Shown here one piece after another: positions 1 to 64,000 of a DNA stretch of 64,000 nucleotides. The stretch covers positions 15,810 to 79,809 of the forward strand of contig JAZOBE010000043.1 of the NCBI GenBank assembly GCA_045595785.1, in the 5' to 3' direction. The position numbers and the translations under genes were made by a program. Each line of letters starts with the position of its first letter. The first letter of the stretch is position 1. The DNA is from Eubacteriales bacterium (GTDB lineage: Bacteria > Bacillota > Clostridia > Oscillospirales > CAG-382). The notes under the pieces are model-generated. The model searched no databases. It was not told the DNA's origin and worked only from the letters and a program-made list of their open reading frames with translations.

Positions 1-2
1 TT

Positions 3-545
3 GCGCTTTCCGCAAACCTTGACATTCTCATTTGTGACGAGCCTACCACCGCACTTGACGTTACAATTCAGGCTCAGATACTTGAGCTTATCAACAAGAT
101 AAAGAGAGAAAGAAACCTTTCTGTAATCTTTATTACCCATAATATGGGTGTTGTTGCTAACATGGCTGACCGTATCGCCGTTATGTACGCAGGTAAGATA
201 GTAGAGAAGGGTACTGCAGACGAAATCTTCTATGAACCTGCACATCCTTATACCTGGGCGCTTCTCAGCAGTATGCCTGACTTGCATACTACCGAAAAGC
301 TGGATTCCATTCCCGGAACTCCTCCCGATATGCATTTCCCTCCCAAGGGCGACGCATTTGCACCCAGAAACAAGTATGCGCTTGAGATTGATTTCGAGGA
401 AGAGCCTCCTCTGTTTGAGATAACTCCCACCCACTATGCCGCTACCTGGCTGCTTCATCCCAACGCTCCCGCTGTTGAAATGCCTCAGCTTATCAAGGCG
501 CGTATTGAGCGTATGAAAAAGGAGAGAGAAGACAATGGAAAATAA
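3..545 (+). CDS. oppD: Opp/Dpp-family ABC transporter ATP-binding protein, C-terminal part (5' end lies outside the window)
   Basis: The frame is open from the window edge. The translation shows Walker B LICDEPTTALD, H-loop ITHNMG and the Opp/Dpp C-terminal motif HPYTWALLSSMP. The stop overlaps the start of a second ATPase gene. Confidence 0.85.
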   Translation, partial: ALSANLDILICDEPTTALDVTIQAQILELINKIKRERNLSVIFITHNMGVVANMADRIAVMYAGKIVEKGTADEIFYEPAHPYTWALLSSMPDLHTTEKLDSIPGTPPDMHFPPKGDAFAPRNKYALEIDFEEEPPLFEITPTHYAATWLLHPNAPAVEMPQLIKARIERMKKEREDNGK

Positions 546-1626
546 TATGGAAAAAGAAGTATTATTAAGTGTTCGCAATCTCCAGCAGTATTTTAAGATG
601 GGCAGACGTGAGCTTAAGGCTGTTGATAACGTCAGCTTTGACGTTTTTAAGGGCGAGGTATTCGGTCTTGTTGGTGAATCCGGCTGTGGTAAGACTACTA
701 CCGGACGTTCCATCATCCGTCTTTATGATATTACCGGCGGCTCCGTTTACTACAAGGGTGAGCGTATCTGTGCAGGTGTCCGCAGCTATAAGGACGCTAT
801 AAAGAAGGCACGCAAGGATTTTTCGGAAAAGAAGATATCCAAGGAAGAATTGGATAAGATTATTGCCGAGAACCGTGCAGAAATAAAGCAAGCTTATAAG
901 GACCACAAGAGATGGTCCCGTAAAAAGAGCAAAAACCAGCTCACCAATGAGATTCAGATGATCTTCCAGGATCCTGTGTCTTCTCTCGACCCTCGTATGA
1001 CCGTACGCGAAATCATCGCTGAAGGACTTATTATCCGCGGCATAAAGGACAAGAAGTTTATTGATGAGCAGGTATACAAGATACTTGAGACCGTTGGCTT
1101 GGTTAAGGAGCATGCAACCCGCTATCCGCACGAGTTCTCCGGCGGTCAGAAACAGCGTATCGGTATCGCACGCGCCGTAATTATGAACCCTGAATTGATT
1201 ATTGCAGACGAACCTATCTCTGCACTTGACGTTTCTATTCAGGCGCAGGTAATCAACCTGCTCAACGAGCTGAGCCAGAAAATGGGTCTTACCGTTCTGT
1301 TCATCGCTCACGACCTCGCGGTAGTTAAGTACTTCTCCAACAGAATTGCAGTAATGTATTACGGTAAGATAGTTGAGTTGGGCACCAGTGATGAGCTTTT
1401 TGCACATCCTTTCCATCCCTATACCCGTTCCTTGCTGTCTGCTATTCCTCTGCCTGATCCTATTACCGAAAAGAACAGACACAGAATAGTATATAATCCT
1501 ATGCTGGATCATGATTATTCTGCTGAAGGTCCTTCTATGCGTGAGGTTTATCCCGGTCACTACGTACTTTGCAATACCGAAGAGTTTGAAAAGTATCAAA
1601 AGGAATATCAAGAAACCGCAAAATGA
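535..1626 (+). CDS. oppF: Opp/Dpp-family ABC transporter ATP-binding protein with a charged insertion
   Basis: Walker A GESGCGKTT, Q-loop region IQMIFQDP, ABC signature FSGGQKQR, Walker B IIADEPISALD, H-loop IAHD, C-terminal HPYTRSLLSAIP. It overlaps the upstream ATPase gene. Confidence 0.85.
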   Translation: MENNMEKEVLLSVRNLQQYFKMGRRELKAVDNVSFDVFKGEVFGLVGESGCGKTTTGRSIIRLYDITGGSVYYKGERICAGVRSYKDAIKKARKDFSEKKISKEELDKIIAENRAEIKQAYKDHKRWSRKKSKNQLTNEIQMIFQDPVSSLDPRMTVREIIAEGLIIRGIKDKKFIDEQVYKILETVGLVKEHATRYPHEFSGGQKQRIGIARAVIMNPELIIADEPISALDVSIQAQVINLLNELSQKMGLTVLFIAHDLAVVKYFSNRIAVMYYGKIVELGTSDELFAHPFHPYTRSLLSAIPLPDPITEKNRHRIVYNPMLDHDYSAEGPSMREVYPGHYVLCNTEEFEKYQKEYQETAK

Positions 1627-2018
1627 AAACCTTAAAAAAGTATTTAATTGCACTTTCAGTCGGTATTCTTACGGTGCTTCTTGTAGTCTGGTACCGTGGT
1701 ATTTTCAGTGAAACCGAATTGGTGAATATATTTCATATTTTGTGTGATGCGTTTTTTATAGCAGGTGTGCTTCTTTCCTGCGGTGGACTTTTGGTCTTTT
1801 CCGCAAACGAAGGCACCTTCGATATGATAGTTTACGGATTGGATTCCTTTTTCGATCTGTTCAGACGCAAAAGCACAAAGAAATATGCTACCTTTTATGA
1901 TTACAGAGAAAGCAGGGCAGATAAAAAAGTAAGCTTCGGCTACATCGTTTTTACAGGTCTGTTTTTCCTGGCGATATCCGGTGTTATGTATGCTTTTTAC
2001 AGCAAATATGCAGGATAA
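1623..2018 (+). CDS. small integral membrane protein (DUF3899-like, from memory)
   Basis: 131 aa with 3-4 hydrophobic segments. An ATGA overlap couples it to oppF. The family assignment is from memory only. Confidence 0.55.
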   Translation: MKTLKKYLIALSVGILTVLLVVWYRGIFSETELVNIFHILCDAFFIAGVLLSCGGLLVFSANEGTFDMIVYGLDSFFDLFRRKSTKKYATFYDYRESRADKKVSFGYIVFTGLFFLAISGVMYAFYSKYAG

Positions 2019-2037
2019 AGCTTAATAATTACAAATT

Positions 2038-2069
2038 AAGTCTATCACAAACGTGGTAGACTTTTTTGT
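2038..2069 (+). terminator. rho-independent terminator
   Basis: Hairpin aagtctatcac/gtggtagactt followed by a T-run, just after the stop at 2018. Confidence 0.6.
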
Positions 2070-2124
2070 TTAACGATATATCTATAGATTTCTAAAAGCC
2101 GTTCGCTGGACGAACGGCTTTGGG

Positions 2125-2153
2125 TTGACTTAATAAGCAATTTGTGATAAAAT
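2125..2153 (+). promoter_or_regulatory. sigma-70-type promoter candidate
   Basis: TTGACT, 17-nt spacer, TAAAAT with an upstream TG, about 30 nt ahead of the SD and TTG start of the 2187 gene. Confidence 0.45.
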
Positions 2154-2186
2154 ATTTATTTAGAAACAGCATAAGGAGGGAATACG

Positions 2187-2864
2187 TTGAAACGTGTTAT
2201 CTGGCTTGGTCAGGCAGGATTGCTTTTTGAATTTGATAACTGTACCGTTATGGTAGATCCGTATCTTTCAGACAATGTTAAGAAAATTGAACCGCAGAAC
2301 TACCGGAGAGTACCTGTTGACGAGCGTTTTTTTGATATCCGACCTGACGTGCTTGTGTTTACTCACGCTCATCTTGACCATTATGACCCTGAAACGGTAA
2401 AGCATTTTATAACCGAAACAAGCGGAATTACCGTGCTTTCACCTTCTTCGGTATGGAGCAAGGTGCGCAGTATAGGCGGAAACAACAATTACGTTCTTTT
2501 TAACCGTCATACCCGTTGGACCGAAAATGGTATAACCATTACCGCAGTAAAGGCTTGCCACAGTGATCCTTATGCTGTCGGTATTATAATTGATGATGGT
2601 GAGAAGAAGTATTTTATCACCGGCGATACGCTATATAACGATGATATTTTCGCTGATATTCCCGAGGATATATATGCCGTGTTTCTTCCTGTGAACGGTG
2701 TTGGCAACAATATGAATATGGCGGATGCTGCCGCTTTTGCCGCCCGTGTTAATGCAGAAAAAACAGTTCCCGTACATATCGGTATGTTTGATAATAAGCG
2801 AGCAGACGCCTTTGATGTAAATAATAAAGTGATTCCCGAAATATATAAGGAGATAAAATTATGA
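2187..2864 (+). CDS. MBL-fold metallo-hydrolase
   Basis: HAHLDHYD (the HxHxDH metal motif). Strong SD AAGGAGG 7 nt before the TTG start. It overlaps the next gene. Confidence 0.75.
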   Translation: MKRVIWLGQAGLLFEFDNCTVMVDPYLSDNVKKIEPQNYRRVPVDERFFDIRPDVLVFTHAHLDHYDPETVKHFITETSGITVLSPSSVWSKVRSIGGNNNYVLFNRHTRWTENGITITAVKACHSDPYAVGIIIDDGEKKYFITGDTLYNDDIFADIPEDIYAVFLPVNGVGNNMNMADAAAFAARVNAEKTVPVHIGMFDNKRADAFDVNNKVIPEIYKEIKL

Positions 2865-4021
2865 AGGTAACAGACGTTAAATGCTTTACAGTGGATTGCT
2901 TCCGCACCAACTGGGTATTTGTTAAGATATATACCGACGAGGGTATAGAAGGTGTTGGCGAAGCTACGCTTGAGTATAAGGAAAAGGCGCTTATCGGCGC
3001 GGTTGAGCACATTAAGGAATATCTCGTAGGCAAGAATCCTCTTGACGTAGAAAAGCATTTTCACGATATTTACCGTGATGCTTATTGGCGCGGCGGTGCT
3101 GTGCTTATGTCAGCACTTTCCGCAGTAGAATGTGCGCTCTGGGATATTCTGGGAAAGCATCTGGGCGTTCCCGTATATCAACTTCTCGGCGGCAGGGTAA
3201 ACGACAAAGTCCGCATATATGTAAACGGCTGGTTTGCAGGCGCAAAAACACCTGAGGAATTCGGCGAAAAAGCGCGTATCGCAGTTCAGCGCGGCATTAC
3301 CGCTATGAAGTGGGATCCCTTTGGAAAATCTTATCTTGAAATATCCAATAAAGACCTTAATACAGCACTTGAATGTGTTGCGGCAGTAAGAGATGCTGTA
3401 GGCAATGATGTTGACCTGCTTATCGAAGGTCACGGCAGATTTAACGTTCCCACCGGCATCAAGATCGCAAAAGAGCTTGAGCAGTTTAAGCCTATGCTGT
3501 TTGAGGAGCCTACTCCTCCCGATAACCTTGAGGCGCTTAAGGCCGTGCGCGATAAGTCTCCCGTCGCTATTTCTGCAGGCGAAAGACTTTATACCCTTAA
3601 ATCCTATAAGGATCTGTTCGAGATGCGTGCCGCTGATTATATCCAGCCTGACATCTCCCATGCAGGCGGTATTATGGAGTTGAAGAAGATAGCCGCAGTA
3701 GCAGAGGCATATTATATTCCTTTTGCACCTCACAATCCTTCAGGACCCGTTGCAAACGCCGCAACTCTTCAGATTGCCGCTTGCTGTCCTAATTTCTCTA
3801 TTCTTGAGATCATGTACAGTGACGTTGAGTGGCGTAAGGATGTAACCAACGAATCCCTTGAATATAAGGACGGTTATATAACCATTCCCTCAAAGCCCGG
3901 TCTTGGTATTGAGATAAATGAGGAGGAGTGCTTGAAGCATCCTTATCAGCCTCATACTCTTCGTCACTATACCGGTGCCCTTACGGATATCCGTCCCGCT
4001 AAGAGCGAATTCTATTTTTAA
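2861..4021 (+). CDS. enolase-superfamily enzyme (mandelate racemase/muconate lactonizing family, sugar-acid dehydratase-like)
   Basis: 386 aa. N-terminal capping-domain pattern (VKIYTDEGIEGVGEA), barrel metal-ligand regions (DLLIEGHG, LFEEP) and PDISHAGGI typical of the family. Confidence 0.75.
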   Translation: MKVTDVKCFTVDCFRTNWVFVKIYTDEGIEGVGEATLEYKEKALIGAVEHIKEYLVGKNPLDVEKHFHDIYRDAYWRGGAVLMSALSAVECALWDILGKHLGVPVYQLLGGRVNDKVRIYVNGWFAGAKTPEEFGEKARIAVQRGITAMKWDPFGKSYLEISNKDLNTALECVAAVRDAVGNDVDLLIEGHGRFNVPTGIKIAKELEQFKPMLFEEPTPPDNLEALKAVRDKSPVAISAGERLYTLKSYKDLFEMRAADYIQPDISHAGGIMELKKIAAVAEAYYIPFAPHNPSGPVANAATLQIAACCPNFSILEIMYSDVEWRKDVTNESLEYKDGYITIPSKPGLGIEINEEECLKHPYQPHTLRHYTGALTDIRPAKSEFYF

Positions 4022-4033
4022 GGAGAGGCTTTT

Positions 4034-4843
4034 ATGAGCAACGCAGTATTTATTTCCGGCGCCTGCAAGGGCACAGGATATAGAATAGCAGAGGTCTTCG
4101 CAGAAAACGGTTGGAACGTTTTTATTACCGGCAGAAACGGTGCGGAGGCTGAGAAAAGCGCAAAGGTAATTTCTGAAACCTATGGCGTTTTCGCAAAGGG
4201 ATATGAATGTAATATCCGTAACGAACAGCAGATAATCGATATTTTTAACGATATAGATTCTACAGGCATCTTTGTTGAGACGGTAGTGCTTTGTGCCGCC
4301 GACCTTGGATTTGGTACAGACCCTGCAAAAGGAATGGACTTCTTTTCCGTGCCTGTGGAGGAGTTTACCAGAGTGTTTGAAACTAATCTGGTGTGGAACT
4401 TTACTATCGTTCGTCAAGCGGCTTTGCGTATGAAGGAGAAGGGAAAGGGAAGTGTTGTATTCCTCAGCTCCAATACCGCATACCGCGCAATCCCCAACAG
4501 AAGCGCATACTGCGCCTCCAAGGGCGGCATCAACTCAATGTCAAAGGCGTTTGCCATTGACCTTGGCAGATACGGAATAAGAAGTAACGTTGTTCTTCCC
4601 GGTACTATCAAGACCCAGCGTTGGGAAGCTATGGGAAGCAAACAAATAATCAACGGCACTCTTGCGCCTATCGGCGATATTTCAGATTTTGACGATATCG
4701 CAAACGCAGTTTGGTTTTTGGGCACAGATCTTTCCAAGAATATCACTGGCACAGAGCTTGCCGTTGACGGCGGTATGTCCGCACAGCTTTTCCCAGAGAA
4801 ATTAAGCTATCTTGCAAAAAAGGAGCTTGAGGAGCAGCAATGA
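4034..4843 (+). CDS. SDR-family oxidoreductase
   Basis: N-terminal nucleotide-binding loop ISGACKGTGYRIA, catalytic YCASK (YxxxK), and a typical length of about 270 aa. Confidence 0.8.
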   Translation: MSNAVFISGACKGTGYRIAEVFAENGWNVFITGRNGAEAEKSAKVISETYGVFAKGYECNIRNEQQIIDIFNDIDSTGIFVETVVLCAADLGFGTDPAKGMDFFSVPVEEFTRVFETNLVWNFTIVRQAALRMKEKGKGSVVFLSSNTAYRAIPNRSAYCASKGGINSMSKAFAIDLGRYGIRSNVVLPGTIKTQRWEAMGSKQIINGTLAPIGDISDFDDIANAVWFLGTDLSKNITGTELAVDGGMSAQLFPEKLSYLAKKELEEQQ

Positions 4844-5196
4844 ACGGACTTGAGGTATTAAACTACGATGGAAAGGGCTATTTTTCCCACTTTTCTTTTG
4901 AAGAATGGAAGATAGCATATCTCAACCACGCACATATGTTTACACAAGACGGTATTACTTATCTTGAAAGGCATATGCTCACCGACGAAGTGTTTATCCT
5001 TCTTGAAGGAAGTGCTACTCTACTGATGGGCGAGAACGCCGAAGAAGTAAAAATGGAAAAATTTGTTACCTACGTGGTAAAAAAGGCGGCTTGGCATAAT
5101 ATTATCGTATCCGAGGATGCCAAGGTGCTGATAGTAGAGAATAAAGATACGGGCAAGCATAATTCGGAATATCTGCCCTTCAGGTATGAAAAATGA
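4840..5196 (+). CDS. small cupin-fold-like hypothetical protein
   Basis: 118 aa, overlapping both neighbouring genes. The beta-rich pattern (VFILLEGSATLLMGE ... AKVLIVEN) resembles a cupin. The function is not supported further. Confidence 0.4.
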   Translation: MNGLEVLNYDGKGYFSHFSFEEWKIAYLNHAHMFTQDGITYLERHMLTDEVFILLEGSATLLMGENAEEVKMEKFVTYVVKKAAWHNIIVSEDAKVLIVENKDTGKHNSEYLPFRYEK

Positions 5197-6392
5197 ACAG
5201 CGAAAAATTTGAAACTGCGACGGAGAGCGCAGCGCGGCTGGGTGTAACCGTACGCGCGGTTCAAAAGTGGGCATCTGCAGGCAAGATACCTGGCGCACAA
5301 AAAATTGGTAGAACTTGGTTTATTCCTAAGGATGTAAAATTTTATGAGCAGGCTGTAATAGAGAATGCCAAAACCGAAAGCGAGTTTATTTCGGTGAACA
5401 GAACGATGCCGTTGCTTACCGGTGCCTTTGAGCCGGGAAAAGTATTAAGCTTTATTGATTCCATCGAAAATGACGATGAACGTGAGCTTGCGTTGGGCCA
5501 GTATTATTTTTATCGCGGCAAAACAAAGGAAGCCGTAGAGATACTTGAAAAGTATCTTGATTCAGATGATAATTCTTTCAGATATACTGCGTCTGTGCTG
5601 TGTGTATTTGCAAGTATTTCCCATGGAAACAACGCATGTTCCGCACGTGCGGCAGAGGTAATTAGGGAAATTATTTACAAAATGGGTTCTCCTGAATTAC
5701 CTCCCGATATACGGGCGCTGGGTCTTATAAGTGCAGTTGGTGCTTCTGTTTTATGGCACGCGCCCATTCCCGACAATCTTCCTCCGCTGGAGAGTTGTTT
5801 AAGATATCTTCCCGAGGGCTACCGCTTGTGGGGATGTTATCTGTTGGCACATAAGGCATATCTCGAAAAGGATTATAATCGTACACTGGCAATTGCGGAT
5901 ATGGGCTTGGCTATGTGCACCAAAACGTATCCTATTGCCGCAATATATAATCATATTATGGCAGTCATCGCACTGATGAATCTGAGACGTCCTGAGGAGG
6001 CAAAAAAACGATTTGATGAGGTGTGGCTCCTTGCCCATCCGGACGGTCTTGTTGAGGCTGTGTCTGAGCATCACGGAATGATGCTGGGTATAGTTGAGGT
6101 GTATCTTAAGCGTGCGTATCCCTCTGATTATAAGCAGGTGGTTGCAAACTCTGCTGTATTCAGTTCCAATTGGAAGCAGATACATAATTTACGAACCTTT
6201 TCCGAGGTCACGTCCGATTTGTCCGCTACCGAATTTTCCGTTTCAATGCTGTACAGCCGCGGATGGTCTGCACAGGAAATCGCGACATTTATGGAGCTTT
6301 CGGAGGCTACCGTGCGCAATTATATCAAAACCGTTTATATAAAATTGGGCATTTCCGACAGAAAAGCGCTCATCAAATATATGCTTAAATAG
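5193..6392 (+). CDS. LuxR/GerE-family transcriptional regulator with an additional N-terminal HTH
   Basis: The C-terminal LSATEFSVSMLYSRGWSAQEIATFMELSEATVRNYIKTVYIKLGISDRKALI is a GerE/LuxR HTH. The N-terminal AARLGVTVRAVQKWASAGKIPGAQKIGRTWFIP looks like a MerR/excisionase-type HTH. The middle is helical-repeat-like. Confidence 0.7.
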   Translation: MNSEKFETATESAARLGVTVRAVQKWASAGKIPGAQKIGRTWFIPKDVKFYEQAVIENAKTESEFISVNRTMPLLTGAFEPGKVLSFIDSIENDDERELALGQYYFYRGKTKEAVEILEKYLDSDDNSFRYTASVLCVFASISHGNNACSARAAEVIREIIYKMGSPELPPDIRALGLISAVGASVLWHAPIPDNLPPLESCLRYLPEGYRLWGCYLLAHKAYLEKDYNRTLAIADMGLAMCTKTYPIAAIYNHIMAVIALMNLRRPEEAKKRFDEVWLLAHPDGLVEAVSEHHGMMLGIVEVYLKRAYPSDYKQVVANSAVFSSNWKQIHNLRTFSEVTSDLSATEFSVSMLYSRGWSAQEIATFMELSEATVRNYIKTVYIKLGISDRKALIKYMLK

Positions 6393-6436
6393 TAAAACCG
6401 CGTTCGTTCGTTTAACGAACGGCAAAACAAAAACAG

Positions 6437-6470
6437 AAAAAACGCCTTTTTCAAGGGCGTTTTTTGTTTT
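6437..6470 (+). terminator. rho-independent terminator
   Basis: aaaaaacgcc ... ggcgtttttt hairpin followed by a T-run after the LuxR stop. Confidence 0.7.
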
Positions 6471-6593
6471 ATATATAACAAATTACGGTAATTTGGGACG
6501 CGAAAAATTATCTAAAAAATTTTTTATATGGTTCTAACTGTTTTTATGAAAATGCTGTTATACTTTTATCGTAATAATTTAACGAGGTTTTAT

Positions 6594-6896
6594 ATGGAGA
6601 ACACAAAAACAAGAATTTACAATATAGACGGCGACGTACTGCATACTGTTTCCAAATACAACGAAGAGTTTGGAATATGGGTGGAAGAATACGTTGATTT
6701 TGAAAACGTTCCCCGTTACACTCCCAACGGCAGACGATGGCGTAGCGTAACTACCACCAACTGCATTTATTCTCATCACGAGTATAAGGATTGCGGGACA
6801 TGTCCGTATCTGTGTAAAGAAAAAACAGATGACCTTATAGGGGTCTGCTTTAACGAACAGCTTCGTATGGCATCCCAAGAATTAAATCAAGAATAA
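6594..6896 (+). CDS. small Cys/His-rich hypothetical protein
   Basis: The ATG at 6594 has an SD-like ACGAGG 6 nt upstream, so the track ORF's earlier start is less likely. 100 aa containing NCIYSHHEYKDCGTCPYLC. It ends 30 nt before the giant adhesin gene. Confidence 0.5.
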   Translation: MENTKTRIYNIDGDVLHTVSKYNEEFGIWVEEYVDFENVPRYTPNGRRWRSVTTTNCIYSHHEYKDCGTCPYLCKEKTDDLIGVCFNEQLRMASQELNQE

Positions 6897-6926
6897 AAAC
6901 ATTCATATACAGAAAGGTAATTCATT

Positions 6927-9900
6927 ATGAAGATTAAAAGCGTAACAAAGAAAATACTAAGCTTACTGCTTGTTATTTGTCTTATTCTTCCGTGCATTCC
7001 CGTTATATCTATACCGTTTAAGGCTGCTGCTGCGCCGGGAACCGGCACAGTTGTTGTGGATCCTTCAACTGCTGACAGTTATACCAATATGCTCGGTACG
7101 GCAATTGACGGCAACCGATACTCCGGCAGAGTATGGTTCGATAAATCTGTATATGCATACGGAAGCGAAGCACAGCTTCCTTTGCACTCCGATTTCATCG
7201 GACTCCCTCTCGATACCATTAAGATCGACAGCAACTTTTTGGTTGTTGGCTCTGCTATAGGTTCTACCACTTCCGTTATAACTACCACGTCTACTGCTGC
7301 TTATCTTGATGTGGTTATCATTCTTGATAACTCTTCCTCTATGAAAAACACAAGTAACGGCACAACAAGATTTGTAAAGGTAAGAGATGCGGCAAACAAG
7401 CTTATTCAAAGCATCACTTCCAATAAGAATAATCGTCTTGCCATCGTTGCTTATTCCAGCGACTCCCAAGAGATACTTCCCCTTGATTTTTACAATGAGA
7501 AAGCAAACGTGCTTACTCTTTCCGAGACAGGAAACTACTATAACAGAAATTATCAGTTTACAGCTTCTGCAACTCCCGTAGGCTCCTCTACTGCAATCGG
7601 AGGCAAGTACACCGGAAGTGCCAACGGTACTAATGTTCAGTCCGGTGTAAACCAAGGTATGAAGATACTTGCAAACGCTGAAAACACTTCCGGTAGAATT
7701 CCCGTTGTTATTCTTCTTACCGACGGCGAAACCAACCACGCAGTTAGCAATGACTGGTATAATGCTGCATCTTCTAACATCACAAATAATAATTTTACTT
7801 ATCACAAGCAGGTTGCAGTAAGTACTTTGCTTAATGCAGCGTATATGAAGTATTTGGCTTCCACCAATTACGTTACTGCCCCTGTTGTATACGGAATAGG
7901 TGTTGACCTTGGCGCAGGAAGCAATGCCAACGTCGTTATGGACCCTGCAAATACAGTTAAGAGCACCGCAAACGGTCTTGCAAAGGAAACGTACGACCTG
8001 CTTGAGCAATGGAAGAACTCCTCTTCCACTGTTACTTCCAATTACGGCGGTACCACTTGGCGCTTCCCTCAGCTTCCCTCCAACTATCCCGGCACCAAGC
8101 AGGATGTTATTGACAATATCAATTACGTTGATAAATACTATAACATCGGCAGCGAAGAGCTTTCCGGCACCTTTGATGAAATCCTTGTAGAGATCAACGA
8201 AAAAGCATTCGTTCCTCTGGTTGATAAGGTCGTTCAGGGTGAGATAGAGGTTGACACTCCTCTTACCTACGTTGACTTTATCGGCGATTATATGGAGGTC
8301 AAGGAATTCAAAGCCGTAACATTGTTCGGCAAGGTATATTCTATCTCCAAATCCCTTGAAGCTCCCGTTATCACAGATACCGTAAATACTGACGGTACCG
8401 TTACCCGTAAGGCAGTTACCACCTATGTTGTTGAATCCGGTACTGCTACCAATCCCACTCTCGGTGTTTCCTTTAACGTTTCCGACGCAATCAAGATAAC
8501 CGTTACCGAAACTTATCTTGCAAAGAACGTAAACGGCGTTTACGAAAAAATAGGCGTTGGCAAGCAGGAGGTTCGTGCAACAATTCCCTCAATCGTTCTT
8601 CCTCTTATTTACGATAAGGTTTCCAACGATCAGGGCGATATTTCTTACGAATCCAACCGCGGTGAGGTTGTTCCCCTTCGTCTTTACTATACTGTTGATA
8701 TCGCAGACGAGGTAATCGATTCTAACGGCGACGTTATTACCGACCTCATTTCTTCCGATTATCTCGCAAATAATACCAATACAAACGGTTCTGTTAATTT
8801 CTATCCCGGTCAGTACGGTGTAATGAACACTATTGAGACCATCAATGGTGTTACCGGCCTTTTCAAGGGCGATGCACACGCAGCTGCTACTCCCGCTCTT
8901 GATAACCGTTATTACTATTACCAGAACAATTATCCCGTTTATATTTCCGCAACCAACAAAAACGGCTCCGCTATCACTTGGGATAAGGATGAATACGGCG
9001 TGCTCTATTATCAGGGCAACGGTATTGATAAGACTCTCAATGATAATTATAAGACCGAATACCTTCTTTATTCCGACGTTTCTTCTCTCTCCGATACCGA
9101 CTTGGTTTACACCATGGTAGCATTCTACCGTCCCACTTCAGGCGGAAAGGGCGAAGCAGTAGGATACCTTACATACAACGATTGGCAGTATATAAAGGAT
9201 TCTCTTGCTTACTATGATAACGTAAACAAGGTATATATCAACGGATATTCCGGTGGCGCATACGAAACCTCCGAAACCGAAGGGCATCACGTTTCCGCAG
9301 GCATCGTTGATTCTTATATAACCGCAAAGGGACTTAAAAAATCCGATATAATCTGCGTTTTGGGCATAGGCGCTTGGCGTACGAGCCGACTCCACAACAT
9401 GGAGGTTCACAAAACCACCAACGAATCCGGCACTGCTGAGTTTACTGTTGTTCCTACTCATAACGAAGACGCACTTCACGATGGCAGCCTTGTTTCTTGG
9501 CTTGGTAACAACGGTAAGCTGACACTTGCTCCTCAGCAGGGTATCTCGATCACCAAGACCGTTACCGAAGCAGTTGCAGGCGCAGAGACAGAATTCGTAT
9601 TCACCGTAACTGTAAGCGGCACGGATTTTACTCCCAAGTTTATTGATCAAAACGGAAACAGCTTTAACAGTGTTCCCGTCGTTAAGGATACATCCCTTAA
9701 TAAGACCACTATAACTCTTACCCTTAAGGCAGGGGAGACGGCATATGTTACAGGTCTTCCTACCGGTGCATCTTACACCGTTGCCGAAGCGCTGAGCAAT
9801 TACTATTCCGCTTCTTACACCAATGAAGCAGGCACAGTAAAGGCTAACGAGATGGTTTACGTTTCTGTTGAGAACGCTCCCAAGGCATATGGCGATCTTG

Positions 9901-12900
9901 TTATCACCAAGGAGGTTTACCATCCCTTTGACGGTAACCTTGATAATGAGTTCGACTTTACCGTTATCATCTCCGGCGTTACTCAGTGGGAAGCTGATAA
10001 CAAGCTGGCTCTTCCCGCAGGCGCAACCTACGTTTACGCAGGCGGCGTGGTTACCGTAAGCGGAATAAAGGTTAAGGGTGACGGCTCTGCTACCATCACC
10101 GGTATTCCCGCAGGCGCAGCATACACCGTTACCGAACTGCCTGAAACCGGCTTTGAGCTGGATACTTCCAAGACTGTAGGTGCAAACGGAACCATTTCTG
10201 CCAACACAGTTATCAATGCACAGTTTGTAAATAATTACGTACCTAACCCTCCCGTTAACGCGGATATCACCGTTAGCGGTACCAAGACTGTTCAGGCTAA
10301 TGCCCTTATTACCGAGACTTATACATTCAAGGTTCAGAAGCTTGACGAATCCACAGGCACTTACGTAGACGTAAGCGGAGCAGTTGCTTCCGTTGATATC
10401 ACCGCTACTATTGGCGGCGCAATAGAAAGCTATACCATTTCTCTTAACGAAACCTATACCAACGTGGGAACTCACTATTACCGCGTTGTTGAGGTAGGCG
10501 GAACTACCGACGGTATGACCTACGATACCACCGAAGGCCTCTTTAAGGTAACCGTTTCCGACCCCGGCGTTATCGACGGTATTCTTGAAGTAAACGTTGA
10601 AGCGATTGCTGATTCCACCGTTTCTCCCACTACCGGCGGATTTGACGTAAAGGTTGACTTTATTAACGTATATGCCGTTGACAGTACCCACGCAGATATC
10701 GTTATCAAGAAGGTACTTAACAACAATACCGGCGTAAGCATCCCTCTCAATATATTTGAGTTTGCGCTTTCCTCCGGCGGCGTAGTCATCGATACCGTTC
10801 ATACAGATGCTCTGGGTAATGCAACCATCCGTATTCCCATTGATGCAGAAGGCACCCTCGTTTACACTCTTACTGAAGTAAACGGCGGTATGCCCGGCAT
10901 GACCTACGATTCCAAGGAATACACCGTAACCATCGTTACCACTACCGTTGGCGGCAAGCTTTCGGCAGAGGTTACCGTTTCCGATACCACCGATGATATC
11001 GCATTGTTTACCAATGCATATTTTCTTACTTCCGCCATCGTTTCTATCGACGGCACCAAGATCCTTGACAACAAAGCAATAACCGACGGTCAGTTTGAAT
11101 TTATCATCAAGGCGGCAGATGAGCTTTACGCTCCCATTACTTCCGGCTGGTCCCAGACTGTTTCCAACATAGGCGGCGGCTTTACCTTCGTTCTCCCCGA
11201 ATATACCAAGGTGGGCACCTACAGATACGTTGTTAACGAGGTAATTCCTGCTGCGGCAGTAAACAATCTGCTTGATGGTATTACCTATGATACCTCTGTT
11301 TACCACGTAACAGTTGTTGTTACCGACGATGGTAACGGCAAGCTTGCTTCTGCAGTTCAGCTCACCAAGGTCGGCACTGGCGACGTTACCGATATAGTCT
11401 TTACCAACACCTATAACGTAACCGGCACCCAGACTATCACCTTTGAGGGAGATAAGATACTCATCGGCAGAGAGCTCCACGGCTCCGAGTTTACGTTTAA
11501 TATTGACGTATACAAGGACGGCGTAAAGCAGCCCTCTCTTACCACCACCAACCTTTCCACCGGCGTTATCCAGTTCCCCGAATTCACTTATACTGCTTCC
11601 GATATCGGAGTTGAATATAAGTACGTTATCAGTGAGGTTCTTCCCACCGGAGCAGTTGGCGGCAAATATCAGGGTGTTACCTATGATGATACCGTATATG
11701 AAGTTATCGTCAACGTAACCGATAACGGTGTGGGCGGCATTCAGCTTGTTGTAAGCGGAGACGATGAAAAGGCACTCCACTTTGAAAACACCTATTCCGC
11801 AGAGCAGGTTTCCGTATCTCTTTCCGGTGATAAAACTCTCAACGGCAGAGATATTGAAGACGGCGAGTTTGAATTCGTTCTCAAGAATGAAGTTGGCTCT
11901 GTTATCGAGACCGTTTCTAACGTAGCCGATAAGTTTAATTTCAGCCCCATCACTTATACCGCCGCAGGCGTATATAAGTACACTGTTTCCGAGGTTAAGG
12001 GAACCAAGGGCGGCGTAACCTATGACGATACCGTTTACACCATCACCGTAACCGTTACCGACAACGGCAAGGGTATACTTACTGCATCTACCGTTATCGA
12101 CGGCATAGGAACTCTTTCCTTTACCAATAACTACAATACTCAGAATGTAGTTATTGAAATTCCCGGCAACAAGACTCTGGTAGGCAGACCCATTGCAGAA
12201 GACGAGTTCTTGTTCGGCGTATACCACGCAACCGTTTCCGGCGGCGTCTACACTATCAACGGTGACGTAATTGTTACCACCACCAATAAGGCAGACGGCA
12301 CCTTCGTATTCGAAAACGGCGTATTCACTTCTCCCGGTACTTATCATTATGTAGTTAAGGAAATCAACGAAGGCGAGCTTGGAATTACCTACGATACCAA
12401 ACAGTTTAACATTAAGGTTGTAGTTACCGATGATCTTAACGGTAATCTGGTTGCAGATCTCACCGTTGAAAACGGTCCCATCGAGTTTAACAATACCTAC
12501 GTTCCCGTAGAAACCTCCGTTACCTTTAGCGGTACCAAGGTTCTTAACGGCAGAAGCCTTGCAGACGGCGAATTCAAGTTCGTTCTCAAGGATTCCACCG
12601 ATGCTGTTATCCAGACCGTTTCCAACGTAGGCGGCGCGTTCACATTTGATGCGCTTGTTTATAATGCAGTAGGTGGTCCTTACACCTATACCGTATCCGA
12701 AGTTAACGAGGGCAAGGGCGGTGTAACCTACGATTCCACCGTATATACCGTAACCGTTAAAGTAGTTGATGACGGCCACGGAAGCCTTGTAACCGAGGTA
12801 ACCGGCGGAACAAGCTTTGCATTCACCAATGATTACAGCGCAGATCCCGTTGATCACGCAATTTCCGGTACCAAGGTTCTTAGCGGAAAAGCTCTTGCAG

Positions 12901-15449
12901 ACGGCGATTTCAGCTTTGTACTCAAGAATTCCTCCGGCACTCCCATTGATACTGCTTCCAACGTAGGCGGCACCTTCACCTTTGGCGCTATCACCTACAA
13001 CACCGCAGGCACTTATACCTATACCGTTTCCGAGGTTAATGACGGCAAGGGCGGAATCACTTACGATACCACCGTATACACCGTAACCGTAGTTGTAACC
13101 GATAACGGCGACGGCACTCTCTCCGCAACTCAGCAGGTAGTCGGTGCAGCTGCACTTGAGTTCAACAACTCTTACAACGTAACCGTAAACGCAACCGTAG
13201 TTCTTGACGGTGTTAAGTATCTTAACGGCAGACCCCTTAATGCAGGCGAATTTGAGTTTGCTCTGAAGGACAAAAACGGCACAACCCTCCAGACCGTATC
13301 CAACCTTGCAGACGGCACCTTCATATTCGCACCTCTCAGCTTCTCCGCTGCAGGCGAATATAAGTACACCGTAACCGAGGTAAACAACGGTAAGGGCGGC
13401 GTAAGCTATGACGATACCGTTTATGATATTACCGTAACCGTAACCGACGGCGGCAGCGGCGCATACGTTGCAACAGTTGATATCAAGAATAATCCTGAAA
13501 TTATCTTTACAAACAGCTATTCTGTAGGTCCCATTTCCGTTCCTCTTACCGGCAAAAAGATTCTCGAGGGCAGAAAGCTTAACGCAAACGAATTTGAATT
13601 CGCGCTTTATACCACAGACGGCAGACTTATGCAGACTGTTACCAATAAAGCAAACGGCGAGTTTAAGTTCGAGAACATCACCTTCAGCGTAGCAGGCACT
13701 TATACCTTTATCGTAACCGAAACTCTTGGCAAAGTAAGCGGCGTAACCTATGATAATACCGCATATACCGTGAGAGTTATCGTTACCGATAACGGTGACG
13801 GAACCCTCTCTTACACCACTACCGTAAGCAGCAAGGGTGAATTGGTATTCACCAACGTATACAGCGTTAACGAAGTTACCGAAACTATCGTCGGCACCAA
13901 GGTGCTTAACGGCAGAGAACTTTTGAACGGCGAATTCAGCTTCCAGCTTAAGGATGAAAACGGCACGGTTCTCCAGACCGTTTCCAATCTTGCAGACGGA
14001 TCCTTCGCATTTGAACCCATCACTTATACTCAGCCCGGCGTATACAAGTACACTGTAAATGAGGTAAAGGGTGATGCGCCCGCTATAAAGTATGACGGAC
14101 AGAAGTTCTTCGTAACCGTTACCGTAACTGATAACGGCGCAGGACAGCTTGTTACCGATACCTCCATCACCGGCGGCAGAATCAAGTTCGTTAACACCTA
14201 TGCGGCAGAAGAAGTTTCCGTTTCCTTCAGCGGCACCAAGACTCTTGAAGGCAAGGCTCTTGCAAACGGTCAGTTCGGATTTGTTCTTACCGATGAGTTT
14301 GGCAACCTTGTTCAGACAGTTACCAACGATGAAAACGGCGTATTCAACTTTGCTCCCATTACCTATAGCGTAGCAGGGGAATACAAGTACACCGTAACCG
14401 AGGCAAATGACGGTCAGGGCGGTATTACTTATGATGAAACCGTATATACCGTTACCGTTAACGTAGTTGATAATATGGAAGGCAAGCTGGTTGCAGATGT
14501 TACCGTCAGCGGCAACGGCAGCATCGAGTTTGTAAACAGCTACACCGTGTCTCCCGTTTCCGTACCTCTTTCCGCAGTAAAGACTCTTGAGGGCAAAGAA
14601 CTTACACAGGGCGCGTTCGTATTCTACCTTAAGGATGAAAACGGCGCAGTTCTCCAGACTGTTTCCAACAGCGGCGACGGCTCTATCGCGTTCAATGATC
14701 TCACCTTTACCGCAGCAGGAACCTATGTTTACACCGTAAACGAGTTTGTAGGATCTGCAAACGGAATGACCTATGACGATACAGTTTACACCGTAACCGT
14801 AGTTGTAACCGATAACGGCGATGGCACTCTTACTGCAGTTAAGACCGTTGACGGCGGCGAAATCGTGTTTAACAACGTATACGACGCAATTGATGCAGTT
14901 GTTGACCTTGCAGGTAAGAAGGTTCTCAACGGCAGAGAGCTTTTGAACGGCGAATTCAGCTTTGCTCTCACCGATGAAAGCGGCGCAGTTGTTCAGACTG
15001 TTACCAACGATGAAAATGGAGCGTTTGCATTCGATACTCTCACTTTTGATTCCGAGGGCGTATATCAGTACACCGTAACCGAGATCAAGGGTGATGATGA
15101 AACGATCGTTTATGATACCACCGTTTACAACGTGGTTATTACCGTAATAGACGAGGACGGTACTCTTGCCGCAACCGTTTCTCTCGGCGCAGATGAAATG
15201 GTATTCACCAACGCTGTTGATAAGGGCGACGAGTCTGATCCCGACGTATCTGATCCCGACGTATCTGATCCTGACGTATCTGATCCCGACGTTTCAATAC
15301 CTGATGAGTCTGATCCCGATATTTCCGAGCCTGAGGAAACTCCCGAGCTTGGTGATAATTCTCAGTTCTTCGTTTGGGTATCTCTTCTCACCATAAGTGT
15401 TATCGGACTTGCAGTTTTGCGTATTAACAGACGTAAGATTTCCGAATAA
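6927..15449 (+). CDS. giant cell-surface adhesin: signal peptide, vWA domain, SpaA-like prealbumin-fold domains, about 14 isopeptide-type pilin repeats, acidic linker, C-terminal membrane tail
   Basis: N-terminal signal peptide (K-rich, hydrophobic, AAAA). MIDAS motif DNSSS at nt 7326 plus LLTDGETN. Two GxxxxxTGxPxGAxYTVxE modules. Repeats carry GTKxLxGR ... YxYTVxEV ... GVTYD ... FxNxY, which is the Lys/Glu/Asn pattern of Spy0128/FctA-type isopeptide domains. The tail reads SDPDV x4 ... hydrophobic stretch ... RINRRK. Confidence 0.85.
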   Translation: MKIKSVTKKILSLLLVICLILPCIPVISIPFKAAAAPGTGTVVVDPSTADSYTNMLGTAIDGNRYSGRVWFDKSVYAYGSEAQLPLHSDFIGLPLDTIKIDSNFLVVGSAIGSTTSVITTTSTAAYLDVVIILDNSSSMKNTSNGTTRFVKVRDAANKLIQSITSNKNNRLAIVAYSSDSQEILPLDFYNEKANVLTLSETGNYYNRNYQFTASATPVGSSTAIGGKYTGSANGTNVQSGVNQGMKILANAENTSGRIPVVILLTDGETNHAVSNDWYNAASSNITNNNFTYHKQVAVSTLLNAAYMKYLASTNYVTAPVVYGIGVDLGAGSNANVVMDPANTVKSTANGLAKETYDLLEQWKNSSSTVTSNYGGTTWRFPQLPSNYPGTKQDVIDNINYVDKYYNIGSEELSGTFDEILVEINEKAFVPLVDKVVQGEIEVDTPLTYVDFIGDYMEVKEFKAVTLFGKVYSISKSLEAPVITDTVNTDGTVTRKAVTTYVVESGTATNPTLGVSFNVSDAIKITVTETYLAKNVNGVYEKIGVGKQEVRATIPSIVLPLIYDKVSNDQGDISYESNRGEVVPLRLYYTVDIADEVIDSNGDVITDLISSDYLANNTNTNGSVNFYPGQYGVMNTIETINGVTGLFKGDAHAAATPALDNRYYYYQNNYPVYISATNKNGSAITWDKDEYGVLYYQGNGIDKTLNDNYKTEYLLYSDVSSLSDTDLVYTMVAFYRPTSGGKGEAVGYLTYNDWQYIKDSLAYYDNVNKVYINGYSGGAYETSETEGHHVSAGIVDSYITAKGLKKSDIICVLGIGAWRTSRLHNMEVHKTTNESGTAEFTVVPTHNEDALHDGSLVSWLGNNGKLTLAPQQGISITKTVTEAVAGAETEFVFTVTVSGTDFTPKFIDQNGNSFNSVPVVKDTSLNKTTITLTLKAGETAYVTGLPTGASYTVAEALSNYYSASYTNEAGTVKANEMVYVSVENAPKAYGDLVITKEVYHPFDGNLDNEFDFTVIISGVTQWEADNKLALPAGATYVYAGGVVTVSGIKVKGDGSATITGIPAGAAYTVTELPETGFELDTSKTVGANGTISANTVINAQFVNNYVPNPPVNADITVSGTKTVQANALITETYTFKVQKLDESTGTYVDVSGAVASVDITATIGGAIESYTISLNETYTNVGTHYYRVVEVGGTTDGMTYDTTEGLFKVTVSDPGVIDGILEVNVEAIADSTVSPTTGGFDVKVDFINVYAVDSTHADIVIKKVLNNNTGVSIPLNIFEFALSSGGVVIDTVHTDALGNATIRIPIDAEGTLVYTLTEVNGGMPGMTYDSKEYTVTIVTTTVGGKLSAEVTVSDTTDDIALFTNAYFLTSAIVSIDGTKILDNKAITDGQFEFIIKAADELYAPITSGWSQTVSNIGGGFTFVLPEYTKVGTYRYVVNEVIPAAAVNNLLDGITYDTSVYHVTVVVTDDGNGKLASAVQLTKVGTGDVTDIVFTNTYNVTGTQTITFEGDKILIGRELHGSEFTFNIDVYKDGVKQPSLTTTNLSTGVIQFPEFTYTASDIGVEYKYVISEVLPTGAVGGKYQGVTYDDTVYEVIVNVTDNGVGGIQLVVSGDDEKALHFENTYSAEQVSVSLSGDKTLNGRDIEDGEFEFVLKNEVGSVIETVSNVADKFNFSPITYTAAGVYKYTVSEVKGTKGGVTYDDTVYTITVTVTDNGKGILTASTVIDGIGTLSFTNNYNTQNVVIEIPGNKTLVGRPIAEDEFLFGVYHATVSGGVYTINGDVIVTTTNKADGTFVFENGVFTSPGTYHYVVKEINEGELGITYDTKQFNIKVVVTDDLNGNLVADLTVENGPIEFNNTYVPVETSVTFSGTKVLNGRSLADGEFKFVLKDSTDAVIQTVSNVGGAFTFDALVYNAVGGPYTYTVSEVNEGKGGVTYDSTVYTVTVKVVDDGHGSLVTEVTGGTSFAFTNDYSADPVDHAISGTKVLSGKALADGDFSFVLKNSSGTPIDTASNVGGTFTFGAITYNTAGTYTYTVSEVNDGKGGITYDTTVYTVTVVVTDNGDGTLSATQQVVGAAALEFNNSYNVTVNATVVLDGVKYLNGRPLNAGEFEFALKDKNGTTLQTVSNLADGTFIFAPLSFSAAGEYKYTVTEVNNGKGGVSYDDTVYDITVTVTDGGSGAYVATVDIKNNPEIIFTNSYSVGPISVPLTGKKILEGRKLNANEFEFALYTTDGRLMQTVTNKANGEFKFENITFSVAGTYTFIVTETLGKVSGVTYDNTAYTVRVIVTDNGDGTLSYTTTVSSKGELVFTNVYSVNEVTETIVGTKVLNGRELLNGEFSFQLKDENGTVLQTVSNLADGSFAFEPITYTQPGVYKYTVNEVKGDAPAIKYDGQKFFVTVTVTDNGAGQLVTDTSITGGRIKFVNTYAAEEVSVSFSGTKTLEGKALANGQFGFVLTDEFGNLVQTVTNDENGVFNFAPITYSVAGEYKYTVTEANDGQGGITYDETVYTVTVNVVDNMEGKLVADVTVSGNGSIEFVNSYTVSPVSVPLSAVKTLEGKELTQGAFVFYLKDENGAVLQTVSNSGDGSIAFNDLTFTAAGTYVYTVNEFVGSANGMTYDDTVYTVTVVVTDNGDGTLTAVKTVDGGEIVFNNVYDAIDAVVDLAGKKVLNGRELLNGEFSFALTDESGAVVQTVTNDENGAFAFDTLTFDSEGVYQYTVTEIKGDDETIVYDTTVYNVVITVIDEDGTLAATVSLGADEMVFTNAVDKGDESDPDVSDPDVSDPDVSDPDVSIPDESDPDISEPEETPELGDNSQFFVWVSLLTISVIGLAVLRINRRKISE
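10255..15215 (+). repeat. about 14 tandem coding repeats (roughly 95-110 aa each) inside the adhesin gene
   Basis: I counted 15 successive F-x-N-x-Y/V domain-boundary motifs in the translation. The repeats are diverged at the DNA level but clearly homologous at the protein level. Confidence 0.8.
15233..15337 (+). repeat. 15-bp tandem repeat encoding (S-D-P-D-V)n
   Basis: tctgatcc(c/t)gacgt(a/t) occurs four times in perfect register (15233-15292), followed by three degenerate units. Confidence 0.9.
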
Positions 15450-15461
15450 TCAATAAATCTT

Positions 15462-15497
15462 AAAAGCTCCCGATATCATTATCGGGAGCTTTTTTTG
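15462..15497 (+). terminator. rho-independent terminator
   Basis: aaaagctcccgat / atcgggagctttt hairpin followed by a T-run after the adhesin stop. Confidence 0.8.
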
Positions 15498-15537
15498 TGT
15501 GAAAAATATTCGGTTAACAAAATTAACAGAATACTAT

Positions 15538-15566
15538 TTGACAAATCAACATTTTATTATTATAAT
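15538..15566 (+). promoter_or_regulatory. consensus sigma-70 promoter
   Basis: TTGACA, exactly 17 nt, TATAAT, about 40 nt upstream of the 15604 start. Confidence 0.6.
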
Positions 15567-15603
15567 ATAACTGTATAAATACCGAGTTCGGAGAGAGCGT
15601 ATA

Positions 15604-16803
15604 ATGGCAAAAAGAAAAAATGAAAAATGGATACATTTTCGCCACAGCGTTGTGCGCAATCTGCTGTATCTTGTTTTGTACCCATATTCCCGTGTCGTTT
15701 ACGGGGTGAAGATAGAAAAGTTCAAGGAGCAGGGAAACCGCAAGTATCTTGTTCTGCTTAACCATCAAACACCCTTTGACCAGTTTTTTGTCGGCATGTC
15801 TTTTAAGGGACCGGTATATTATATGGCGACCGAGGATATATTTTCAATGGGCTTTGTGTCAAAGATTATTAAATATCTTGTTGCACCCATTCCCATAAAA
15901 AAGCAGACTACGGATATTCGTGCCGTGCTTAATTGTATGCGTGTCGCCAAGGAGGGCGGTACCATCTGTATCGCGCCCGAGGGAAACCGCACGTATAGCG
16001 GACGAACCGAGTATATGAACCCTGCCATTGTTTCTCTTGCCAAAAAACTTTCGCTTCCCATCGCTTTTTATCGTCTTGAAGGCGGCTACGGTGTTCAGCC
16101 CCGCTGGAGTGACGTTGTGCGAAAGGGATATATGCGCGGCTATGTTTCCGATGTTATCGAGCCTGAGGACTACAAAGCAATGTCGGACGAAGAGCTTATG
16201 GAGCTTATCCGTACCAAGCTTTTTGTTGATGAAGCTAACTCTGTTGGTATCTTTAAGCACAAAAAACGTGCCGAGTATCTTGAAAGATGTATTTACGTCT
16301 GTCCCTTCTGCGGGTTGTCTTCCTTTTACAGCGAAGGTGATTTTACTCGTTGCGAAAAATGCGGCAGGGAAGTGGAGTACACGGAAAACAAGCAGATAAA
16401 AGGCGTTGGATATGAGCATCCCTTTGCCTATGTTGCAAATTGGTATGATTATCAGAAGGATTATATCAACAGCCTCGACACTACCGTTCTTACTCAAGAA
16501 CCTATATACAGCGAAAGGGTCAGCGTGTATGAGGTAGAGGTATACAAAAAGAAAAAACTTGTTTATAAAAAAGCGATGCTTTCTCTTTACGGAGACCGTG
16601 TAACCATAAATAATACCGTGTTTTCTTTTGATACTGTCTCGCATTTTACAGTACTGGGGAAGAATAAGCTTAACATATATTCGGATGGAAAGGTATATCA
16701 AATCAAAGGCGATAAGCACTTTAACGCACTTAAATATACCCATTTTTTCCATCGGTATAAAAACATAAAAGGAGCAAACAATGATCAATTTCTCGGACTT
16801 TAG
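15604..16803 (+). CDS. PlsC-like lysophospholipid acyltransferase with a C-terminal extension
   Basis: Acyltransferase motifs NHQTPFD (HX4D) and PEGNRT. The extension contains CPFCG...CEKCG (zinc-ribbon-like). Confidence 0.7.
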   Translation: MAKRKNEKWIHFRHSVVRNLLYLVLYPYSRVVYGVKIEKFKEQGNRKYLVLLNHQTPFDQFFVGMSFKGPVYYMATEDIFSMGFVSKIIKYLVAPIPIKKQTTDIRAVLNCMRVAKEGGTICIAPEGNRTYSGRTEYMNPAIVSLAKKLSLPIAFYRLEGGYGVQPRWSDVVRKGYMRGYVSDVIEPEDYKAMSDEELMELIRTKLFVDEANSVGIFKHKKRAEYLERCIYVCPFCGLSSFYSEGDFTRCEKCGREVEYTENKQIKGVGYEHPFAYVANWYDYQKDYINSLDTTVLTQEPIYSERVSVYEVEVYKKKKLVYKKAMLSLYGDRVTINNTVFSFDTVSHFTVLGKNKLNIYSDGKVYQIKGDKHFNALKYTHFFHRYKNIKGANNDQFLGL

Positions 16804-18163
16804 CGTTTGGGGCAGCTTTATGCTGTTCGCGGTTCTTCTCGCCAGCCTGCTTCTGGCAAATATGCTCAGACGCTCTATACCTTTTTTGGATAAATCTCTC
16901 ATTCCCACCTCCGTTCTCGGCGGCGGAATACTGTTAGTCATTGCAGTAATATATAAAGCCTTTACGGGCGAGCTTTTATTCAATACCGCTTTCTTCGGCG
17001 GAAACGGGTATGATACTCTTGAGACACTTACATACCATACTCTCGCTTTGGGATTTATTGCTACCGCGTTCAAGACCTCCAACGGTAAGCTTAGCAAAAA
17101 GCGCTCTGTGGAGATCTTTAATACCGGTGTTACAACTGTTTCCACTTACCTTATGCAGGCAGTTGCAGGTATGGCGATCACCATTATCGCAAGCTATGTA
17201 GCTAAAGATCTCTTTTCTGCCAGCGGTATATTGCTTGCTTTCGGTTACGGTCAGGGCACGGGTCAGGCAATGAATTACGGCGGCATTTATGAAAGAGACT
17301 ATAACTTTATCGGCGGCGGCAGCTTTGGTCTTACTATTGCGGCGCTGGGATTCCTTTCTGCCAGTATCGGCGGTGTTATCCATCTTAACATCCTTCGCAG
17401 AAAAGGAAAGATAAAGGTAAAGTCATCTACCGATATTTCTCTTCACAACGACCAGATACAGTCCAACAAAGAGATTCCCATGCAGGCAAGCATTGATAAA
17501 ATGACTGTTCAGATAGCCCTTATCGCGGTGGCGTATCTGCTGGCGTTCCTGCTTATGTATCTGTTGGGCAACCTGATTCCCGGTATGCGGTCTGTTATTT
17601 TCGGCTTTAACTTCCTTTTGGGTGTTCTTGTTGCAACTGTTATGAAGATAGTCATTGAATATCTCCACAAAAAGAATATCATTCACAGACAGTATACCAA
17701 CGATTTTCTTATGACTCGCGCCAGCAATTTTTTCTTTGATATTATGGTCGTTGCAGGTATCGCCGCTATCCGCCTTGATATGCTTAAGAAATATTGGGGC
17801 GTTATCATCATTCTTGGTGTAACCGGTTTGATTCTTACCTATGTATACAATTATTTCGTTGCAAATACGCTTTTCAAAGAATATGCCGAAGAGCAGTTTT
17901 TAATGATGTACGGCATGCTTACGGGAACCGCATCCACAGGCGTAATTTTATTGCGTGAGATAGACGGCGAGTTTGCTTCTCCCGCATCGGATAATCTGGT
18001 ATATCAGAATTTCCCTGCAATAGTATTCGGCTTTCCTCTTATGATGCTGGCTACCCTTGCTCCCAAAAAACCTATACTTACTCTTATTATACTTGCCGCT
18101 TTCTTCGTGGTTATGAACATTATTCTGTTCAGAAAATTCATTTTCAGAAAAAAGAAAAAATAA
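16781..18163 (+). CDS. polytopic membrane transporter, sodium/glutamate symporter (GltS)-like
   Basis: 460 aa and highly hydrophobic. The N-terminal pattern (LR..IPFL.K.LIP.SVLGG) and FGYGQGTGQA resemble GltS-family proteins as I remember them. SD AAAGGAG. Confidence 0.55.
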   Translation: MINFSDFSVWGSFMLFAVLLASLLLANMLRRSIPFLDKSLIPTSVLGGGILLVIAVIYKAFTGELLFNTAFFGGNGYDTLETLTYHTLALGFIATAFKTSNGKLSKKRSVEIFNTGVTTVSTYLMQAVAGMAITIIASYVAKDLFSASGILLAFGYGQGTGQAMNYGGIYERDYNFIGGGSFGLTIAALGFLSASIGGVIHLNILRRKGKIKVKSSTDISLHNDQIQSNKEIPMQASIDKMTVQIALIAVAYLLAFLLMYLLGNLIPGMRSVIFGFNFLLGVLVATVMKIVIEYLHKKNIIHRQYTNDFLMTRASNFFFDIMVVAGIAAIRLDMLKKYWGVIIILGVTGLILTYVYNYFVANTLFKEYAEEQFLMMYGMLTGTASTGVILLREIDGEFASPASDNLVYQNFPAIVFGFPLMMLATLAPKKPILTLIILAAFFVVMNIILFRKFIFRKKKK

Positions 18164-18168
18164 AGCTT

Positions 18169-18204
18169 AAAACGGGCACTTCAAGTACGAAGTGCCCGTT
18201 TTTT
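18169..18204. terminator. bidirectional rho-independent terminator
   Basis: aaaacgggcacttc ... gaagtgcccgtttttt lies between convergent genes (stops at 18163 on + and 18213 on -). Confidence 0.8.
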
Positions 18205-18212
18205 CGGTGTTG

Positions 18213-18539
18213 TCAGGTAGTAATACTTTCGGTAATTATCTGCCGCCGCAGTTCATTGGCTTTTTTGGTGTATAACGCATAATCCTTTTCTGCCGCCTCC
18301 AATTCACTTTCGCTGCATTTTCCACGGCTGAACCTTGCTAACGTAAGCACCAATGCCGCTATCCTTTCTTCGCCCTCCATGCGCAGAAGCTCTTGTCGGT
18401 TCCTTTCTTCCTTTCGTCGTTCTGCGTCCTTTCTCGCCTTCTCCAATGCTCTTCTAAGCAAAAAACACACGAAGACAGAGACGAATCCGCCTGCAGACAA
18501 AAACGCTGCAGCGGCTTCTACGAGGCTTTCGAAAACCAT
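18213..18539 (-). CDS. small membrane-anchored coiled-coil protein (phage cluster, function unknown)
   Basis: 108 aa with an N-terminal hydrophobic segment followed by charged helix-prone sequence. It lies just downstream of the holin. Confidence 0.5.
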   Translation of the reverse strand: MVFESLVEAAAAFLSAGGFVSVFVCFLLRRALEKARKDAERRKEERNRQELLRMEGEERIAALVLTLARFSRGKCSESELEAAEKDYALYTKKANELRRQIITESITT

Positions 18540-18578
18540 CAGATTTCGTAAATCAGACGGGCGATAGCGTCAAAAAGC

Positions 18579-18914
18579 TCATCCCACCGAAGTGTCAGTG
18601 TCAGTACCAGCGTTTTCAGTATTCTCATCGTCCTTACCCTTAATCTGCTTGTAAATATTATTGGTATAAACGCTGGCGGCGGCGCACAGCATACCTTGTG
18701 TAATGCTTGCAAATATCATATTCAGTACGCTCTGCGCCCCGTTCACCGTGTTGTTGGCAAATATCCAGAGTCCTGCCAGAGTAATACCCACTGCTCCAAG
18801 AATAAGAGGTATCTTCCAGTCGCTTATGCGGCTGTTTTTAATTGCAATACCTAATATGTAAAGTATGGGTATCAGAACGTAAAGCTCACCGGATATATAT
18901 TCTGTGAATTCCAA
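18579..18914 (-). CDS. phage holin-family protein
   Basis: 111 aa with three hydrophobic segments and a charged acidic C-terminus. It sits at the distal end of the phage cluster and resembles LL-H/phage_holin_5-type holins as I remember them. Confidence 0.65.
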   Translation of the reverse strand: MEFTEYISGELYVLIPILYILGIAIKNSRISDWKIPLILGAVGITLAGLWIFANNTVNGAQSVLNMIFASITQGMLCAAASVYTNNIYKQIKGKDDENTENAGTDTDTSVG

Positions 18915-20116
18915 TTTCTTTCTCCTCTCAGATTATTTGTGTTTATAAGATTACCGCCCAGATTAACGGCGTTTGTTTTGTTTTTACGCGCATCCACGTT
19001 GCGGAGATAGTCTCTTACCTCGTAATCGGAAAGATCCAGCAATCCGCACGCGGTATAAAACTCGTTTATATCCGCACATCTGGTATAAATATAGTCAAGT
19101 CTTGCTAATTTAGCGCGCTTCTCCGCGTAGTTTTTACGGTCATCGTAGTCGTTGAACAGCATCTGCGCCAGCTTCTCAGCCATATTGTACTCAATTTCGT
19201 ATTCGTCTGCCGAATTGCTTACAATAGTGGCAATTCCGATAGCGCTTTCGTCCATAGGCGTGTATCCCAAGGCATCAAGCACAAACAGCACCTTGTCCAT
19301 ATATTCATCGGTAAAGGTGTATCGTTGCTTTAGTCCGTTAAGATATTTGCTTATATTAATGTTTGCCTCGGCGGTGGTTACCGTGTCAGAGGTGCCGTAT
19401 CTTTTTGCAATGGCGTTTGCAAGCTGATACGCCGTCATAGACGGTTCAAAACTTGTGCTTTCCTCTGTTTTTGTGTCCTCCTTGTCTTCTTCGGCATCCT
19501 TGTCGGAAGTGTTTCCCGTTGAAGGCTTTTTGTCTGTGCTTCCGGATGATGAGCCGGAATTATTATTTCCGCCGCCGTGGCTTCCGCCGTTGACTGCAGG
19601 AGGAGGCGTTTCGGTTACTTTATCCTCCTCGGGCGTTGGGTCTCCCACCACTACGTCGCCGTATTTTATCTTGTCCTCCGTCACCTTAATAGCTGTGTCG
19701 GTAAGCTCCTTTTGGTTTTCAAGCAGCTTTTCAGCATAGTCAAGGTCAAGGGAAGCCATATAACTGTTTTTGTCATTTTCCAGCTTTGCAAGATTTTCCG
19801 CGTGGCCGCTTGCAAGTGAGGATAGCGTGTTTTTGTATATCATATCCGAATTAAGCTTAGCCTGCGCGCTTTCACCGGAAAACGCAAGTCCTCGGGACGC
19901 AAGAAATTCTCCCGTGTTCTTTTCATCCAGCTTTTGCTGTGCGGAAGCCGCGTTTTTGCTTTTTTCGTAATCGCTGTTAAGCTTTTCCACCGAGTTACTG
20001 TATGACTTTTCATAGTTTTCTTTTGCCTTGTTATACAAGTCTGTAAGTGCCTTTGTGTTGTCAGAATACTTTTCAAGCTCTTTTCTGGTCTGTTCAATAA
20101 CAGAATCGTATGTCAT
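18872..20116 (-). CDS. phage-cluster protein, coiled-coil N-terminus plus G/S/N-rich low-complexity linker (function unknown)
   Basis: 414 aa. A 4-nt overlap couples it to the upstream gene, and its 3' end overlaps the holin start by 43 nt. Confidence 0.55.
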   Translation of the reverse strand: MTYDSVIEQTRKELEKYSDNTKALTDLYNKAKENYEKSYSNSVEKLNSDYEKSKNAASAQQKLDEKNTGEFLASRGLAFSGESAQAKLNSDMIYKNTLSSLASGHAENLAKLENDKNSYMASLDLDYAEKLLENQKELTDTAIKVTEDKIKYGDVVVGDPTPEEDKVTETPPPAVNGGSHGGGNNNSGSSSGSTDKKPSTGNTSDKDAEEDKEDTKTEESTSFEPSMTAYQLANAIAKRYGTSDTVTTAEANINISKYLNGLKQRYTFTDEYMDKVLFVLDALGYTPMDESAIGIATIVSNSADEYEIEYNMAEKLAQMLFNDYDDRKNYAEKRAKLARLDYIYTRCADINEFYTACGLLDLSDYEVRDYLRNVDARKNKTNAVNLGGNLINTNNLRGERNWNSQNIYPVSFTF

Positions 20117-21840
20117 CTTTCCACCTCCTTACTGTTGGTCTTAAAGGTTACCGATCTTATATGGGCGCCTCTGCTTCCGTGTGAGGAGGACAGGGTTACT
20201 GCCGCCCCGTAAGCGCGTTTTATCTCGGTTCTGAATTTATAGCTTTTTGTAATATCGCTTCCGTTCTTGTCAACGGAAACTGTCTGTGAATTCATAAGCT
20301 GTCCTGCCTCCGTTGGTGCGGCGGTTACAGTAATATCCGTTCCTCCGCTATTGTCCGCTTCCACAATTACCGCCGTAAGATCAAACCTTTTTCCGTTTGC
20401 TCCGAACTTTCCCGCAGGTGTGCACCAATATGCGTTTATTGCACCCTTTTGGTCGTTTTTCAGGTCATCGGAAAAATAGTATAATTCTCCGCTTTCGTTC
20501 AGCCAATACAACTTTCCGGGTATTTCGCAAAACTGAACAGCGTTGATTGCGTCATATTTATACCAGACATCAGTTGCGTAATTATATATAAACAACCCGT
20601 AAGGGGTAGAAAAATATAATTCGTTCTCGGTCTGTCTGTCGTAAATACAGCATCTGTCCGTATACCCGTTTTTAATTATACGCTTTACCGTTTCACCAAT
20701 AGGCTTTGAAAAACACTCTGCGTTTCTTTCGTCCTGCACCGATGTCGATACCCATCGGTTCAAGCCGTCATCGGATAATGTTACGGGGGTGTTGTCTATC
20801 ACCGCGTTGCTTCTCTTAAGAAGATTTCCCTTTTCGAAATTAAGATTATAGACGGGGAATGAGGGATAGTAGTTACCCAAAGCGTCAGTTCTCAGCTCAC
20901 AGTAAGAATAATATGCTCTGTCCTCAGTGAAAATGAGCTGTCTGTCATAATGCTGTACCATATCGGTTATGTTGGAATGACCTATTATCGTGTAGTTGGT
21001 TTCGGGAAAGTATTCTGCGCTGGGAAGTCCGTTTGCAAGCTCGGAATAAAAACGATAATTGGGATAATTGGGGTTTCCGTATAAAAACACCCTTGTATCC
21101 GTGTTACCGCCGAAATTCATGCTGCCCGTACAGTCAACTATTAGCCTTTCTTTGTCGGCACGTCCCTTGGACCAGCATATCTCAACGTTGTTTGTTCCTG
21201 CAGGTGGAATTTCCACCGAAGAAAAGCTTAACGTTCCCGCTTCTTCGTTTACATCCCAGTTTTCCCGTTCTTCTCCGTTTACCTTTACCCATTCAATACC
21301 ATCAATATTCTGTTCTGCCAGAGTAAAGGTTCTGGAGTTGCCGTCTGCCGAAAACTGCTGTCTTCGTTTTGCCGTAAGCATATTCAGCTTTTCATACAGC
21401 GTTCCGCTTCCGTCAGGCAGAGTAGATACCGCAATAAGGGGAACATACGGCTCAAGTAAATCAAAAACTCCGTTTTCATACTTGCAAATACCAACGTCAC
21501 ACAGAAAATATACGGCGTTACCAAAGCTGAAAATATGGTGGCAGCCGCCTGCGGTAATGCTTATGGTGTCAAACTGTTGGGTGCCGAAGTTATATTTATA
21601 TATGCGCTGTCCGGCACAGACGATAAAAGTAAGCACACCGCTTATATAGCCGCGCCACATTCGGTAAACACTTCCGTTGAATCCGCAGTTTGACATTCTG
21701 CTTCCCGGACGTTTTTTAAGCGAACCGTTTTCGCACACCTTGAAATTACACATATCCGGTGAGAGAGCAGGGGAGTCCGAAAAAACGTTTCTTTCGTCCA
21801 GCCCGCCAAATCTGTTGATTTTCAAATATCTGTTGGACAT
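20113..21840 (-). CDS. large phage structural protein (possible tail/nozzle-type beta-rich protein)
   Basis: 575 aa and beta-strand-rich. It is located after the head genes. There is no motif-level assignment. Confidence 0.45.
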   Translation of the reverse strand: MSNRYLKINRFGGLDERNVFSDSPALSPDMCNFKVCENGSLKKRPGSRMSNCGFNGSVYRMWRGYISGVLTFIVCAGQRIYKYNFGTQQFDTISITAGGCHHIFSFGNAVYFLCDVGICKYENGVFDLLEPYVPLIAVSTLPDGSGTLYEKLNMLTAKRRQQFSADGNSRTFTLAEQNIDGIEWVKVNGEERENWDVNEEAGTLSFSSVEIPPAGTNNVEICWSKGRADKERLIVDCTGSMNFGGNTDTRVFLYGNPNYPNYRFYSELANGLPSAEYFPETNYTIIGHSNITDMVQHYDRQLIFTEDRAYYSYCELRTDALGNYYPSFPVYNLNFEKGNLLKRSNAVIDNTPVTLSDDGLNRWVSTSVQDERNAECFSKPIGETVKRIIKNGYTDRCCIYDRQTENELYFSTPYGLFIYNYATDVWYKYDAINAVQFCEIPGKLYWLNESGELYYFSDDLKNDQKGAINAYWCTPAGKFGANGKRFDLTAVIVEADNSGGTDITVTAAPTEAGQLMNSQTVSVDKNGSDITKSYKFRTEIKRAYGAAVTLSSSHGSRGAHIRSVTFKTNSKEVER

Positions 21841-22220
21841 CAGTTCACCTCGGTAATAGAATGAAGACGTGCTCGGGAATATCTTTGAGCGCTTCTGTAT
21901 GCGTAACGGTACTTTTCCTCAAGCTTTGCGGAAAGAGCGGGGTCTTCGTCTGCCGAAAGGTTTGCCGCAACCCCGTAGGGAATAACCGATAACAGCAAAC
22001 CTTCATCATAATCCACTGTATCGTTAAGACTTGTTATAACGGGAATATGTTTTTCTCTGTTGCAAAGTCTGCAGTTAAGAGGTGTACATTCGGCAAGACA
22101 GATGTTTATAATATTTATTGCTCTTGCCTCCATATCCGCACAGCTTGCAGGCAGTACCCCGTTGCTTCCACGGATATTCATCAGGTCCAGAGCGATATTC
22201 AATATGCTTTTTCCTGTCAT
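21840..22220 (-). CDS. small phage structural protein (possible head-tail adaptor by position)
   Basis: 126 aa, lying between the capsid gene and the large structural gene. The call is by position only. Confidence 0.4.
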   Translation of the reverse strand: MTGKSILNIALDLMNIRGSNGVLPASCADMEARAINIINICLAECTPLNCRLCNREKHIPVITSLNDTVDYDEGLLLSVIPYGVAANLSADEDPALSAKLEEKYRYAYRSAQRYSRARLHSITEVN

Positions 22221-22285
22221 TATAATACCTCGCTTAAAATGCGTTGCCGTATCGATAATGATACGGCAACTAGTTTATTCTGTTT

Positions 22286-23116
22286 TTATGCTATTGCGTT
22301 ACCGCCGTCGGTTACCGCAACGCTTACCAGCTCTTCGGGCTTGATAACCTTTGCACCGTATACGATTCTGCCGCGTACTGCGGAATCAAAGGAATTTTCA
22401 AGTCTGTCGATATACTGAACGTCGAGAAGCTGTTCAGCGTATGCAATTGCGTTGTAGGAGCCTGCCATCATATGAACGGAGCCGTCGTCCTCGGTTGCAA
22501 GCTGGTTGGATACAAAGATATCGCATCCCAATTCATCGGTAAATCCGATAGTGCCGCTTCCGTTAACTCCGTTGTTGATCTGGAATTTGATTCCCGCCAG
22601 CATAAGCTTGGTCTTAACGAAGGGAGGAACAACGATCCAGGTTCTGCCGTCCTGAACGTTAGCCTTTTCCAGAGTCTCCTTTACTTCGCCGATAAGCTGA
22701 AGCACGTTTGCGGGAGTTACGGTAGTGGCATCCATAGTGGTGCCTGCCTTTCTGTGCAGGCTGAATACGTAGGTATCCACTTCCTTTTTAAGGTTGTAGG
22801 ATGCGCGCTTTGCCTGAGAATCCTTAAGACCGAGAGAGCTTCTCAACGCCTCAAGGTCAGCTACCTTAAAGGAAAACGCCTTGTCCTGGTCAATGCTGAG
22901 AATAACGGCAGAGTCGTCGATCTCCTCGTAATTAACGGTACCCTCGTAATCATATACGGTGGGATCGTTAAGACCTACGAAGGTAACGCTGTCACCGCGG
23001 TTCTTGATATCACCTACGAAAGAGGTGTTGCAGATCTTGTTTGCCAGAAGATTATCTTCGTTGGTACGGAGTATCTCGGCGGAAATTACTTTTTCAATGC
23101 TGTTGTAGTTAGACAT
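22286..23116 (-). CDS. putative major capsid protein
   Basis: 276 aa, immediately after the scaffold-like gene and preceded by an SD. The codon usage looks like that of a highly expressed gene. The order portal-scaffold-capsid supports the call. Confidence 0.6.
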   Translation of the reverse strand: MSNYNSIEKVISAEILRTNEDNLLANKICNTSFVGDIKNRGDSVTFVGLNDPTVYDYEGTVNYEEIDDSAVILSIDQDKAFSFKVADLEALRSSLGLKDSQAKRASYNLKKEVDTYVFSLHRKAGTTMDATTVTPANVLQLIGEVKETLEKANVQDGRTWIVVPPFVKTKLMLAGIKFQINNGVNGSGTIGFTDELGCDIFVSNQLATEDDGSVHMMAGSYNAIAYAEQLLDVQYIDRLENSFDSAVRGRIVYGAKVIKPEELVSVAVTDGGNAIA

Positions 23117-23137
23117 GTTTTTTACTCTCCTGTTTTG

Positions 23138-23575
23138 TTAGATTTTCCAGTTCTTAATGGAACGGATAATGTTTTTGAAGTTTTTCTTTACGTTTTCATC
23201 GGACATACTCTCCACCTGCTCGGGAGTAAAGGATTGCTCCGCGTCCGCTTCTTTTCCTGCAGGTGCGCTTCTGCGCATGTTTTCGGTGTTTACCTCTTCT
23301 GCCTTCTTGTTTTTTGCGTCGGCACCGCAGAGATATACTGCGTATGCGGCGGTAAGGGAAACGCCATCTGCCACCTTTTCCCAAACCTCATCGGGAATAT
23401 CAGCAGGAAGCACATCGGGGAACAGCTTTTTGAATTCCTCAACGTCCTTGCTTATTTTGTCCTGCTGCTTTTTGCTTTTTCTTTCGGTCTTAACTGCGGA
23501 AAGCAATTCCTCGGCGGTAGTTCCGTCTTCCTTTGCCATTTCCGCAATTATTTCAAGAATATCCTGTTCTTTCAT
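23138..23575 (-). CDS. putative scaffolding protein
   Basis: 145 aa, highly charged and helical (E/K-rich). An ATGA overlap couples it to the portal gene. Confidence 0.55.
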   Translation of the reverse strand: MKEQDILEIIAEMAKEDGTTAEELLSAVKTERKSKKQQDKISKDVEEFKKLFPDVLPADIPDEVWEKVADGVSLTAAYAVYLCGADAKNKKAEEVNTENMRRSAPAGKEADAEQSFTPEQVESMSDENVKKNFKNIIRSIKNWKI

Positions 23576-25110
23576 TTTACCTCCGTTTGAATTTGAATAC
23601 TGTCCATAAGCTCCTTTTTCATGGGAATAATGTTGTCGGGCAGTCTTTCAAGATATTGTTTAATATTAATAAGTCCCATCTTAAGCAGATTATCAAGGGT
23701 ATTGACGGCGGTTATCTCAGACCACCATCCGCTTTCGCCTACCTCGATACTGCACTCAAACAGCGCTTCTCTGTAGTCGGAAAAGGGGAACGATGTAAAC
23801 TCGTTCATTCCGCCGGAAATAGGCAGTAAGCGGTTGTCATCGTAGTAAGCGAACATAAAGTTCAGCCATATAAGACCAATATCCTCTACAAAGCCGTAAA
23901 GCGCACGCTTTACGTTTTCAAGAGGCTGTGCAGATGCCCTCTGTAATGCAAGTATTGCAGAGGTATTGTTTGCTTTTTCGCTTCCCAAGGCTGAATCTGT
24001 CGCACCCAGAAAATCCTTGGTGTGTGCTATCGCCATATTAATGACGTCCAGCATACCGCTTTGCATACTTCCGCCGTTAAGGACTGCAGCAACGCTGTCA
24101 ACGGGACCGTTTACCGCTACTGCCTCGCCCACCTTGTTGGACCAATCCTCAATTACCGTGGAGTCGTATACTACCTTGGAAAAGGCGGTGTCCATCATAT
24201 GCTTCATAACCATAGCGTAGCCCTTGTTTATGAATATCTGGTTGTCCACCAGTCCTGTGCCGGCGGCTTTTCCGTGCCAGGAATTCTTTACTCTCGTCCA
24301 GCTGAAATACGCCAGCGGATATAACATAAGACCGGTGTCGATATCTTCTGTAATGGCAGTATCTCGCACACTCTTTCTGTACATTATATTTCCGTTTTCA
24401 TTTTTCCACAGCTTTACAAGAGTAACGCATTTTGTGTTTTCCAATTCCTTGTTCGACATATCACCTGCAAAGCAATCGGTTTCGTTGTCGGAAACAATAA
24501 GACTTATTTTTTCCTTGGGAATTCCGTTTCTTTCCGCCTGCTTTTTAACTTCGGACACTGTTTCTCTTCCGGAAATCAGTATATAAGGCTGTGCTTGCAC
24601 GTTTGTAATATTGGGATTTCCGAAAAACACGTTTGTGTTGTCGATAAGCACCGTGCGAAAATCACCGGTATAGCTTTGTCCCGTCTTGATGGTAGGATCC
24701 CAATAGGTGTAGGCAAATGCATCGCCGGTAATGGCGGCATCATACAAAGCGTCGGAAATAAGCGAATCCATTTTCAGCTTTTCCCAACGGTGCTCCGCCG
24801 TGCGCTTTAACGTCTCATCCAGCTTATGCTGCTCCTCCGACGAAAGCATCGGGGTGGGGGATGAATATCGGTAATTCAATTTTACTGATGACGATGCGAT
24901 GTTGGAAACATAGTAATCGATTATACGCTTGTAAAAATTGAATACCGGTGTGGGCAGACCTGTAGAGCTTACACCCGTCCATTGATCTCCGCGGTAAAAC
25001 CTTTCGTTGGTATCCACCTCGTCATACAGACCAATAGAACGGTTGTACTCCTTGCCTTTTTCATAGAGTGCCCACTCCTCCGTAAAGGCTCTTTTGTTTC
25101 TCAAATTCAT
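23572..25110 (-). CDS. putative portal protein
   Basis: 512 aa, directly downstream of the large terminase gene. Size and position are typical of a portal. Confidence 0.65.
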   Translation of the reverse strand: MNLRNKRAFTEEWALYEKGKEYNRSIGLYDEVDTNERFYRGDQWTGVSSTGLPTPVFNFYKRIIDYYVSNIASSSVKLNYRYSSPTPMLSSEEQHKLDETLKRTAEHRWEKLKMDSLISDALYDAAITGDAFAYTYWDPTIKTGQSYTGDFRTVLIDNTNVFFGNPNITNVQAQPYILISGRETVSEVKKQAERNGIPKEKISLIVSDNETDCFAGDMSNKELENTKCVTLVKLWKNENGNIMYRKSVRDTAITEDIDTGLMLYPLAYFSWTRVKNSWHGKAAGTGLVDNQIFINKGYAMVMKHMMDTAFSKVVYDSTVIEDWSNKVGEAVAVNGPVDSVAAVLNGGSMQSGMLDVINMAIAHTKDFLGATDSALGSEKANNTSAILALQRASAQPLENVKRALYGFVEDIGLIWLNFMFAYYDDNRLLPISGGMNEFTSFPFSDYREALFECSIEVGESGWWSEITAVNTLDNLLKMGLINIKQYLERLPDNIIPMKKELMDSIQIQTEVK

Positions 25111-25117
25111 TTTTCTC

Positions 25118-26470
25118 CTAATCGTATTCTATTACGCCTGCATAATTATCACTTTGACGCGGGATATCAAAGGAATATATGCTTCGGCGGAATTTCGGTT
25201 TTTTGGGCATTGAATTCATAGGCTCTCTGGACATCAGCCCATACCGCAACGCTTCGGGTGCATGAGTAATATCGTGGGGATGTGAGGATGCATCCTCGCG
25301 CACCTTTTCATCAAATCGAAGAAGCGGCAGACACCGTATAAGCTCCTTGCATTGGGCAGATATTTTCAGCCTTGCGCCCTTTTCTCCGTTCCACAGATAT
25401 TCTCTTACCACACGCCAGCCTGTAATACGGCTGTTGTCGGCTTTTATAAGGCCCTTAAGTCCGTTTGATACAAGTATCTCAAATCCGCTTTTACCGCTGT
25501 CCTGACGCCTGTTCCACAGGTCGGGGGATGCCACGGTGTATCGTATTTTTTCATCCTTCGGCGTCAAAGCAATAATCTTTTTCGCCGCCTCCGAAAGTAT
25601 AAGCCCCGATTGATTGAATTCACGGTATACGGTAATATTACCTTTTCCGTCTGCTGCACACCACAAGCAGGAGGTCATATCAAGACCGTAATCCAACGCA
25701 CGGAACAGTACCGCGTTTTTGGGTATCTCGGGTTCGCGTATAACGTGGATTCTGGCATCAAACTCAGGGAAAAACGCGCCCTCAAATGCGTTCCAATCAC
25801 CGTAAAGCATTGCCCGCTTTCTCGCCTCGGGTAATGCCGCCAGCGCCGCAACGTAGTCGGGATCGTTTTCGGTAAGATACTTGTTATCAAATACCAAGCT
25901 TTGAATAAATTTGTAGTCATCGGGGTTTTCTCCATCACGGTACAGCTTGTCTATAAACAGACGCTTTACCCAGTCGTGACCCACCCCGCCGGGGTTACAG
26001 GTAAAATACATTCTCGGTCTGAACCGAGTTTTCATATTACCCGATATTCTGTTACATTCGGTAAGACATTGGAATTGAAAATAGGTGAAGTGAGTGGCTT
26101 CCTCCATACCTATTACCTCGTATGCCTGACCCTGATACTGAAGCACGTCCTGCTCTCCGTCACAGTACCCCAATTTTATTCGAGACCCGTTGGGGAACAC
26201 AAACTCCTTTTTGGTCTCACTGTAGATGGCAGCATCGGCAAGCAGCTTTTGCAGAGGAACTATATGATTATCCCGCAGTTCCCCAAGCGTTCTGCGCAAA
26301 AGCAGTATCTGTATGCCGGGGTGCTTAAGCGCCAGCAACACGAACTTGGTACGCATCGCCCAACTTTTTCCTCCGCCTCTGGCACCGCCGTAGGCAACGT
26401 ATCTGTGTTGTGAAACGAAAAACTCCTCCTGCTTTTTATTGGGGCAAAGCTTTACCGTCAGTCGCCCCAT
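25118..26470 (-). CDS. phage terminase large subunit
   Basis: Walker A-like GGARGGGKS, Walker B-like VIGMEEAT, and C-terminal nuclease-domain acidic motifs (ALDYGLD, HDITHAPEALRYG). Confidence 0.85.
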   Translation of the reverse strand: MGRLTVKLCPNKKQEEFFVSQHRYVAYGGARGGGKSWAMRTKFVLLALKHPGIQILLLRRTLGELRDNHIVPLQKLLADAAIYSETKKEFVFPNGSRIKLGYCDGEQDVLQYQGQAYEVIGMEEATHFTYFQFQCLTECNRISGNMKTRFRPRMYFTCNPGGVGHDWVKRLFIDKLYRDGENPDDYKFIQSLVFDNKYLTENDPDYVAALAALPEARKRAMLYGDWNAFEGAFFPEFDARIHVIREPEIPKNAVLFRALDYGLDMTSCLWCAADGKGNITVYREFNQSGLILSEAAKKIIALTPKDEKIRYTVASPDLWNRRQDSGKSGFEILVSNGLKGLIKADNSRITGWRVVREYLWNGEKGARLKISAQCKELIRCLPLLRFDEKVREDASSHPHDITHAPEALRYGLMSREPMNSMPKKPKFRRSIYSFDIPRQSDNYAGVIEYD

Positions 26471-26868
26471 TTTCCCGCTTCTCCTTTAAGTATTACCGTG
26501 CTCTTTTCCGGATTGTCGCAGTTTTCCGGCTTGTCCTTGTATGAATGGTTGTTTTTCATGTCAAATGCAAAAACAGCCGCCGGGATCTTCCCCTTGAAAG
26601 CAAGCTGTTTTTTAATAAAGGCTATTCTGTTCATTGCCTGCGTAACTGCAAGCGAGTATTTTTTGTCTGACATCATTTCAAAAATGTCGGTTCTGGTGCA
26701 GTGGAGATAATCAGCCAACGCCTCTACATCCGCCACCTCATCTGTGTGAGCAGGCAGATGTTCGCAAAAATAACTGTTTATCTTTTCCGCACACTCTTCA
26801 GGGCATGAAAAAACCGCCTTGTAGGGCGGTTTGCGATTGTTCGGTTTTGGTTGACTCTGTAAAGTCAT
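26458..26868 (-). CDS. putative terminase small subunit
   Basis: Start taken at MTLQSQ (SD AAGGAGA). It overlaps TerL. The C-terminal pattern AAVFAFDMKNNHSYKDK resembles the Terminase_2 tail as I remember it. Confidence 0.55.
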   Translation of the reverse strand: MTLQSQPKPNNRKPPYKAVFSCPEECAEKINSYFCEHLPAHTDEVADVEALADYLHCTRTDIFEMMSDKKYSLAVTQAMNRIAFIKKQLAFKGKIPAAVFAFDMKNNHSYKDKPENCDNPEKSTVILKGEAGKWGD

Positions 26869-27293
26869 TTTTTCTCCTTGCTGGTGAAAATGTAGATCTT
26901 GCTTGCGACATAATTTATTATAAGGCACAGCACCGATGATATTACGGTAGCTATCATCGAAGAGAAGGGCAGGAAGGAGAGCAGCGTGGGAAGAAACAGC
27001 ATGAACACCATATCCAAAAGCATTACGGCTATTCGTGTAACAAAAAACAGTATGCTTTCCTTGGTTACCGCAGATGCGGTCTTGTTCTTGCTGTCAAACA
27101 CCCATATTCGGTTGGGAATATATGCAAATGCAATTCCCGCAATATTTTTAATTATTGTAGACACGGTATCGTTCAACTTTAACGGATAAAATGCTATCCA
27201 GAAGGCTATAAAGGATACAACCGTGGTCAACGCGCCTACTATAAGATATTTGCCCTTTTCGGTGCAAAACAGCATGTTTATAAGTTTCTTCAT
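26865..27293 (-). CDS. GtrA-family small membrane protein
   Basis: Start taken at MKKLINM (SD GGAGA). There are four hydrophobic segments, and NRIWVF is typical of GtrA-like proteins. The stop overlaps the TerS start (ATGA). Confidence 0.55.
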   Translation of the reverse strand: MKKLINMLFCTEKGKYLIVGALTTVVSFIAFWIAFYPLKLNDTVSTIIKNIAGIAFAYIPNRIWVFDSKNKTASAVTKESILFFVTRIAVMLLDMVFMLFLPTLLSFLPFSSMIATVISSVLCLIINYVASKIYIFTSKEKK

Positions 27294-27445
27294 TTGCTTC
27301 TCCGCCCATTGACGGTGCAGGTGAGGTCTCTGTCTCACGTAAACCATTATAGCACCGTTCTTATCAAATTTCATCTCAACTTTGTTGCAATTTTTTATTG
27401 CATACTGCACAAAAACAAACTATGCCGTTTGTCTATATTGCTGTT

Positions 27446-28477
27446 TTAAGCCAGCAGGTCGCCTATAACGGCATTGGATATCCAGAATCCGTCCTCGGTA
27501 AGCCTTAGTATACCGTTATCATATTCCGCATATCCGAGCGATATGTATTTTTTTACCTTTTCTGCCTGCTCGGGACTTACCGAAACACCCTGCGCCATAC
27601 GCAGACCCAGCATTATACGCTCGGTCTCTATTTCCTCAGGGGTTATCTGTTCCATATATCCCGTGTAGTTAAAGCGGTATCCTGCCGCGTAACTGTGGCT
27701 TCCGCTTCCGCAGCCGATATATTCTCCGCCGCGCCAATAATTACAGTTGTGCCGTGATTCTTTTCCGGGCAGACAGTAATTGGATATCTCGTAGTGTATA
27801 TATCCCGCTTCCTTTAACATACGGCAAATAAGCTTGTACATGGCATATTCCGTGTTTTCATCGGGCTTTTGTACGTTTCTGGCATAGAAAAGCGTGCCGT
27901 GCTCTATGGAGAGTGGGTAAAGAGATATGTGATCGGGACGTATTTCCAGCATTTTTCTCACGTCCTCTTCCACCATTTGTATAGTCTGCCCGGGGAGTGC
28001 AAACATCAGGTCGCAGGAAATATTGTCAAACCCCGCTTTTCTTCCGTCACTTACGCATTTTACCGCATCGTCGGCATCGTGTATACGCCCCAATGTCTTA
28101 AGCATATCGTTATTAAGCGATTGCACTCCTATAGAAAGACGGTTAAATCCTGCCTCCCGCATACTGCACAAAAACTCATAATTGACGGTTTTGGGGTTTA
28201 CTTCACAGGTTACCTCTGCGCCCGACGGTATCTCAAACATTTCGTATGCATACCGTATCAGCCCCGTGAGACGGCTTATGCCGATTACGGGAGGTGTTCC
28301 TCCGCCGAAATATACCGTTTCTGCCTTGGGACGTAGTCTGGCGGCATACATCATATCGATTTTTATACGCTCGTACTCAAAATTAAGTGCGTCGTCATTA
28401 AATCTGTCACGGGATTCAAAGGCGCAGTAAGGACATTTATGCAGGCAAAAGGGAATATGAACGTATATACTACTCAT
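27446..28477 (-). CDS. hemW: radical SAM heme chaperone HemW / oxygen-independent coproporphyrinogen oxidase-like protein
   Basis: Start at [19 protein letters not shown] is the radical-SAM CxxxCxxC motif. The gene order lepA-hemW is conserved. Confidence 0.85.
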
Positions 28478-30278
28478 CGTCCAGCTTAAGCACAGCCATA
28501 AACGCTTCCTGAGGAACCTCCACGGTACCGAAGGTACGCATACGCTTTTTGCCTTCCTTTTGCTTTTCAAGCAGCTTTTTCTTTCGTGTAATATCGCCGC
28601 CGTAGCACTTTGCAAGTACGTCCTTGCGCATTGCTTTTACTGTCTCTCGTGCGATTATTTTTCCGCCGATAGCTGCCTGAACCGGTATCTCGAACAGCTG
28701 ACGGGGAATATGGTCCTTCAACTTCTCACAGATTTTTCTCGCTCTGGCATATGCCTTGTCCGCATGAACGATAAATGACAAAGCATCAATAACGTCGCCG
28801 TTAAGCAGTATATCCAGCTTGACCAGCTTGGACTGCTGATATCCGTTAGGCTCATAATCCAAAGAAGCGTATCCTCTCGTACGGGATTTCAGCGAATCAA
28901 AGAAATCGTAAACTATCTCGTTAAGGGGCATATCGTAGTGCAGTTCTGCGCGGTCGGTATGGATGTATTTCATATCAATAAAGGTGCCGCGTCTGTCCTG
29001 ACACAATTCCATAACCGCACCTACGTATTCGGGAGGTGTTATAATGGACGCCTTTACGATAGGCTCTCTGGTAGATTCTATCTCATCCGGAGAAGGGTAG
29101 TTTGTGGGGTTATCAATAGTAACCACCTGTCCGTTTTTTAGTGTAATTTCATAAATAACGCTGGGTGCCGTGGTTATAAGGTCAAGATTAAACTCTCTTT
29201 CAAGTCTTTCCTCAATAACGTCCATATGAAGCAGACCCAAAAATCCGCATCTGAATCCGAATCCCAGCGCTATGGAAGTTTCCGGCTCAAATACAAAGGA
29301 TGCGTCGTTAAGCTGTAATTTTTCAATAGCGTCCTTCAGATCACCGTATTTTGCGCCGTCTGCGGGGTAAATACCTGCAAATACCATAGGCATCGCCTTT
29401 TTGAATCCGGGCAGGGGAGCGGGGGCAGGGTCGGAAGCAGAAACGATGGTATCGCCTACCTTGGTGTCTGCAATATTTTTAATGCTGGCGGTAAGATATC
29501 CTACCTCGCCTGCATAAAGTCTGTCTCTGGGCTCCAGAGAGAATGCAGACATGGTTCCCACTTCAACCAGCTCAAACTCTGCGCCGGTGTGGAACATCTT
29601 AACCTTGTCGCCTACGCCTATACTTCCTTCGTTAACTCGGAAATATACTATAACGCCTTTATAGGAATCATAAAAGGAATCGAATATAAGTGCCTTTAGA
29701 GGTGCGTTTACGTCTCCCGTAGGTGCAGGCACGTCTGCAACCACACGCTCAAGCACGTCTCCAATGTTTATACCCATCTTAGCGCTTATTTCGGGCGCAT
29801 TATCCGCAGGTATACCGATAATATCCTCAAGCTCCTCCTTCGCGCCCGCAATATCGGCAGAGGGAAGGTCGATCTTATTTATTACGGGTACGATCTCAAG
29901 GTCATTGTCGATAGCGAGATACGCATTGGCAAGGGTCTGCGCCTGGATACCCTGAGTAGCGTCAACGATAAGAATTGCACCCTCACACGCCTTTAATGAG
30001 CGTGATACTTCATAAGTAAAGTCAACGTGACCAGGAGTGTCAATAAGGTTCATTGAGTAGGTCTCGCCGTCTTTTGCGGTATATTCAAATCTTACTGCAC
30101 GGGCTTTAATGGTAATTCCGCGCTCTTTCTCCAGCTCCATATTATCCAGCATCTGCTCGCCAACCTCACGCGCGGAAACGGCGCGGGTATGCTCAAGCAA
30201 TCTGTCTGCCAGCGTGCTTTTACCGTGGTCTATATGAGCTACTATGGAAAAATTTCTTATTTTGTTAATATCGTACAT
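28470..30278 (-). CDS. lepA: translation elongation factor 4 (LepA)
   Basis: [21 protein letters not shown]1 motif, DTPGH, NKID, and the characteristic LepA C-terminal domain. 602 aa. Confidence 0.95.
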
Positions 30279-30343
30279 ATTTTACTTTCCGCCTGTTTAT
30301 TATTGTCGGGGTCCCCGAGAAGCCGTAAGGCTTCTTGGGGCGA

Positions 30344-31237
30344 TTATCTGGTTCCCGTAAGAAGCATAAGCTTTCTATTGGAAAGAGAAAAAGATACTGT
30401 CTTTTGCTTTCCGCCGTCCTCACCGTCCAACGTCCACTCGGTGGAAGCCGGGATGGTAAGCTCCGCGTGTGATATTTTTCTCAAGCTTATGAGAGGGTTG
30501 TCAAAGTTGGACTGCATTATATCGCCTATCAGCTCCATCATTTCCTGTCCTGTCTTAGGCGCGGCGATAAGGCACAATTCAAATAATCCGTCGTTAAACA
30601 GAACCATACCTCGGTCCAGCTGTATCAGTCCGCCGACGCTTGTGGAGTTTGACAGCGAGCAGAAAAGATATTCTCCGTCAAAGCTGCCTCTGTCCGTAGT
30701 TCCGGAAATGCGTATCTTTTGTATCTCTGATACGGATTTAATACCCTCCAACACGTATGCAAGATGACCCATAGCGTTTTTCATGGATTGGCTGGTGGCA
30801 TAAGACACCTTGGTAAATGCACCAGTTGCCGCGATGTAGGTGAAATATCTGTCATTAAACATACCAACGTCATACTTGCGGGGGATAAACATTGATATAG
30901 TCTCTGCCGCTTCCTTGTGGTTTGTGGGAATTCCCAAGGATTTCGCCATATCGTTGGTGCTTCCCGTAGGAATGTAGCCGACCGGAATATTCTTTTCACC
31001 CATCATAACACCGTTGACTACCTCGGAAAGCGTTCCGTCGCCGCCGATAGCGACCACAGCTTCGTATTCCTCGCATGCATCTCTTGCAGTAGAAATTGTC
31101 GATGCTTTGTTTTTAGTCAGATAAACGGTGCAAAGAAACCCGTTTCTTGATAAAATATCTATAACGTCCGAAAGAATAGCCTTTGCACGGCCCATTCCGG
31201 AATGAAAATTAACTATTAACAATGCTTTTTTGGGCAT
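30344..31237 (-). CDS. diacylglycerol/lipid kinase family protein (YegS/DagK-like)
   Basis: GGDGTLSEVVNG motif. Start taken at MPKKALLIVN, which has an SD. Confidence 0.8.
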   Translation of the reverse strand: MPKKALLIVNFHSGMGRAKAILSDVIDILSRNGFLCTVYLTKNKASTISTARDACEEYEAVVAIGGDGTLSEVVNGVMMGEKNIPVGYIPTGSTNDMAKSLGIPTNHKEAAETISMFIPRKYDVGMFNDRYFTYIAATGAFTKVSYATSQSMKNAMGHLAYVLEGIKSVSEIQKIRISGTTDRGSFDGEYLFCSLSNSTSVGGLIQLDRGMVLFNDGLFELCLIAAPKTGQEMMELIGDIMQSNFDNPLISLRKISHAELTIPASTEWTLDGEDGGKQKTVSFSLSNRKLMLLTGTR

Positions 31238-31342
31238 ATATGGAAGCCTCCGTTTCAAAAGTTATTGTACCACAAATAATTTTGTATTGCAATATTAAAC
31301 ATCATGTGTTAAAATTATTTTGTATAGGCAGGAGTGTGAAAA

Positions 31343-33673
31343 ATGAAAAAACAAGTTTCTTTTGTACTGGCATTGATACTGTTGGTGTTATGTTTTGTCC
31401 CTTGCTTTGAGGTACCTGCTTCTGCAGAGGGATTCGCTTATCCTTCTCAGCTGAACGGGGTAAATAACGTAATGCTCATGTATACCTTCGGTCAGCAAGG
31501 TGCCGTTTCCGGCAGGCATACTGTGGAGACACTGCTTCCTTATGTTGGCTATTACAACACAGATGGCCGGTTAAAGGATATATTTTTTGATTCGTTTTTA
31601 ATTCTGCCTTGTGTTTCTACCGGTCCTTCCGGCGGAACTATGTATATAAGCAAAAATCCTGCTGTCGCCTCTGATTGGCAAGCTTACAGGGACGATATTT
31701 TTGCGGATGATTATAATCTCGATGCACTTAATACCGCTGTCGGTCAGGTGAAAAAACAGCTTGGTATGAGTGATTATAAGGCGAAGGTATTTTTCACCGT
31801 GTCTTATCCCAACGAGGGACAAACGAACTTTGGTTCAATTGGCGGCAGAAATTATGATTTTTCTGTTTTGCAGGACAGAATAGATTACTGCAAGTGGCAG
31901 ATAGACGATTACCTTGCTCGTTTTGAAAAAGGTGATTACGAAAACCTTGAAATCGTAGGATTTTATTGGTTTGAGGAATTTATAAATCTTAACTCGTCAA
32001 CCGAAAAGACTCTTCTTACGTCAGTCACCTCATATATCCGCCAAATAGGATATAAATCCATTTGGATACCTTACTATATGGCAAGCGGCTGGAACAAATG
32101 GAAGGAATACGGAATTGACGTTGCCTGTCTCCAGCCCAACTATATGTTTAATTATGATGCAGCGAACACCCGCGTAAAGGAAGCTGTTGAAAACGCGAAA
32201 AAGCACGATATGTGTAACGAGGTCGAGATAAGCGGAAGCGTTTTTACCTCTGCCGAGTATTATAACAGATATCTTACATACTTGCGGGACTTTACCGCTT
32301 ACGGCGCTATTGACGCCATTAAAATGTATTATCAGGATGTAAAGTTTTATTACGAATGTTACCGCTCCGAAATGCCGGAAAAACGTGTTCTTTACGATCT
32401 TACTTATAAATATGCCAAGGGCACACTTAAAGAGTCCGATCTGGAAGATAAATATCTTGAATCTTCCGGAGTTTCTCAAAAATATGACGTTGTCTCATAC
32501 GGATGCTATTATACCGCTACCAAGCCGTATACCAATACTACTCTGGAATACGCCAATGTGGACGGCAAGGAGCTTACCGACGGAAGGTACGCCATGACCA
32601 ATTACGGTACTGAGTGGCATGCTTTTTACAGACCTTATGCAGATAGAGACGGCAATCTGAGTATCACCCTTGATCTGGGCAGTTATTACGATAATCTTGA
32701 GTATATCTATTTGGAATTCCGTGATGATGCAAAGGCGTCCATTGGTGTTCCCGCGAAAGTAGATTTTTACGTTTCTTCCGACGGAGTGAATTTTTCTCCT
32801 CTCAGTACCGTAACTCCGGCAGGTCCCGTTATCGGTGAGATTGCCGCAAGATATGAGGACGGCACTTTTGGCGCCCGTTACATAAAGGCAGTATTTCCTT
32901 ATAATCCCGATCGAGTTTTTGTCTTTGCCTCTGAAATAGCGGTAGGTGCAAGTAAGTTTGATAAATCCTTGGGCGAGGGGTACGATATTATCTCTAAAGG
33001 TTGTCCTTATACTGCTTTTGAACCGTATACAAATACTGCCGAGTGGAATGCACCTTATATGCAGATAGACGGCAAAGAACTCACCGACGGCATATTGGGT
33101 TCCTCTCCTCACGGTACAGAATGGCACGATATGCATGCCAGCGCTCTTAAAGAGGGAGAAAAGTTTTTTGTTAATATAGATCTCGGCTCGGTACGGAATA
33201 ATATTTCCTACATAGGCATGCAGTTTGGTAACGACCCATCCAGCGGAATAGCCAAGCCGGGTAACGTTACCTATTACCTGTCTGAAGACGGTGTTAATTA
33301 TACCCAAGCAGGCACAGTGGCAGTGCGGTTGGGAACCGACGGATATGGCTACGGAGTTTTGATTTCCGCCGACCCTTTGTCCGCACGGTACGTCAAAGCC
33401 GAGTTTGCATCCGGAAAATCGGTACACAATTTTGTTTCCGAAATGTCTGTAGGTGTGAACAAAAAAACGCAAGGCGAATATACTCTCGGAGATGTCAATC
33501 TGTCCGGAAGTATTGAGATAGCAGATTATTTATCGGCAAAACGTATTGCGGCGGGTAATCTAAATGCAACGGATACCGCATTATCTGCCGCTGATATTGA
33601 CTGCGATGGCAAGATTACCGAATCCGATTGTATCAAGATAAAGCAGCTTTTTTTGAAATCACGCGGTTTTTAG
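31343..33673 (+). CDS. secreted dockerin-containing protein: TIM-barrel-like N-terminal domain (DUF4855-like, from memory), two discoidin (F5/8 type C)-like modules, C-terminal type I dockerin
   Basis: Signal peptide. Two modules end in ...RYIKAVF...ASEIAV and ...RYVKAEF...VSEMSV. The dockerin duplicated Ca-loop segments are GDVNLSGSIEIAD and ADIDCDGKITESD. Confidence 0.75.
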   Translation: MKKQVSFVLALILLVLCFVPCFEVPASAEGFAYPSQLNGVNNVMLMYTFGQQGAVSGRHTVETLLPYVGYYNTDGRLKDIFFDSFLILPCVSTGPSGGTMYISKNPAVASDWQAYRDDIFADDYNLDALNTAVGQVKKQLGMSDYKAKVFFTVSYPNEGQTNFGSIGGRNYDFSVLQDRIDYCKWQIDDYLARFEKGDYENLEIVGFYWFEEFINLNSSTEKTLLTSVTSYIRQIGYKSIWIPYYMASGWNKWKEYGIDVACLQPNYMFNYDAANTRVKEAVENAKKHDMCNEVEISGSVFTSAEYYNRYLTYLRDFTAYGAIDAIKMYYQDVKFYYECYRSEMPEKRVLYDLTYKYAKGTLKESDLEDKYLESSGVSQKYDVVSYGCYYTATKPYTNTTLEYANVDGKELTDGRYAMTNYGTEWHAFYRPYADRDGNLSITLDLGSYYDNLEYIYLEFRDDAKASIGVPAKVDFYVSSDGVNFSPLSTVTPAGPVIGEIAARYEDGTFGARYIKAVFPYNPDRVFVFASEIAVGASKFDKSLGEGYDIISKGCPYTAFEPYTNTAEWNAPYMQIDGKELTDGILGSSPHGTEWHDMHASALKEGEKFFVNIDLGSVRNNISYIGMQFGNDPSSGIAKPGNVTYYLSEDGVNYTQAGTVAVRLGTDGYGYGVLISADPLSARYVKAEFASGKSVHNFVSEMSVGVNKKTQGEYTLGDVNLSGSIEIADYLSAKRIAAGNLNATDTALSAADIDCDGKITESDCIKIKQLFLKSRGF

Positions 33674-33698
33674 CGTTTTTTAACGAGGAAGGTAAAAT

Positions 33699-35495
33699 AT
33701 GGACGCATTTGATTTTATTACGTTATTGGGCGGTCTCGCAATGTTCCTTTACGGAATGGAGATCATGAGCGACGGACTTAAAAAATCCACCGGCAGTGCG
33801 CTTAAAAACGTACTGGGTAAGCTTACTCACACCGTTGTTCTGGGCTTTTTGACGGGCGCTGCGGTTACTGCGGTAATTCAGTCATCAACGGCAACCATCG
33901 TGCTTACCGTCGGTCTTATTTCTGCCGGAATACTTAACCTTAAGCAGGCTGCAGGTATCGTTATGGGCGCCAACGTAGGCACTACCGTTACTGCACAACT
34001 TATAAGACTTATGGATATTGATTCCTCCGGCGGTTTCTGGCTAAAGATATTTAAGCCCGATACTTTGGCTCCCGTTGCGCTTGTGGTCGGTATCGTGCTT
34101 ATAATGTTTACCAAATCCAGCAAATTCAAAAACTCCGGTGAAATTTTCGCAGGATTCGGCGTTTTGTTTATCGGTCTTATGAATATGACCGGTGCTGTTG
34201 AAGGTCTTGAGGATTCTCAGTTCTTTGTTGATATGATCACAAAGGTTACCGATATCCCTGCGCTCAGCATTTTAGTCGGTCTAGTTATAACCGTTATAAT
34301 CCAGTCTTCGTCTGCTACCGTAGGTATTTTGCAGGCACTGTCCTCTACCGGCACTCTTACCTTCTCTCTTGTATACCCTATGATAATGGGTATCAACATC
34401 GGTACCTGTGTTACCACGGCAATGGTATGCTCTATCGGAAGCAATAAGGATGCAAAGCGTATCGGTATCATTCATATCGTATTTAACGTAATCGGTACTA
34501 TTCTCTTTATGATAGCAATATCTATTCTCCGTGCGTGCGGCGTTTGGCCTGAGCTTTGGGAGTCTGTTTCCAATAGCGGTGATATTGCTAACTTCCAGTC
34601 TATTTTCAATATTGCCACAGCACTCGTTCTGCTTCCTTTCGCAGGATTGCTGGTTAAGCTCAGCACCAAGATTATTAAGGACGACCCTGTTAAGGATGAT
34701 ATCAAGCCCTTCCGCGTACTGGACGAAAAGCTGTTCATCTCTCCCGATATCGCTGTTGCAGAGGCTGAGAAGGCTATCGGTGAAATGGGCAGAATGGCGG
34801 CAAATAACCTTTCTCTGTCTTTTGAGCTGTTCGGAAAATACTCCGAAGAAAACGCCGAAAAGATTCGTGCAAGGGAAGACCGTATCGACGAGTTTACCGA
34901 TACTTGCGATAACTTCTTAGTTCGCCTTTCCAAGCATGCAAAATCCGGCAGCCAGACCCGTGCAATCAACCGCCTTATGCAGACAAACACTAATTTTGAG
35001 CGTATAGGCGACTATGCTACAGATATCCTTGAATACGCAGAAGAAATGAAACGAGAGGGAACCTCCTTCTCCGCAGGTGCGGCGAAAGAACTTGCTCTTA
35101 TGTGCTCTGCTGTTGAGGAAATAGTTGATCTTACCGTTTCCGCCGTAGAAAGCGGTGACTTGTCCCTTGCAGAAAAGGTTGAGCCCCTTGAGGAAACTAT
35201 CGACGATATGATAGCACTGCTTAAGGACCGCCATATCGAGCGTCTGAAGGCAGGCACTTGCGTTGTCAGTGCAGGACTTTCCTTTGTGGAAACTCTTACT
35301 TATCTTGAGCGTTCCGCAGACCAATGCTCATCTATTGCACTTTTGCTTCTTGCAAGAGAAAACCCCGAAATTATGTCTAACCATCATCAATATCTCCGCG
35401 AACTGCACAAGGGTGCCAAGCGTGAGTATACTGACGAGCTTAACCGCCGTCACCAGCAGTATATGGTTCCTCTGCTGGAAATCACCGCACAGTAG
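33699..35495 (+). CDS. Na/Pi cotransporter family protein with C-terminal PhoU-like domain
   Basis: N-terminal LLGGLAMFLYGMEIMSDGLK and duplicated QSSSAT motifs, followed by a soluble helical C-terminal half. Confidence 0.8.
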   Translation: MDAFDFITLLGGLAMFLYGMEIMSDGLKKSTGSALKNVLGKLTHTVVLGFLTGAAVTAVIQSSTATIVLTVGLISAGILNLKQAAGIVMGANVGTTVTAQLIRLMDIDSSGGFWLKIFKPDTLAPVALVVGIVLIMFTKSSKFKNSGEIFAGFGVLFIGLMNMTGAVEGLEDSQFFVDMITKVTDIPALSILVGLVITVIIQSSSATVGILQALSSTGTLTFSLVYPMIMGINIGTCVTTAMVCSIGSNKDAKRIGIIHIVFNVIGTILFMIAISILRACGVWPELWESVSNSGDIANFQSIFNIATALVLLPFAGLLVKLSTKIIKDDPVKDDIKPFRVLDEKLFISPDIAVAEAEKAIGEMGRMAANNLSLSFELFGKYSEENAEKIRAREDRIDEFTDTCDNFLVRLSKHAKSGSQTRAINRLMQTNTNFERIGDYATDILEYAEEMKREGTSFSAGAAKELALMCSAVEEIVDLTVSAVESGDLSLAEKVEPLEETIDDMIALLKDRHIERLKAGTCVVSAGLSFVETLTYLERSADQCSSIALLLLARENPEIMSNHHQYLRELHKGAKREYTDELNRRHQQYMVPLLEITAQ

Positions 35496-35571
35496 ACCCA
35501 AAAACAAGTCATTGACATAATGCTGCGAACATAGTAAAATATATTCATCAAAACCGCAAAGGAGAATTTTA

Positions 35572-36390
35572 ATGAAAAAATTAATTATTTTTGCACTTGT
35601 TCTTACTCTTGCACTTTCTTCGCTTTGTCTTTCCGCTTTTGCGAAAGGGGAGACAAACTACGCTTCGGGCATAACCGTCGACAGTCCTGCTTATCTTGAA
35701 AAGTACAATGGTAATCTTACCGACGGACAGATAGGCGGCAACGCATACGATAATCTTTGGGCGGGCTTTTATCACAACGAAGACAATGCCGATAATAACT
35801 ATGACGGTGTTTCAGGTGTTGTTGTAGTGGATTTTGGCGAAAAGAAAAACGCTATTGATTCTATTGAAGCTCACATCTGGGATGCGCAAGGCACTTCCGG
35901 AATTGGTTCTCCCGAGTCTATTAAGGCGTATGCTTCCGTAGACGGCGAGAATTACGCTTATCTGGGCGATCTTACCTTTGGCGCAGAAACCATAGATTGG
36001 GCTACTCTTACTCTTGAAACTCCCGTAAACGCGCAGTATATCAAGTATGAGTTCGTAAAGGGCTCCGGCGACGGTGTGTTCATGTTCGTTTCTGAGCTGG
36101 CTGTATACGGCACTCCCGACGGCACTGGCACCGATGCTTCTGAGCTTGTCGGTGATACCGAGCCCGAGGTATCCGTTGTTCCCGATGATGAATCTGCTCC
36201 TGCTGACGAATCCGTTCCCGCAGATGAGTCAAAGCCCGCAACCGAATCTGCTCCCGCAGACGATTCCTCTGCATCCGATCCCACACCCGAACCCGAAAAC
36301 AACAATACCGTTCTCTGGGTAGTTCTCGGAATTGTAGCGGCAGTCGTTATCGTTGTTATCATAGTTGCAGTTTCCAAGAAAAAGAAATAA
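35572..36390 (+). CDS. surface protein with a discoidin-like domain, acidic P/E/S linker and C-terminal membrane tail
   Basis: Signal peptide. AQYIKYEF...FVSELAVYG. Repeated (E/D)S(A/V)PAD linker. The tail reads TPEPENNN, then a hydrophobic stretch, then KKKK. Confidence 0.7.
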   Translation: MKKLIIFALVLTLALSSLCLSAFAKGETNYASGITVDSPAYLEKYNGNLTDGQIGGNAYDNLWAGFYHNEDNADNNYDGVSGVVVVDFGEKKNAIDSIEAHIWDAQGTSGIGSPESIKAYASVDGENYAYLGDLTFGAETIDWATLTLETPVNAQYIKYEFVKGSGDGVFMFVSELAVYGTPDGTGTDASELVGDTEPEVSVVPDDESAPADESVPADESKPATESAPADDSSASDPTPEPENNNTVLWVVLGIVAAVVIVVIIVAVSKKKK

Positions 36391-36420
36391 ACCTTATTGG
36401 CGTCATGTATTGACCCGCCA

Positions 36421-36460
36421 CACCCCGACTGACGCAATTTTAGTCGGGGTGCAGTTTTTT
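36421..36460 (+). terminator. rho-independent terminator
   Basis: caccccgact ... agtcggggtg hairpin followed by cagtttttt. Confidence 0.75.
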
Positions 36461-36493
36461 AGTTTTAGAATCAGCCTGATAGGAGCGTGCTTT

Positions 36494-37909
36494 ATGGAAA
36501 AGAATACCGATACTTCAGCTCAGATACACAAAATGCCTGATGGCAGTGTTTTTCACGGGACGCTTAAATATAACAAAAAAGAAGGATTTGGCTTTTGGAA
36601 AATGGCAGACGGTTGCTTTTACAGGGGAGAGTTTGCTAATGACCTTCCAAACGGAAAAGGCGAAGTATATTTTCCAAACGGCAATTATTATAATGGCGAA
36701 ATAGTTGATAACTTATTGTGTGGATATGGCGTTATGACATACGCTAACGGCACGAAATATGAAGGATATTTTGAACAAGGTCGTTTTAGTGGGATGGGAG
36801 TTCAAACATATCCTGACGGTTCGAAATACGACGGTTGGTGGCGTTACGGCCAAAAGAACGGCAGAGGCGTCATTACATGGCGTGACGGAACCAAAGTTGA
36901 AGCCATATTTGAAGACGATTTTCCGGCAAGTGAAATTAAGTTTTCATATTTTGACGGCGCCATTTATGAAGGCGAAATGCGCCGTGGACAAAAGCACGGT
37001 AAAGGCAAGTTCACATACCCAGATGGAAGTATATATGAAGGTGACTTCAAAAAGGATAAAATTCACGGTAATGGTGTGCTTAACATGCGAGGTAAGCGCG
37101 AAGGCGGTAATCGTTATGAAGGGCATTTCCGCAACGATTTGAAGTGGGGAAAAGGCATTATGCGTTATGCCTATTTGCTGCGCTATGATGGGTATTGGAA
37201 AAATAATCTTCGTCATGGATTTGGTGTTTTGACTTGGCCCAACGGTGCCAAATACAAAGGCTGGTTTTATAAAGAATGGGCTTATGGTCCCGGATTATTT
37301 GTCGATCCAAATGGTAAAAAACACTTTGGATGGTGGAAAAACGGTATAAGAACTTGCTTTGGCAATAGATTGAATATGGATTCGCACTGGAAAATTGATG
37401 GTTATGCAGAGCGGCAGATCATTAATAGAAAAGGTGCCAAAGTTTATTTTAAAGGCGAACTCATTGGGGGCGCCCCTTGGGGAAAGGGTAAACTTACCGC
37501 CGATAACGGGTGGTGTTTTGAAGGCGATTTTATCAACGGCTTACCAAATGGTTATGGTAAGATTGTGAGTCCGGGCAAGAGCGTTTACGTTGGCGAAGTA
37601 AAGGATGGTAGGCGTAACGGTTACGGAGCAGTTGATTATGAATGTGGTCATCATTACGAGGGCCACTTTGTGGACGATAAGGGTCACGGACACGGTGTAT
37701 TCCTTACCAAAGACGGCGATCGGTACGAAGGCGAATTTTATAAAGGTTCTTGTTCAGGTCGTATGATTTTTGATGGTGCTGACGGGTCTCATTATGAAGG
37801 GTATTTGGATGATGATGATAAACCGCACGGCGAGGGTGTCCGTATTTTACTTGACGGAACCGTACAGGAAGGTATGTTCGAGCATGGTGAGTTTGTCGGT
37901 CCAAAGTAA
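36494..37909 (+). CDS. MORN-repeat protein
   Basis: Start at MEKNTD (SD AGGAG). About 20 consecutive YxGxxxxxxxxGxGxxxxxxG units are visible throughout. No signal peptide. Confidence 0.8.
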   Translation: MEKNTDTSAQIHKMPDGSVFHGTLKYNKKEGFGFWKMADGCFYRGEFANDLPNGKGEVYFPNGNYYNGEIVDNLLCGYGVMTYANGTKYEGYFEQGRFSGMGVQTYPDGSKYDGWWRYGQKNGRGVITWRDGTKVEAIFEDDFPASEIKFSYFDGAIYEGEMRRGQKHGKGKFTYPDGSIYEGDFKKDKIHGNGVLNMRGKREGGNRYEGHFRNDLKWGKGIMRYAYLLRYDGYWKNNLRHGFGVLTWPNGAKYKGWFYKEWAYGPGLFVDPNGKKHFGWWKNGIRTCFGNRLNMDSHWKIDGYAERQIINRKGAKVYFKGELIGGAPWGKGKLTADNGWCFEGDFINGLPNGYGKIVSPGKSVYVGEVKDGRRNGYGAVDYECGHHYEGHFVDDKGHGHGVFLTKDGDRYEGEFYKGSCSGRMIFDGADGSHYEGYLDDDDKPHGEGVRILLDGTVQEGMFEHGEFVGPK

Positions 37910-37932
37910 AAAAATCAAATAGCCAAAACAAT

Positions 37933-37962
37933 AAAAACCGGCTTTAACAGCCGGTTTTTTGT
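37933..37962. terminator. bidirectional terminator
   Basis: aaaaaccggct ttaac agccggtttttt lies between convergent genes. Confidence 0.75.
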
Positions 37963-37975
37963 TTCTTATTTTGGT

Positions 37976-39217
37976 TTATTTGATCATATCTGCGGTAATG
38001 GTAAGCTCTTTTACGTCGTCCCGAGATGGCATCTCGTACATAAGCTCGTTCATTACGCTTTCAAGAATTCCGCGCAATCCTCTTGCGCCGGTCTTAAGTT
38101 CAATTGCTCTGTCGGCAATCTTTTCAATAGCATCATCTGTAAAGGAAAGCTCAATTCCGTCAAACAAAAACAGCTTTCTGTATTGCTTTGTAAGAGCATT
38201 CTTGGGCTCTTTGAGAATACGCACCAAAGCATCTCTGTCCAACGCATCAAGGGAAACTATCACAGGCAGTCTGCCAATCAGCTCGGGAATAAGGCCGTAT
38301 TTCACAAGGTCGTGAGGAACGACTTCTTTGATTATGTCCTCTTTGTCCTTTTTAGAGGAAAGTCCGGAAGAATAACCTATTATCTGTCTTCCGTTACGGC
38401 TCTCGATAATATCGGCAATACCGTCGAAGGCACCACCGCATATAAACAGAATGTTAGTTGTGTCGATCTGGATATATTCCTGGTTTGGGTGCTTTCTTCC
38501 GCCCTGAGGAGGTACGTTGGACTGTGTACCTTCAAGTATCTTAAGCAGAGCCTGCTGCACGCCTTCGCCGGAAACGTCACGGGTGATGGAACGGTTTTCG
38601 CTTCTGCGTGATATCTTGTCGATCTCGTCAACGTAAATTATACCTTTTTCTGCTTTCGCAATATCAAAATCTGCAGCCTGAATAAGACGGAGCAGAATAT
38701 TCTCCACGTCCTCACCTACGTAACCTGCTTCAGTCAGCGTAGTAGCATCTGCAATAGCGAAAGGAACGTCAAGTATTTTTGCCAGCGTCTGTGCAAGCAG
38801 TGTCTTGCCGACACCGGTGGGTCCCAGCAAGAGTACGTTGCTCTTTTGAAGAACCACGCCGTCATCCGGTCCCGTAAGTGAATTTATTCGCTTGTAATGG
38901 TTGTATACAGCCACAGCCAAAGCTTTCTTTGCCGCGTCCTGACCGATAACGTATTCGTCCAACGCCGCCTTTATCTCCATAGGCTTCATCAGCTTTTTAT
39001 CGACAGGGGACAGGGGCGCGGAAATCTCGTTTCCGGTTGTCAGGGCAACGGCGGTCTCGTCATCATCGCTCATAAGGGTTGCTTCGTATTCCGCAACGAT
39101 CTCCTCGCAAATGGAAATACATTCGTCGCAAAAATCAAGATGCTGTCCGCCAATGGAAAGCTCTGTCACCTTAAAAGCAGGTCTGCCGCAGAATGAGCAT
39201 ATTTTGCTTTTAGACAT
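37976..39217 (-). CDS. clpX: ATP-dependent Clp protease ATP-binding subunit ClpX
   Basis: N-terminal zinc finger CSFCGR...CDEC, Walker A GPTGVGKT, Walker [10 protein letters not shown]. It is adjacent to clpP. Confidence 0.95.
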
Positions 39218-39220
39218 TAT

Positions 39221-39802
39221 TTATCTCTTTTCAATTATTTTATCAATAAGACCGTATTCCAAAGCCTGTGCAGCGGTCATGTAATTATCTCTGTCAGTAT
39301 CACGGCGGATAGTCTCAATATCCTGTCCGGTCTGCTGTGCAAGGATCTCGTTCATTTTATCCTTGATGCGGAGTATGTGCTCAGCGTGGATCTTAATATC
39401 CGAAGCCTGACCCTGCATACCGCCCAAGGGCTGGTGTATCATTATCTCGCTGTTGGGAAGAGCAATTCTCTTTCCCTTTGCGCCTGCAGAAAGCAGGAAT
39501 GCGCCCATAGAAGCCGCCATACCGATACAGATGGTGGAAACGTCACACTTGATAAAGTTCATAGTGTCGTAGATCGCCATGCCTGCGGAAATGCTTCCTC
39601 CGGGGCTGTTGATATAAAGGCAGATGTCTTTATCGGCATCCTGCGCTTCAAGAAACAGAAGCTGGGCCACAACCAGAGAAGCGGTTGTATCGTTCACTTC
39701 ATCACAAAGAAAAATAATTCTGTCGTTAAGCAGACGTGAAAAAATATCATAAGATCTTTCTCCGCGGCTGGTCTGCTCTACTACGTAAGGCACTAATGCC
39801 AT
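39221..39802 (-). CDS. clpP: ATP-dependent Clp protease proteolytic subunit ClpP
   Basis: Start taken at [11 protein letters not shown]. Active-site Ser context [20 protein letters not shown]. Confidence 0.95.
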
Positions 39803-39831
39803 AAACCACACTATCCTTTCAAATATAAATT

Positions 39832-39868
39832 AAAAAATTCGGGCTGCCGCATCCGAATGAGACAGCCC
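39832..39868 (-). terminator. terminator downstream of tig
   Basis: On the minus strand, a gggctg...cagccc hairpin is followed by gaatttttt. Confidence 0.5.
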
Positions 39869-39893
39869 TTCTTGGTATACTTGTAATTAAAAA

Positions 39894-41174
39894 TTACTTA
39901 ATGTTTGCGTTTTCCTTTACACAGTCAACAGCTTTGCGAAGAACAACGTCTTCGGTAATGCCGGTAACGGGAATGGAAGCCTTAACCTTTTCGATCTCAA
40001 CAGCATAACCGGAAGCGATCTTTGCGTATTCAGCCTCGATCTCCTCTTCGGTAGCGGTGATGTTCTCGGTCTTTGCAATGTATTCAAGAGCAAGACGGGT
40101 CTTAACCTGCTTTTCAGCGCCTGCCTTGAAGGATTCACGGAGCTGCTCCTCGGTCTGACCGGTATACTTGTAGTACAGGTCAAGAGAGCCGCCCTGCATC
40201 TGCAGACGGTAATCGTAATCGCGAACGTATCCGTCAATTTCGGTCTCGATCATGCAATCGGGAATCTCAACGGTGGTCTTTTCGATAACAGCGTTAAGAA
40301 GATCTTCTTCCAGCTTGCGGTCGCTGTCAGCAGTCTTTCTTTCCTTGATTTTAGCCTTGATGTCAGCTTCGTATTCAGCAACGGTGTTAAATTCGGAAAC
40401 GTCCTTAACAAACTCGTCGTCCAATTCGGGAAGATCGGTACGCTTTACTTCGTGAAGCTTGATCTTGAATACTGCGGGCTTGCCTGCAAGGTTTTCTGCG
40501 CCGTAATCAGCAGGGAAGTTAACGTCAATATCAAATATCTCATCAGAGGGAACCTTACCTACAAGCTGTTCTTCAAAGCCTTCGATAAAGGAATGGCTGC
40601 CCAGCTTAAGAGAATACTTCTCAGCCTTGCCGCCTTCAAATGCAACGCCGTCAACAAAGCCTTCGAAATCTATAACTACCTCGTCGCCGTTTTCAGCAGC
40701 AACATCGGTAAGAGTAAGTATACGCGCATTACGCTGACGGATCTTGTCGATCTCTGCAGCGATCTCATCTTTTGTTACGCGAACCTTGTCCTTTTTAACC
40801 TCAATGCCCTTATAGTCTGTAACAACAGCCTCGGGCTTGGTGTAAACCTTTGCAACAAGAAGCACGCCGTTATCATCCATAGACTTAACGTCGATCTCAG
40901 GACGGGAAACGGGGTCGATACCTGCTTCTGCAATAGCGGCAGCATATTCATCGGGAAGCAGATTGTCAATAGCTTCTTCGAAGAAATAAGCAGTGCCGTA
41001 CATTTTCTCGATAATCTTACGGGGAGCCTTGCCCTTTCTGAAACCGGGAACAGTTATCTTTTCGGCATTCTTTTTGAACACCTTGTCAACCTCTGCGTCA
41101 AACACGGATTTTTCAATCAGAATCTCGATCTCCGCAAGGTTAAGAGTTTCTTTGTTAACACTCTTCAAACTCAT
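39894..41174 (-). CDS. tig: trigger factor
   Basis: 426 aa. Contains VPGFRKGKAPR (the ribosome-binding signature) and a central FKBP-type region. The gene order tig-clpP-clpX supports the call. Confidence 0.9.
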   Translation of the reverse strand: MSLKSVNKETLNLAEIEILIEKSVFDAEVDKVFKKNAEKITVPGFRKGKAPRKIIEKMYGTAYFFEEAIDNLLPDEYAAAIAEAGIDPVSRPEIDVKSMDDNGVLLVAKVYTKPEAVVTDYKGIEVKKDKVRVTKDEIAAEIDKIRQRNARILTLTDVAAENGDEVVIDFEGFVDGVAFEGGKAEKYSLKLGSHSFIEGFEEQLVGKVPSDEIFDIDVNFPADYGAENLAGKPAVFKIKLHEVKRTDLPELDDEFVKDVSEFNTVAEYEADIKAKIKERKTADSDRKLEEDLLNAVIEKTTVEIPDCMIETEIDGYVRDYDYRLQMQGGSLDLYYKYTGQTEEQLRESFKAGAEKQVKTRLALEYIAKTENITATEEEIEAEYAKIASGYAVEIEKVKASIPVTGITEDVVLRKAVDCVKENANIK

Positions 41175-41307
41175 TTTATTTCTCCTTTAATATGTTTACA
41201 TAGTTAAGCACCATAATATATTACAACAAAAACCCCGAATTGTCAATTCCTTTTTATGTTTTTTGAATGTTTTTTGTCATCAAAACAAAAAAATTAACAA
41301 TTCGTAC

Positions 41308-41336
41308 TTGCGTTCTTAAACATATTTCACTATAAT
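41308..41336 (+). promoter_or_regulatory. promoter candidate
   Basis: TTGCGT, 17 nt, TATAAT upstream of the sortase gene. Confidence 0.4.
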
Positions 41337-41366
41337 AGCAGTATACAAAGTTAAAGGAGTTTAGCC

Positions 41367-42323
41367 TTGAACCAAAACAACAACGAATTTTTAGATTCAA
41401 TTTCATCAATGTCGCCTGAGCAAACGGGTTATGATAAAAACGCATTCAAAAAACGCAAAGGCTCTGCTGACGGAATTCTCCGCGGTATCCTGCTGTGCGT
41501 CTTTTTGGGCATATTCGCGTTTTCCGCAGGCAGTATAGTTGAGCGTCTGTATCAGGATAAGCTGGAGGAGCAGACCTACGCAGAGCTTACCAATGCAGAC
41601 AGCGCACTTAAGCCATTGGCGTCTTCCGTTACACCGGACAGTCTGCTGTCTCTTTATAACTCTATCAACCTCACCGTTGACAATACCGTTACCGGCAGTG
41701 CTGATAAGGATTATGACGATCCTGCACGCTACTCCAAGTATCGTTCTGCGATGATGGCGTTAAAGAAAAAATATCCTGATGTTTACGCATGGATAGTGGT
41801 TACCGGCACAAACATAGATTATCCCGTGTTAAAGGGTGCGACCAACGATACTTATATCCGTACCGACTATAAGGGCAACCCTGCCAACGCAGGCTGTATC
41901 TTTGTGGACTATCGTATGTCCGATACGTATAACCTTAACCTTAACACTGTAGTATACGGTCATAATATGACCAACGGCACAATGTTCCGCGCTATACGAA
42001 ATTGGTTTGAGAGCGCCAACAGAAACTCTGCCGCAGAGACCATGCGTATCGAGATATATACAGAGGATGCGCTGTACGTTTATTCGCCCTTCTCCGCATA
42101 TAGGGCTGACGGTACTGACTTTACCAAAATCAGCTTTGCTTCTTATGAGGATTACGTGGATTATCTGGATATGATCCGCTCCCGTTCAATTATCCCTTGC
42201 AGCCTTCCTTACGATTCTTCCTCTAAAATAGCAACTCTTGTTACCTGTACCAATAACTACAGCAACGCAAAGGAGCGTTACGTGCTTCATTGCCTGCTTA
42301 CCCAAGTCGTTAAATACAACTGA
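41367..42323 (+). CDS. srtB: class B-like sortase
   Basis: N-terminal TM segment. YGHNM (the catalytic His region) and ATLVTC (the TLxTC catalytic Cys). The YPVLKGATNDTYIRTDYKGNP pattern is typical of SrtB-type enzymes. Confidence 0.75.
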   Translation: MNQNNNEFLDSISSMSPEQTGYDKNAFKKRKGSADGILRGILLCVFLGIFAFSAGSIVERLYQDKLEEQTYAELTNADSALKPLASSVTPDSLLSLYNSINLTVDNTVTGSADKDYDDPARYSKYRSAMMALKKKYPDVYAWIVVTGTNIDYPVLKGATNDTYIRTDYKGNPANAGCIFVDYRMSDTYNLNLNTVVYGHNMTNGTMFRAIRNWFESANRNSAAETMRIEIYTEDALYVYSPFSAYRADGTDFTKISFASYEDYVDYLDMIRSRSIIPCSLPYDSSSKIATLVTCTNNYSNAKERYVLHCLLTQVVKYN

Positions 42324-42343
42324 TATATAAAGGAGCTTTTGTT

Positions 42344-42967
42344 ATGAAGACAATTCTTTTCCAGGGCGATTCCATTACCGATGCAGGCAGAGATTATTAT
42401 GACGATAACCGCCGCGGCCTCGGCTATCCCCAGCTTGTTACGGCTCATCTCGGATTTGAGAATCCCGGTGAATTCACCTTCATTAACCGTGGCATCTCCG
42501 GTAACCGCATAGTTGATGTTTATGCACGCATCAAAAAGGATATCACCAATCTCAATCCCGATATTATGTCTGTTCTCATCGGCGTAAACGATGTTTGGCA
42601 TGAGATCAATTATCAGAACGGTGTTGATACCGACAAGTTTGAAAAGATCTATTCAATGCTCATAGAGGAAGTCCTTGCGGCTTGCCCCAACTGTAAGATC
42701 ATGATATTCGAGCCCTTTGTGCTTAAGGGAACTGCTACCGAGGAGCATTGGGACGAGTTTCTTAACGGCGTAAAGGAAAAGGCACTTGCTTCCCGCCGCG
42801 TTGCTGAAAAGTACGGTCTTGCGTTTATCCCTCTGCAGGATAAGCTTGATGCACTCTGCGAAAAAGCTCCTGCTTCATATTGGCTTTGGGACGGCGTTCA
42901 TCCCAATCCCGCAGCACACGAGCTTATCGCCCGTGAATGGCTTAATACATACGAAAAAATAAAATAA
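42344..42967 (+). CDS. SGNH/GDSL-family hydrolase
   Basis: FQGDSITDAGR (block I Ser), GxND block (IGVNDV), and DGVHPN (the DxxH block). Confidence 0.8.
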   Translation: MKTILFQGDSITDAGRDYYDDNRRGLGYPQLVTAHLGFENPGEFTFINRGISGNRIVDVYARIKKDITNLNPDIMSVLIGVNDVWHEINYQNGVDTDKFEKIYSMLIEEVLAACPNCKIMIFEPFVLKGTATEEHWDEFLNGVKEKALASRRVAEKYGLAFIPLQDKLDALCEKAPASYWLWDGVHPNPAAHELIAREWLNTYEKIK

Positions 42968-42970
42968 CCC

Positions 42971-42999
42971 TTGACAATATGGCGGCGGTGTGCTATAAT
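42971..42999 (+). promoter_or_regulatory. consensus sigma-70 promoter for tRNA-Leu
   Basis: TTGACA, exactly 17 nt, TATAAT, ending 19 nt before the tRNA 5' end. Confidence 0.7.
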
Positions 43000-43018
43000 T
43001 ACGCCGTTGCCAAAATAT

Positions 43019-43105
43019 GCGGGTATGGCGGAATTGGCAGACGCGCTAGATTCAGGTTCTAGTGGGGGCAACTTCGTGTAGGTTCAAGTCCTATTACCCG
43101 CACCA
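43019..43105 (+). tRNA. tRNA-Leu (anticodon CAG), with encoded CCA
   Basis: Acceptor stem GCGGGTA/TACCCGC. Anticodon stem CTAGA/TCTAG with loop TTCAGGT. Long variable arm (class II). T-loop GGTTCAAGTCC. 3' ACCA. Confidence 0.95.
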
Positions 43106-43113
43106 AAGCATTC

Positions 43114-43165
43114 AAACCCGAACCTTTTACCAATCGGTGAAACGTTCGGGTTTGTTGTTTTTCTC
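43114..43165 (+). terminator. rho-independent terminator after tRNA-Leu
   Basis: aaacccgaac ... gttcgggttt hairpin followed by gttgttttt. Confidence 0.75.
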
Positions 43166-43195
43166 AATGAGACAGCGTAGTTAAAGAAAAATGAT

Positions 43196-43224
43196 GGAGG
43201 TACGGGTTTTGAACCTGTACCTCC
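43196..43224 (-). terminator. hairpin terminator of the integrase operon
   Basis: ggaggtacgggtt / aacctgtacctcc forms a 13-bp stem with one mismatch, just past the small ORF stop. Confidence 0.5.
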
Positions 43225-43232
43225 ATTGTTCT

Positions 43233-43397
43233 TTAGGTATCCTTTTCAGATTGTTCCTTTTTCCACTGTTCAAATTCTTGTCTGCCTTCTTCGGATTCAA
43301 AGAAGTCTACTATGTCCGGCAGAAAGCATTTTGCCAATGCTTCTATTTCATCTTCAGGTATGTGGGATTTGAAAATGATTTTAACCTCTCTGCCCAT
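43233..43397 (-). CDS. 54-aa acidic hypothetical protein downstream of the integrase (below the ORF-track cutoff)
   Basis: ATG with SD GAGGAGGGGA, 16 nt after the integrase stop. Translation: MGREVKIIFKSHIPEDEIEALAKCFLPDIVDFFESEEGRQEFEQWKKEQSEKDT. Confidence 0.3.
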   Translation of the reverse strand: MGREVKIIFKSHIPEDEIEALAKCFLPDIVDFFESEEGRQEFEQWKKEQSEKDT

Positions 43398-43412
43398 TTG
43401 TCCCCTCCTCTC

Positions 43413-44384
43413 TTATGAGTCTTTCAGAAATTCCGAATAGAACTTTTTAATGTCGTTGCGGTGGTGTCCCATACGCTCGCTCATCTCTTTATCAATCTGG
43501 CGTTCAGTCATACTGCTCTCGGCAATCAAGCGGCGGCGATTCTCCTGAAAGTACAGGTGTCTAAGTCCGTGCCAGGAGGGTCTTTTGATTCTGGGTTTAC
43601 AGTCAGGAGCAACATAATCACACCTATCGGGATCTACAAACTTTTTGCTATGATTGCTGCGCCAATTCTGTAACGAAGCCTTCTCCTTCTTTACGCTGTG
43701 TTTGTGGTTGTCGCAGATCAGATAATCCTTTGACTTTTTACCGCTTGCACGAAGATAAGCAACAATCTCATTTAGAATTTTCTCCTGAATCGGACGATCC
43801 ACAGGAATATCTCTTACAAGACCACCCTTGGTGTTCTTGACGTTCAACTGCTTATAGCGGATAGCATCCTCCAACTGATACAAACGGAGCGTAGCGGCTT
43901 CTTCAAAGCGTAAGCCATAGTATCTTGACAGATAGGCTTGAATCACAACATCATAGCGATTCATCGAACGGGCAACCTTGATCATCATATCAAACTCTTC
44001 GGGTAAAAACGCACGGTCAAATTCGTAGTCGTTCTTTTCGGATATACCCAAATCTCTGTTTGACGGCAGAATGTTTTTGCTGTGCGTCAGACTGTGATAG
44101 TGTCTGATTGCCGACATTTCGGTGCGGATGTAGCTGTTCAAACACTCTCTGTCGAAGAAACTTTCGATATACGGATAAATATATTTAGCCGATATATTCT
44201 TGAGATTCTTTAACTCGGTGTTTTCACCAAGCCATTTACAGAAACGATACATACCATCTTCATAGCGTTCGATACAACCGATACTGTTGATGTTACTGCT
44301 GGCTTTAAGATGATCTGCCTGCCCTATGAGATTTTTGGCTTTGTTCGCATTTCTGACCTTTCGTTGTTCTTCCGTAAGTGCCAT
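43413..44384 (-). CDS. tyrosine-type site-specific recombinase/integrase
   Basis: Start taken at MALTEEQ (SD GGAGG 7 nt upstream). Catalytic pattern: GLRFEEA (Arg), HGLRHLY (HxxR), MGHHRNDIKKFY (His/Tyr). Confidence 0.85.
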   Translation of the reverse strand: MALTEEQRKVRNANKAKNLIGQADHLKASSNINSIGCIERYEDGMYRFCKWLGENTELKNLKNISAKYIYPYIESFFDRECLNSYIRTEMSAIRHYHSLTHSKNILPSNRDLGISEKNDYEFDRAFLPEEFDMMIKVARSMNRYDVVIQAYLSRYYGLRFEEAATLRLYQLEDAIRYKQLNVKNTKGGLVRDIPVDRPIQEKILNEIVAYLRASGKKSKDYLICDNHKHSVKKEKASLQNWRSNHSKKFVDPDRCDYVAPDCKPRIKRPSWHGLRHLYFQENRRRLIAESSMTERQIDKEMSERMGHHRNDIKKFYSEFLKDS

Positions 44385-44521
44385 AGGCATTCCTCCTTTC
44401 TCTGAAATTGGCCTTTTGATTTCAGGTAAATGAAATATGAAAAAAGAGATTTGATTTGGCAAGTAAATTATGAAAGAAAATATTATCCATAAAATATACT
44501 CAAACCCGATTACCGAAAATG

Positions 44522-44550
44522 TTGATTTGTTTCCGTTTGCGTTGTATAAT
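44522..44550 (+). promoter_or_regulatory. promoter candidate
   Basis: TTGATT, 17 nt, TATAAT upstream of the DeoR-type gene. Confidence 0.55.
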
Positions 44551-44599
44551 ATCGGTGTCAGATCTGATAATACATTTGAATTAATTTGGAGGTATGGCT

Positions 44600-45376
44600 A
44601 TGTTTATGGAAGAACGCCATCAAGAAATTGCAGATATAATAAAAGCTAATGGAAAAATCACCGTTTCGGAAATTACAAACAAATATGGTATATCCGATGA
44701 ATCAGCTCGCAGAGATCTTCGATTACTTGAACAAAAAGGGATTTGTAAGCGAACTCATGGTGGGGCTATTTTAGCTTCACAGGTTGGATTGAAAGCTCCT
44801 GCCGATAGAGATTTCAGCTCTATGCAGATTTTAGATAATTACAAAGAAATCGCACGTGTTGCCGCAAGCAAAATCAAAGAAAACGATGTTATTTATCTTA
44901 CAAGTGGTTCTTTTGGATATATAATGCTTTCATATTTGCCTATGGATATGCATTACACCGTGGTTGTGAATTCGGTGGATATAGGTAAAGAATTAAGGAA
45001 CTTTGAGAATATTGAAGTATATATGATTGGTGGCAAAATGCGACAAAGCGGTTCGATAGTGGACAGTTTTGCAACCGAATTTGTAAGTAAATTGCATTTT
45101 GACCTTTGCTTTATTACGGGTTCGGGCTTGACTGCAGATTGTGGTTTATCCAACGGTACAGACGAAACTGCAACTTTCCAACGAACTGTTATCGCCAACA
45201 GTAAAAATAAATATCTTTTAATGCCAAGTGCCAAAATCGGCAATAATGCTTTTGTTAAGGTTTGCGACGTAGATGTTTTTAACTGTGTTATCACCGATTG
45301 TGATTGCGTTGAAGATCAGATTCAAGCTATCGAAGAAAAGGGCGTAGAAGTTATTGTTGTTGAGGAATCGAAATGA
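44600..45376 (+). CDS. DeoR/GlpR-family transcriptional regulator
   Basis: N-terminal winged HTH (RHQEIADIIKANGKITVSEITNKYGISDESARRDLRLLEQKG) plus a C-terminal DeoR sugar-binding-like domain. The ATG at 44600 has better SD spacing than the one at 44594. Confidence 0.8.
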   Translation: MFMEERHQEIADIIKANGKITVSEITNKYGISDESARRDLRLLEQKGICKRTHGGAILASQVGLKAPADRDFSSMQILDNYKEIARVAASKIKENDVIYLTSGSFGYIMLSYLPMDMHYTVVVNSVDIGKELRNFENIEVYMIGGKMRQSGSIVDSFATEFVSKLHFDLCFITGSGLTADCGLSNGTDETATFQRTVIANSKNKYLLMPSAKIGNNAFVKVCDVDVFNCVITDCDCVEDQIQAIEEKGVEVIVVEESK

Positions 45377-45561
45377 CCCGCGAGCAGAAGCTACGTAATC
45401 TCATTCTTGATAAATACAATAGTCTTAGGCAGTTCGCAATGGAAGCGGATATTCCGTACAGTACGCTTATGACTTTGTTATCTCGTGATATCGGCGGTGC
45501 TTCTTTTGACGTTGTGATGAAAATATGTAAAAAACTTGAAATAGATCCATTAGAGCTATAA
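45373..45561 (+). CDS. small XRE-family HTH protein
   Basis: 62 aa containing LRQFAMEADIPYSTLMTLLS...KICKKLEIDP. An ATGA overlap couples it to the DeoR gene. Confidence 0.65.
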   Translation: MTREQKLRNLILDKYNSLRQFAMEADIPYSTLMTLLSRDIGGASFDVVMKICKKLEIDPLEL

Positions 45562-45570
45562 AAAAATTCG

Positions 45571-45609
45571 GCGGGGCAGGAGCTTCAATCTCCTGCGCCA
45601 CCTTTTAAA
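45571..45609 (+). terminator. terminator candidate
   Basis: gcaggag cttcaat ctcctgc core hairpin with flanking G/C pairs, followed by ttttaaa. Confidence 0.5.
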
Positions 45610-45629
45610 TAGAAGGTCATTTTTGCCGT

Positions 45630-46087
45630 CATTCCGAAAGGATGGTCATAATCATATCGGAAATGTTTATTCAGCCGACTGTTTGATGTTTAATTGGTAT
45701 CATTCCGAAGTGTTATCCTTTGAACATCAAACAGCCGGAACACGCCGTAAGGCGTGCATACATAAATCAATAACAAATCCAAAGGGAATCATCTGTATAT
45801 GTATATCATCTTAAATCCGTTCCGAAATTATTTATCATTTTTCATTCCGAAATGAGCGCAAAGCATAGTTCTCCCATTGGCAGTTTTATCGGTTTTACCT
45901 GCCGTTACTCCCGTTTTCTTTTTCAAGGGTTCCGGAATGCTTTGCGAACAGGGGCTTTTTGTTCGCCACCGGGCTCAGTTTCTATTTCCCTGCGAGAAAT
46001 AGAAACTGGCCCAACGATGGTCATATCTATCATTCCGAAGGGTAAATCATAAGTCATTCCGATTCGCAAATCATTTTTATTCCGAAG
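45630..46087 (+). repeat. dispersed same-strand copies of the decamer TCATTCCGAA in non-coding DNA
   Basis: Exact copies start at 45630, 45701, 45843 and 46031. One- or two-mismatch copies start at 45818 (ccgttccgaa), 46055 (tcattccgat) and 46078 (ttattccgaa). A palindromic ttccggaa lies at 45931. Confidence 0.85.
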
Positions 46088-46104
46088 AGAGAATCATATT
46101 AAAT

Positions 46105-46510
46105 TGTTCCCATTAAAGTTGGTCAGTACTATGAGGCATACGCCCCAACGCATACCTGCCGCTTGACAGGTGCCCTGACGGGCTACGCCTACACCACACA
46201 CTAGCTATTAGATAGTCTACCGCTGAACTCGGCAGGGTGGCGGGGTTTCGATCTTCCATTGAAAGCCCATAACGTTGTCTGCTCAAAGGCAGATAAGCGG
46301 CTCTTCGCAGATGAGATAATTTAGTACGACAAGCTTCGTACAATTTTTGCTGCTCAACAAGTGAGCTTATTATCTCAACGCCCCGTTGTCTTCCGCACGG
46401 GTGGCTGTCAGCAAATGGTGCAATATACGTACAAAACCGTTGCACATCCATACGCTCTTCCATTTACCATACGTCGGTCACTCCAGCCATACTGTGACCG
46501 CACCTGTTTT
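46105..46510 (-). ncRNA. candidate structured RNA of unknown class (strand assignment tentative)
   Basis: A GC-rich block inside AT-rich non-coding DNA. Many nested complementary segments are visible, for example gagataat...attatctc enclosing hairpins gctca/tgagc and gtacga/tcgtac, also cctgccg...cggcagg, gccc/gggc and aggtatgcg/cgtatgcct. The only ORF there has a non-protein-like composition. Confidence 0.3.
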
Positions 46511-46517
46511 GAACATC

Positions 46518-46544
46518 TACAATTTGACTTGCTTTTTCAACATT
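46518..46544 (-). other. 8-codon mini-ORF (MLKKQVKL) with a strong SD, immediately upstream of the candidate RNA
   Basis: AGGAGGAATTGAA ATG TTG AAA AAG CAA GTC AAA TTG TAG. A second AGGAGGAATT copy lies 24 nt further upstream. Confidence 0.3.
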
Positions 46545-46681
46545 TCAATTCCTCCTATCTGTATTACTGTAATTCCTCCTTAGTGTATTTAAAGAGTTCG
46601 TATGTAATATGGAAGAGAGCATTGCGAAATGCAAGTAAAAATACAATTTAATTGGAAAATGAGAAGAAGGATTAACGAGAA

Positions 46682-46710
46682 AGGCAGAGAGTGGTTTACT
46701 CTCTGCCTTC
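46682..46710. terminator. hairpin (possible terminator or element boundary)
   Basis: aaggcagagag tggttta ctctctgcctt forms a perfect 11-bp stem. Confidence 0.45.
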
Positions 46711-47097
46711 TTCATGTGAAATTTAATAATTCAAAAAGTCATAAGTGTCGAGTTTGCTGATATATTATAGAATTGACATAATAATCATGTAAATTCTTCT
46801 CAAACCATGCAATATAACATTGATTCTAATTTAGGTTCAAAATATAATATGCAGATTCGTTAAATGCTTATAGAACAGTTTTACAAAAAGAACATTCTGG
46901 TATTGAATATGTCAAAATAAAAATTCTAACCGATGAGAAAATATGCCCAAATGAAAAAGTACATTTGATGGGATAACAGCACGGTTCAAAAACGATAATC
47001 ATATCACGCAAGAAAACCAGTGTATATAACTTTCACACAAAATTCTAGTTCTTATATTTCCGTTCAAAATAGCATTGCAATAATCTCTTCAAAACTA

Positions 47098-47979
47098 TTA
47101 TATTAATTTGAATAAATCAATTGTTTCTCCCATCTGGTTGTTATTTACGTTTACATCATTAATAGCAGGTGCGCTCTGCAAACTATTACCTTCAGAAACC
47201 ATAACTTTTTGCTTTTGCTTGACATGTTCCTTTATTTCTCTAAAAATAGTTTCATAATCTTCTGGTTTAATCATCTTGTACTTCTCGCTAAATCCAACAG
47301 GCGACTTTCCAATGGGAAACATGTCACGTAGCCTAGACATGTCAGCTCCTTCGCCAATGCCTAACGGAAAAATATGCAAATCGCCATTTATGACACGCTC
47401 ACGAATATTGGCAAACTCTGGGCGAGGGTCATCGGTTGGAGTTCCATCAGTCATAAATACGAGAATAGGCGTGTAATAATCATTATCGGCATTTCTTAAT
47501 TCGTTACGCATTTCATCTAATTGCGCAAGTGCAGTTCGTATTCCATCTCCCATGGAAGTTTCAGCCTTTTCAACTGAACATTCACAAGAATGAATACTCA
47601 AAGCTTCACAATCTAAAAAATCATATTTTACATTAGCAAATCGGCTATATGTAACAATGGATACAGCGACTTGACGACATAATTCCGTATCTCGTTTTAA
47701 ATCAGTTAAAAGACCACAAAGAGTCTCGTTCATTTTGTCAATCTTCTTATAATGTGCGTATCCTGGCCGAATATCATTTAAACTAAAATAGTTTACATTA
47801 TGTCCATCCGAGAATCCCCTGCCTGTATTGCGTTTCAAGCCGCCCTCTTGTATCCACCATTCATCCATAGACTGACTTACATCTACGCAAAAACAAATAA
47901 GTGCACGTGGGTCCCCATTGATTAGCAATCTACGCTGTTGGCTAAAATATTCACTTGAATAGTATGCTTCGTTTGCCAT
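47098..47979 (-). CDS. TerY-like von Willebrand factor A (vWA) domain protein
   Basis: MIDAS DVSQS (D33, S35, S37), later ETSMG and FMTDGTPTD. 293 aa, cytoplasmic (no signal peptide). SD GAGGAG. This is the last gene of the three-gene operon. Confidence 0.8.
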   Translation of the reverse strand: MANEAYYSSEYFSQQRRLLINGDPRALICFCVDVSQSMDEWWIQEGGLKRNTGRGFSDGHNVNYFSLNDIRPGYAHYKKIDKMNETLCGLLTDLKRDTELCRQVAVSIVTYSRFANVKYDFLDCEALSIHSCECSVEKAETSMGDGIRTALAQLDEMRNELRNADNDYYTPILVFMTDGTPTDDPRPEFANIRERVINGDLHIFPLGIGEGADMSRLRDMFPIGKSPVGFSEKYKMIKPEDYETIFREIKEHVKQKQKVMVSEGNSLQSAPAINDVNVNNNQMGETIDLFKLI

Positions 47980-48001
47980 AATCGTCTCCTCATTTTAATT
48001 A

Positions 48002-50152
48002 TTAATATCTTCGGTTGCGACATTTAGGACATCGAGTCGGTAAATTAAGTCCTTTCTTTTTATAAAACTCAACTTCACCATTAGTAATGGGGAAACGACA
48101 ACCACAGTATCGATTGCTGCAAGAACGCCACATATAAATATCATTATTCCATTTTTCGCGTTCGCGCTTGGCATCATTCAACTTGATTTTGAAACATTCA
48201 CCGCAAACATTAACCTTAAGATTGCGTAGTTTATCTTCAAATTCTCGCATTTGATATATTGGAACTTCACGACCACAATTGCCACATTTCGTAGTACGTT
48301 TTTTACAATCTCTACACCAACGTTGATCATACCAATTAAAATCCATTTTCCCTATATCGTGAACAATTTTGGTACGATTCGTATAATAAAACTCTCGTCC
48401 GCAACACTCGCATTTAAAATGCACTGCTGACTTATCGTTAGCACAAGGAAGGCATATCCTATATCCTCTTTCCCATATATTAATCGTTTCTTTATGAACT
48501 TGAACATTATGCATAAAGTAAAAATTAGGATGTTCTTGTCCGCAATGTTTGCAACGTACAAAAATCCTCTTATTATCTCTACGAAAAGTTTTGGGAAATA
48601 TATTGCATGAATCGGATTTATCTAAAGTAGATAGACTTCTATTAAAATCTCTAACTATATTGAGCCAATCTTTCGCCTTTAATCTTTTGTTAGGAACAGC
48701 ATATTTACCATTTGGGTTAAAAGTATTAAAAAAGGCCTCGCACATTCTATACGGTAGATGATCCCATACAATACGCCATATACCACTAGGACGCTCTGCA
48801 TCTACAGAACGCCTCATACCACCAATACCGAACGGAAAGGTCATGTTGATAATACTAATTCGTTCATCTGTCCCTTTTGATTTAGCATACGGAAATTTCC
48901 CTGGCATCATTAGCATAAATGTCAACAACGCAACTTGATAATTTTCTTGATCTGCTGTATAAAGAAGACGCGGATAATCATCACGTAACAATTCGGGAGG
49001 GGTAAATGTTTGATTTCGTGAAATAGCTGGATATCCTTCAATTTGCCAACAATCTGTATCAACGAAATATACCTCATCAGGTTTTTCAACATATATTGTG
49101 GCTGGATTTATACATCCGAAGTATAACCCATAATTATGCATACTGCAAATTTTATCAAGAATCGTTATTGCTAACGTACAAAGATCTTGCCTATCCCATC
49201 GTGGAAAATATTGAAACAATCCCGTGACTCCATTTAATACTGAACGTGTCAGCTGTATCCCTTTAGAAGCTGGCACCAATATACCGACAAATTCTCCAAT
49301 ATCATTTTTTAAGATATCTACCGGCCAACATACCCCTGGTATTTCTACTTTTCCCTTTATCATCCTTCGAGCTTTATTCTCCCAAATGTCTATTCGAAGC
49401 GATTTTAAAGTGTATATTTTTGCAAAAAATCCACTATCATTAGTTGCATAGGTTATTGAAGTATGGTCTGTCATCATTGCATCTTTTAAATAAAAAACAG
49501 TACGGCAACACTCTGCTATAACCCTTTCACCATTGGTTGGAACACTGCTAGTTGCATTAACGACCGAATTAATAGATACAAGTTCAGTAGTTAACTTAAA
49601 AAGATTTTCAGTTTTGTATTCAATTTGCTTTTTTGTGTAAAGTGCTTGAAGTTGCCCTTCTTGATTCATACCATACCATCGCAATTGTAATCCTTTAGAA
49701 TTTGCCGATGATTTAGCATCGTAACCATTATCACCGCTAGCGGTAAGAAAAACAATCTTCCAATCAAGATATTGGTCAGCAATTTTCTCAAAGCATGCAT
49801 TTAGATCATTCCCCGCAAGTTCTCGATAATCTTCAGAAATCAGATCCTTACATTCTTCTTTAGTGAGTTTCATTATTTCAAAGCTCGGCACATAAAAAAA
49901 TTTCGTGGTATGCATAGAGTCTTTATTAACATGCCACTCATTTGCAAATTTAGAGAAAGCAGTACTTTTAACAAATGAAGCATCTACAAACACTCGAATT
50001 TGTTGTGATTTTATCAAATCACTTATTGTTGTCCCAAATTTTGGCCAATTCTCGAGCTTATTATTTGATTTTTCATTATGCGATAAAGAAGGTTCTTTTC
50101 TTTCGTTCTCATTTTTTATCTCTGCTTTATTGAATAAAGTTGTAAATGCCAT
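48002..50152 (-). CDS. multidomain protein: PIN-like N-terminus, protein-kinase-like core with a substituted catalytic loop, four C-terminal zinc-ribbon units
   Basis: Kinase-like landmarks: FAK245, E258, H339-NYGLYFG-C347, VD365TD, TPPE387, MPGKFPY. Acidic PIN-like pattern: VFVD57AS, FE92I, GND116, SGD141. CxxC pairs: C534/C537-C567/C570, C581/C584-C613/C616, C623/C626-C650/C653, C683/C685-C708/C711. The last unit resembles the F..T..E..FY..KG...P.RC..CR zinc-ribbon. Confidence 0.65.
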   Translation of the reverse strand: MAFTTLFNKAEIKNENERKEPSLSHNEKSNNKLENWPKFGTTISDLIKSQQIRVFVDASFVKSTAFSKFANEWHVNKDSMHTTKFFYVPSFEIMKLTKEECKDLISEDYRELAGNDLNACFEKIADQYLDWKIVFLTASGDNGYDAKSSANSKGLQLRWYGMNQEGQLQALYTKKQIEYKTENLFKLTTELVSINSVVNATSSVPTNGERVIAECCRTVFYLKDAMMTDHTSITYATNDSGFFAKIYTLKSLRIDIWENKARRMIKGKVEIPGVCWPVDILKNDIGEFVGILVPASKGIQLTRSVLNGVTGLFQYFPRWDRQDLCTLAITILDKICSMHNYGLYFGCINPATIYVEKPDEVYFVDTDCWQIEGYPAISRNQTFTPPELLRDDYPRLLYTADQENYQVALLTFMLMMPGKFPYAKSKGTDERISIINMTFPFGIGGMRRSVDAERPSGIWRIVWDHLPYRMCEAFFNTFNPNGKYAVPNKRLKAKDWLNIVRDFNRSLSTLDKSDSCNIFPKTFRRDNKRIFVRCKHCGQEHPNFYFMHNVQVHKETINIWERGYRICLPCANDKSAVHFKCECCGREFYYTNRTKIVHDIGKMDFNWYDQRWCRDCKKRTTKCGNCGREVPIYQMREFEDKLRNLKVNVCGECFKIKLNDAKREREKWNNDIYMWRSCSNRYCGCRFPITNGEVEFYKKKGLNLPTRCPKCRNRRY

Positions 50153-50168
50153 TTTTCCTCCATTAACA

Positions 50169-51431
50169 CTAATTCACAATAAAAGATTTTATTTCATCGA
50201 GTAATGCTCTGGTATTGGGTTCGCAATTAGGAATCGATTCCAACTCATAATATATATTTTTTACTTTTTGTAGTTCGCTGTTAAAACCACTTTTTGATTT
50301 ATTGTAAAAGAATAACAATAAACTTCGACCAATTGTTTCATTATGATTAGATTGCCAAACATTTTCTGCTTCTCTCACCCATTCGCCTTTCATAAATTCA
50401 TGCCGCTGGTTATGTGCAAGATTTTTTACTAGATTAATAAGCCTGTTTGTTTTATTGTCTAAACTATCATAATCACAAATCATTGGAAAATAATACTGTC
50501 TATCGATGTTATATACATATGCAGAGTCTTCAATAAAACCAGTTTTAGGTGACCAACGATAAGCTCGAACATAAGTGTTATTATCATTTCGCCATTCATA
50601 ATATATTACGCCAATATCTGAGTAGGAGTCTCCCGATTGTGGTGCAGATTTACCACATGCGATACTCGGAATCGTTCGATTAGGCAAGGAAATTGTCGAA
50701 ATAGGATTATTGGCATATTTATGCATATCTCCATGAAGATATGCACTAATGCATCTTCGATCTATAACGCTGTGTATTCTGTCAATGTGACTTGAAAATA
50801 GCGTTTCAATCCAATGATGTCCTAACATTAATGTGGGAAGATTAATGTCAATTGAACAGTTCGATAATGAATTAATGTCAACTATTTGTTTATGCATATC
50901 TCCATCACTAATTAATGCAGTGTTAAGCAACAAAATATTTATCAGATTGTTCCAAACGATACAATTAACGCCGCTAGGATTAGTAACTCTCCCGTCTGTC
51001 ACGCCAGAGCTGGCATAAAAGTTACGCGCAAAAATGTCATATTCAACAAATCCATCATACAGTGACTTTGTGCCATTTAAGTATTGCGAGTATATATTAT
51101 AGTTACTTTCAGAATGATCACATATAGTCCTAATAGCTTCGCGCCTTCCATCATAGTTATTCACATCATGATTTCCAGGAACTAAAAATGTATCTTTTTT
51201 ATCGATATTAAATGCTGTTAAAATCGACTCTAAATATTTCATTGAAACATTAAACTCTGTTTTATATTTTGCATGGCGAAAATCTCCCGTTGCTATAAGA
51301 AATTGTGGGGAGATTTTTTTTGCTAATTTGTTATAATCTTCTGAAATAAAAGTTGTATCTGCTTCTGAAAATACATGTAAATCAGATATTTGTAGCCAAG
51401 ATGCATTAACATGTTTGCGATTGGTATTCAT
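50169..51431 (-). CDS. calcineurin-like metallophosphoesterase with a C-terminal extension
   Basis: Motifs in canonical order: ISDLH (DxH), ATGDFRH (GD), PGNHD (GNHD), LGHH, YLHGDMH (GHxH-like). An unassigned helical tail of about 120 aa follows. Confidence 0.85.
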   Translation of the reverse strand: MNTNRKHVNASWLQISDLHVFSEADTTFISEDYNKLAKKISPQFLIATGDFRHAKYKTEFNVSMKYLESILTAFNIDKKDTFLVPGNHDVNNYDGRREAIRTICDHSESNYNIYSQYLNGTKSLYDGFVEYDIFARNFYASSGVTDGRVTNPSGVNCIVWNNLINILLLNTALISDGDMHKQIVDINSLSNCSIDINLPTLMLGHHWIETLFSSHIDRIHSVIDRRCISAYLHGDMHKYANNPISTISLPNRTIPSIACGKSAPQSGDSYSDIGVIYYEWRNDNNTYVRAYRWSPKTGFIEDSAYVYNIDRQYYFPMICDYDSLDNKTNRLINLVKNLAHNQRHEFMKGEWVREAENVWQSNHNETIGRSLLLFFYNKSKSGFNSELQKVKNIYYELESIPNCEPNTRALLDEIKSFIVN

Positions 51432-51804
51432 AATAGCTATGCTCTCTTACTTAATTCTTAAAAATTTTGATAGTCGAAAAGACAATCTATATGATTCAAT
51501 CATACAGTTTCTGTGAAATTATCGATTTGTTAAGGTGTGTTTGACCAAAATCCATGCATGAATTTTGGAATGTATTTCAACAAAAATCAATATACCTTGG
51601 AGTGAACCGACAAAATTCGGGAGTGAATGGAGAATGCGAGATATGACATCACTTCGTAAACGGTCATTCATACGATATTTGTCAATTTTTACTACTCTAC
51701 TTATATAATGTCGAAAAAGGTCAAAACGTCTATAAAAAAGTTTGAAAATTTTAATTGTTTTTTCCACAAAGCGCAAGATGTAATTTCACTAGACATAAAT
51801 CGTA

Positions 51805-51836
51805 GACAAAGAAACCGCCGAGGAATTCTCGACGGC
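51805..51836 (-). terminator. rho-independent terminator
   Basis: On the minus strand, a ccgtcgag aattc ctcggcgg hairpin is followed by tttctttgt, after the stop at 51870. Confidence 0.6.
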
Positions 51837-51869
51837 TGATTTTAAATATTGACGATTATGTGTACGATA

Positions 51870-53117
51870 TTAATTAAGTTTTCCCCAATAGCAAACGGTT
51901 ATTATTGTTGTGTTGATTTTTCCGTCTTTGGAGTATTTATCGAAAATTGCTTTTACATCGCTAATAAAACACTCGTAATCTTCGCTGGATTTGTCAGGTG
52001 CAAAGGAAGTTGACAACATCCCACCGCAAAACTCCTCGAAAGTTTGTTGTATACTGTTATCGAATTTATTGGTATTATAATTATTTTCGCCAAACAGATT
52101 ATTCGCACGTTCTTTATAAGAAATTCCCGATGTTTTTTGTTTTTTCTTTGCACGATATGATATTTTTAGATTTGTCAGTTCCTCATCAAACTCATCTCCC
52201 CCGAACACATTCCACAGCAAAAACACATAACCGTCTTTTTTCAAAATTCTGCGCATTTCGGTATGTGTTTTCTCATTATCAAACCAATGGAAAGATTCAG
52301 CAGCAGTTATTATATCTACGCTGGAATCAGGAAGCGTTGTTTGCTCCGCAAAAGAAGCGATGGAAATATAATTGGCGTGGCAACTCATTATATCCTCGGC
52401 GCTTTTTCTCATTTGTCTGTTGGGTTCGATAGAGTATAGCGTTTTTGCACTTTCTACAAGCAATTTCGAGAGTTTTCCTGTGCCGCTACCTATGTCTGCA
52501 ATAACGGGCGTTTCGATTTGCGCCAAAATGAGTTCAACCACCGCAGAAGGATACGAAGGTCTATAATTTTTATAATTAGAGGTTTGCAAAGTAAATAGCG
52601 AGCAATCGAAGCGATATTTATTAATTTGTCGCTTTAAGGAATCAGAAGTAAAATATGCATCAATATCGGCTTCGTCAACGGAATATCCGTTCAACAAACT
52701 TTGTATAACGGCTTCAGCAAGTAATAATTCTTTGCCGGATTCGTCAAGAAAACAATTCTCAATATCGAAATTCATTTTATTGTTGATTCCTTCGATTGCG
52801 CCTTTATAGAAAGTTGAATATTCACCAAAACAAGATTTCAAGCTTTCAATCGCAACTATTCCCACCTTTAATTTCTCGATGTCTACTTTTCTGTTCTTGC
52901 GAATAACTAACTGACCACCGCTTAAAATTTTATCGGTTGTGGTGTCCAAGACATCTGCTAAGTCAAGCAATATAGAAGCATCGGGAAGATTTTCGCCATT
53001 CTCCCATTTAGAAACAGCTTGGAACGTTACCGAAAGTAATTCCGCCAAGCCTTTCTGCGAAAGTCCTTTTTGTTTGCGAAGCGTTTGAATGTAATTGCCG
53101 ATGTTCTTTGTGTTCAT
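51870..53117 (-). CDS. XRE-family HTH fused to a class I SAM-dependent methyltransferase
   Basis: N-terminal IQTLRKQKGLSQKGLAELLSVTFQAVSKWENG. MTase motif I IADIGSGTGKLS and post-I/II regions downstream. Confidence 0.8.
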   Translation of the reverse strand: MNTKNIGNYIQTLRKQKGLSQKGLAELLSVTFQAVSKWENGENLPDASILLDLADVLDTTTDKILSGGQLVIRKNRKVDIEKLKVGIVAIESLKSCFGEYSTFYKGAIEGINNKMNFDIENCFLDESGKELLLAEAVIQSLLNGYSVDEADIDAYFTSDSLKRQINKYRFDCSLFTLQTSNYKNYRPSYPSAVVELILAQIETPVIADIGSGTGKLSKLLVESAKTLYSIEPNRQMRKSAEDIMSCHANYISIASFAEQTTLPDSSVDIITAAESFHWFDNEKTHTEMRRILKKDGYVFLLWNVFGGDEFDEELTNLKISYRAKKKQKTSGISYKERANNLFGENNYNTNKFDNSIQQTFEEFCGGMLSTSFAPDKSSEDYECFISDVKAIFDKYSKDGKINTTIITVCYWGKLN

Positions 53118-53379
53118 TTTACGCCCTCCGTTTGTTGATTACGAATATATGATACCAAAAAACACAGAAAAAACAATAACGGTATTCTTGAAGTTGCTCA
53201 ACTTAAAATAGAATTCGTCGACTTATTCTATTGCATTTTTATTTGCTTTAAAGTGTATGACTAACCTATAAGGCGAAGATAAGTAAAATAATAGGTTATT
53301 GTTTTATAATTATTGATAAGATATAATATGATTAAAAGCAGGGCTCAGCTTAAATATTAAATTTCAAAGGATTTGTAAT

Positions 53380-53997
53380 ATGTTATATTTAACGTCAAAT
53401 TTAAAAAAGTATCGGATTTTAAAAGGATTGACACAAGAAGAATTAGCTAATTATTTGAATATCACACCTCAAAGTATTTCAAAATGGGAACGTGGTGAAA
53501 CATATCCCGATATAACATTACTACCTGCATTAGCGAACATTTTCGAAACGAGTGTAGATTTGCTAATCGGTATGGATGTAATGCGTGCAGATGAAACAAA
53601 ATATAATATTCACAAAACTGCGAATGGTTTTATGAAAATCAGCGATTATGAATCAGCTGAAAAAGTGTACCGCGACGCTCTTCTAATATATCCGAATAAT
53701 TCGGGAATGCTTCTTGGACTTGGAAGTGTATTAGCCTTGAACAATAAAACCGAAGAATCCATTAAATTTATAGAAATAGGATTACCGTTGTCAAACAATG
53801 AAAAACAAAAAGCCACTATGCGTGCAACACTTTGTTTCCTATATCAAAAACACGGAGAAATAGACAAAGCGCAAGCTCTTGCTTCTGAATTGCCGCATTT
53901 AAGAGAAAGCCGAGAAATCATTCAGCCTATCATTATGAAAAATCCCTGTATCGATGAAATTGACAAAGAACTCAAATCGATTTTATTAGGAGAATAA
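53380..53997 (+). CDS. XRE-family HTH fused to a TPR-like helical domain
   Basis: N-terminal LKKYRILKGLTQEELANYLNITPQSISKWERG. The C-terminal half has TPR-like A/Y/L periodicity (AEKVYRDALLIYPNNSGMLLGLGSVLA). Confidence 0.7.
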   Translation: MLYLTSNLKKYRILKGLTQEELANYLNITPQSISKWERGETYPDITLLPALANIFETSVDLLIGMDVMRADETKYNIHKTANGFMKISDYESAEKVYRDALLIYPNNSGMLLGLGSVLALNNKTEESIKFIEIGLPLSNNEKQKATMRATLCFLYQKHGEIDKAQALASELPHLRESREIIQPIIMKNPCIDEIDKELKSILLGE

Positions 53998-54016
53998 TAG
54001 CAGCATAATTAACACA

Positions 54017-54047
54017 ACAGCCGAGGAATTACCTCGGCTGTTCTTCT
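54017..54047. terminator. bidirectional terminator
   Basis: acagccgagg aatta cctcggctgt lies between convergent genes. Confidence 0.7.
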
Positions 54048-54108
54048 ACGTATTATTAAGCATGTTCTGTAAAGCAGATCAAATTAACCGCCACCAATTC
54101 CGCAAGGA

Positions 54109-54996
54109 CTACTTTATACGTTCAACCGGAATCGCAACTCTTGCTCCAAGTTCAGGCTCTGCACCGAGGTTTAGTGTGGGTGCAATACTTGTTGCATATT
54201 TATAGCCGTATCGCTCGAAGTCATAATGTTCAATCGCCTTGAACACTTGCACGATATATTTACCAAAATCATCCGGATTAGCGTAAGGCTCGCTTTGAAA
54301 ATAAAGCATTACACATTCGGGAAGTTCTGCCACTCTATATCCTTCTGGCAGAGGTTTTTCGTAGTCGATAGGCACTTCAACACCTGCGGCAATTGTACGG
54401 ATACCTTGCTCTTGCAAAAAATCGGGTAAATTAATCAACGCTGCCGTATCAAACTTTTCGTGTATGCTATTAAGCAAGCCTTCCCAATCACAACCAACTT
54501 CCTCGCAATAAGAAAGGTAGTCGGTTGCCGACTTTGATGTAAGATAAATCAATTTCCTTTTAGGTCTGTTAACGGGTGTAACCGTGCAAATTGTTGGCGT
54601 GTCCATTCTTTGTCCCTCTTTCAAAATATGATAATGATTAGCAGGGTGCTGAGTAAATAACGGAATAGCAATTTGGCTCTTACGGTACTCTTTTGGCGTA
54701 ACAGAAAAACGCTTTACAAATGACCTTGTGTAACCTTCATGAGATTGATAGTGACTGTCAAAAGCAACATCAATAACAGAGTTCTCGGTGTCAAGCAGTT
54801 TGTTCGCACTCTCGCTCAATACAACGGCATTTATGTATTCGCTAAGCGTAATCTTCATATGCTTTTGAAATAATCTGTCAAGTTGACGGCGAGAATATCC
54901 AACTGCGCTACAAACATTCTCAACACCAAATTCCATATCAGTGTGATGTTCTTTGATATACTCCTGTGCCTTAACTACCGCTTTTATATCATCCAT
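54109..54996 (-). CDS. AraC-family transcriptional regulator with a GyrI-like effector-binding domain
   Basis: N-terminal double HTH (VCSAVGYSRRQLDRLF ... AFDSHYQSHEGYTRSFVKRFSVTPKEYR). The size and pattern of the C-terminal half are typical of the GyrI-like fold. Confidence 0.75.
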   Translation of the reverse strand: MDDIKAVVKAQEYIKEHHTDMEFGVENVCSAVGYSRRQLDRLFQKHMKITLSEYINAVVLSESANKLLDTENSVIDVAFDSHYQSHEGYTRSFVKRFSVTPKEYRKSQIAIPLFTQHPANHYHILKEGQRMDTPTICTVTPVNRPKRKLIYLTSKSATDYLSYCEEVGCDWEGLLNSIHEKFDTAALINLPDFLQEQGIRTIAAGVEVPIDYEKPLPEGYRVAELPECVMLYFQSEPYANPDDFGKYIVQVFKAIEHYDFERYGYKYATSIAPTLNLGAEPELGARVAIPVERIK

Positions 54997-55102
54997 CTTG
55001 CACCCTTAATATATGATAGCAGAATATTATTTATATTTCTTGACAAATATGGACAGTTTAAAAAAGTAAAAATCACTTCAAAGGTTATTATTTAGTTTTG
55101 TT

Positions 55103-55669
55103 TCAATCTGTATAAAGTTTTCCGTAAATAACGCAATCGTGCAATCCATCGTTCAACGGGAAACAATGGCGCAGATGACCTTCTTTTATGAAGCCGTTCT
55201 TTTCGAGAACTCTTTGTGATGCGATATTGTTCGGTTCGACGGATGTGAAGATGCGTTCAAGCTTTAACTGTTCAAATCCAAACTTTACAACAGCTTCTGT
55301 GCAAGCCGTCATAATACCTTTGTTCCAATACTTACGGTCAAGGAAATAACCAATATTTGCAGCGGTATTGTTGTTTTGAAAATCGCTTAATAGGATTCTT
55401 CCCAAAACCTCATCGGTATTTCTGTCTGCGATAGTCCAATTATATTCACGGCATTTTTCAAAAGCATTGATTTGGTTTTGGATGATTTTCTTTGCCTGTT
55501 CAAGATTTGCAGGTGGTTTGCCGTAACCCAAATAATATTTCAAGGCGTCGGAATCACTGTATATTTCAAAATACTTTTCGCAATCCCGTTCCGGCTTGAC
55601 TTGTCGCAGGATAATGTTTTCATTAACTGCAATCGGCTGAAATTCAGCAAACATTTCTTTTAATGTCAT
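55103..55669 (-). CDS. GNAT-family N-acetyltransferase (RimJ/RimL-like)
   Basis: Start at MTLKEM (SD GGAGA). Contains WNKGIMTACTEAVVKFGF (acetyl-CoA binding motif A region) and NIASQRVLEKNGF. Confidence 0.8.
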   Translation of the reverse strand: MTLKEMFAEFQPIAVNENIILRQVKPERDCEKYFEIYSDSDALKYYLGYGKPPANLEQAKKIIQNQINAFEKCREYNWTIADRNTDEVLGRILLSDFQNNNTAANIGYFLDRKYWNKGIMTACTEAVVKFGFEQLKLERIFTSVEPNNIASQRVLEKNGFIKEGHLRHCFPLNDGLHDCVIYGKLYTD

Positions 55670-55689
55670 AGTACATCTCCAAACATTTT

Positions 55690-56448
55690 TTATGATAATT
55701 TCTGCGCAACGACACAATACCAATCAAATGTATCAACATCAAAATCAGCAAATGCGGGCATACACATTACCTGTATATTTCCATATCCAAGGCTCGTCAG
55801 TTTGTTCATAATATCGCAACGTTTAATTGGAAAAACGTGTTCTTTGAAAACTTCATTTTCGGTAATAATACCATTTTTCTCCAATAGATATAAGATGTTG
55901 AAATCCATTGAACCATCCACGTTATAATCCCATAGTTGAACACAGTTGATTCTTGTTTCGCCGATGAATGCAGGATTGTATGGCCAAAAACGTTTACGCT
56001 CAACTAATATTTTGTCCCAATTTCTTGTATCGATATAAATATATCCGTTTTCATTCACAAGTGAATCCATTTGCTCGATTACATCGAATGCTTCTAAATT
56101 AGTAACATAAGGTAGCGAATTTCCCGTGGAGGCAACACAATCGAATTTCTGATTAAGACGACTTGAAACATTCCTAAAATCGCATTGAGTTAGTTTGATT
56201 GAAATGTCCTTGCTTTTTGCTTTTTTAGCGCATCGGTCAAGCATAGTTTGACTTATATCCGAACCATACAATTCTATTCCCAATTCCGCCAATGGAAGTG
56301 TGAGTGAGCCAGTTCCGATACTAACATCAAGAAAAGATTTGATATAGGTACCTTCCAATACCTTTTTCCAATGCAATATTGTTTGTTGATATTTACGCTC
56401 TGTTTCAAAAGCGTCATATAAATCGGCTCTATCGTATAAACTTGGCAT
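55690..56448 (-). CDS. class I SAM-dependent methyltransferase
   Basis: Motif I FLDVSIGTGSLTLPLAE, followed by YGSDIS and FDCVASTGNSL. Confidence 0.8.
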   Translation of the reverse strand: MPSLYDRADLYDAFETERKYQQTILHWKKVLEGTYIKSFLDVSIGTGSLTLPLAELGIELYGSDISQTMLDRCAKKAKSKDISIKLTQCDFRNVSSRLNQKFDCVASTGNSLPYVTNLEAFDVIEQMDSLVNENGYIYIDTRNWDKILVERKRFWPYNPAFIGETRINCVQLWDYNVDGSMDFNILYLLEKNGIITENEVFKEHVFPIKRCDIMNKLTSLGYGNIQVMCMPAFADFDVDTFDWYCVVAQKLS

Positions 56449-56473
56449 GATTTTTCTCCTAAATTATAACAAT

Positions 56474-57106
56474 TCAATCATTAATATATGACATATCACT
56501 TAACTTCGATATCATACGATGTTCACCATCATCAAGCAAAATCGAAACACTACCGGCTTTGCCCCAAATCACAGTTTGGTCGAGTGAATGTATACCCATA
56601 CCCAACCAAATCGCAAACAAAACACTTAAAGTTCCGCTATGCGAAACAATTATCAAGTTCTTTTCCGAGGGAAAGATTATATCGTTATAGAACTGCAACA
56701 CCCTATCCCAAACGTCACGTCTTGTTTCTGCATTACGGAACACTTGTCCATCGGCAGTACAAGCCCAATCTATCGTTCCTTCCCAAACAGGGCAACATAG
56801 ATTGTTTTTTGCCCATTCTTTGGATTTTCCTATTGCTTCACCTAAATTGAACTCTCTGATTCGTTCATCAAATATAGGGGTTGTATTAAGATAACTTGAA
56901 ATAACCTCGGCGGTATGTTTTGTTCTTAATAAATCCGACGAATATATTGTATAATCGTCGCCGGTGATTTCGGCAGAAAGTTTCTTGGCAATGTTATGTG
57001 CTTGCTTAATACCTAATTCGGTTAAATCCCAATTGTACCACGAACCGATCATTCGGTTGATATGTTGTTCGGATTGAGGATGCTGGATGACAATGATTTT
57101 TTTCAT
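56474..57106 (-). CDS. histidine phosphatase (phosphoglycerate mutase-like) family protein with an atypical N-terminal motif
   Basis: Overall pattern KIIVIQHPQSEQH...DLTELG...SSDLLRTKHTAE...VSHSGT. The usual RHG reads QHP. Confidence 0.65.
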   Translation of the reverse strand: MKKIIVIQHPQSEQHINRMIGSWYNWDLTELGIKQAHNIAKKLSAEITGDDYTIYSSDLLRTKHTAEVISSYLNTTPIFDERIREFNLGEAIGKSKEWAKNNLCCPVWEGTIDWACTADGQVFRNAETRRDVWDRVLQFYNDIIFPSEKNLIIVSHSGTLSVLFAIWLGMGIHSLDQTVIWGKAGSVSILLDDGEHRMISKLSDMSYIND

Positions 57107-57170
57107 ATAACGGATATTGCCTCATTTCAATTTTTCTGAAATGCTTTAGTATAAAAGCATTTCAAGAGTT

Positions 57171-57746
57171 TTATATGCTTCGTATAGATAATATTTCATC
57201 TACGAGTGCTTTGGGTAGACGTGGAAACGGAATGATGGGTTTCGGAGGACATAAATCTCCTATGGTTTTCTCGTACCAAACGACGTCTAACCACTGTTCT
57301 TTTTTATAACCAACCGCATGATATGTGCCAACGACATTAAATCCGAATTTTTCGTGCAAAGTAGCGCTTGCGGGATTTGGTGTAGTAACACCGGCGTAAA
57401 GACTGACGAAATTTTGAAGTTTTAATATATCGATTAGCGCTGTATATAACCGTGTACCAATCCCTTGGTATCGCTTAGTTTTATCAATATATATAGACAA
57501 TTCCGCATCCCAACCATACGCCGCTCTTTCTCTAAATGCTGATGCGTATGCATATCCAATAATACAACCATCTTCTTCAGCAACAATAAACGGATATTTT
57601 CCCAATTTCTCTGTAATGCGTTTCGAAAATTCATTGACATCTGGTGCTGTGTATTCAAATGATATTGTTGTATTTTCGACATAATATTTATAAATTTCAG
57701 AAAGCTCTTTTGCATCTGATATATTTGCCACGCGTAAATTCATCAT
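57171..57746 (-). CDS. GNAT-family N-acetyltransferase (phosphinothricin acetyltransferase-like)
   Basis: Start at MMNLRVA. Contains YYVENTTISFEYTAP ... RYQGIGTRLYTALIDILK ... NPASATLHEKFGF, typical of the PAT/bar-like subgroup. Confidence 0.7.
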   Translation of the reverse strand: MMNLRVANISDAKELSEIYKYYVENTTISFEYTAPDVNEFSKRITEKLGKYPFIVAEEDGCIIGYAYASAFRERAAYGWDAELSIYIDKTKRYQGIGTRLYTALIDILKLQNFVSLYAGVTTPNPASATLHEKFGFNVVGTYHAVGYKKEQWLDVVWYEKTIGDLCPPKPIIPFPRLPKALVDEILSIRSI

Positions 57747-57801
57747 ATTCTTTCTCTTTCCTAAAATAACTTGCAATTGGTTTTCAAAACGGGTTATTCG
57801 T

Positions 57802-58593
57802 TTATTTCATATCCTGCTTACAAAGCTGTTCTTTACAACGTTCAAATCTTTCTTTACCGCAATATGGAATAACGAGCAGGTCGAGCTGTTCGGGCGTAAG
57901 TCCTACATTGCATCTTCCGGGATGCGTAAAAGCGCCTAAAACCGTTTCGCAAGGGTATTCCTCGCATTGCACGCAAACGTCATATCCTTTTCCCTTTGCA
58001 CAATCTCTTGTTTTACAGCCTGAATAACAACCGGCGCAGTTGACGCCGGAATAGTCCTCTTTTTGTTCATCGGGCGAGAAGTATATTTTGTAATTCTCGT
58101 CGGTGAACAGAACTCGGTTTTCTTTGCCGCCATTAGTGGCTCTTAAAAGACATTGGTCACAACGGTTACCGCAACAGCCTATTTCAGCATCTTTTAAATT
58201 CTCAACCTTACGGTTGGGTTTCTTTTTTATCTTAATGAGTTCAATAATTTCATCGACGTTTGTATTGACGTCAACATCAATGAACATCCATTTTCCGTCG
58301 TGATATGTACGGCTGTTGTCATAGTAATTGAGAATATAATCGGAAAAATTATCTCTGACCGCGTCAAACTTTTCTCGTTCCGCTTTTCCGAATATGACAA
58401 GTGCATTGAAACGGTTTTCTTGTACACTCAAGCTAACAAGCGTTTTGCCGCTTTTGCGGAATTTCAATATTTCCTTTCCATCCCACCATTCTTCCATTAT
58501 ATAGTAGGCACGAATAAAACCAACGAGCTTTTCCCAAGACTTCGAGACTTCATCACCGAGCTTGTTCTGTATATTTATATATGCTTCAATCAT
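57802..58593 (-). CDS. two-domain hypothetical protein (DUF3788-like N-terminus, Cys-rich DUF3795-like C-terminus, from memory)
   Basis: The C-terminal half has CCGNRCDQC ... CAGC ... CxxxxxxxxCVQCEEYPC clusters. The family names are from memory only. Confidence 0.5.
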   Translation of the reverse strand: MIEAYINIQNKLGDEVSKSWEKLVGFIRAYYIMEEWWDGKEILKFRKSGKTLVSLSVQENRFNALVIFGKAEREKFDAVRDNFSDYILNYYDNSRTYHDGKWMFIDVDVNTNVDEIIELIKIKKKPNRKVENLKDAEIGCCGNRCDQCLLRATNGGKENRVLFTDENYKIYFSPDEQKEDYSGVNCAGCYSGCKTRDCAKGKGYDVCVQCEEYPCETVLGAFTHPGRCNVGLTPEQLDLLVIPYCGKERFERCKEQLCKQDMK

Positions 58594-58622
58594 TATTTTC
58601 CTCGTTTCTTTTATAAACTGAA

Positions 58623-59003
58623 TTATGTGTTAGGCCAACAACGAAAACATATTATATTTCCATCTGGGTCTCTGAAATGCACTGACTTTGCGCCCCATGG
58701 ATATGTTTTGGGACCAGATACAAATTCAACATTTAATTCTTTAAGCTTTAACACCGCACTATCAATCTCATCAAGATTAAATCCTGTTGTCATTTTTCCT
58801 GTTCCATGATACCGGTCGAAATTAAAGTTCATATCCGATTCTGCCGCCATTTGAGAATACAATGTAATTCTTAAAGAGCCTATTTCAAATTGGGTATGGA
58901 TCTCATTTTTCTCGATAGAAATGTCAAATAGTTTCTCGTAAAAATCAACGAGATTGAGTACGTCTTCTGTGATCAGCGTAATGTCTGTGAATGTAATGTT
59001 CAT
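58623..59003 (-). CDS. VOC-family (glyoxalase/bleomycin-resistance fold) protein
   Basis: 126 aa with the C-terminal PWGAKSVHFRDPDGNIICF pattern. Confidence 0.65.
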   Translation of the reverse strand: MNITFTDITLITEDVLNLVDFYEKLFDISIEKNEIHTQFEIGSLRITLYSQMAAESDMNFNFDRYHGTGKMTTGFNLDEIDSAVLKLKELNVEFVSGPKTYPWGAKSVHFRDPDGNIICFRCWPNT

Positions 59004-59032
59004 ATTGTGCCTCTTATAAAATACAGAATATT

Positions 59033-59338
59033 TTATAACGATAAATCGCTATAATAAATAATTTCTTTTCCTAATGATTCCGCAAATTCAATTTCACTTT
59101 TCGTACTATTTCCAATATAACCGTTCACATCGACAACCAAAATAGCATCCGACAATTTGATTTTCTCTTTATGCATTTTATCAAACATTAATGCTTCTGA
59201 TTGAGAATAGCTTTCCTTATCAGGACGAGTTAATTCATTGGGCATTAAAACACAGTGTCCCTCAAGGGTTAACTTTTCCGCCACTTCAATCATTTGTCTT
59301 TTGAATTTATAACTTCCGCAAATCGTTATTATTTTCAT
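59033..59338 (-). CDS. small hypothetical protein (possibly nucleoside 2-deoxyribosyltransferase-like fold)
   Basis: 101 aa with a Rossmann-like start MKIITICGS and an ATGA overlap with the upstream gene. The fold guess is weak. Confidence 0.35.
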   Translation of the reverse strand: MKIITICGSYKFKRQMIEVAEKLTLEGHCVLMPNELTRPDKESYSQSEALMFDKMHKEKIKLSDAILVVDVNGYIGNSTKSEIEFAESLGKEIIYYSDLSL

Positions 59339-59865
59339 AGGAGCGCCTTCTTTGCTTCATCTATACATTTTTTTATAAATGTACTTTTATAATTTGAATA
59401 TGCCAAAACATCTGTCGGAAAAAGCTCGGTAGCTTTAATCTTGATTTGTTCATATTCGATTGCTTTATCGGGATGAGCATTCATATAATCTCTAAACAAA
59501 ATATGCTTATTCCATTGTTCTTCACCATATATGACTACTTGAATATTATTCAATCGGTTTCCGTTTTCATCGTCTTTTGAAAATAAGACAATATCTGAAA
59601 AGGGTTGACCGGACGATTTATAAACGCCAATATTTAATAGAGGTTCAATATAATTATCCAAGCTATCAAAACTATTAACACCGATAGCGATATCAATAAT
59701 CGGCTTAGCTTTAATGTTCTTTATTGACGTACTCCCAATGTGCTGAACATCCACAGCAAAAGCACCCAATATATCTTTAAGTTGAGTTATAATACGATTC
59801 GCTTCTATTTCCCAATCTTTACAATGGTCGCACAACATAACTGTTCCGCGTTTTAGTCCAAGCAT
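59335..59865 (-). CDS. GrpB-family protein
   Basis: Start taken at MLGLKRG (SD GGAGG 5 nt upstream). VQHIGSTSI...KPIIDIAIGV is the GrpB signature. Confidence 0.7.
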   Translation of the reverse strand: MLGLKRGTVMLCDHCKDWEIEANRIITQLKDILGAFAVDVQHIGSTSIKNIKAKPIIDIAIGVNSFDSLDNYIEPLLNIGVYKSSGQPFSDIVLFSKDDENGNRLNNIQVVIYGEEQWNKHILFRDYMNAHPDKAIEYEQIKIKATELFPTDVLAYSNYKSTFIKKCIDEAKKALL

Positions 59866-60074
59866 ACATACCTCCAACTTAAATGATTTTTATAAATTAT
59901 ACCACAGCAAAGATAAATTATCAATATACATAAAATCCTATGAGACTGAAATATTTTCTGCAATAGCTATACTCCGAATAAACTCACTTTTTATTAAAAC
60001 TGCTTTTTACTTGCCAAATTGTATCTTGTTTTTCATATTAACTTCGCATTCTTAAAAACAGAAAGGTGGAGTTT

Positions 60075-60221
60075 ATGTTAGGCAAAAGAAAAAGACTGCA
60101 ACACAGGCACATCAATACGGTGTTTGCGTTGGGCAAGGCAAAAACAGAACAAATGAAAGGGCGTGATAAAACTATGTTACAAAAGAAAACTGAATATTGG
60201 CAGGAGGTGAACAGCGAATGA
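60075..60221 (+). CDS. 48-aa basic hypothetical protein translationally coupled to the serine recombinase (below the ORF-track cutoff)
   Basis: SD AAAGGTGGAG before the ATG at 60075. The stop TGA overlaps the recombinase ATG (ATGA). Confidence 0.3.
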   Translation: MLGKRKRLQHRHINTVFALGKAKTEQMKGRDKTMLQKKTEYWQEVNSE

Positions 60222-61684
60222 CCGCAGTAATTTACGCAAGATATTCCTCAGACAGTCAGCGTGAGGAAAGCATTGACGGTCAGCTTCGTGAGTGTATGGC
60301 ATTTGCGGAAAGACAAGGTATCTCCGTAATTGATACCTACATTGACAGAGCATTATCTGCAAAAACGGATAACCGACCGCAATTTCAGAAAATGATTAAA
60401 GACAGTTCTAAGAAGAAGTTTGATATAATCATTGTTTGGAAATTGGATCGTTTTGCAAGAAATCGCTACGACTCGGCTCGTTACAAAAATGCACTAAAAA
60501 AGAACGATGTCAAAGTGATCTCGGCAACCGAAAATATATCTGCCGGTTCGGAGGGTATATTGCTTGAATCTGTGCTGGAAGGTATGGCAGAATACTACTC
60601 CGCAGAGCTTGCTGAAAAGGTTACAAGAGGTCTTACGGAAAACGCCTTAAAGTGCAAATTCAACGGTGGTACAGTTCCTATTGGATATGTCATTAACAAT
60701 GAGCAGATGTTTGAAATTGATCCGTTAAAAGCTCCCTGGGTACTTGAAGCATTCAAATTATACGACAAAGGTAAGACCATTAAAGAGATCGTAACTCTGT
60801 TAAATACAAAGGGATTGACTACTTCTCTCGGGAGCAAGATTTCCATCAACATTGTGACGACTATGCTAAAGAATAGGCGTTACATCGGTGAATATAAGTT
60901 TCAAGAGATTATTCACGAGAACGGTATTCCGCAGATAGTTCCAAAAGATTTGTTCAACAAGGTACAGGAGCAGTTGCAGAAAAACAAAAAAGCCGCCGCA
61001 AGGCACAAAGCCGAGGACGACTATCTGTTGACTACTAAGCTGTACTGTGGCAAGTGTGGTGTCTATATGACAGGAGAAAGCGGTACGGGCAGGAATGGTA
61101 CGGTGCACCGCTACTATAAATGCAACAATACAAAGTACAAGCACTCCTGTGATAAAAAGACTGTTAAAAAGGAATGGATCGAAGACATTGTTGTTCGATA
61201 CACCAAGGAAATGCTATTACAGGACGATGTAATCGAGGACATTGCAAACATCGTACTCCGCGTAGCCAGCACCGAAAACACATCTGTCACCCTTCTGAAA
61301 CAACAATTGAGCGAAACAGAAAGAGCGATAGCCAATCTGATGAACGCTATCGAACAGGGAATCATTACAACTACCACGAAACAGCGTTTGATTAAACTTG
61401 AAACTACCAAAGAAGAATTGGAATTAAAGATTATTAAAGAAGAACTGAAACACCCTCCTCTTACCAAAGAGGGACTAATCTTCTGGTTGCACAGATTTCG
61501 TAGCTTAGATACAACGAAAAAAGAACACAAGCAGAGACTCATTGACAGCTTCGTGAATGCAGTGTATGTATATGACGATAAGCTGGTTTTGACCTTTAAC
61601 TACAACGAAGCAAATACTACCGTTACTCTTGATGAGGTAAATGGTTCGATTATAGAATGCTCTGGTGCACCAAAAAAGAAGTAA
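60218..61684 (+). CDS. large serine recombinase
   Basis: Start at MTAVIYARYSSDSQ (catalytic Ser region, SD AGGAGGTG). Contains a resolvase domain, a recombinase domain, a zinc ribbon CGKCG...YYKCNN, and a C-terminal coiled coil. Confidence 0.9.
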   Translation: MTAVIYARYSSDSQREESIDGQLRECMAFAERQGISVIDTYIDRALSAKTDNRPQFQKMIKDSSKKKFDIIIVWKLDRFARNRYDSARYKNALKKNDVKVISATENISAGSEGILLESVLEGMAEYYSAELAEKVTRGLTENALKCKFNGGTVPIGYVINNEQMFEIDPLKAPWVLEAFKLYDKGKTIKEIVTLLNTKGLTTSLGSKISINIVTTMLKNRRYIGEYKFQEIIHENGIPQIVPKDLFNKVQEQLQKNKKAAARHKAEDDYLLTTKLYCGKCGVYMTGESGTGRNGTVHRYYKCNNTKYKHSCDKKTVKKEWIEDIVVRYTKEMLLQDDVIEDIANIVLRVASTENTSVTLLKQQLSETERAIANLMNAIEQGIITTTTKQRLIKLETTKEELELKIIKEELKHPPLTKEGLIFWLHRFRSLDTTKKEHKQRLIDSFVNAVYVYDDKLVLTFNYNEANTTVTLDEVNGSIIECSGAPKKK

Positions 61685-61716
61685 CTTTTGTTTATCAAAA
61701 GTTACTTCTTTTTTTA
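61681..61716 (+). terminator. rho-independent terminator
   Basis: gtaacttttg ... caaaagttac hairpin followed by ttcttttttt, overlapping the recombinase stop. Confidence 0.75.
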
Positions 61717-61766
61717 TCCAAGCCACAGGCGTGGCATATCATCACGGCGCGAAGTGCTGTATATAG

Positions 61767-64000
61767 TTATTCGGTTATTTCCAATCTTCCGGGGAGCGCG
61801 GTTATGTCGTAGCAATCGCTTACGTCCTTGGTAATTCCGTTTTTGGTTTCATAAACGTAAACGTGAAGTATTTGGTTTACCGCAGTTCCCACCTCGGTTA
61901 TTTCGCCGATCGTTTCGACCCGGATTTCCGTGTTCGGCAGTATGGTACCGCTTACTAGCCGCCATTCTTCACATTTTAGCGGAGTGCCGTCATACGTTTT
62001 GGAAGCAGAACCAAGCTGTATCACCAGCTTGCGCTTATTTATCGTCAGTTTTCCGCCGGTGTATGATACCTTGTAGTATTTGTCCGTAACGTCATTTCCG
62101 TTGGAATCGTATATCTTAACCTTTAATATCTCGGTTTTATATATCCCCGGCTTAATATGATTAATATCCTCGTGTATGTCTATCTTAGCCGTGTGTCCAG
62201 GCAAAAGTCTGCCTTCGTTTATAACTACCTTTTCTCCGTTCCACTCACCAAAGGGCTGGCCGTCATACTCTTTTACCGCGTTATAAGCGCTTATGCTTAC
62301 TTCGTTTTTCGTTCCCGGTACACCGAATCCCGAACCGGTTACCTCTACGGGTATCCAGCCTAACGAATCAATGAATATTTCTACCCAAGCGTGTCGGTCA
62401 AAGGTCGAAAGAGACACAGTGGTATCAGGCTCCAGATATACGGAAAAACCGGTAACGTATCTGGCAGGGATGCCGTACGCACGGTACATCATTGTCGCCG
62501 CCGCAGCAAAATGCTGGCACACGCCTTCCTTGGCAACGTCAAGGAAATATACCGCCACGTCAACGCTTTCCGGGTACGGAGCACCGTAAAGGTTATACGT
62601 TCCTGCGTTCTGCACGTATTTTCGTATGCTGTCGGCAAGAATGAATATATCCTTGGTATCATCAATTCCGTTTTCCTTACCTATACGAAGCATTTCCGTT
62701 TTTGTGTAGTCGGGTATCTGCAGATATTCGGAATACACGAACTGCGTATAATCCCACAATGCGCCGGAGAAATCATCGTGAATATACTCTCGCATTTCCG
62801 TAATGCTGTCGGTCAGCTTAACAAATTTATAGTCGTATTTGTTCATGCCGGAAAGAAAATACGAATCACTGGTTCCGAACATAGAGGAATCGTATGAATA
62901 ATAGGGAATAATAACGGGACAGTTGGTGTTTCTTTCCACGGTAATAGTCCACAGTGAATGTCGGTTTCCGTTAACAGAGCGTCCTATAAAATCCAGCGGG
63001 GACATATAGAGCTTGTTATAATCGGTTGCGGAATCAAATCCGCTGCCGTTATAATCGCCGTAAGATGTGGCTCTCAGAAATGCGGAAAAGGGATATGCTC
63101 CGCTTCCCGTCAGCTTAACTCTTGCATATATAATTTCGGGCGCATCAGTAGGAGGGAATCCTATTCCCGTCGCTCCTCCTACACCGAACATACCGTCGGT
63201 GGTGCCGTCTCCGTTGCTGCCCGGTTCGCTCGAACCTCCTGCTCCGTCTTCGGGGCCAACGGTTGTTCCGCCGGGGCCGTTACCGATATTTCCGCTTCCA
63301 GGGTCATTGGGGTTATAGTCGTCGTTGGGAAGCACCGTAAGCGTACCGAGCTTGTAGGTAATATCGTAGTTTTTGGTACAATTTCTGCCTCCGTTTAATA
63401 TCATCGCCGTGAAATAATTGGGACTTTCTCCCACTTCGGTCTGTGAGCCGGTAAATGTCGGGTTAACAACGTCACCGTTTACCAATGAGTTATCCGATAC
63501 CGAAAAGCTGTGAGCCGTAAGCGCTGTGGCGTCGTACAGCTTTTGTGCGCTTGAAGAAGCAATGGTGATAGGGCGGGGAGTTATCTTCAGTGTGCCGTAT
63601 TCAACCACTATTTCATATCCCGCAGCTGTCACATTAACGTTGTTTTCGTTGTAAATCATAACCAAGAGGGTGTTGTCCTTTTCGCCTACGTCAATTAACA
63701 TTCCGTTAGCTTCGCCCTCAAGTCTGTGTCCCGGCAGAAGCTGACCTGAAATCAGCTTATAACCCGGCGCTTGCAACAATTTTCCGTCATAAACCTTTTG
63801 AGCGGAATCGGTGGTGAAGGTAAGCAGGATAGGATTAATTGTAAGCTCGCCTGCGTCAACCAGTATATTATAATTGTGAGTGACATCTTTTTTGTTTTCG
63901 TCGGTTATTATTACGCTCAGCACGTTTTTGCTTTTGCCTACAATCGTTCTTGTTCCCACCGCCTCTGCGGTAATCGTGTGACCTTCAAGCACTGCGCCGC
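61767..64000 (-). CDS. large transglutaminase-core domain protein with repeated beta-rich modules (5' end outside the window)
   Basis: The frame is open to the window edge. Transglutaminase Cys-His-Asp context: GVCQHFAAAATMMYRAYGIPARYVTGF ... DRHAWVEIF ... GWIPVEVT. Flanking repeated modules have the form KxYDGxxL...GxLLPGH. Confidence 0.8.
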   Translation of the reverse strand, partial: GAVLEGHTITAEAVGTRTIVGKSKNVLSVIITDENKKDVTHNYNILVDAGELTINPILLTFTTDSAQKVYDGKLLQAPGYKLISGQLLPGHRLEGEANGMLIDVGEKDNTLLVMIYNENNVNVTAAGYEIVVEYGTLKITPRPITIASSSAQKLYDATALTAHSFSVSDNSLVNGDVVNPTFTGSQTEVGESPNYFTAMILNGGRNCTKNYDITYKLGTLTVLPNDDYNPNDPGSGNIGNGPGGTTVGPEDGAGGSSEPGSNGDGTTDGMFGVGGATGIGFPPTDAPEIIYARVKLTGSGAYPFSAFLRATSYGDYNGSGFDSATDYNKLYMSPLDFIGRSVNGNRHSLWTITVERNTNCPVIIPYYSYDSSMFGTSDSYFLSGMNKYDYKFVKLTDSITEMREYIHDDFSGALWDYTQFVYSEYLQIPDYTKTEMLRIGKENGIDDTKDIFILADSIRKYVQNAGTYNLYGAPYPESVDVAVYFLDVAKEGVCQHFAAAATMMYRAYGIPARYVTGFSVYLEPDTTVSLSTFDRHAWVEIFIDSLGWIPVEVTGSGFGVPGTKNEVSISAYNAVKEYDGQPFGEWNGEKVVINEGRLLPGHTAKIDIHEDINHIKPGIYKTEILKVKIYDSNGNDVTDKYYKVSYTGGKLTINKRKLVIQLGSASKTYDGTPLKCEEWRLVSGTILPNTEIRVETIGEITEVGTAVNQILHVYVYETKNGITKDVSDCYDITALPGRLEITE

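Follow-up and report, generated by a model that had tools for sequence, protein, structure and literature searches.

A previously uncatalogued non-coding RNA family found beside tyrosine integrases on genomic islands of Oscillospirales gut bacteria

The RNA unit and its surroundings

The locus described here lies in a window of 64,000 nucleotides (the whole stretch of DNA that was analysed), in which a GC-rich, heavily self-complementary block had been flagged by the first-pass annotation as a candidate structured RNA or leader. Comparison with related loci shows that this block is the folded 5' portion of a predicted non-coding RNA gene of ~1.04 kb, which runs on the minus strand from ~46600 to 45560 and has its own promoter and intrinsic terminator, both predicted. 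The block had been placed correctly but drawn too short, the transcription unit reaching from ~46638 to 45560. The RNA belongs to a family that had not been catalogued before, and is located together with a tyrosine integrase gene at the tRNA-proximal end of an 18.6-kb island inserted in a tRNA-Leu gene. The features of the locus are the following:

46606..46638, minus strand: promoter-like site of the RNA unit with the TTACTTGC motif, where homology among all relatives begins
46547..46581 (46581-46572; 46556-46547), minus strand: two tandem Shine-Dalgarno (SD)-like copies, AGGAGGAATT, in a 24-nt tandem repeat (family D4)
46517..46543, minus strand: mini-ORF MLKKQVKL plus stop, peptide not conserved
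46290..46510, minus strand: variable 5' domain D1, with hairpin P1, a longer helix GGTAAATGG/CCATTTGCT and a subtype-specific junction
46144..46289, minus strand: conserved core D2 of ~150 nt, with H1 and the three-way junctions H2(H3,H4) and H5(H6,H7)
46121..46146, minus strand: hairpin H8 (GGGGC/GCCTC), pairing kept, and conserved single-stranded tail, consensus AGTNCTNACC
45629..46086, minus strand: 3' half of the unit, six TTCGGAATGA copies between three structures
45560..45602, minus strand: intrinsic terminator, a 13-bp GC-rich hairpin followed by seven T, position kept in all units
44594..45561, plus strand: DeoR regulator (44594-45376) and Cro/C1-type HTH protein (45373-45561), cargo between the RNA terminator and the integrase promoter
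43233..44462, minus strand: integrase module, with promoter-like site, tyrosine integrase and small acidic ORF
43019..43108, plus strand: tRNA-Leu gene and left island junction (core GCACCAAA), where synteny ends
61666..61676, plus strand: right island junction, direct repeat GCACCAAAAAA, with an empty site in genome G006

More than 25 homologous units were found in Oscillospirales-type gut bacteria, and one layout is common to them: a promoter, the conserved AAGGAGGAAT, a variable 5' domain, the core, copies of a TTCGRAATGA motif interspersed with hairpins, and an intrinsic terminator. Homology to all relatives begins exactly at TTACTTGC, the sequence upstream being unrelated cargo, and the same motif also stands 5' of the integrase gene. 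In the window, the promoter-like site comprises TTGCAT as -35 (46634-46629), a 17-nt spacer and CATATT as -10 (46611-46606); it was not flagged by a simple promoter consensus scan because its -35 matches at just three of six positions. At the other end, the terminator hairpin carries compensatory changes in L053 and L066, and is replaced by a different hairpin in L062. Two units (L075 and L038) are truncated, and the RNA is therefore not indispensable for keeping an integrated island. One further candidate from a genome pattern scan, L040, was discarded as a chance match inside a Bacteroidales coding region.

The two SD copies pointed out by the first-pass annotation are present, as a 24-nt tandem repeat, and so is the mini-ORF, whose coordinates were one base off (it runs from 46543 down to 46517). 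In most relatives, AAGGAGGAAT follows the -35 motif TTACTTGC by ~58 nt, near the 5' end and independently of the presence of an ORF. A start codon lies 6 nt past the SD in approximately 12 of 20 units, while the peptide varies: it is reduced to ML-stop in the close relatives L029 and L039, its start is lost in L033, and the ORF is absent in two subtypes (G024 and G068). The proposal of a leader peptide feeding a translation-sensing attenuator is thus not upheld, as what is kept is the SD, usually with a start codon 6 nt on, and not the peptide. The unit has an SD, a short ORF and structured RNA, then a terminator before a gene, as in the ermC and trp leaders, but it differs from them in its variable or missing peptide, its length (~1 kb) and a downstream gene with its own promoter-like site. 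Since the SD is kept while the 8-codon ORF is not conserved, its conservation points to a 5' stabiliser that binds ribosomes and not to a leader peptide with a sensing role. Strong SD sequences are established to block 5' decay in Firmicutes (PMC4113751, PMC5737220), and the SD of these STAB-SD or hbs-type stabilisers is likewise conserved with or without a meaningful ORF; here, in contrast, it would cap a non-coding RNA and not an mRNA.

Structure and covariation of the RNA

The GC content of the block is 0.45-0.515 over 46000-46499, against 0.265-0.335 over 46500-47099, and all the complementary segments reported for it occur as described. Folding of a single sequence gives no convincing evidence beyond chance: the minus strand reaches -137.2 kcal/mol (z = -1.65), with 8 of 100 shuffles equally stable, and the plus strand has the better score (z = -3.80). 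The shuffled-control check therefore fails for the minus strand taken alone and is made good by the homologues, whose comparison confirms, through strong covariation, that the helices are real.

Among the five pairings named beforehand, three are conserved and two are not. The ggtcac/gtgacc pairing is hairpin P1 (46500-46475), gccc/gggc is helix H6, and the three-way junction closed by gagataat/attatctc (46376-46313) is an insert in D1 that is conserved only within the window's own subtype. In contrast, the segments of the supposed long-range pair cctgccg/cggcagg make local hairpins (H3 and H7) in all subtypes, and aggtatgcg/cgtatgcct gives way to a conserved alternative, the closing helix H5 plus the short hairpin H8 (46146-46133). 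Among subtype A relatives, compensatory and G-U changes are seen in P1 and in the arms of the junction; D1 is common to subtypes A and B, and an unrelated 5' domain takes its place elsewhere.

The core covaries strongly, and was found in every unit and in distant genomes with a covariance model (R1). Thirty-four of its 50 pairs have changed on both sides, and 77.8% of core cells are able to pair, compared with 34-43% when partners are slid, a score reached by 0 of 500 shuffles. In an unfitted MAFFT alignment core pairing is still 74.8% (37-41% in controls), and 23 sequences, each folded alone, yield the same helices from different sequences. RNAalifold recovered just two helices from plain MAFFT alignments, because the subtypes are mis-registered in these; the structure was therefore derived from one sequence, the covariance model and per-sequence folds. 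The H8 stem differs in sequence in nearly every subtype and retains its pairing, and the tail that follows is conserved in all of them; a search by eye for a pseudoknot partner of this tail found nothing consistent.

The minus-strand sense is the more stable in 16 of 17 blocks, and the helices contain 98 G-U pairs versus 56 A-C; both fold energies and G-U pairs point to the minus strand as the RNA sense, and the polarity of the predicted promoter and terminator agrees. The first-pass proposal of a structured non-coding RNA on this strand is accordingly supported by covariation, G-U pairs and fold energies. The preference is less clear in the 3' half than elsewhere (sense strand favoured in 11 of 16 sequences), where the outer pairs of the hairpins covary. 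This half contains a hairpin at 46008-45976 with a conserved inner GTTTCTAT/ATAGAAAC, a long helix (45946-45857) and a 28-nt inverted repeat (45738-45675). Its TTCGGAATGA copies, all on the minus strand, lie at 46086, 46063, 46039, 45851, 45709 and 45638. Across the family, the motif TTCGRAATGA (also given as UUCGGAAUGA) is present in 6-12 same-strand copies per unit, with an irregular spacing of 23-330 nt between 10-nt cores; all copies lie within the unit and on one strand, and the rest of the island has none. Most copies are in linkers. The loop of the long inverted repeat also contains one iteron-like sequence, and in approximately half of the subtypes the loop of the covarying hairpin H1 contains another, which is missing in subtype B and merely approximate in subtype A, to which the window belongs. 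The motif varies to TTCGAAATGA in L062, and the GGA of the window's version becomes GAA or GAT in L062 and G101.

That a protein product is unlikely had been anticipated, and holds for both ORFs that overlap the block, one of 116 aa and one of 96 aa on the other strand: frameshifts and stops interrupt them in the four closest relatives, substitutions fall evenly across codon positions with no third-position bias, and no family was matched in Pfam, NCBIfam, PADLOC or PHROGs. A protein-coding reading was rejected for either strand on the frameshifts, stops and codon-position pattern. The first-pass annotation could not place the block in an RNA family, and neither could the Rfam 15 scans. Over the whole window at gathering score tRNA was the sole match, over 45300-47200 with E up to 10 nothing relevant appeared (chance microRNA and snoRNA matches), and ten other variants gave tRNA matches alone. 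The models of ROOL, GOLLD, OLE, raiA, HEARO, tmRNA, RNase P, T-box and riboswitches gave no gathering-score match, and the one weak RsmZ match is outside the unit and on the other strand. Phage and plasmid collections, searched with the DNA and with the integrase protein, contained no match. The RNA was not found described in the literature, although pieces of it could be included in a catalogue from 2021 that lists thousands of gut RNA motifs.

The integrase module and its island

Downstream of the RNA, a conserved promoter-like site (TTGCCA-17-CATATT, 44462-44434) precedes the tyrosine integrase gene (44384-43413), whose product has the R-H-R-H-Y catalytic pattern, and a conserved small acidic ORF of 54 aa (43397-43233). 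The AlphaFold model of the integrase (pLDDT 88) matches XerA, IntI, Cre and Tn1549 Int over two domains, and its two helical and catalytic domains align end to end with Xer, Cre and the arm-less Tn1549 Int, a separate arm-binding domain being absent. The integrase is the only protein of at least 80 aa common to all loci, and the small ORF is common too. Comparison of these loci shows that the RNA unit, the predicted Xer/Cre-like integrase and the small acidic ORF form a conserved module. In Oscillospirales gut bacteria, the islands with this module are inserted at the CCA end of tRNA and tmRNA genes, and the module occupies their tRNA-proximal end. The core is also found upstream of distant integrase homologues of 29-36% identity, and the RNA stays fixed beside integrases that are 29-55% identical while cargo genes vary freely. 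Integrase relatives without the RNA were found as well, at L084 (47% identity) and several order-level loci.

The integrase gene of most relatives begins 100-150 nt past the terminator, on the same strand. The remark that no downstream gene follows the block is specific to the window, where the DeoR and HTH cassette intervenes; this cassette is absent at the same place in most relatives. The RNA gene is separated from that of the integrase by 1-2.6 kb of inserted DNA, in part oppositely oriented, in the window and, in two cases, in G048. A TTTACTTGC motif is common to the promoters of the RNA and of the integrase, which suggests that the two genes may be co-regulated. A simple cis-leader role of the RNA is not favoured, as the integrase would be served by a conserved promoter-like site of its own.

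Synteny with eight same-genus genomes stops at ~43105-43107. In G006 (locus L051), the tRNA is directly followed by the sequence found after 61676 in the window, and this empty site reveals an actual direct repeat of just 8 nt; no 21-nt direct repeat of the tRNA 3' end was found. One identical integrase occurs at both tRNA-Ala and tmRNA, because their 3' ends are alike. The island cargo is defence-like, with restriction-modification, TIR and a VWA/phosphoesterase operon, and a Cro/C1-type repressor gene, oriented divergently, lies at the RNA promoter of some elements.

Possible roles of the RNA

To our knowledge, few bacterial RNAs are both large and intricately folded, and a number of these (ROOL, GOLLD, OLE, raiA) are still unexplained. 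For the RNA described here the genetic partner is clear: it is linked to a tyrosine integrase even where these recombinases have diverged to ~30% identity. It also has a repeated motif that suits a simple binding test, and is carried on islands with defence-type cargo through human and animal gut Clostridia. Even without a role in recombination, it represents a well-supported new RNA family, suited to an Rfam entry and to structural work.

What could such an RNA do for its island? Our main explanation, proposed tentatively (probability about 0.4), is an integrase-linked family of multivalent protein-binding RNAs serving island integration or excision. The conserved 5' SD would load a ribosome or 30S subunit, which would keep 5' exonuclease off this long RNA that is not translated; the short ORF would have no role, and the D2 core would be the folded functional heart of the molecule. 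The 6-12 UUCGRAAUGA copies, in linkers and hairpin loops, would make the RNA multivalent for a single protein, and the simplest candidates for that protein are the integrase encoded on the island and its small partner. By holding, titrating or assembling the recombinase, the RNA would gate excision or integration, presumably in trans, since cargo can separate its gene from that of the integrase. DNA iterons are just as typically direct repeats on one strand, which counts against the repeat-binding part of this explanation. In a bolder and improbable version, the RNA would be a required cofactor, the complex of an arm-less Xer/Cre-like recombinase being assembled or gated by a multivalent 1-kb RNA used instead of arm-type DNA sites and bending proteins. 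If the RNA controls or assists recombination, RNA-assisted DNA rearrangement would extend from IS110 elements to the far larger group of tyrosine recombinases, and the cofactor version would make this the first RNA-dependent tyrosine recombinase; no tyrosine recombinase with an RNA partner was found in the literature.

Several known systems resemble the module in part. The IS110 bridge RNA and IS1111 seekRNA are structured non-coding RNAs encoded beside a recombinase (PMC11208160). The new RNA, like these, lies just 5' of a mobile-element recombinase gene, but it is about five times longer and its partner is a tyrosine recombinase (XerA/IntI/Cre fold), not a DEDD (RuvC-like) enzyme. A search for target- or donor-matching loops, as 8-mers common to the RNA and both island junctions, found none, and an IS110-type bridge or seek RNA was rejected on the partner and the lack of complementary loops. 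A guide-RNA role was likewise set aside: only CAAAGCATTC, of 8-10 nt, is common to the RNA and the left junction, a match near chance (~0.3 expected) and not reproduced in the tmRNA and tRNA-Ala elements. The HEARO or omega RNA of IscB and TnpB is also a large structured RNA linked to a mobile-element enzyme, but no Rfam HEARO match, nuclease gene or transposon-end guide segment is present here. A short motif repeated many times in one sense, in part within hairpin loops, is common to CsrB/RsmZ, ToxI and the new RNA, and ToxI also shares the order of promoter, repeats, terminator and candidate partner protein gene (binding being putative here); for both, the candidate partner differs, being a recombinase and not CsrA or an endoribonuclease. 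A CsrB/RsmZ-type sponge was rejected, as the motif is not GGA-based in all variants and most copies lie in linkers, and so was a type III toxin-antitoxin RNA, whose uniform tandem repeats (~34-36 nt; 36 nt in ToxI) differ from the irregular 10-nt cores found here. The repeats are also unlikely to be lambda-type DNA arm sites, because the integrase lacks an arm-binding domain; they are absent at both island ends and lie 2.5-3 kb from the junction, whereas lambda-type arm sites are found no more than a few hundred bp from the crossover, and arm-type, attP or att-end sites were discarded.

ROOL and GOLLD are large multi-domain RNAs on prophages and mobile elements beside tRNA genes. The new RNA is similarly large, multi-domain and covarying, on a mobile element near tRNA genes in Firmicutes, and could be an autonomous "ornate" RNA unrelated to recombination, an island-borne decoy for host or phage factors or a self-assembler of the ROOL/GOLLD kind. 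Its predicted promoter and terminator, the defence-like cargo and the tolerated separation from the integrase gene agree with such a role, which we nevertheless consider rather unlikely: its position beside diverged integrases is fixed while cargo varies freely, the shared TTTACTTGC suggests co-regulation, and it has an SD cap, repeated 10-nt motifs and an attachment to a tyrosine integrase, not to phage genes. A giant cis-acting integrase leader, close to the attenuator idea of the first-pass annotation, would have mini-ORF translation or a repeat-bound factor decide read-through of the terminator. The short distance from terminator to integrase gene in most relatives, the frequent SD and start codon, and the divergent repressor gene of some elements would fit; the promoter-like site in between, the intervening insertions and the variable peptide do not, no alternative antiterminator pairing was seen, and a covarying 1-kb RNA far exceeds the needs of an attenuator, making this reading improbable.

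The unit might also be an origin at which the excised island starts replication or transfer, with DNA iterons, an inverted-repeat nick or initiation site, and an RNA primer (as ColE1 RNA II) or a folded single-stranded DNA origin. Three tandem repeats, 23-24 bp apart, adjoin an inverted repeat, L038 is truncated exactly in the loop of the inverted repeat, and the predicted transcription is directed towards the repeats. No replication initiator, primase, relaxase or Rep is conserved with the unit, however, the model leaves the conserved terminator and SD without a function, no plasmid or phage record is similar, and G-U-rich helices with multi-junction covariation suit RNA better than single-stranded DNA; we consider an origin about as improbable as the leader. 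As for a decayed protein-coding gene or chance self-complementarity, the insignificant minus-strand fold and the two overlapping ORFs could be cited in its favour, but its probability is negligible, as it is already refuted by the comparative data, namely the interrupted ORFs with their even substitutions, the lack of any protein family match and the strong compensatory changes.

Extent and coding potential of the unit

The block at 46105-46560, proposed in the first-pass annotation as a candidate structured RNA or leader, is indeed GC-richer than its surroundings (0.45-0.515 across 46000-46499, versus 0.265-0.335 in the following 600 bases), and all the complementary segments named there are present in the sequence, as are the two copies of AGGAGGAATT, which together form a 24-nt tandem repeat. 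Its minus-strand fold (-137.2 kcal/mol) has a z-score of only -1.65, and its plus-strand fold one of -3.80; on its own sequence, the block is not persuasive as a structured RNA. The Rfam check proposed at that stage was run with Rfam 15, and nothing was found for the block at gathering score, nor at E values up to 10.

Whole-genome searches detected the region in 12 of 164 same-family genomes, and a pattern scan of species genomes added 11 further real loci (titled Oscillospiraceae, Acutalibacteraceae, Ruminococcus, or "Eubacteriales/Clostridia" MAGs), with additional loci obtained from metagenomes and integrase-based look-ups. A covariance model of the core, applied to 151 sampled genomes of the order, matched 6, which represent at least four families. 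Alignment of the relatives shows that the block covers just the 5' third of a longer minus-strand unit, of about 1 kb, whose parts are listed below.

Elements of the unit (window coordinates; from the alignment of relatives)
46634-46629 (-35) and 46611-46606 (-10), minus: promoter-like site; homology among relatives starts exactly here, at the TTACTTGC motif
about 58 nt downstream of TTACTTGC, minus: SD-like element AAGGAGGAAT
46510-46290, minus: 5' domain D1, varying between subtypes
46289-46144, minus: conserved core D2
46146-46121, minus: hairpin H8 and conserved single-stranded tail
after the tail, about 500 nt, minus: 3' stretch, six TTCGGAATGA copies alternating with three hairpin domains
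45602-45560, minus: intrinsic terminator; position conserved, stem with compensatory changes in distant units

All six TTCGGAATGA copies lie on the minus strand, and the rest of the island has none. The VWA operon most likely has its terminator in a perfect 12-bp hairpin with T-rich sequence behind it (46681-46709, minus strand), shortly before the RNA promoter; this hairpin drew several chance microRNA-family matches in a permissive Rfam scan. One related locus (L038, reverse strand, ~2780-3010) carries a 5'-truncated unit that retains the 3' repeats, terminator and integrase; the host gene meets the element exactly within the loop of the long inverted repeat, a truncation point that may be a breakage or recombination hotspot.

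Two ORFs, of 116 aa on the minus strand and 96 aa on the plus strand, were considered as genes and rejected: neither matches a protein family, and in the four closest relatives both carry stop codons and indels that are not multiples of three, with substitutions spread evenly across codon positions (e.g. 11/15/9 and 22/20/20). Earlier doubts about a protein product from the long minus-strand ORF were thus well founded. The short ORF following the SD is also present, one base away from its original placement (46543 to 46517), and encodes MLKKQVKL in the window. The SD-like element is retained in most units and is followed, at 6 nt, by a start codon in about 12 of 20. The peptide is not retained: it is reduced to ML-stop in L029 and L039, lacks a start codon in L033, reads MFVKAM or has longer unrelated tails in subtype B (the window belonging to subtype A), and is absent altogether from two genomes (G024 and G068). 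This pattern speaks against the sensing leader peptide first suggested. Ribosome-binding 5' stabilizers are known in Firmicutes (STAB-SD, hbs; PMC4113751, PMC5737220), and such a role would be a better fit for the SD element.

Core structure and functional strand

The core structure was derived from one sequence, then counted on a plain MAFFT alignment of 17 units and on a model-fitted alignment of 21 sequences. Standard pairs occupy 74.8% and 77.8% of cells, respectively, compared with 37-41% and 34-43% when partners are slid by 1-3 columns; 21 pairs and 34 of 50 pairs changed on both sides, and the covariation score reaches 0.262 (slid controls 0.08-0.11) and 0.315 (0.07-0.11), pairing and covariation figures that are conservative since both alignments mis-register some helices between subtypes. 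This score was equalled by 0 of 500 shuffles in each alignment, a count that overstates significance because relatives on a tree are not independent; the slid controls and independent single-sequence folds are free of this weakness.

Folded alone, 23 sequences share a common topology built from differing helix sequences: H1, a junction in which H2 encloses H3 and H4, a second one in which H5 encloses H6 and H7, and H8. For example, H2 is found as CCGA/UCGG, CCAC/GUGG, CCAU/AUGG, CCGU/ACGG or CACCAUA/UAUGGUG, and H6 as GCCG/CGGC, GCCC/GGGC, GUCGG/CCGAC or GUUC/GAAC, while the sequence of H8 changes in nearly every subtype. Among the pairings initially proposed, ggtcac/gtgacc corresponds to hairpin P1 and gccc/gggc to H6, both upheld by comparison, and the three-way junction closed by gagataat/attatctc, likewise upheld, is confined to the window's subtype, whose five members differ there by G-U and compensatory changes. 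The two others are not supported: in every subtype, the cctgccg/cggcagg segments, proposed as a long-range pair, lie in the local hairpins H3 and H7, and those of aggtatgcg/cgtatgcct in H5 plus H8.

The functional strand is the minus strand of the window, as fold stability (minus-strand sense more stable in 16 of 17 blocks), the excess of G-U over A-C in the modeled helices (98 versus 56 in that sense), and the polarity of promoter and terminator agree. The 3' half favors the same sense less clearly (11 of 16 sequences).

Association with an integrase and possible roles

Synteny with eight same-genus genomes ends just past the tRNA-Leu 3' end, breaking at 43105-43107 in the matches that reach it. 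In the closest same-genus genome (G006, locus L051), the tRNA is directly joined to the sequence following window position 61676, and the 8-nt core GCACCAAA at the tRNA-Leu junction is repeated at 61666; the window therefore carries an 18.6-kb island, whose tRNA-proximal end holds three conserved elements, namely the integrase, a small acidic ORF and the RNA gene.

Island, integrase module and cargo (window coordinates)
43103-61676: genomic island, 18.6 kb, at the tRNA-Leu 3' end (empty site in G006, direct repeat)
44384-43413, minus: Xer/Cre-like tyrosine integrase, catalytic R, H-x-x-R, H and Y visible
43233-43397, minus: 54-aa acidic ORF overlapping the integrase gene end; conserved downstream of the integrase in almost all elements
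47098-51431, minus: operon of VWA-domain protein (293 aa), 716-aa protein and calcineurin-like phosphoesterase (420 aa)
51870-53117, minus: HTH-SAM methyltransferase fusion (415 aa), PADLOC matches to mad2 and RmrA-type models
53380-53997, plus: HTH-TPR protein, adjoining the methyltransferase gene

Apart from the integrase, no protein of at least 80 aa is common to all loci; the remainder is variable cargo. Wherever the contig permits a check, the core lies upstream of a same-strand integrase homologue, including integrases only 29-36% identical, and at distances of 2.2 and 3.5 kb in genome G048. In the window, the RNA terminator and integrase promoter are separated by a DeoR plus HTH cassette, which is why no downstream gene was seen at first. 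The unit is conserved, structured and non-coding, bears promoter and terminator signals, and is tied to an integrase module; we put at about nine in ten the probability that it is a new gene for a structured RNA with a link to the integrase. The finding is genuine and improves on the original proposal: it is a new, strongly covarying family of roughly 1-kb RNAs whose genetic partner is fixed.

The unit is a member of no Rfam family (window and ten other variants searched). In the literature, we found no description of its RNA, fragments of which could be among the thousands of motifs in a catalog of gut RNAs (PMC8040213), nor any tyrosine recombinase with an RNA partner. ROOL and GOLLD are similarly large and ornate and also sit on mobile elements close to tRNA genes, but give no model match and differ in architecture. 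IS110 bridge RNAs are likewise encoded just upstream of a recombinase gene, yet the recombinase class differs and the unit lacks loops for target or donor. It has repeated motifs in common with ToxI and CsrB, and with ToxI also the promoter-repeats-terminator-gene order, but their defining features are not found in the unit.

What the RNA does can be approached from its repeats: UUCGRAAUGA occurs in 6-12 same-sense copies per unit, in linkers, with one copy in the loop of the long inverted-repeat hairpin. A near-copy (AAUCGGNAAUGAA) occupies the loop of the covarying H1 in about half of the subtypes (L027, L054, L076, L062); the match is only approximate in the window (AAUGGAAGAUCG, 46250-46262) and absent in subtype B. 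Tentatively, the RNA may be a multivalent protein-binding RNA whose simplest partner would be the integrase or its small acidic companion, and which could act in trans, regulating excision and integration or serving as their scaffold. In a rival reading, the ornate RNA is autonomous and plays no part in recombination. A giant leader of the integrase gene is unlikely in its pure cis form, because the integrase gene, from which the RNA gene can be separated, carries a promoter-like site of its own (TTGCCA-17-CATATT). Origin models, in which the unit would supply an RNA primer or fold as ssDNA, are weakened since, across loci, the unit has no replication or transfer protein conserved alongside it, and a guide role since no convincing complementarity was found between the RNA and the attachment sites. 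The repeats are not lambda-type arm sites: the predicted integrase structure (pLDDT 88) can be aligned over its full length with XerA, IntI, Cre and the arm-less part of Tn1549 Int and shows no arm-binding domain, and neither island end is close to the repeats.

Insertion sites, regulatory motifs and cargo

Relatives are inserted at tRNA-Leu, tRNA-Ala or tmRNA, always at the CACCA end. Four loci (L075, L076, L077, L078) encode one identical 324-aa integrase; depending on the assembly, its neighbor is tRNA-Ala(CGC) or tmRNA, and the island end sequence does not change. The target they share is the CCACCA 3' end common to tRNA-Ala and the tRNA-like domain of tmRNA. The 54-aa ORF, which has no Pfam family, reaches 89% identity even between elements whose integrases blastn can no longer align, and is a candidate directionality factor; its equivalent in an RNA-less relative (L084) is a Tn916-Xis family protein.

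The motif TTTACTTGC is found in the -35 region of both the RNA gene (46631-46638) and the integrase gene (44458-44466), on the minus strand, and also in relatives, and the subtype B RNA promoter overlaps an inverted repeat (TACGCCT..AGGCGTA) around its -10; both resemble operators that a shared regulator could bind. Cro/C1-type HTH genes adjoin the RNA unit at differing places, divergent from the RNA promoter in the tRNA-Ala/tmRNA elements L076-L078 (34-322, minus), and convergent, beyond the terminator, in the window (45373-45561, plus); these HTH proteins are not close homologues.

Cargo consists of the VWA/716-aa/phosphoesterase operon and methyltransferases in the window, and of restriction-modification or TIR genes in other islands. 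The operon is probably defense cargo; its 716-aa protein has a C-terminal treble-clef zinc finger, and the phosphoesterase a weak PADLOC match to the defense "Endonuclease effector" (E = 7e-16). The methyltransferase fusion and the HTH-TPR protein are further cargo, of regulatory or defense type.
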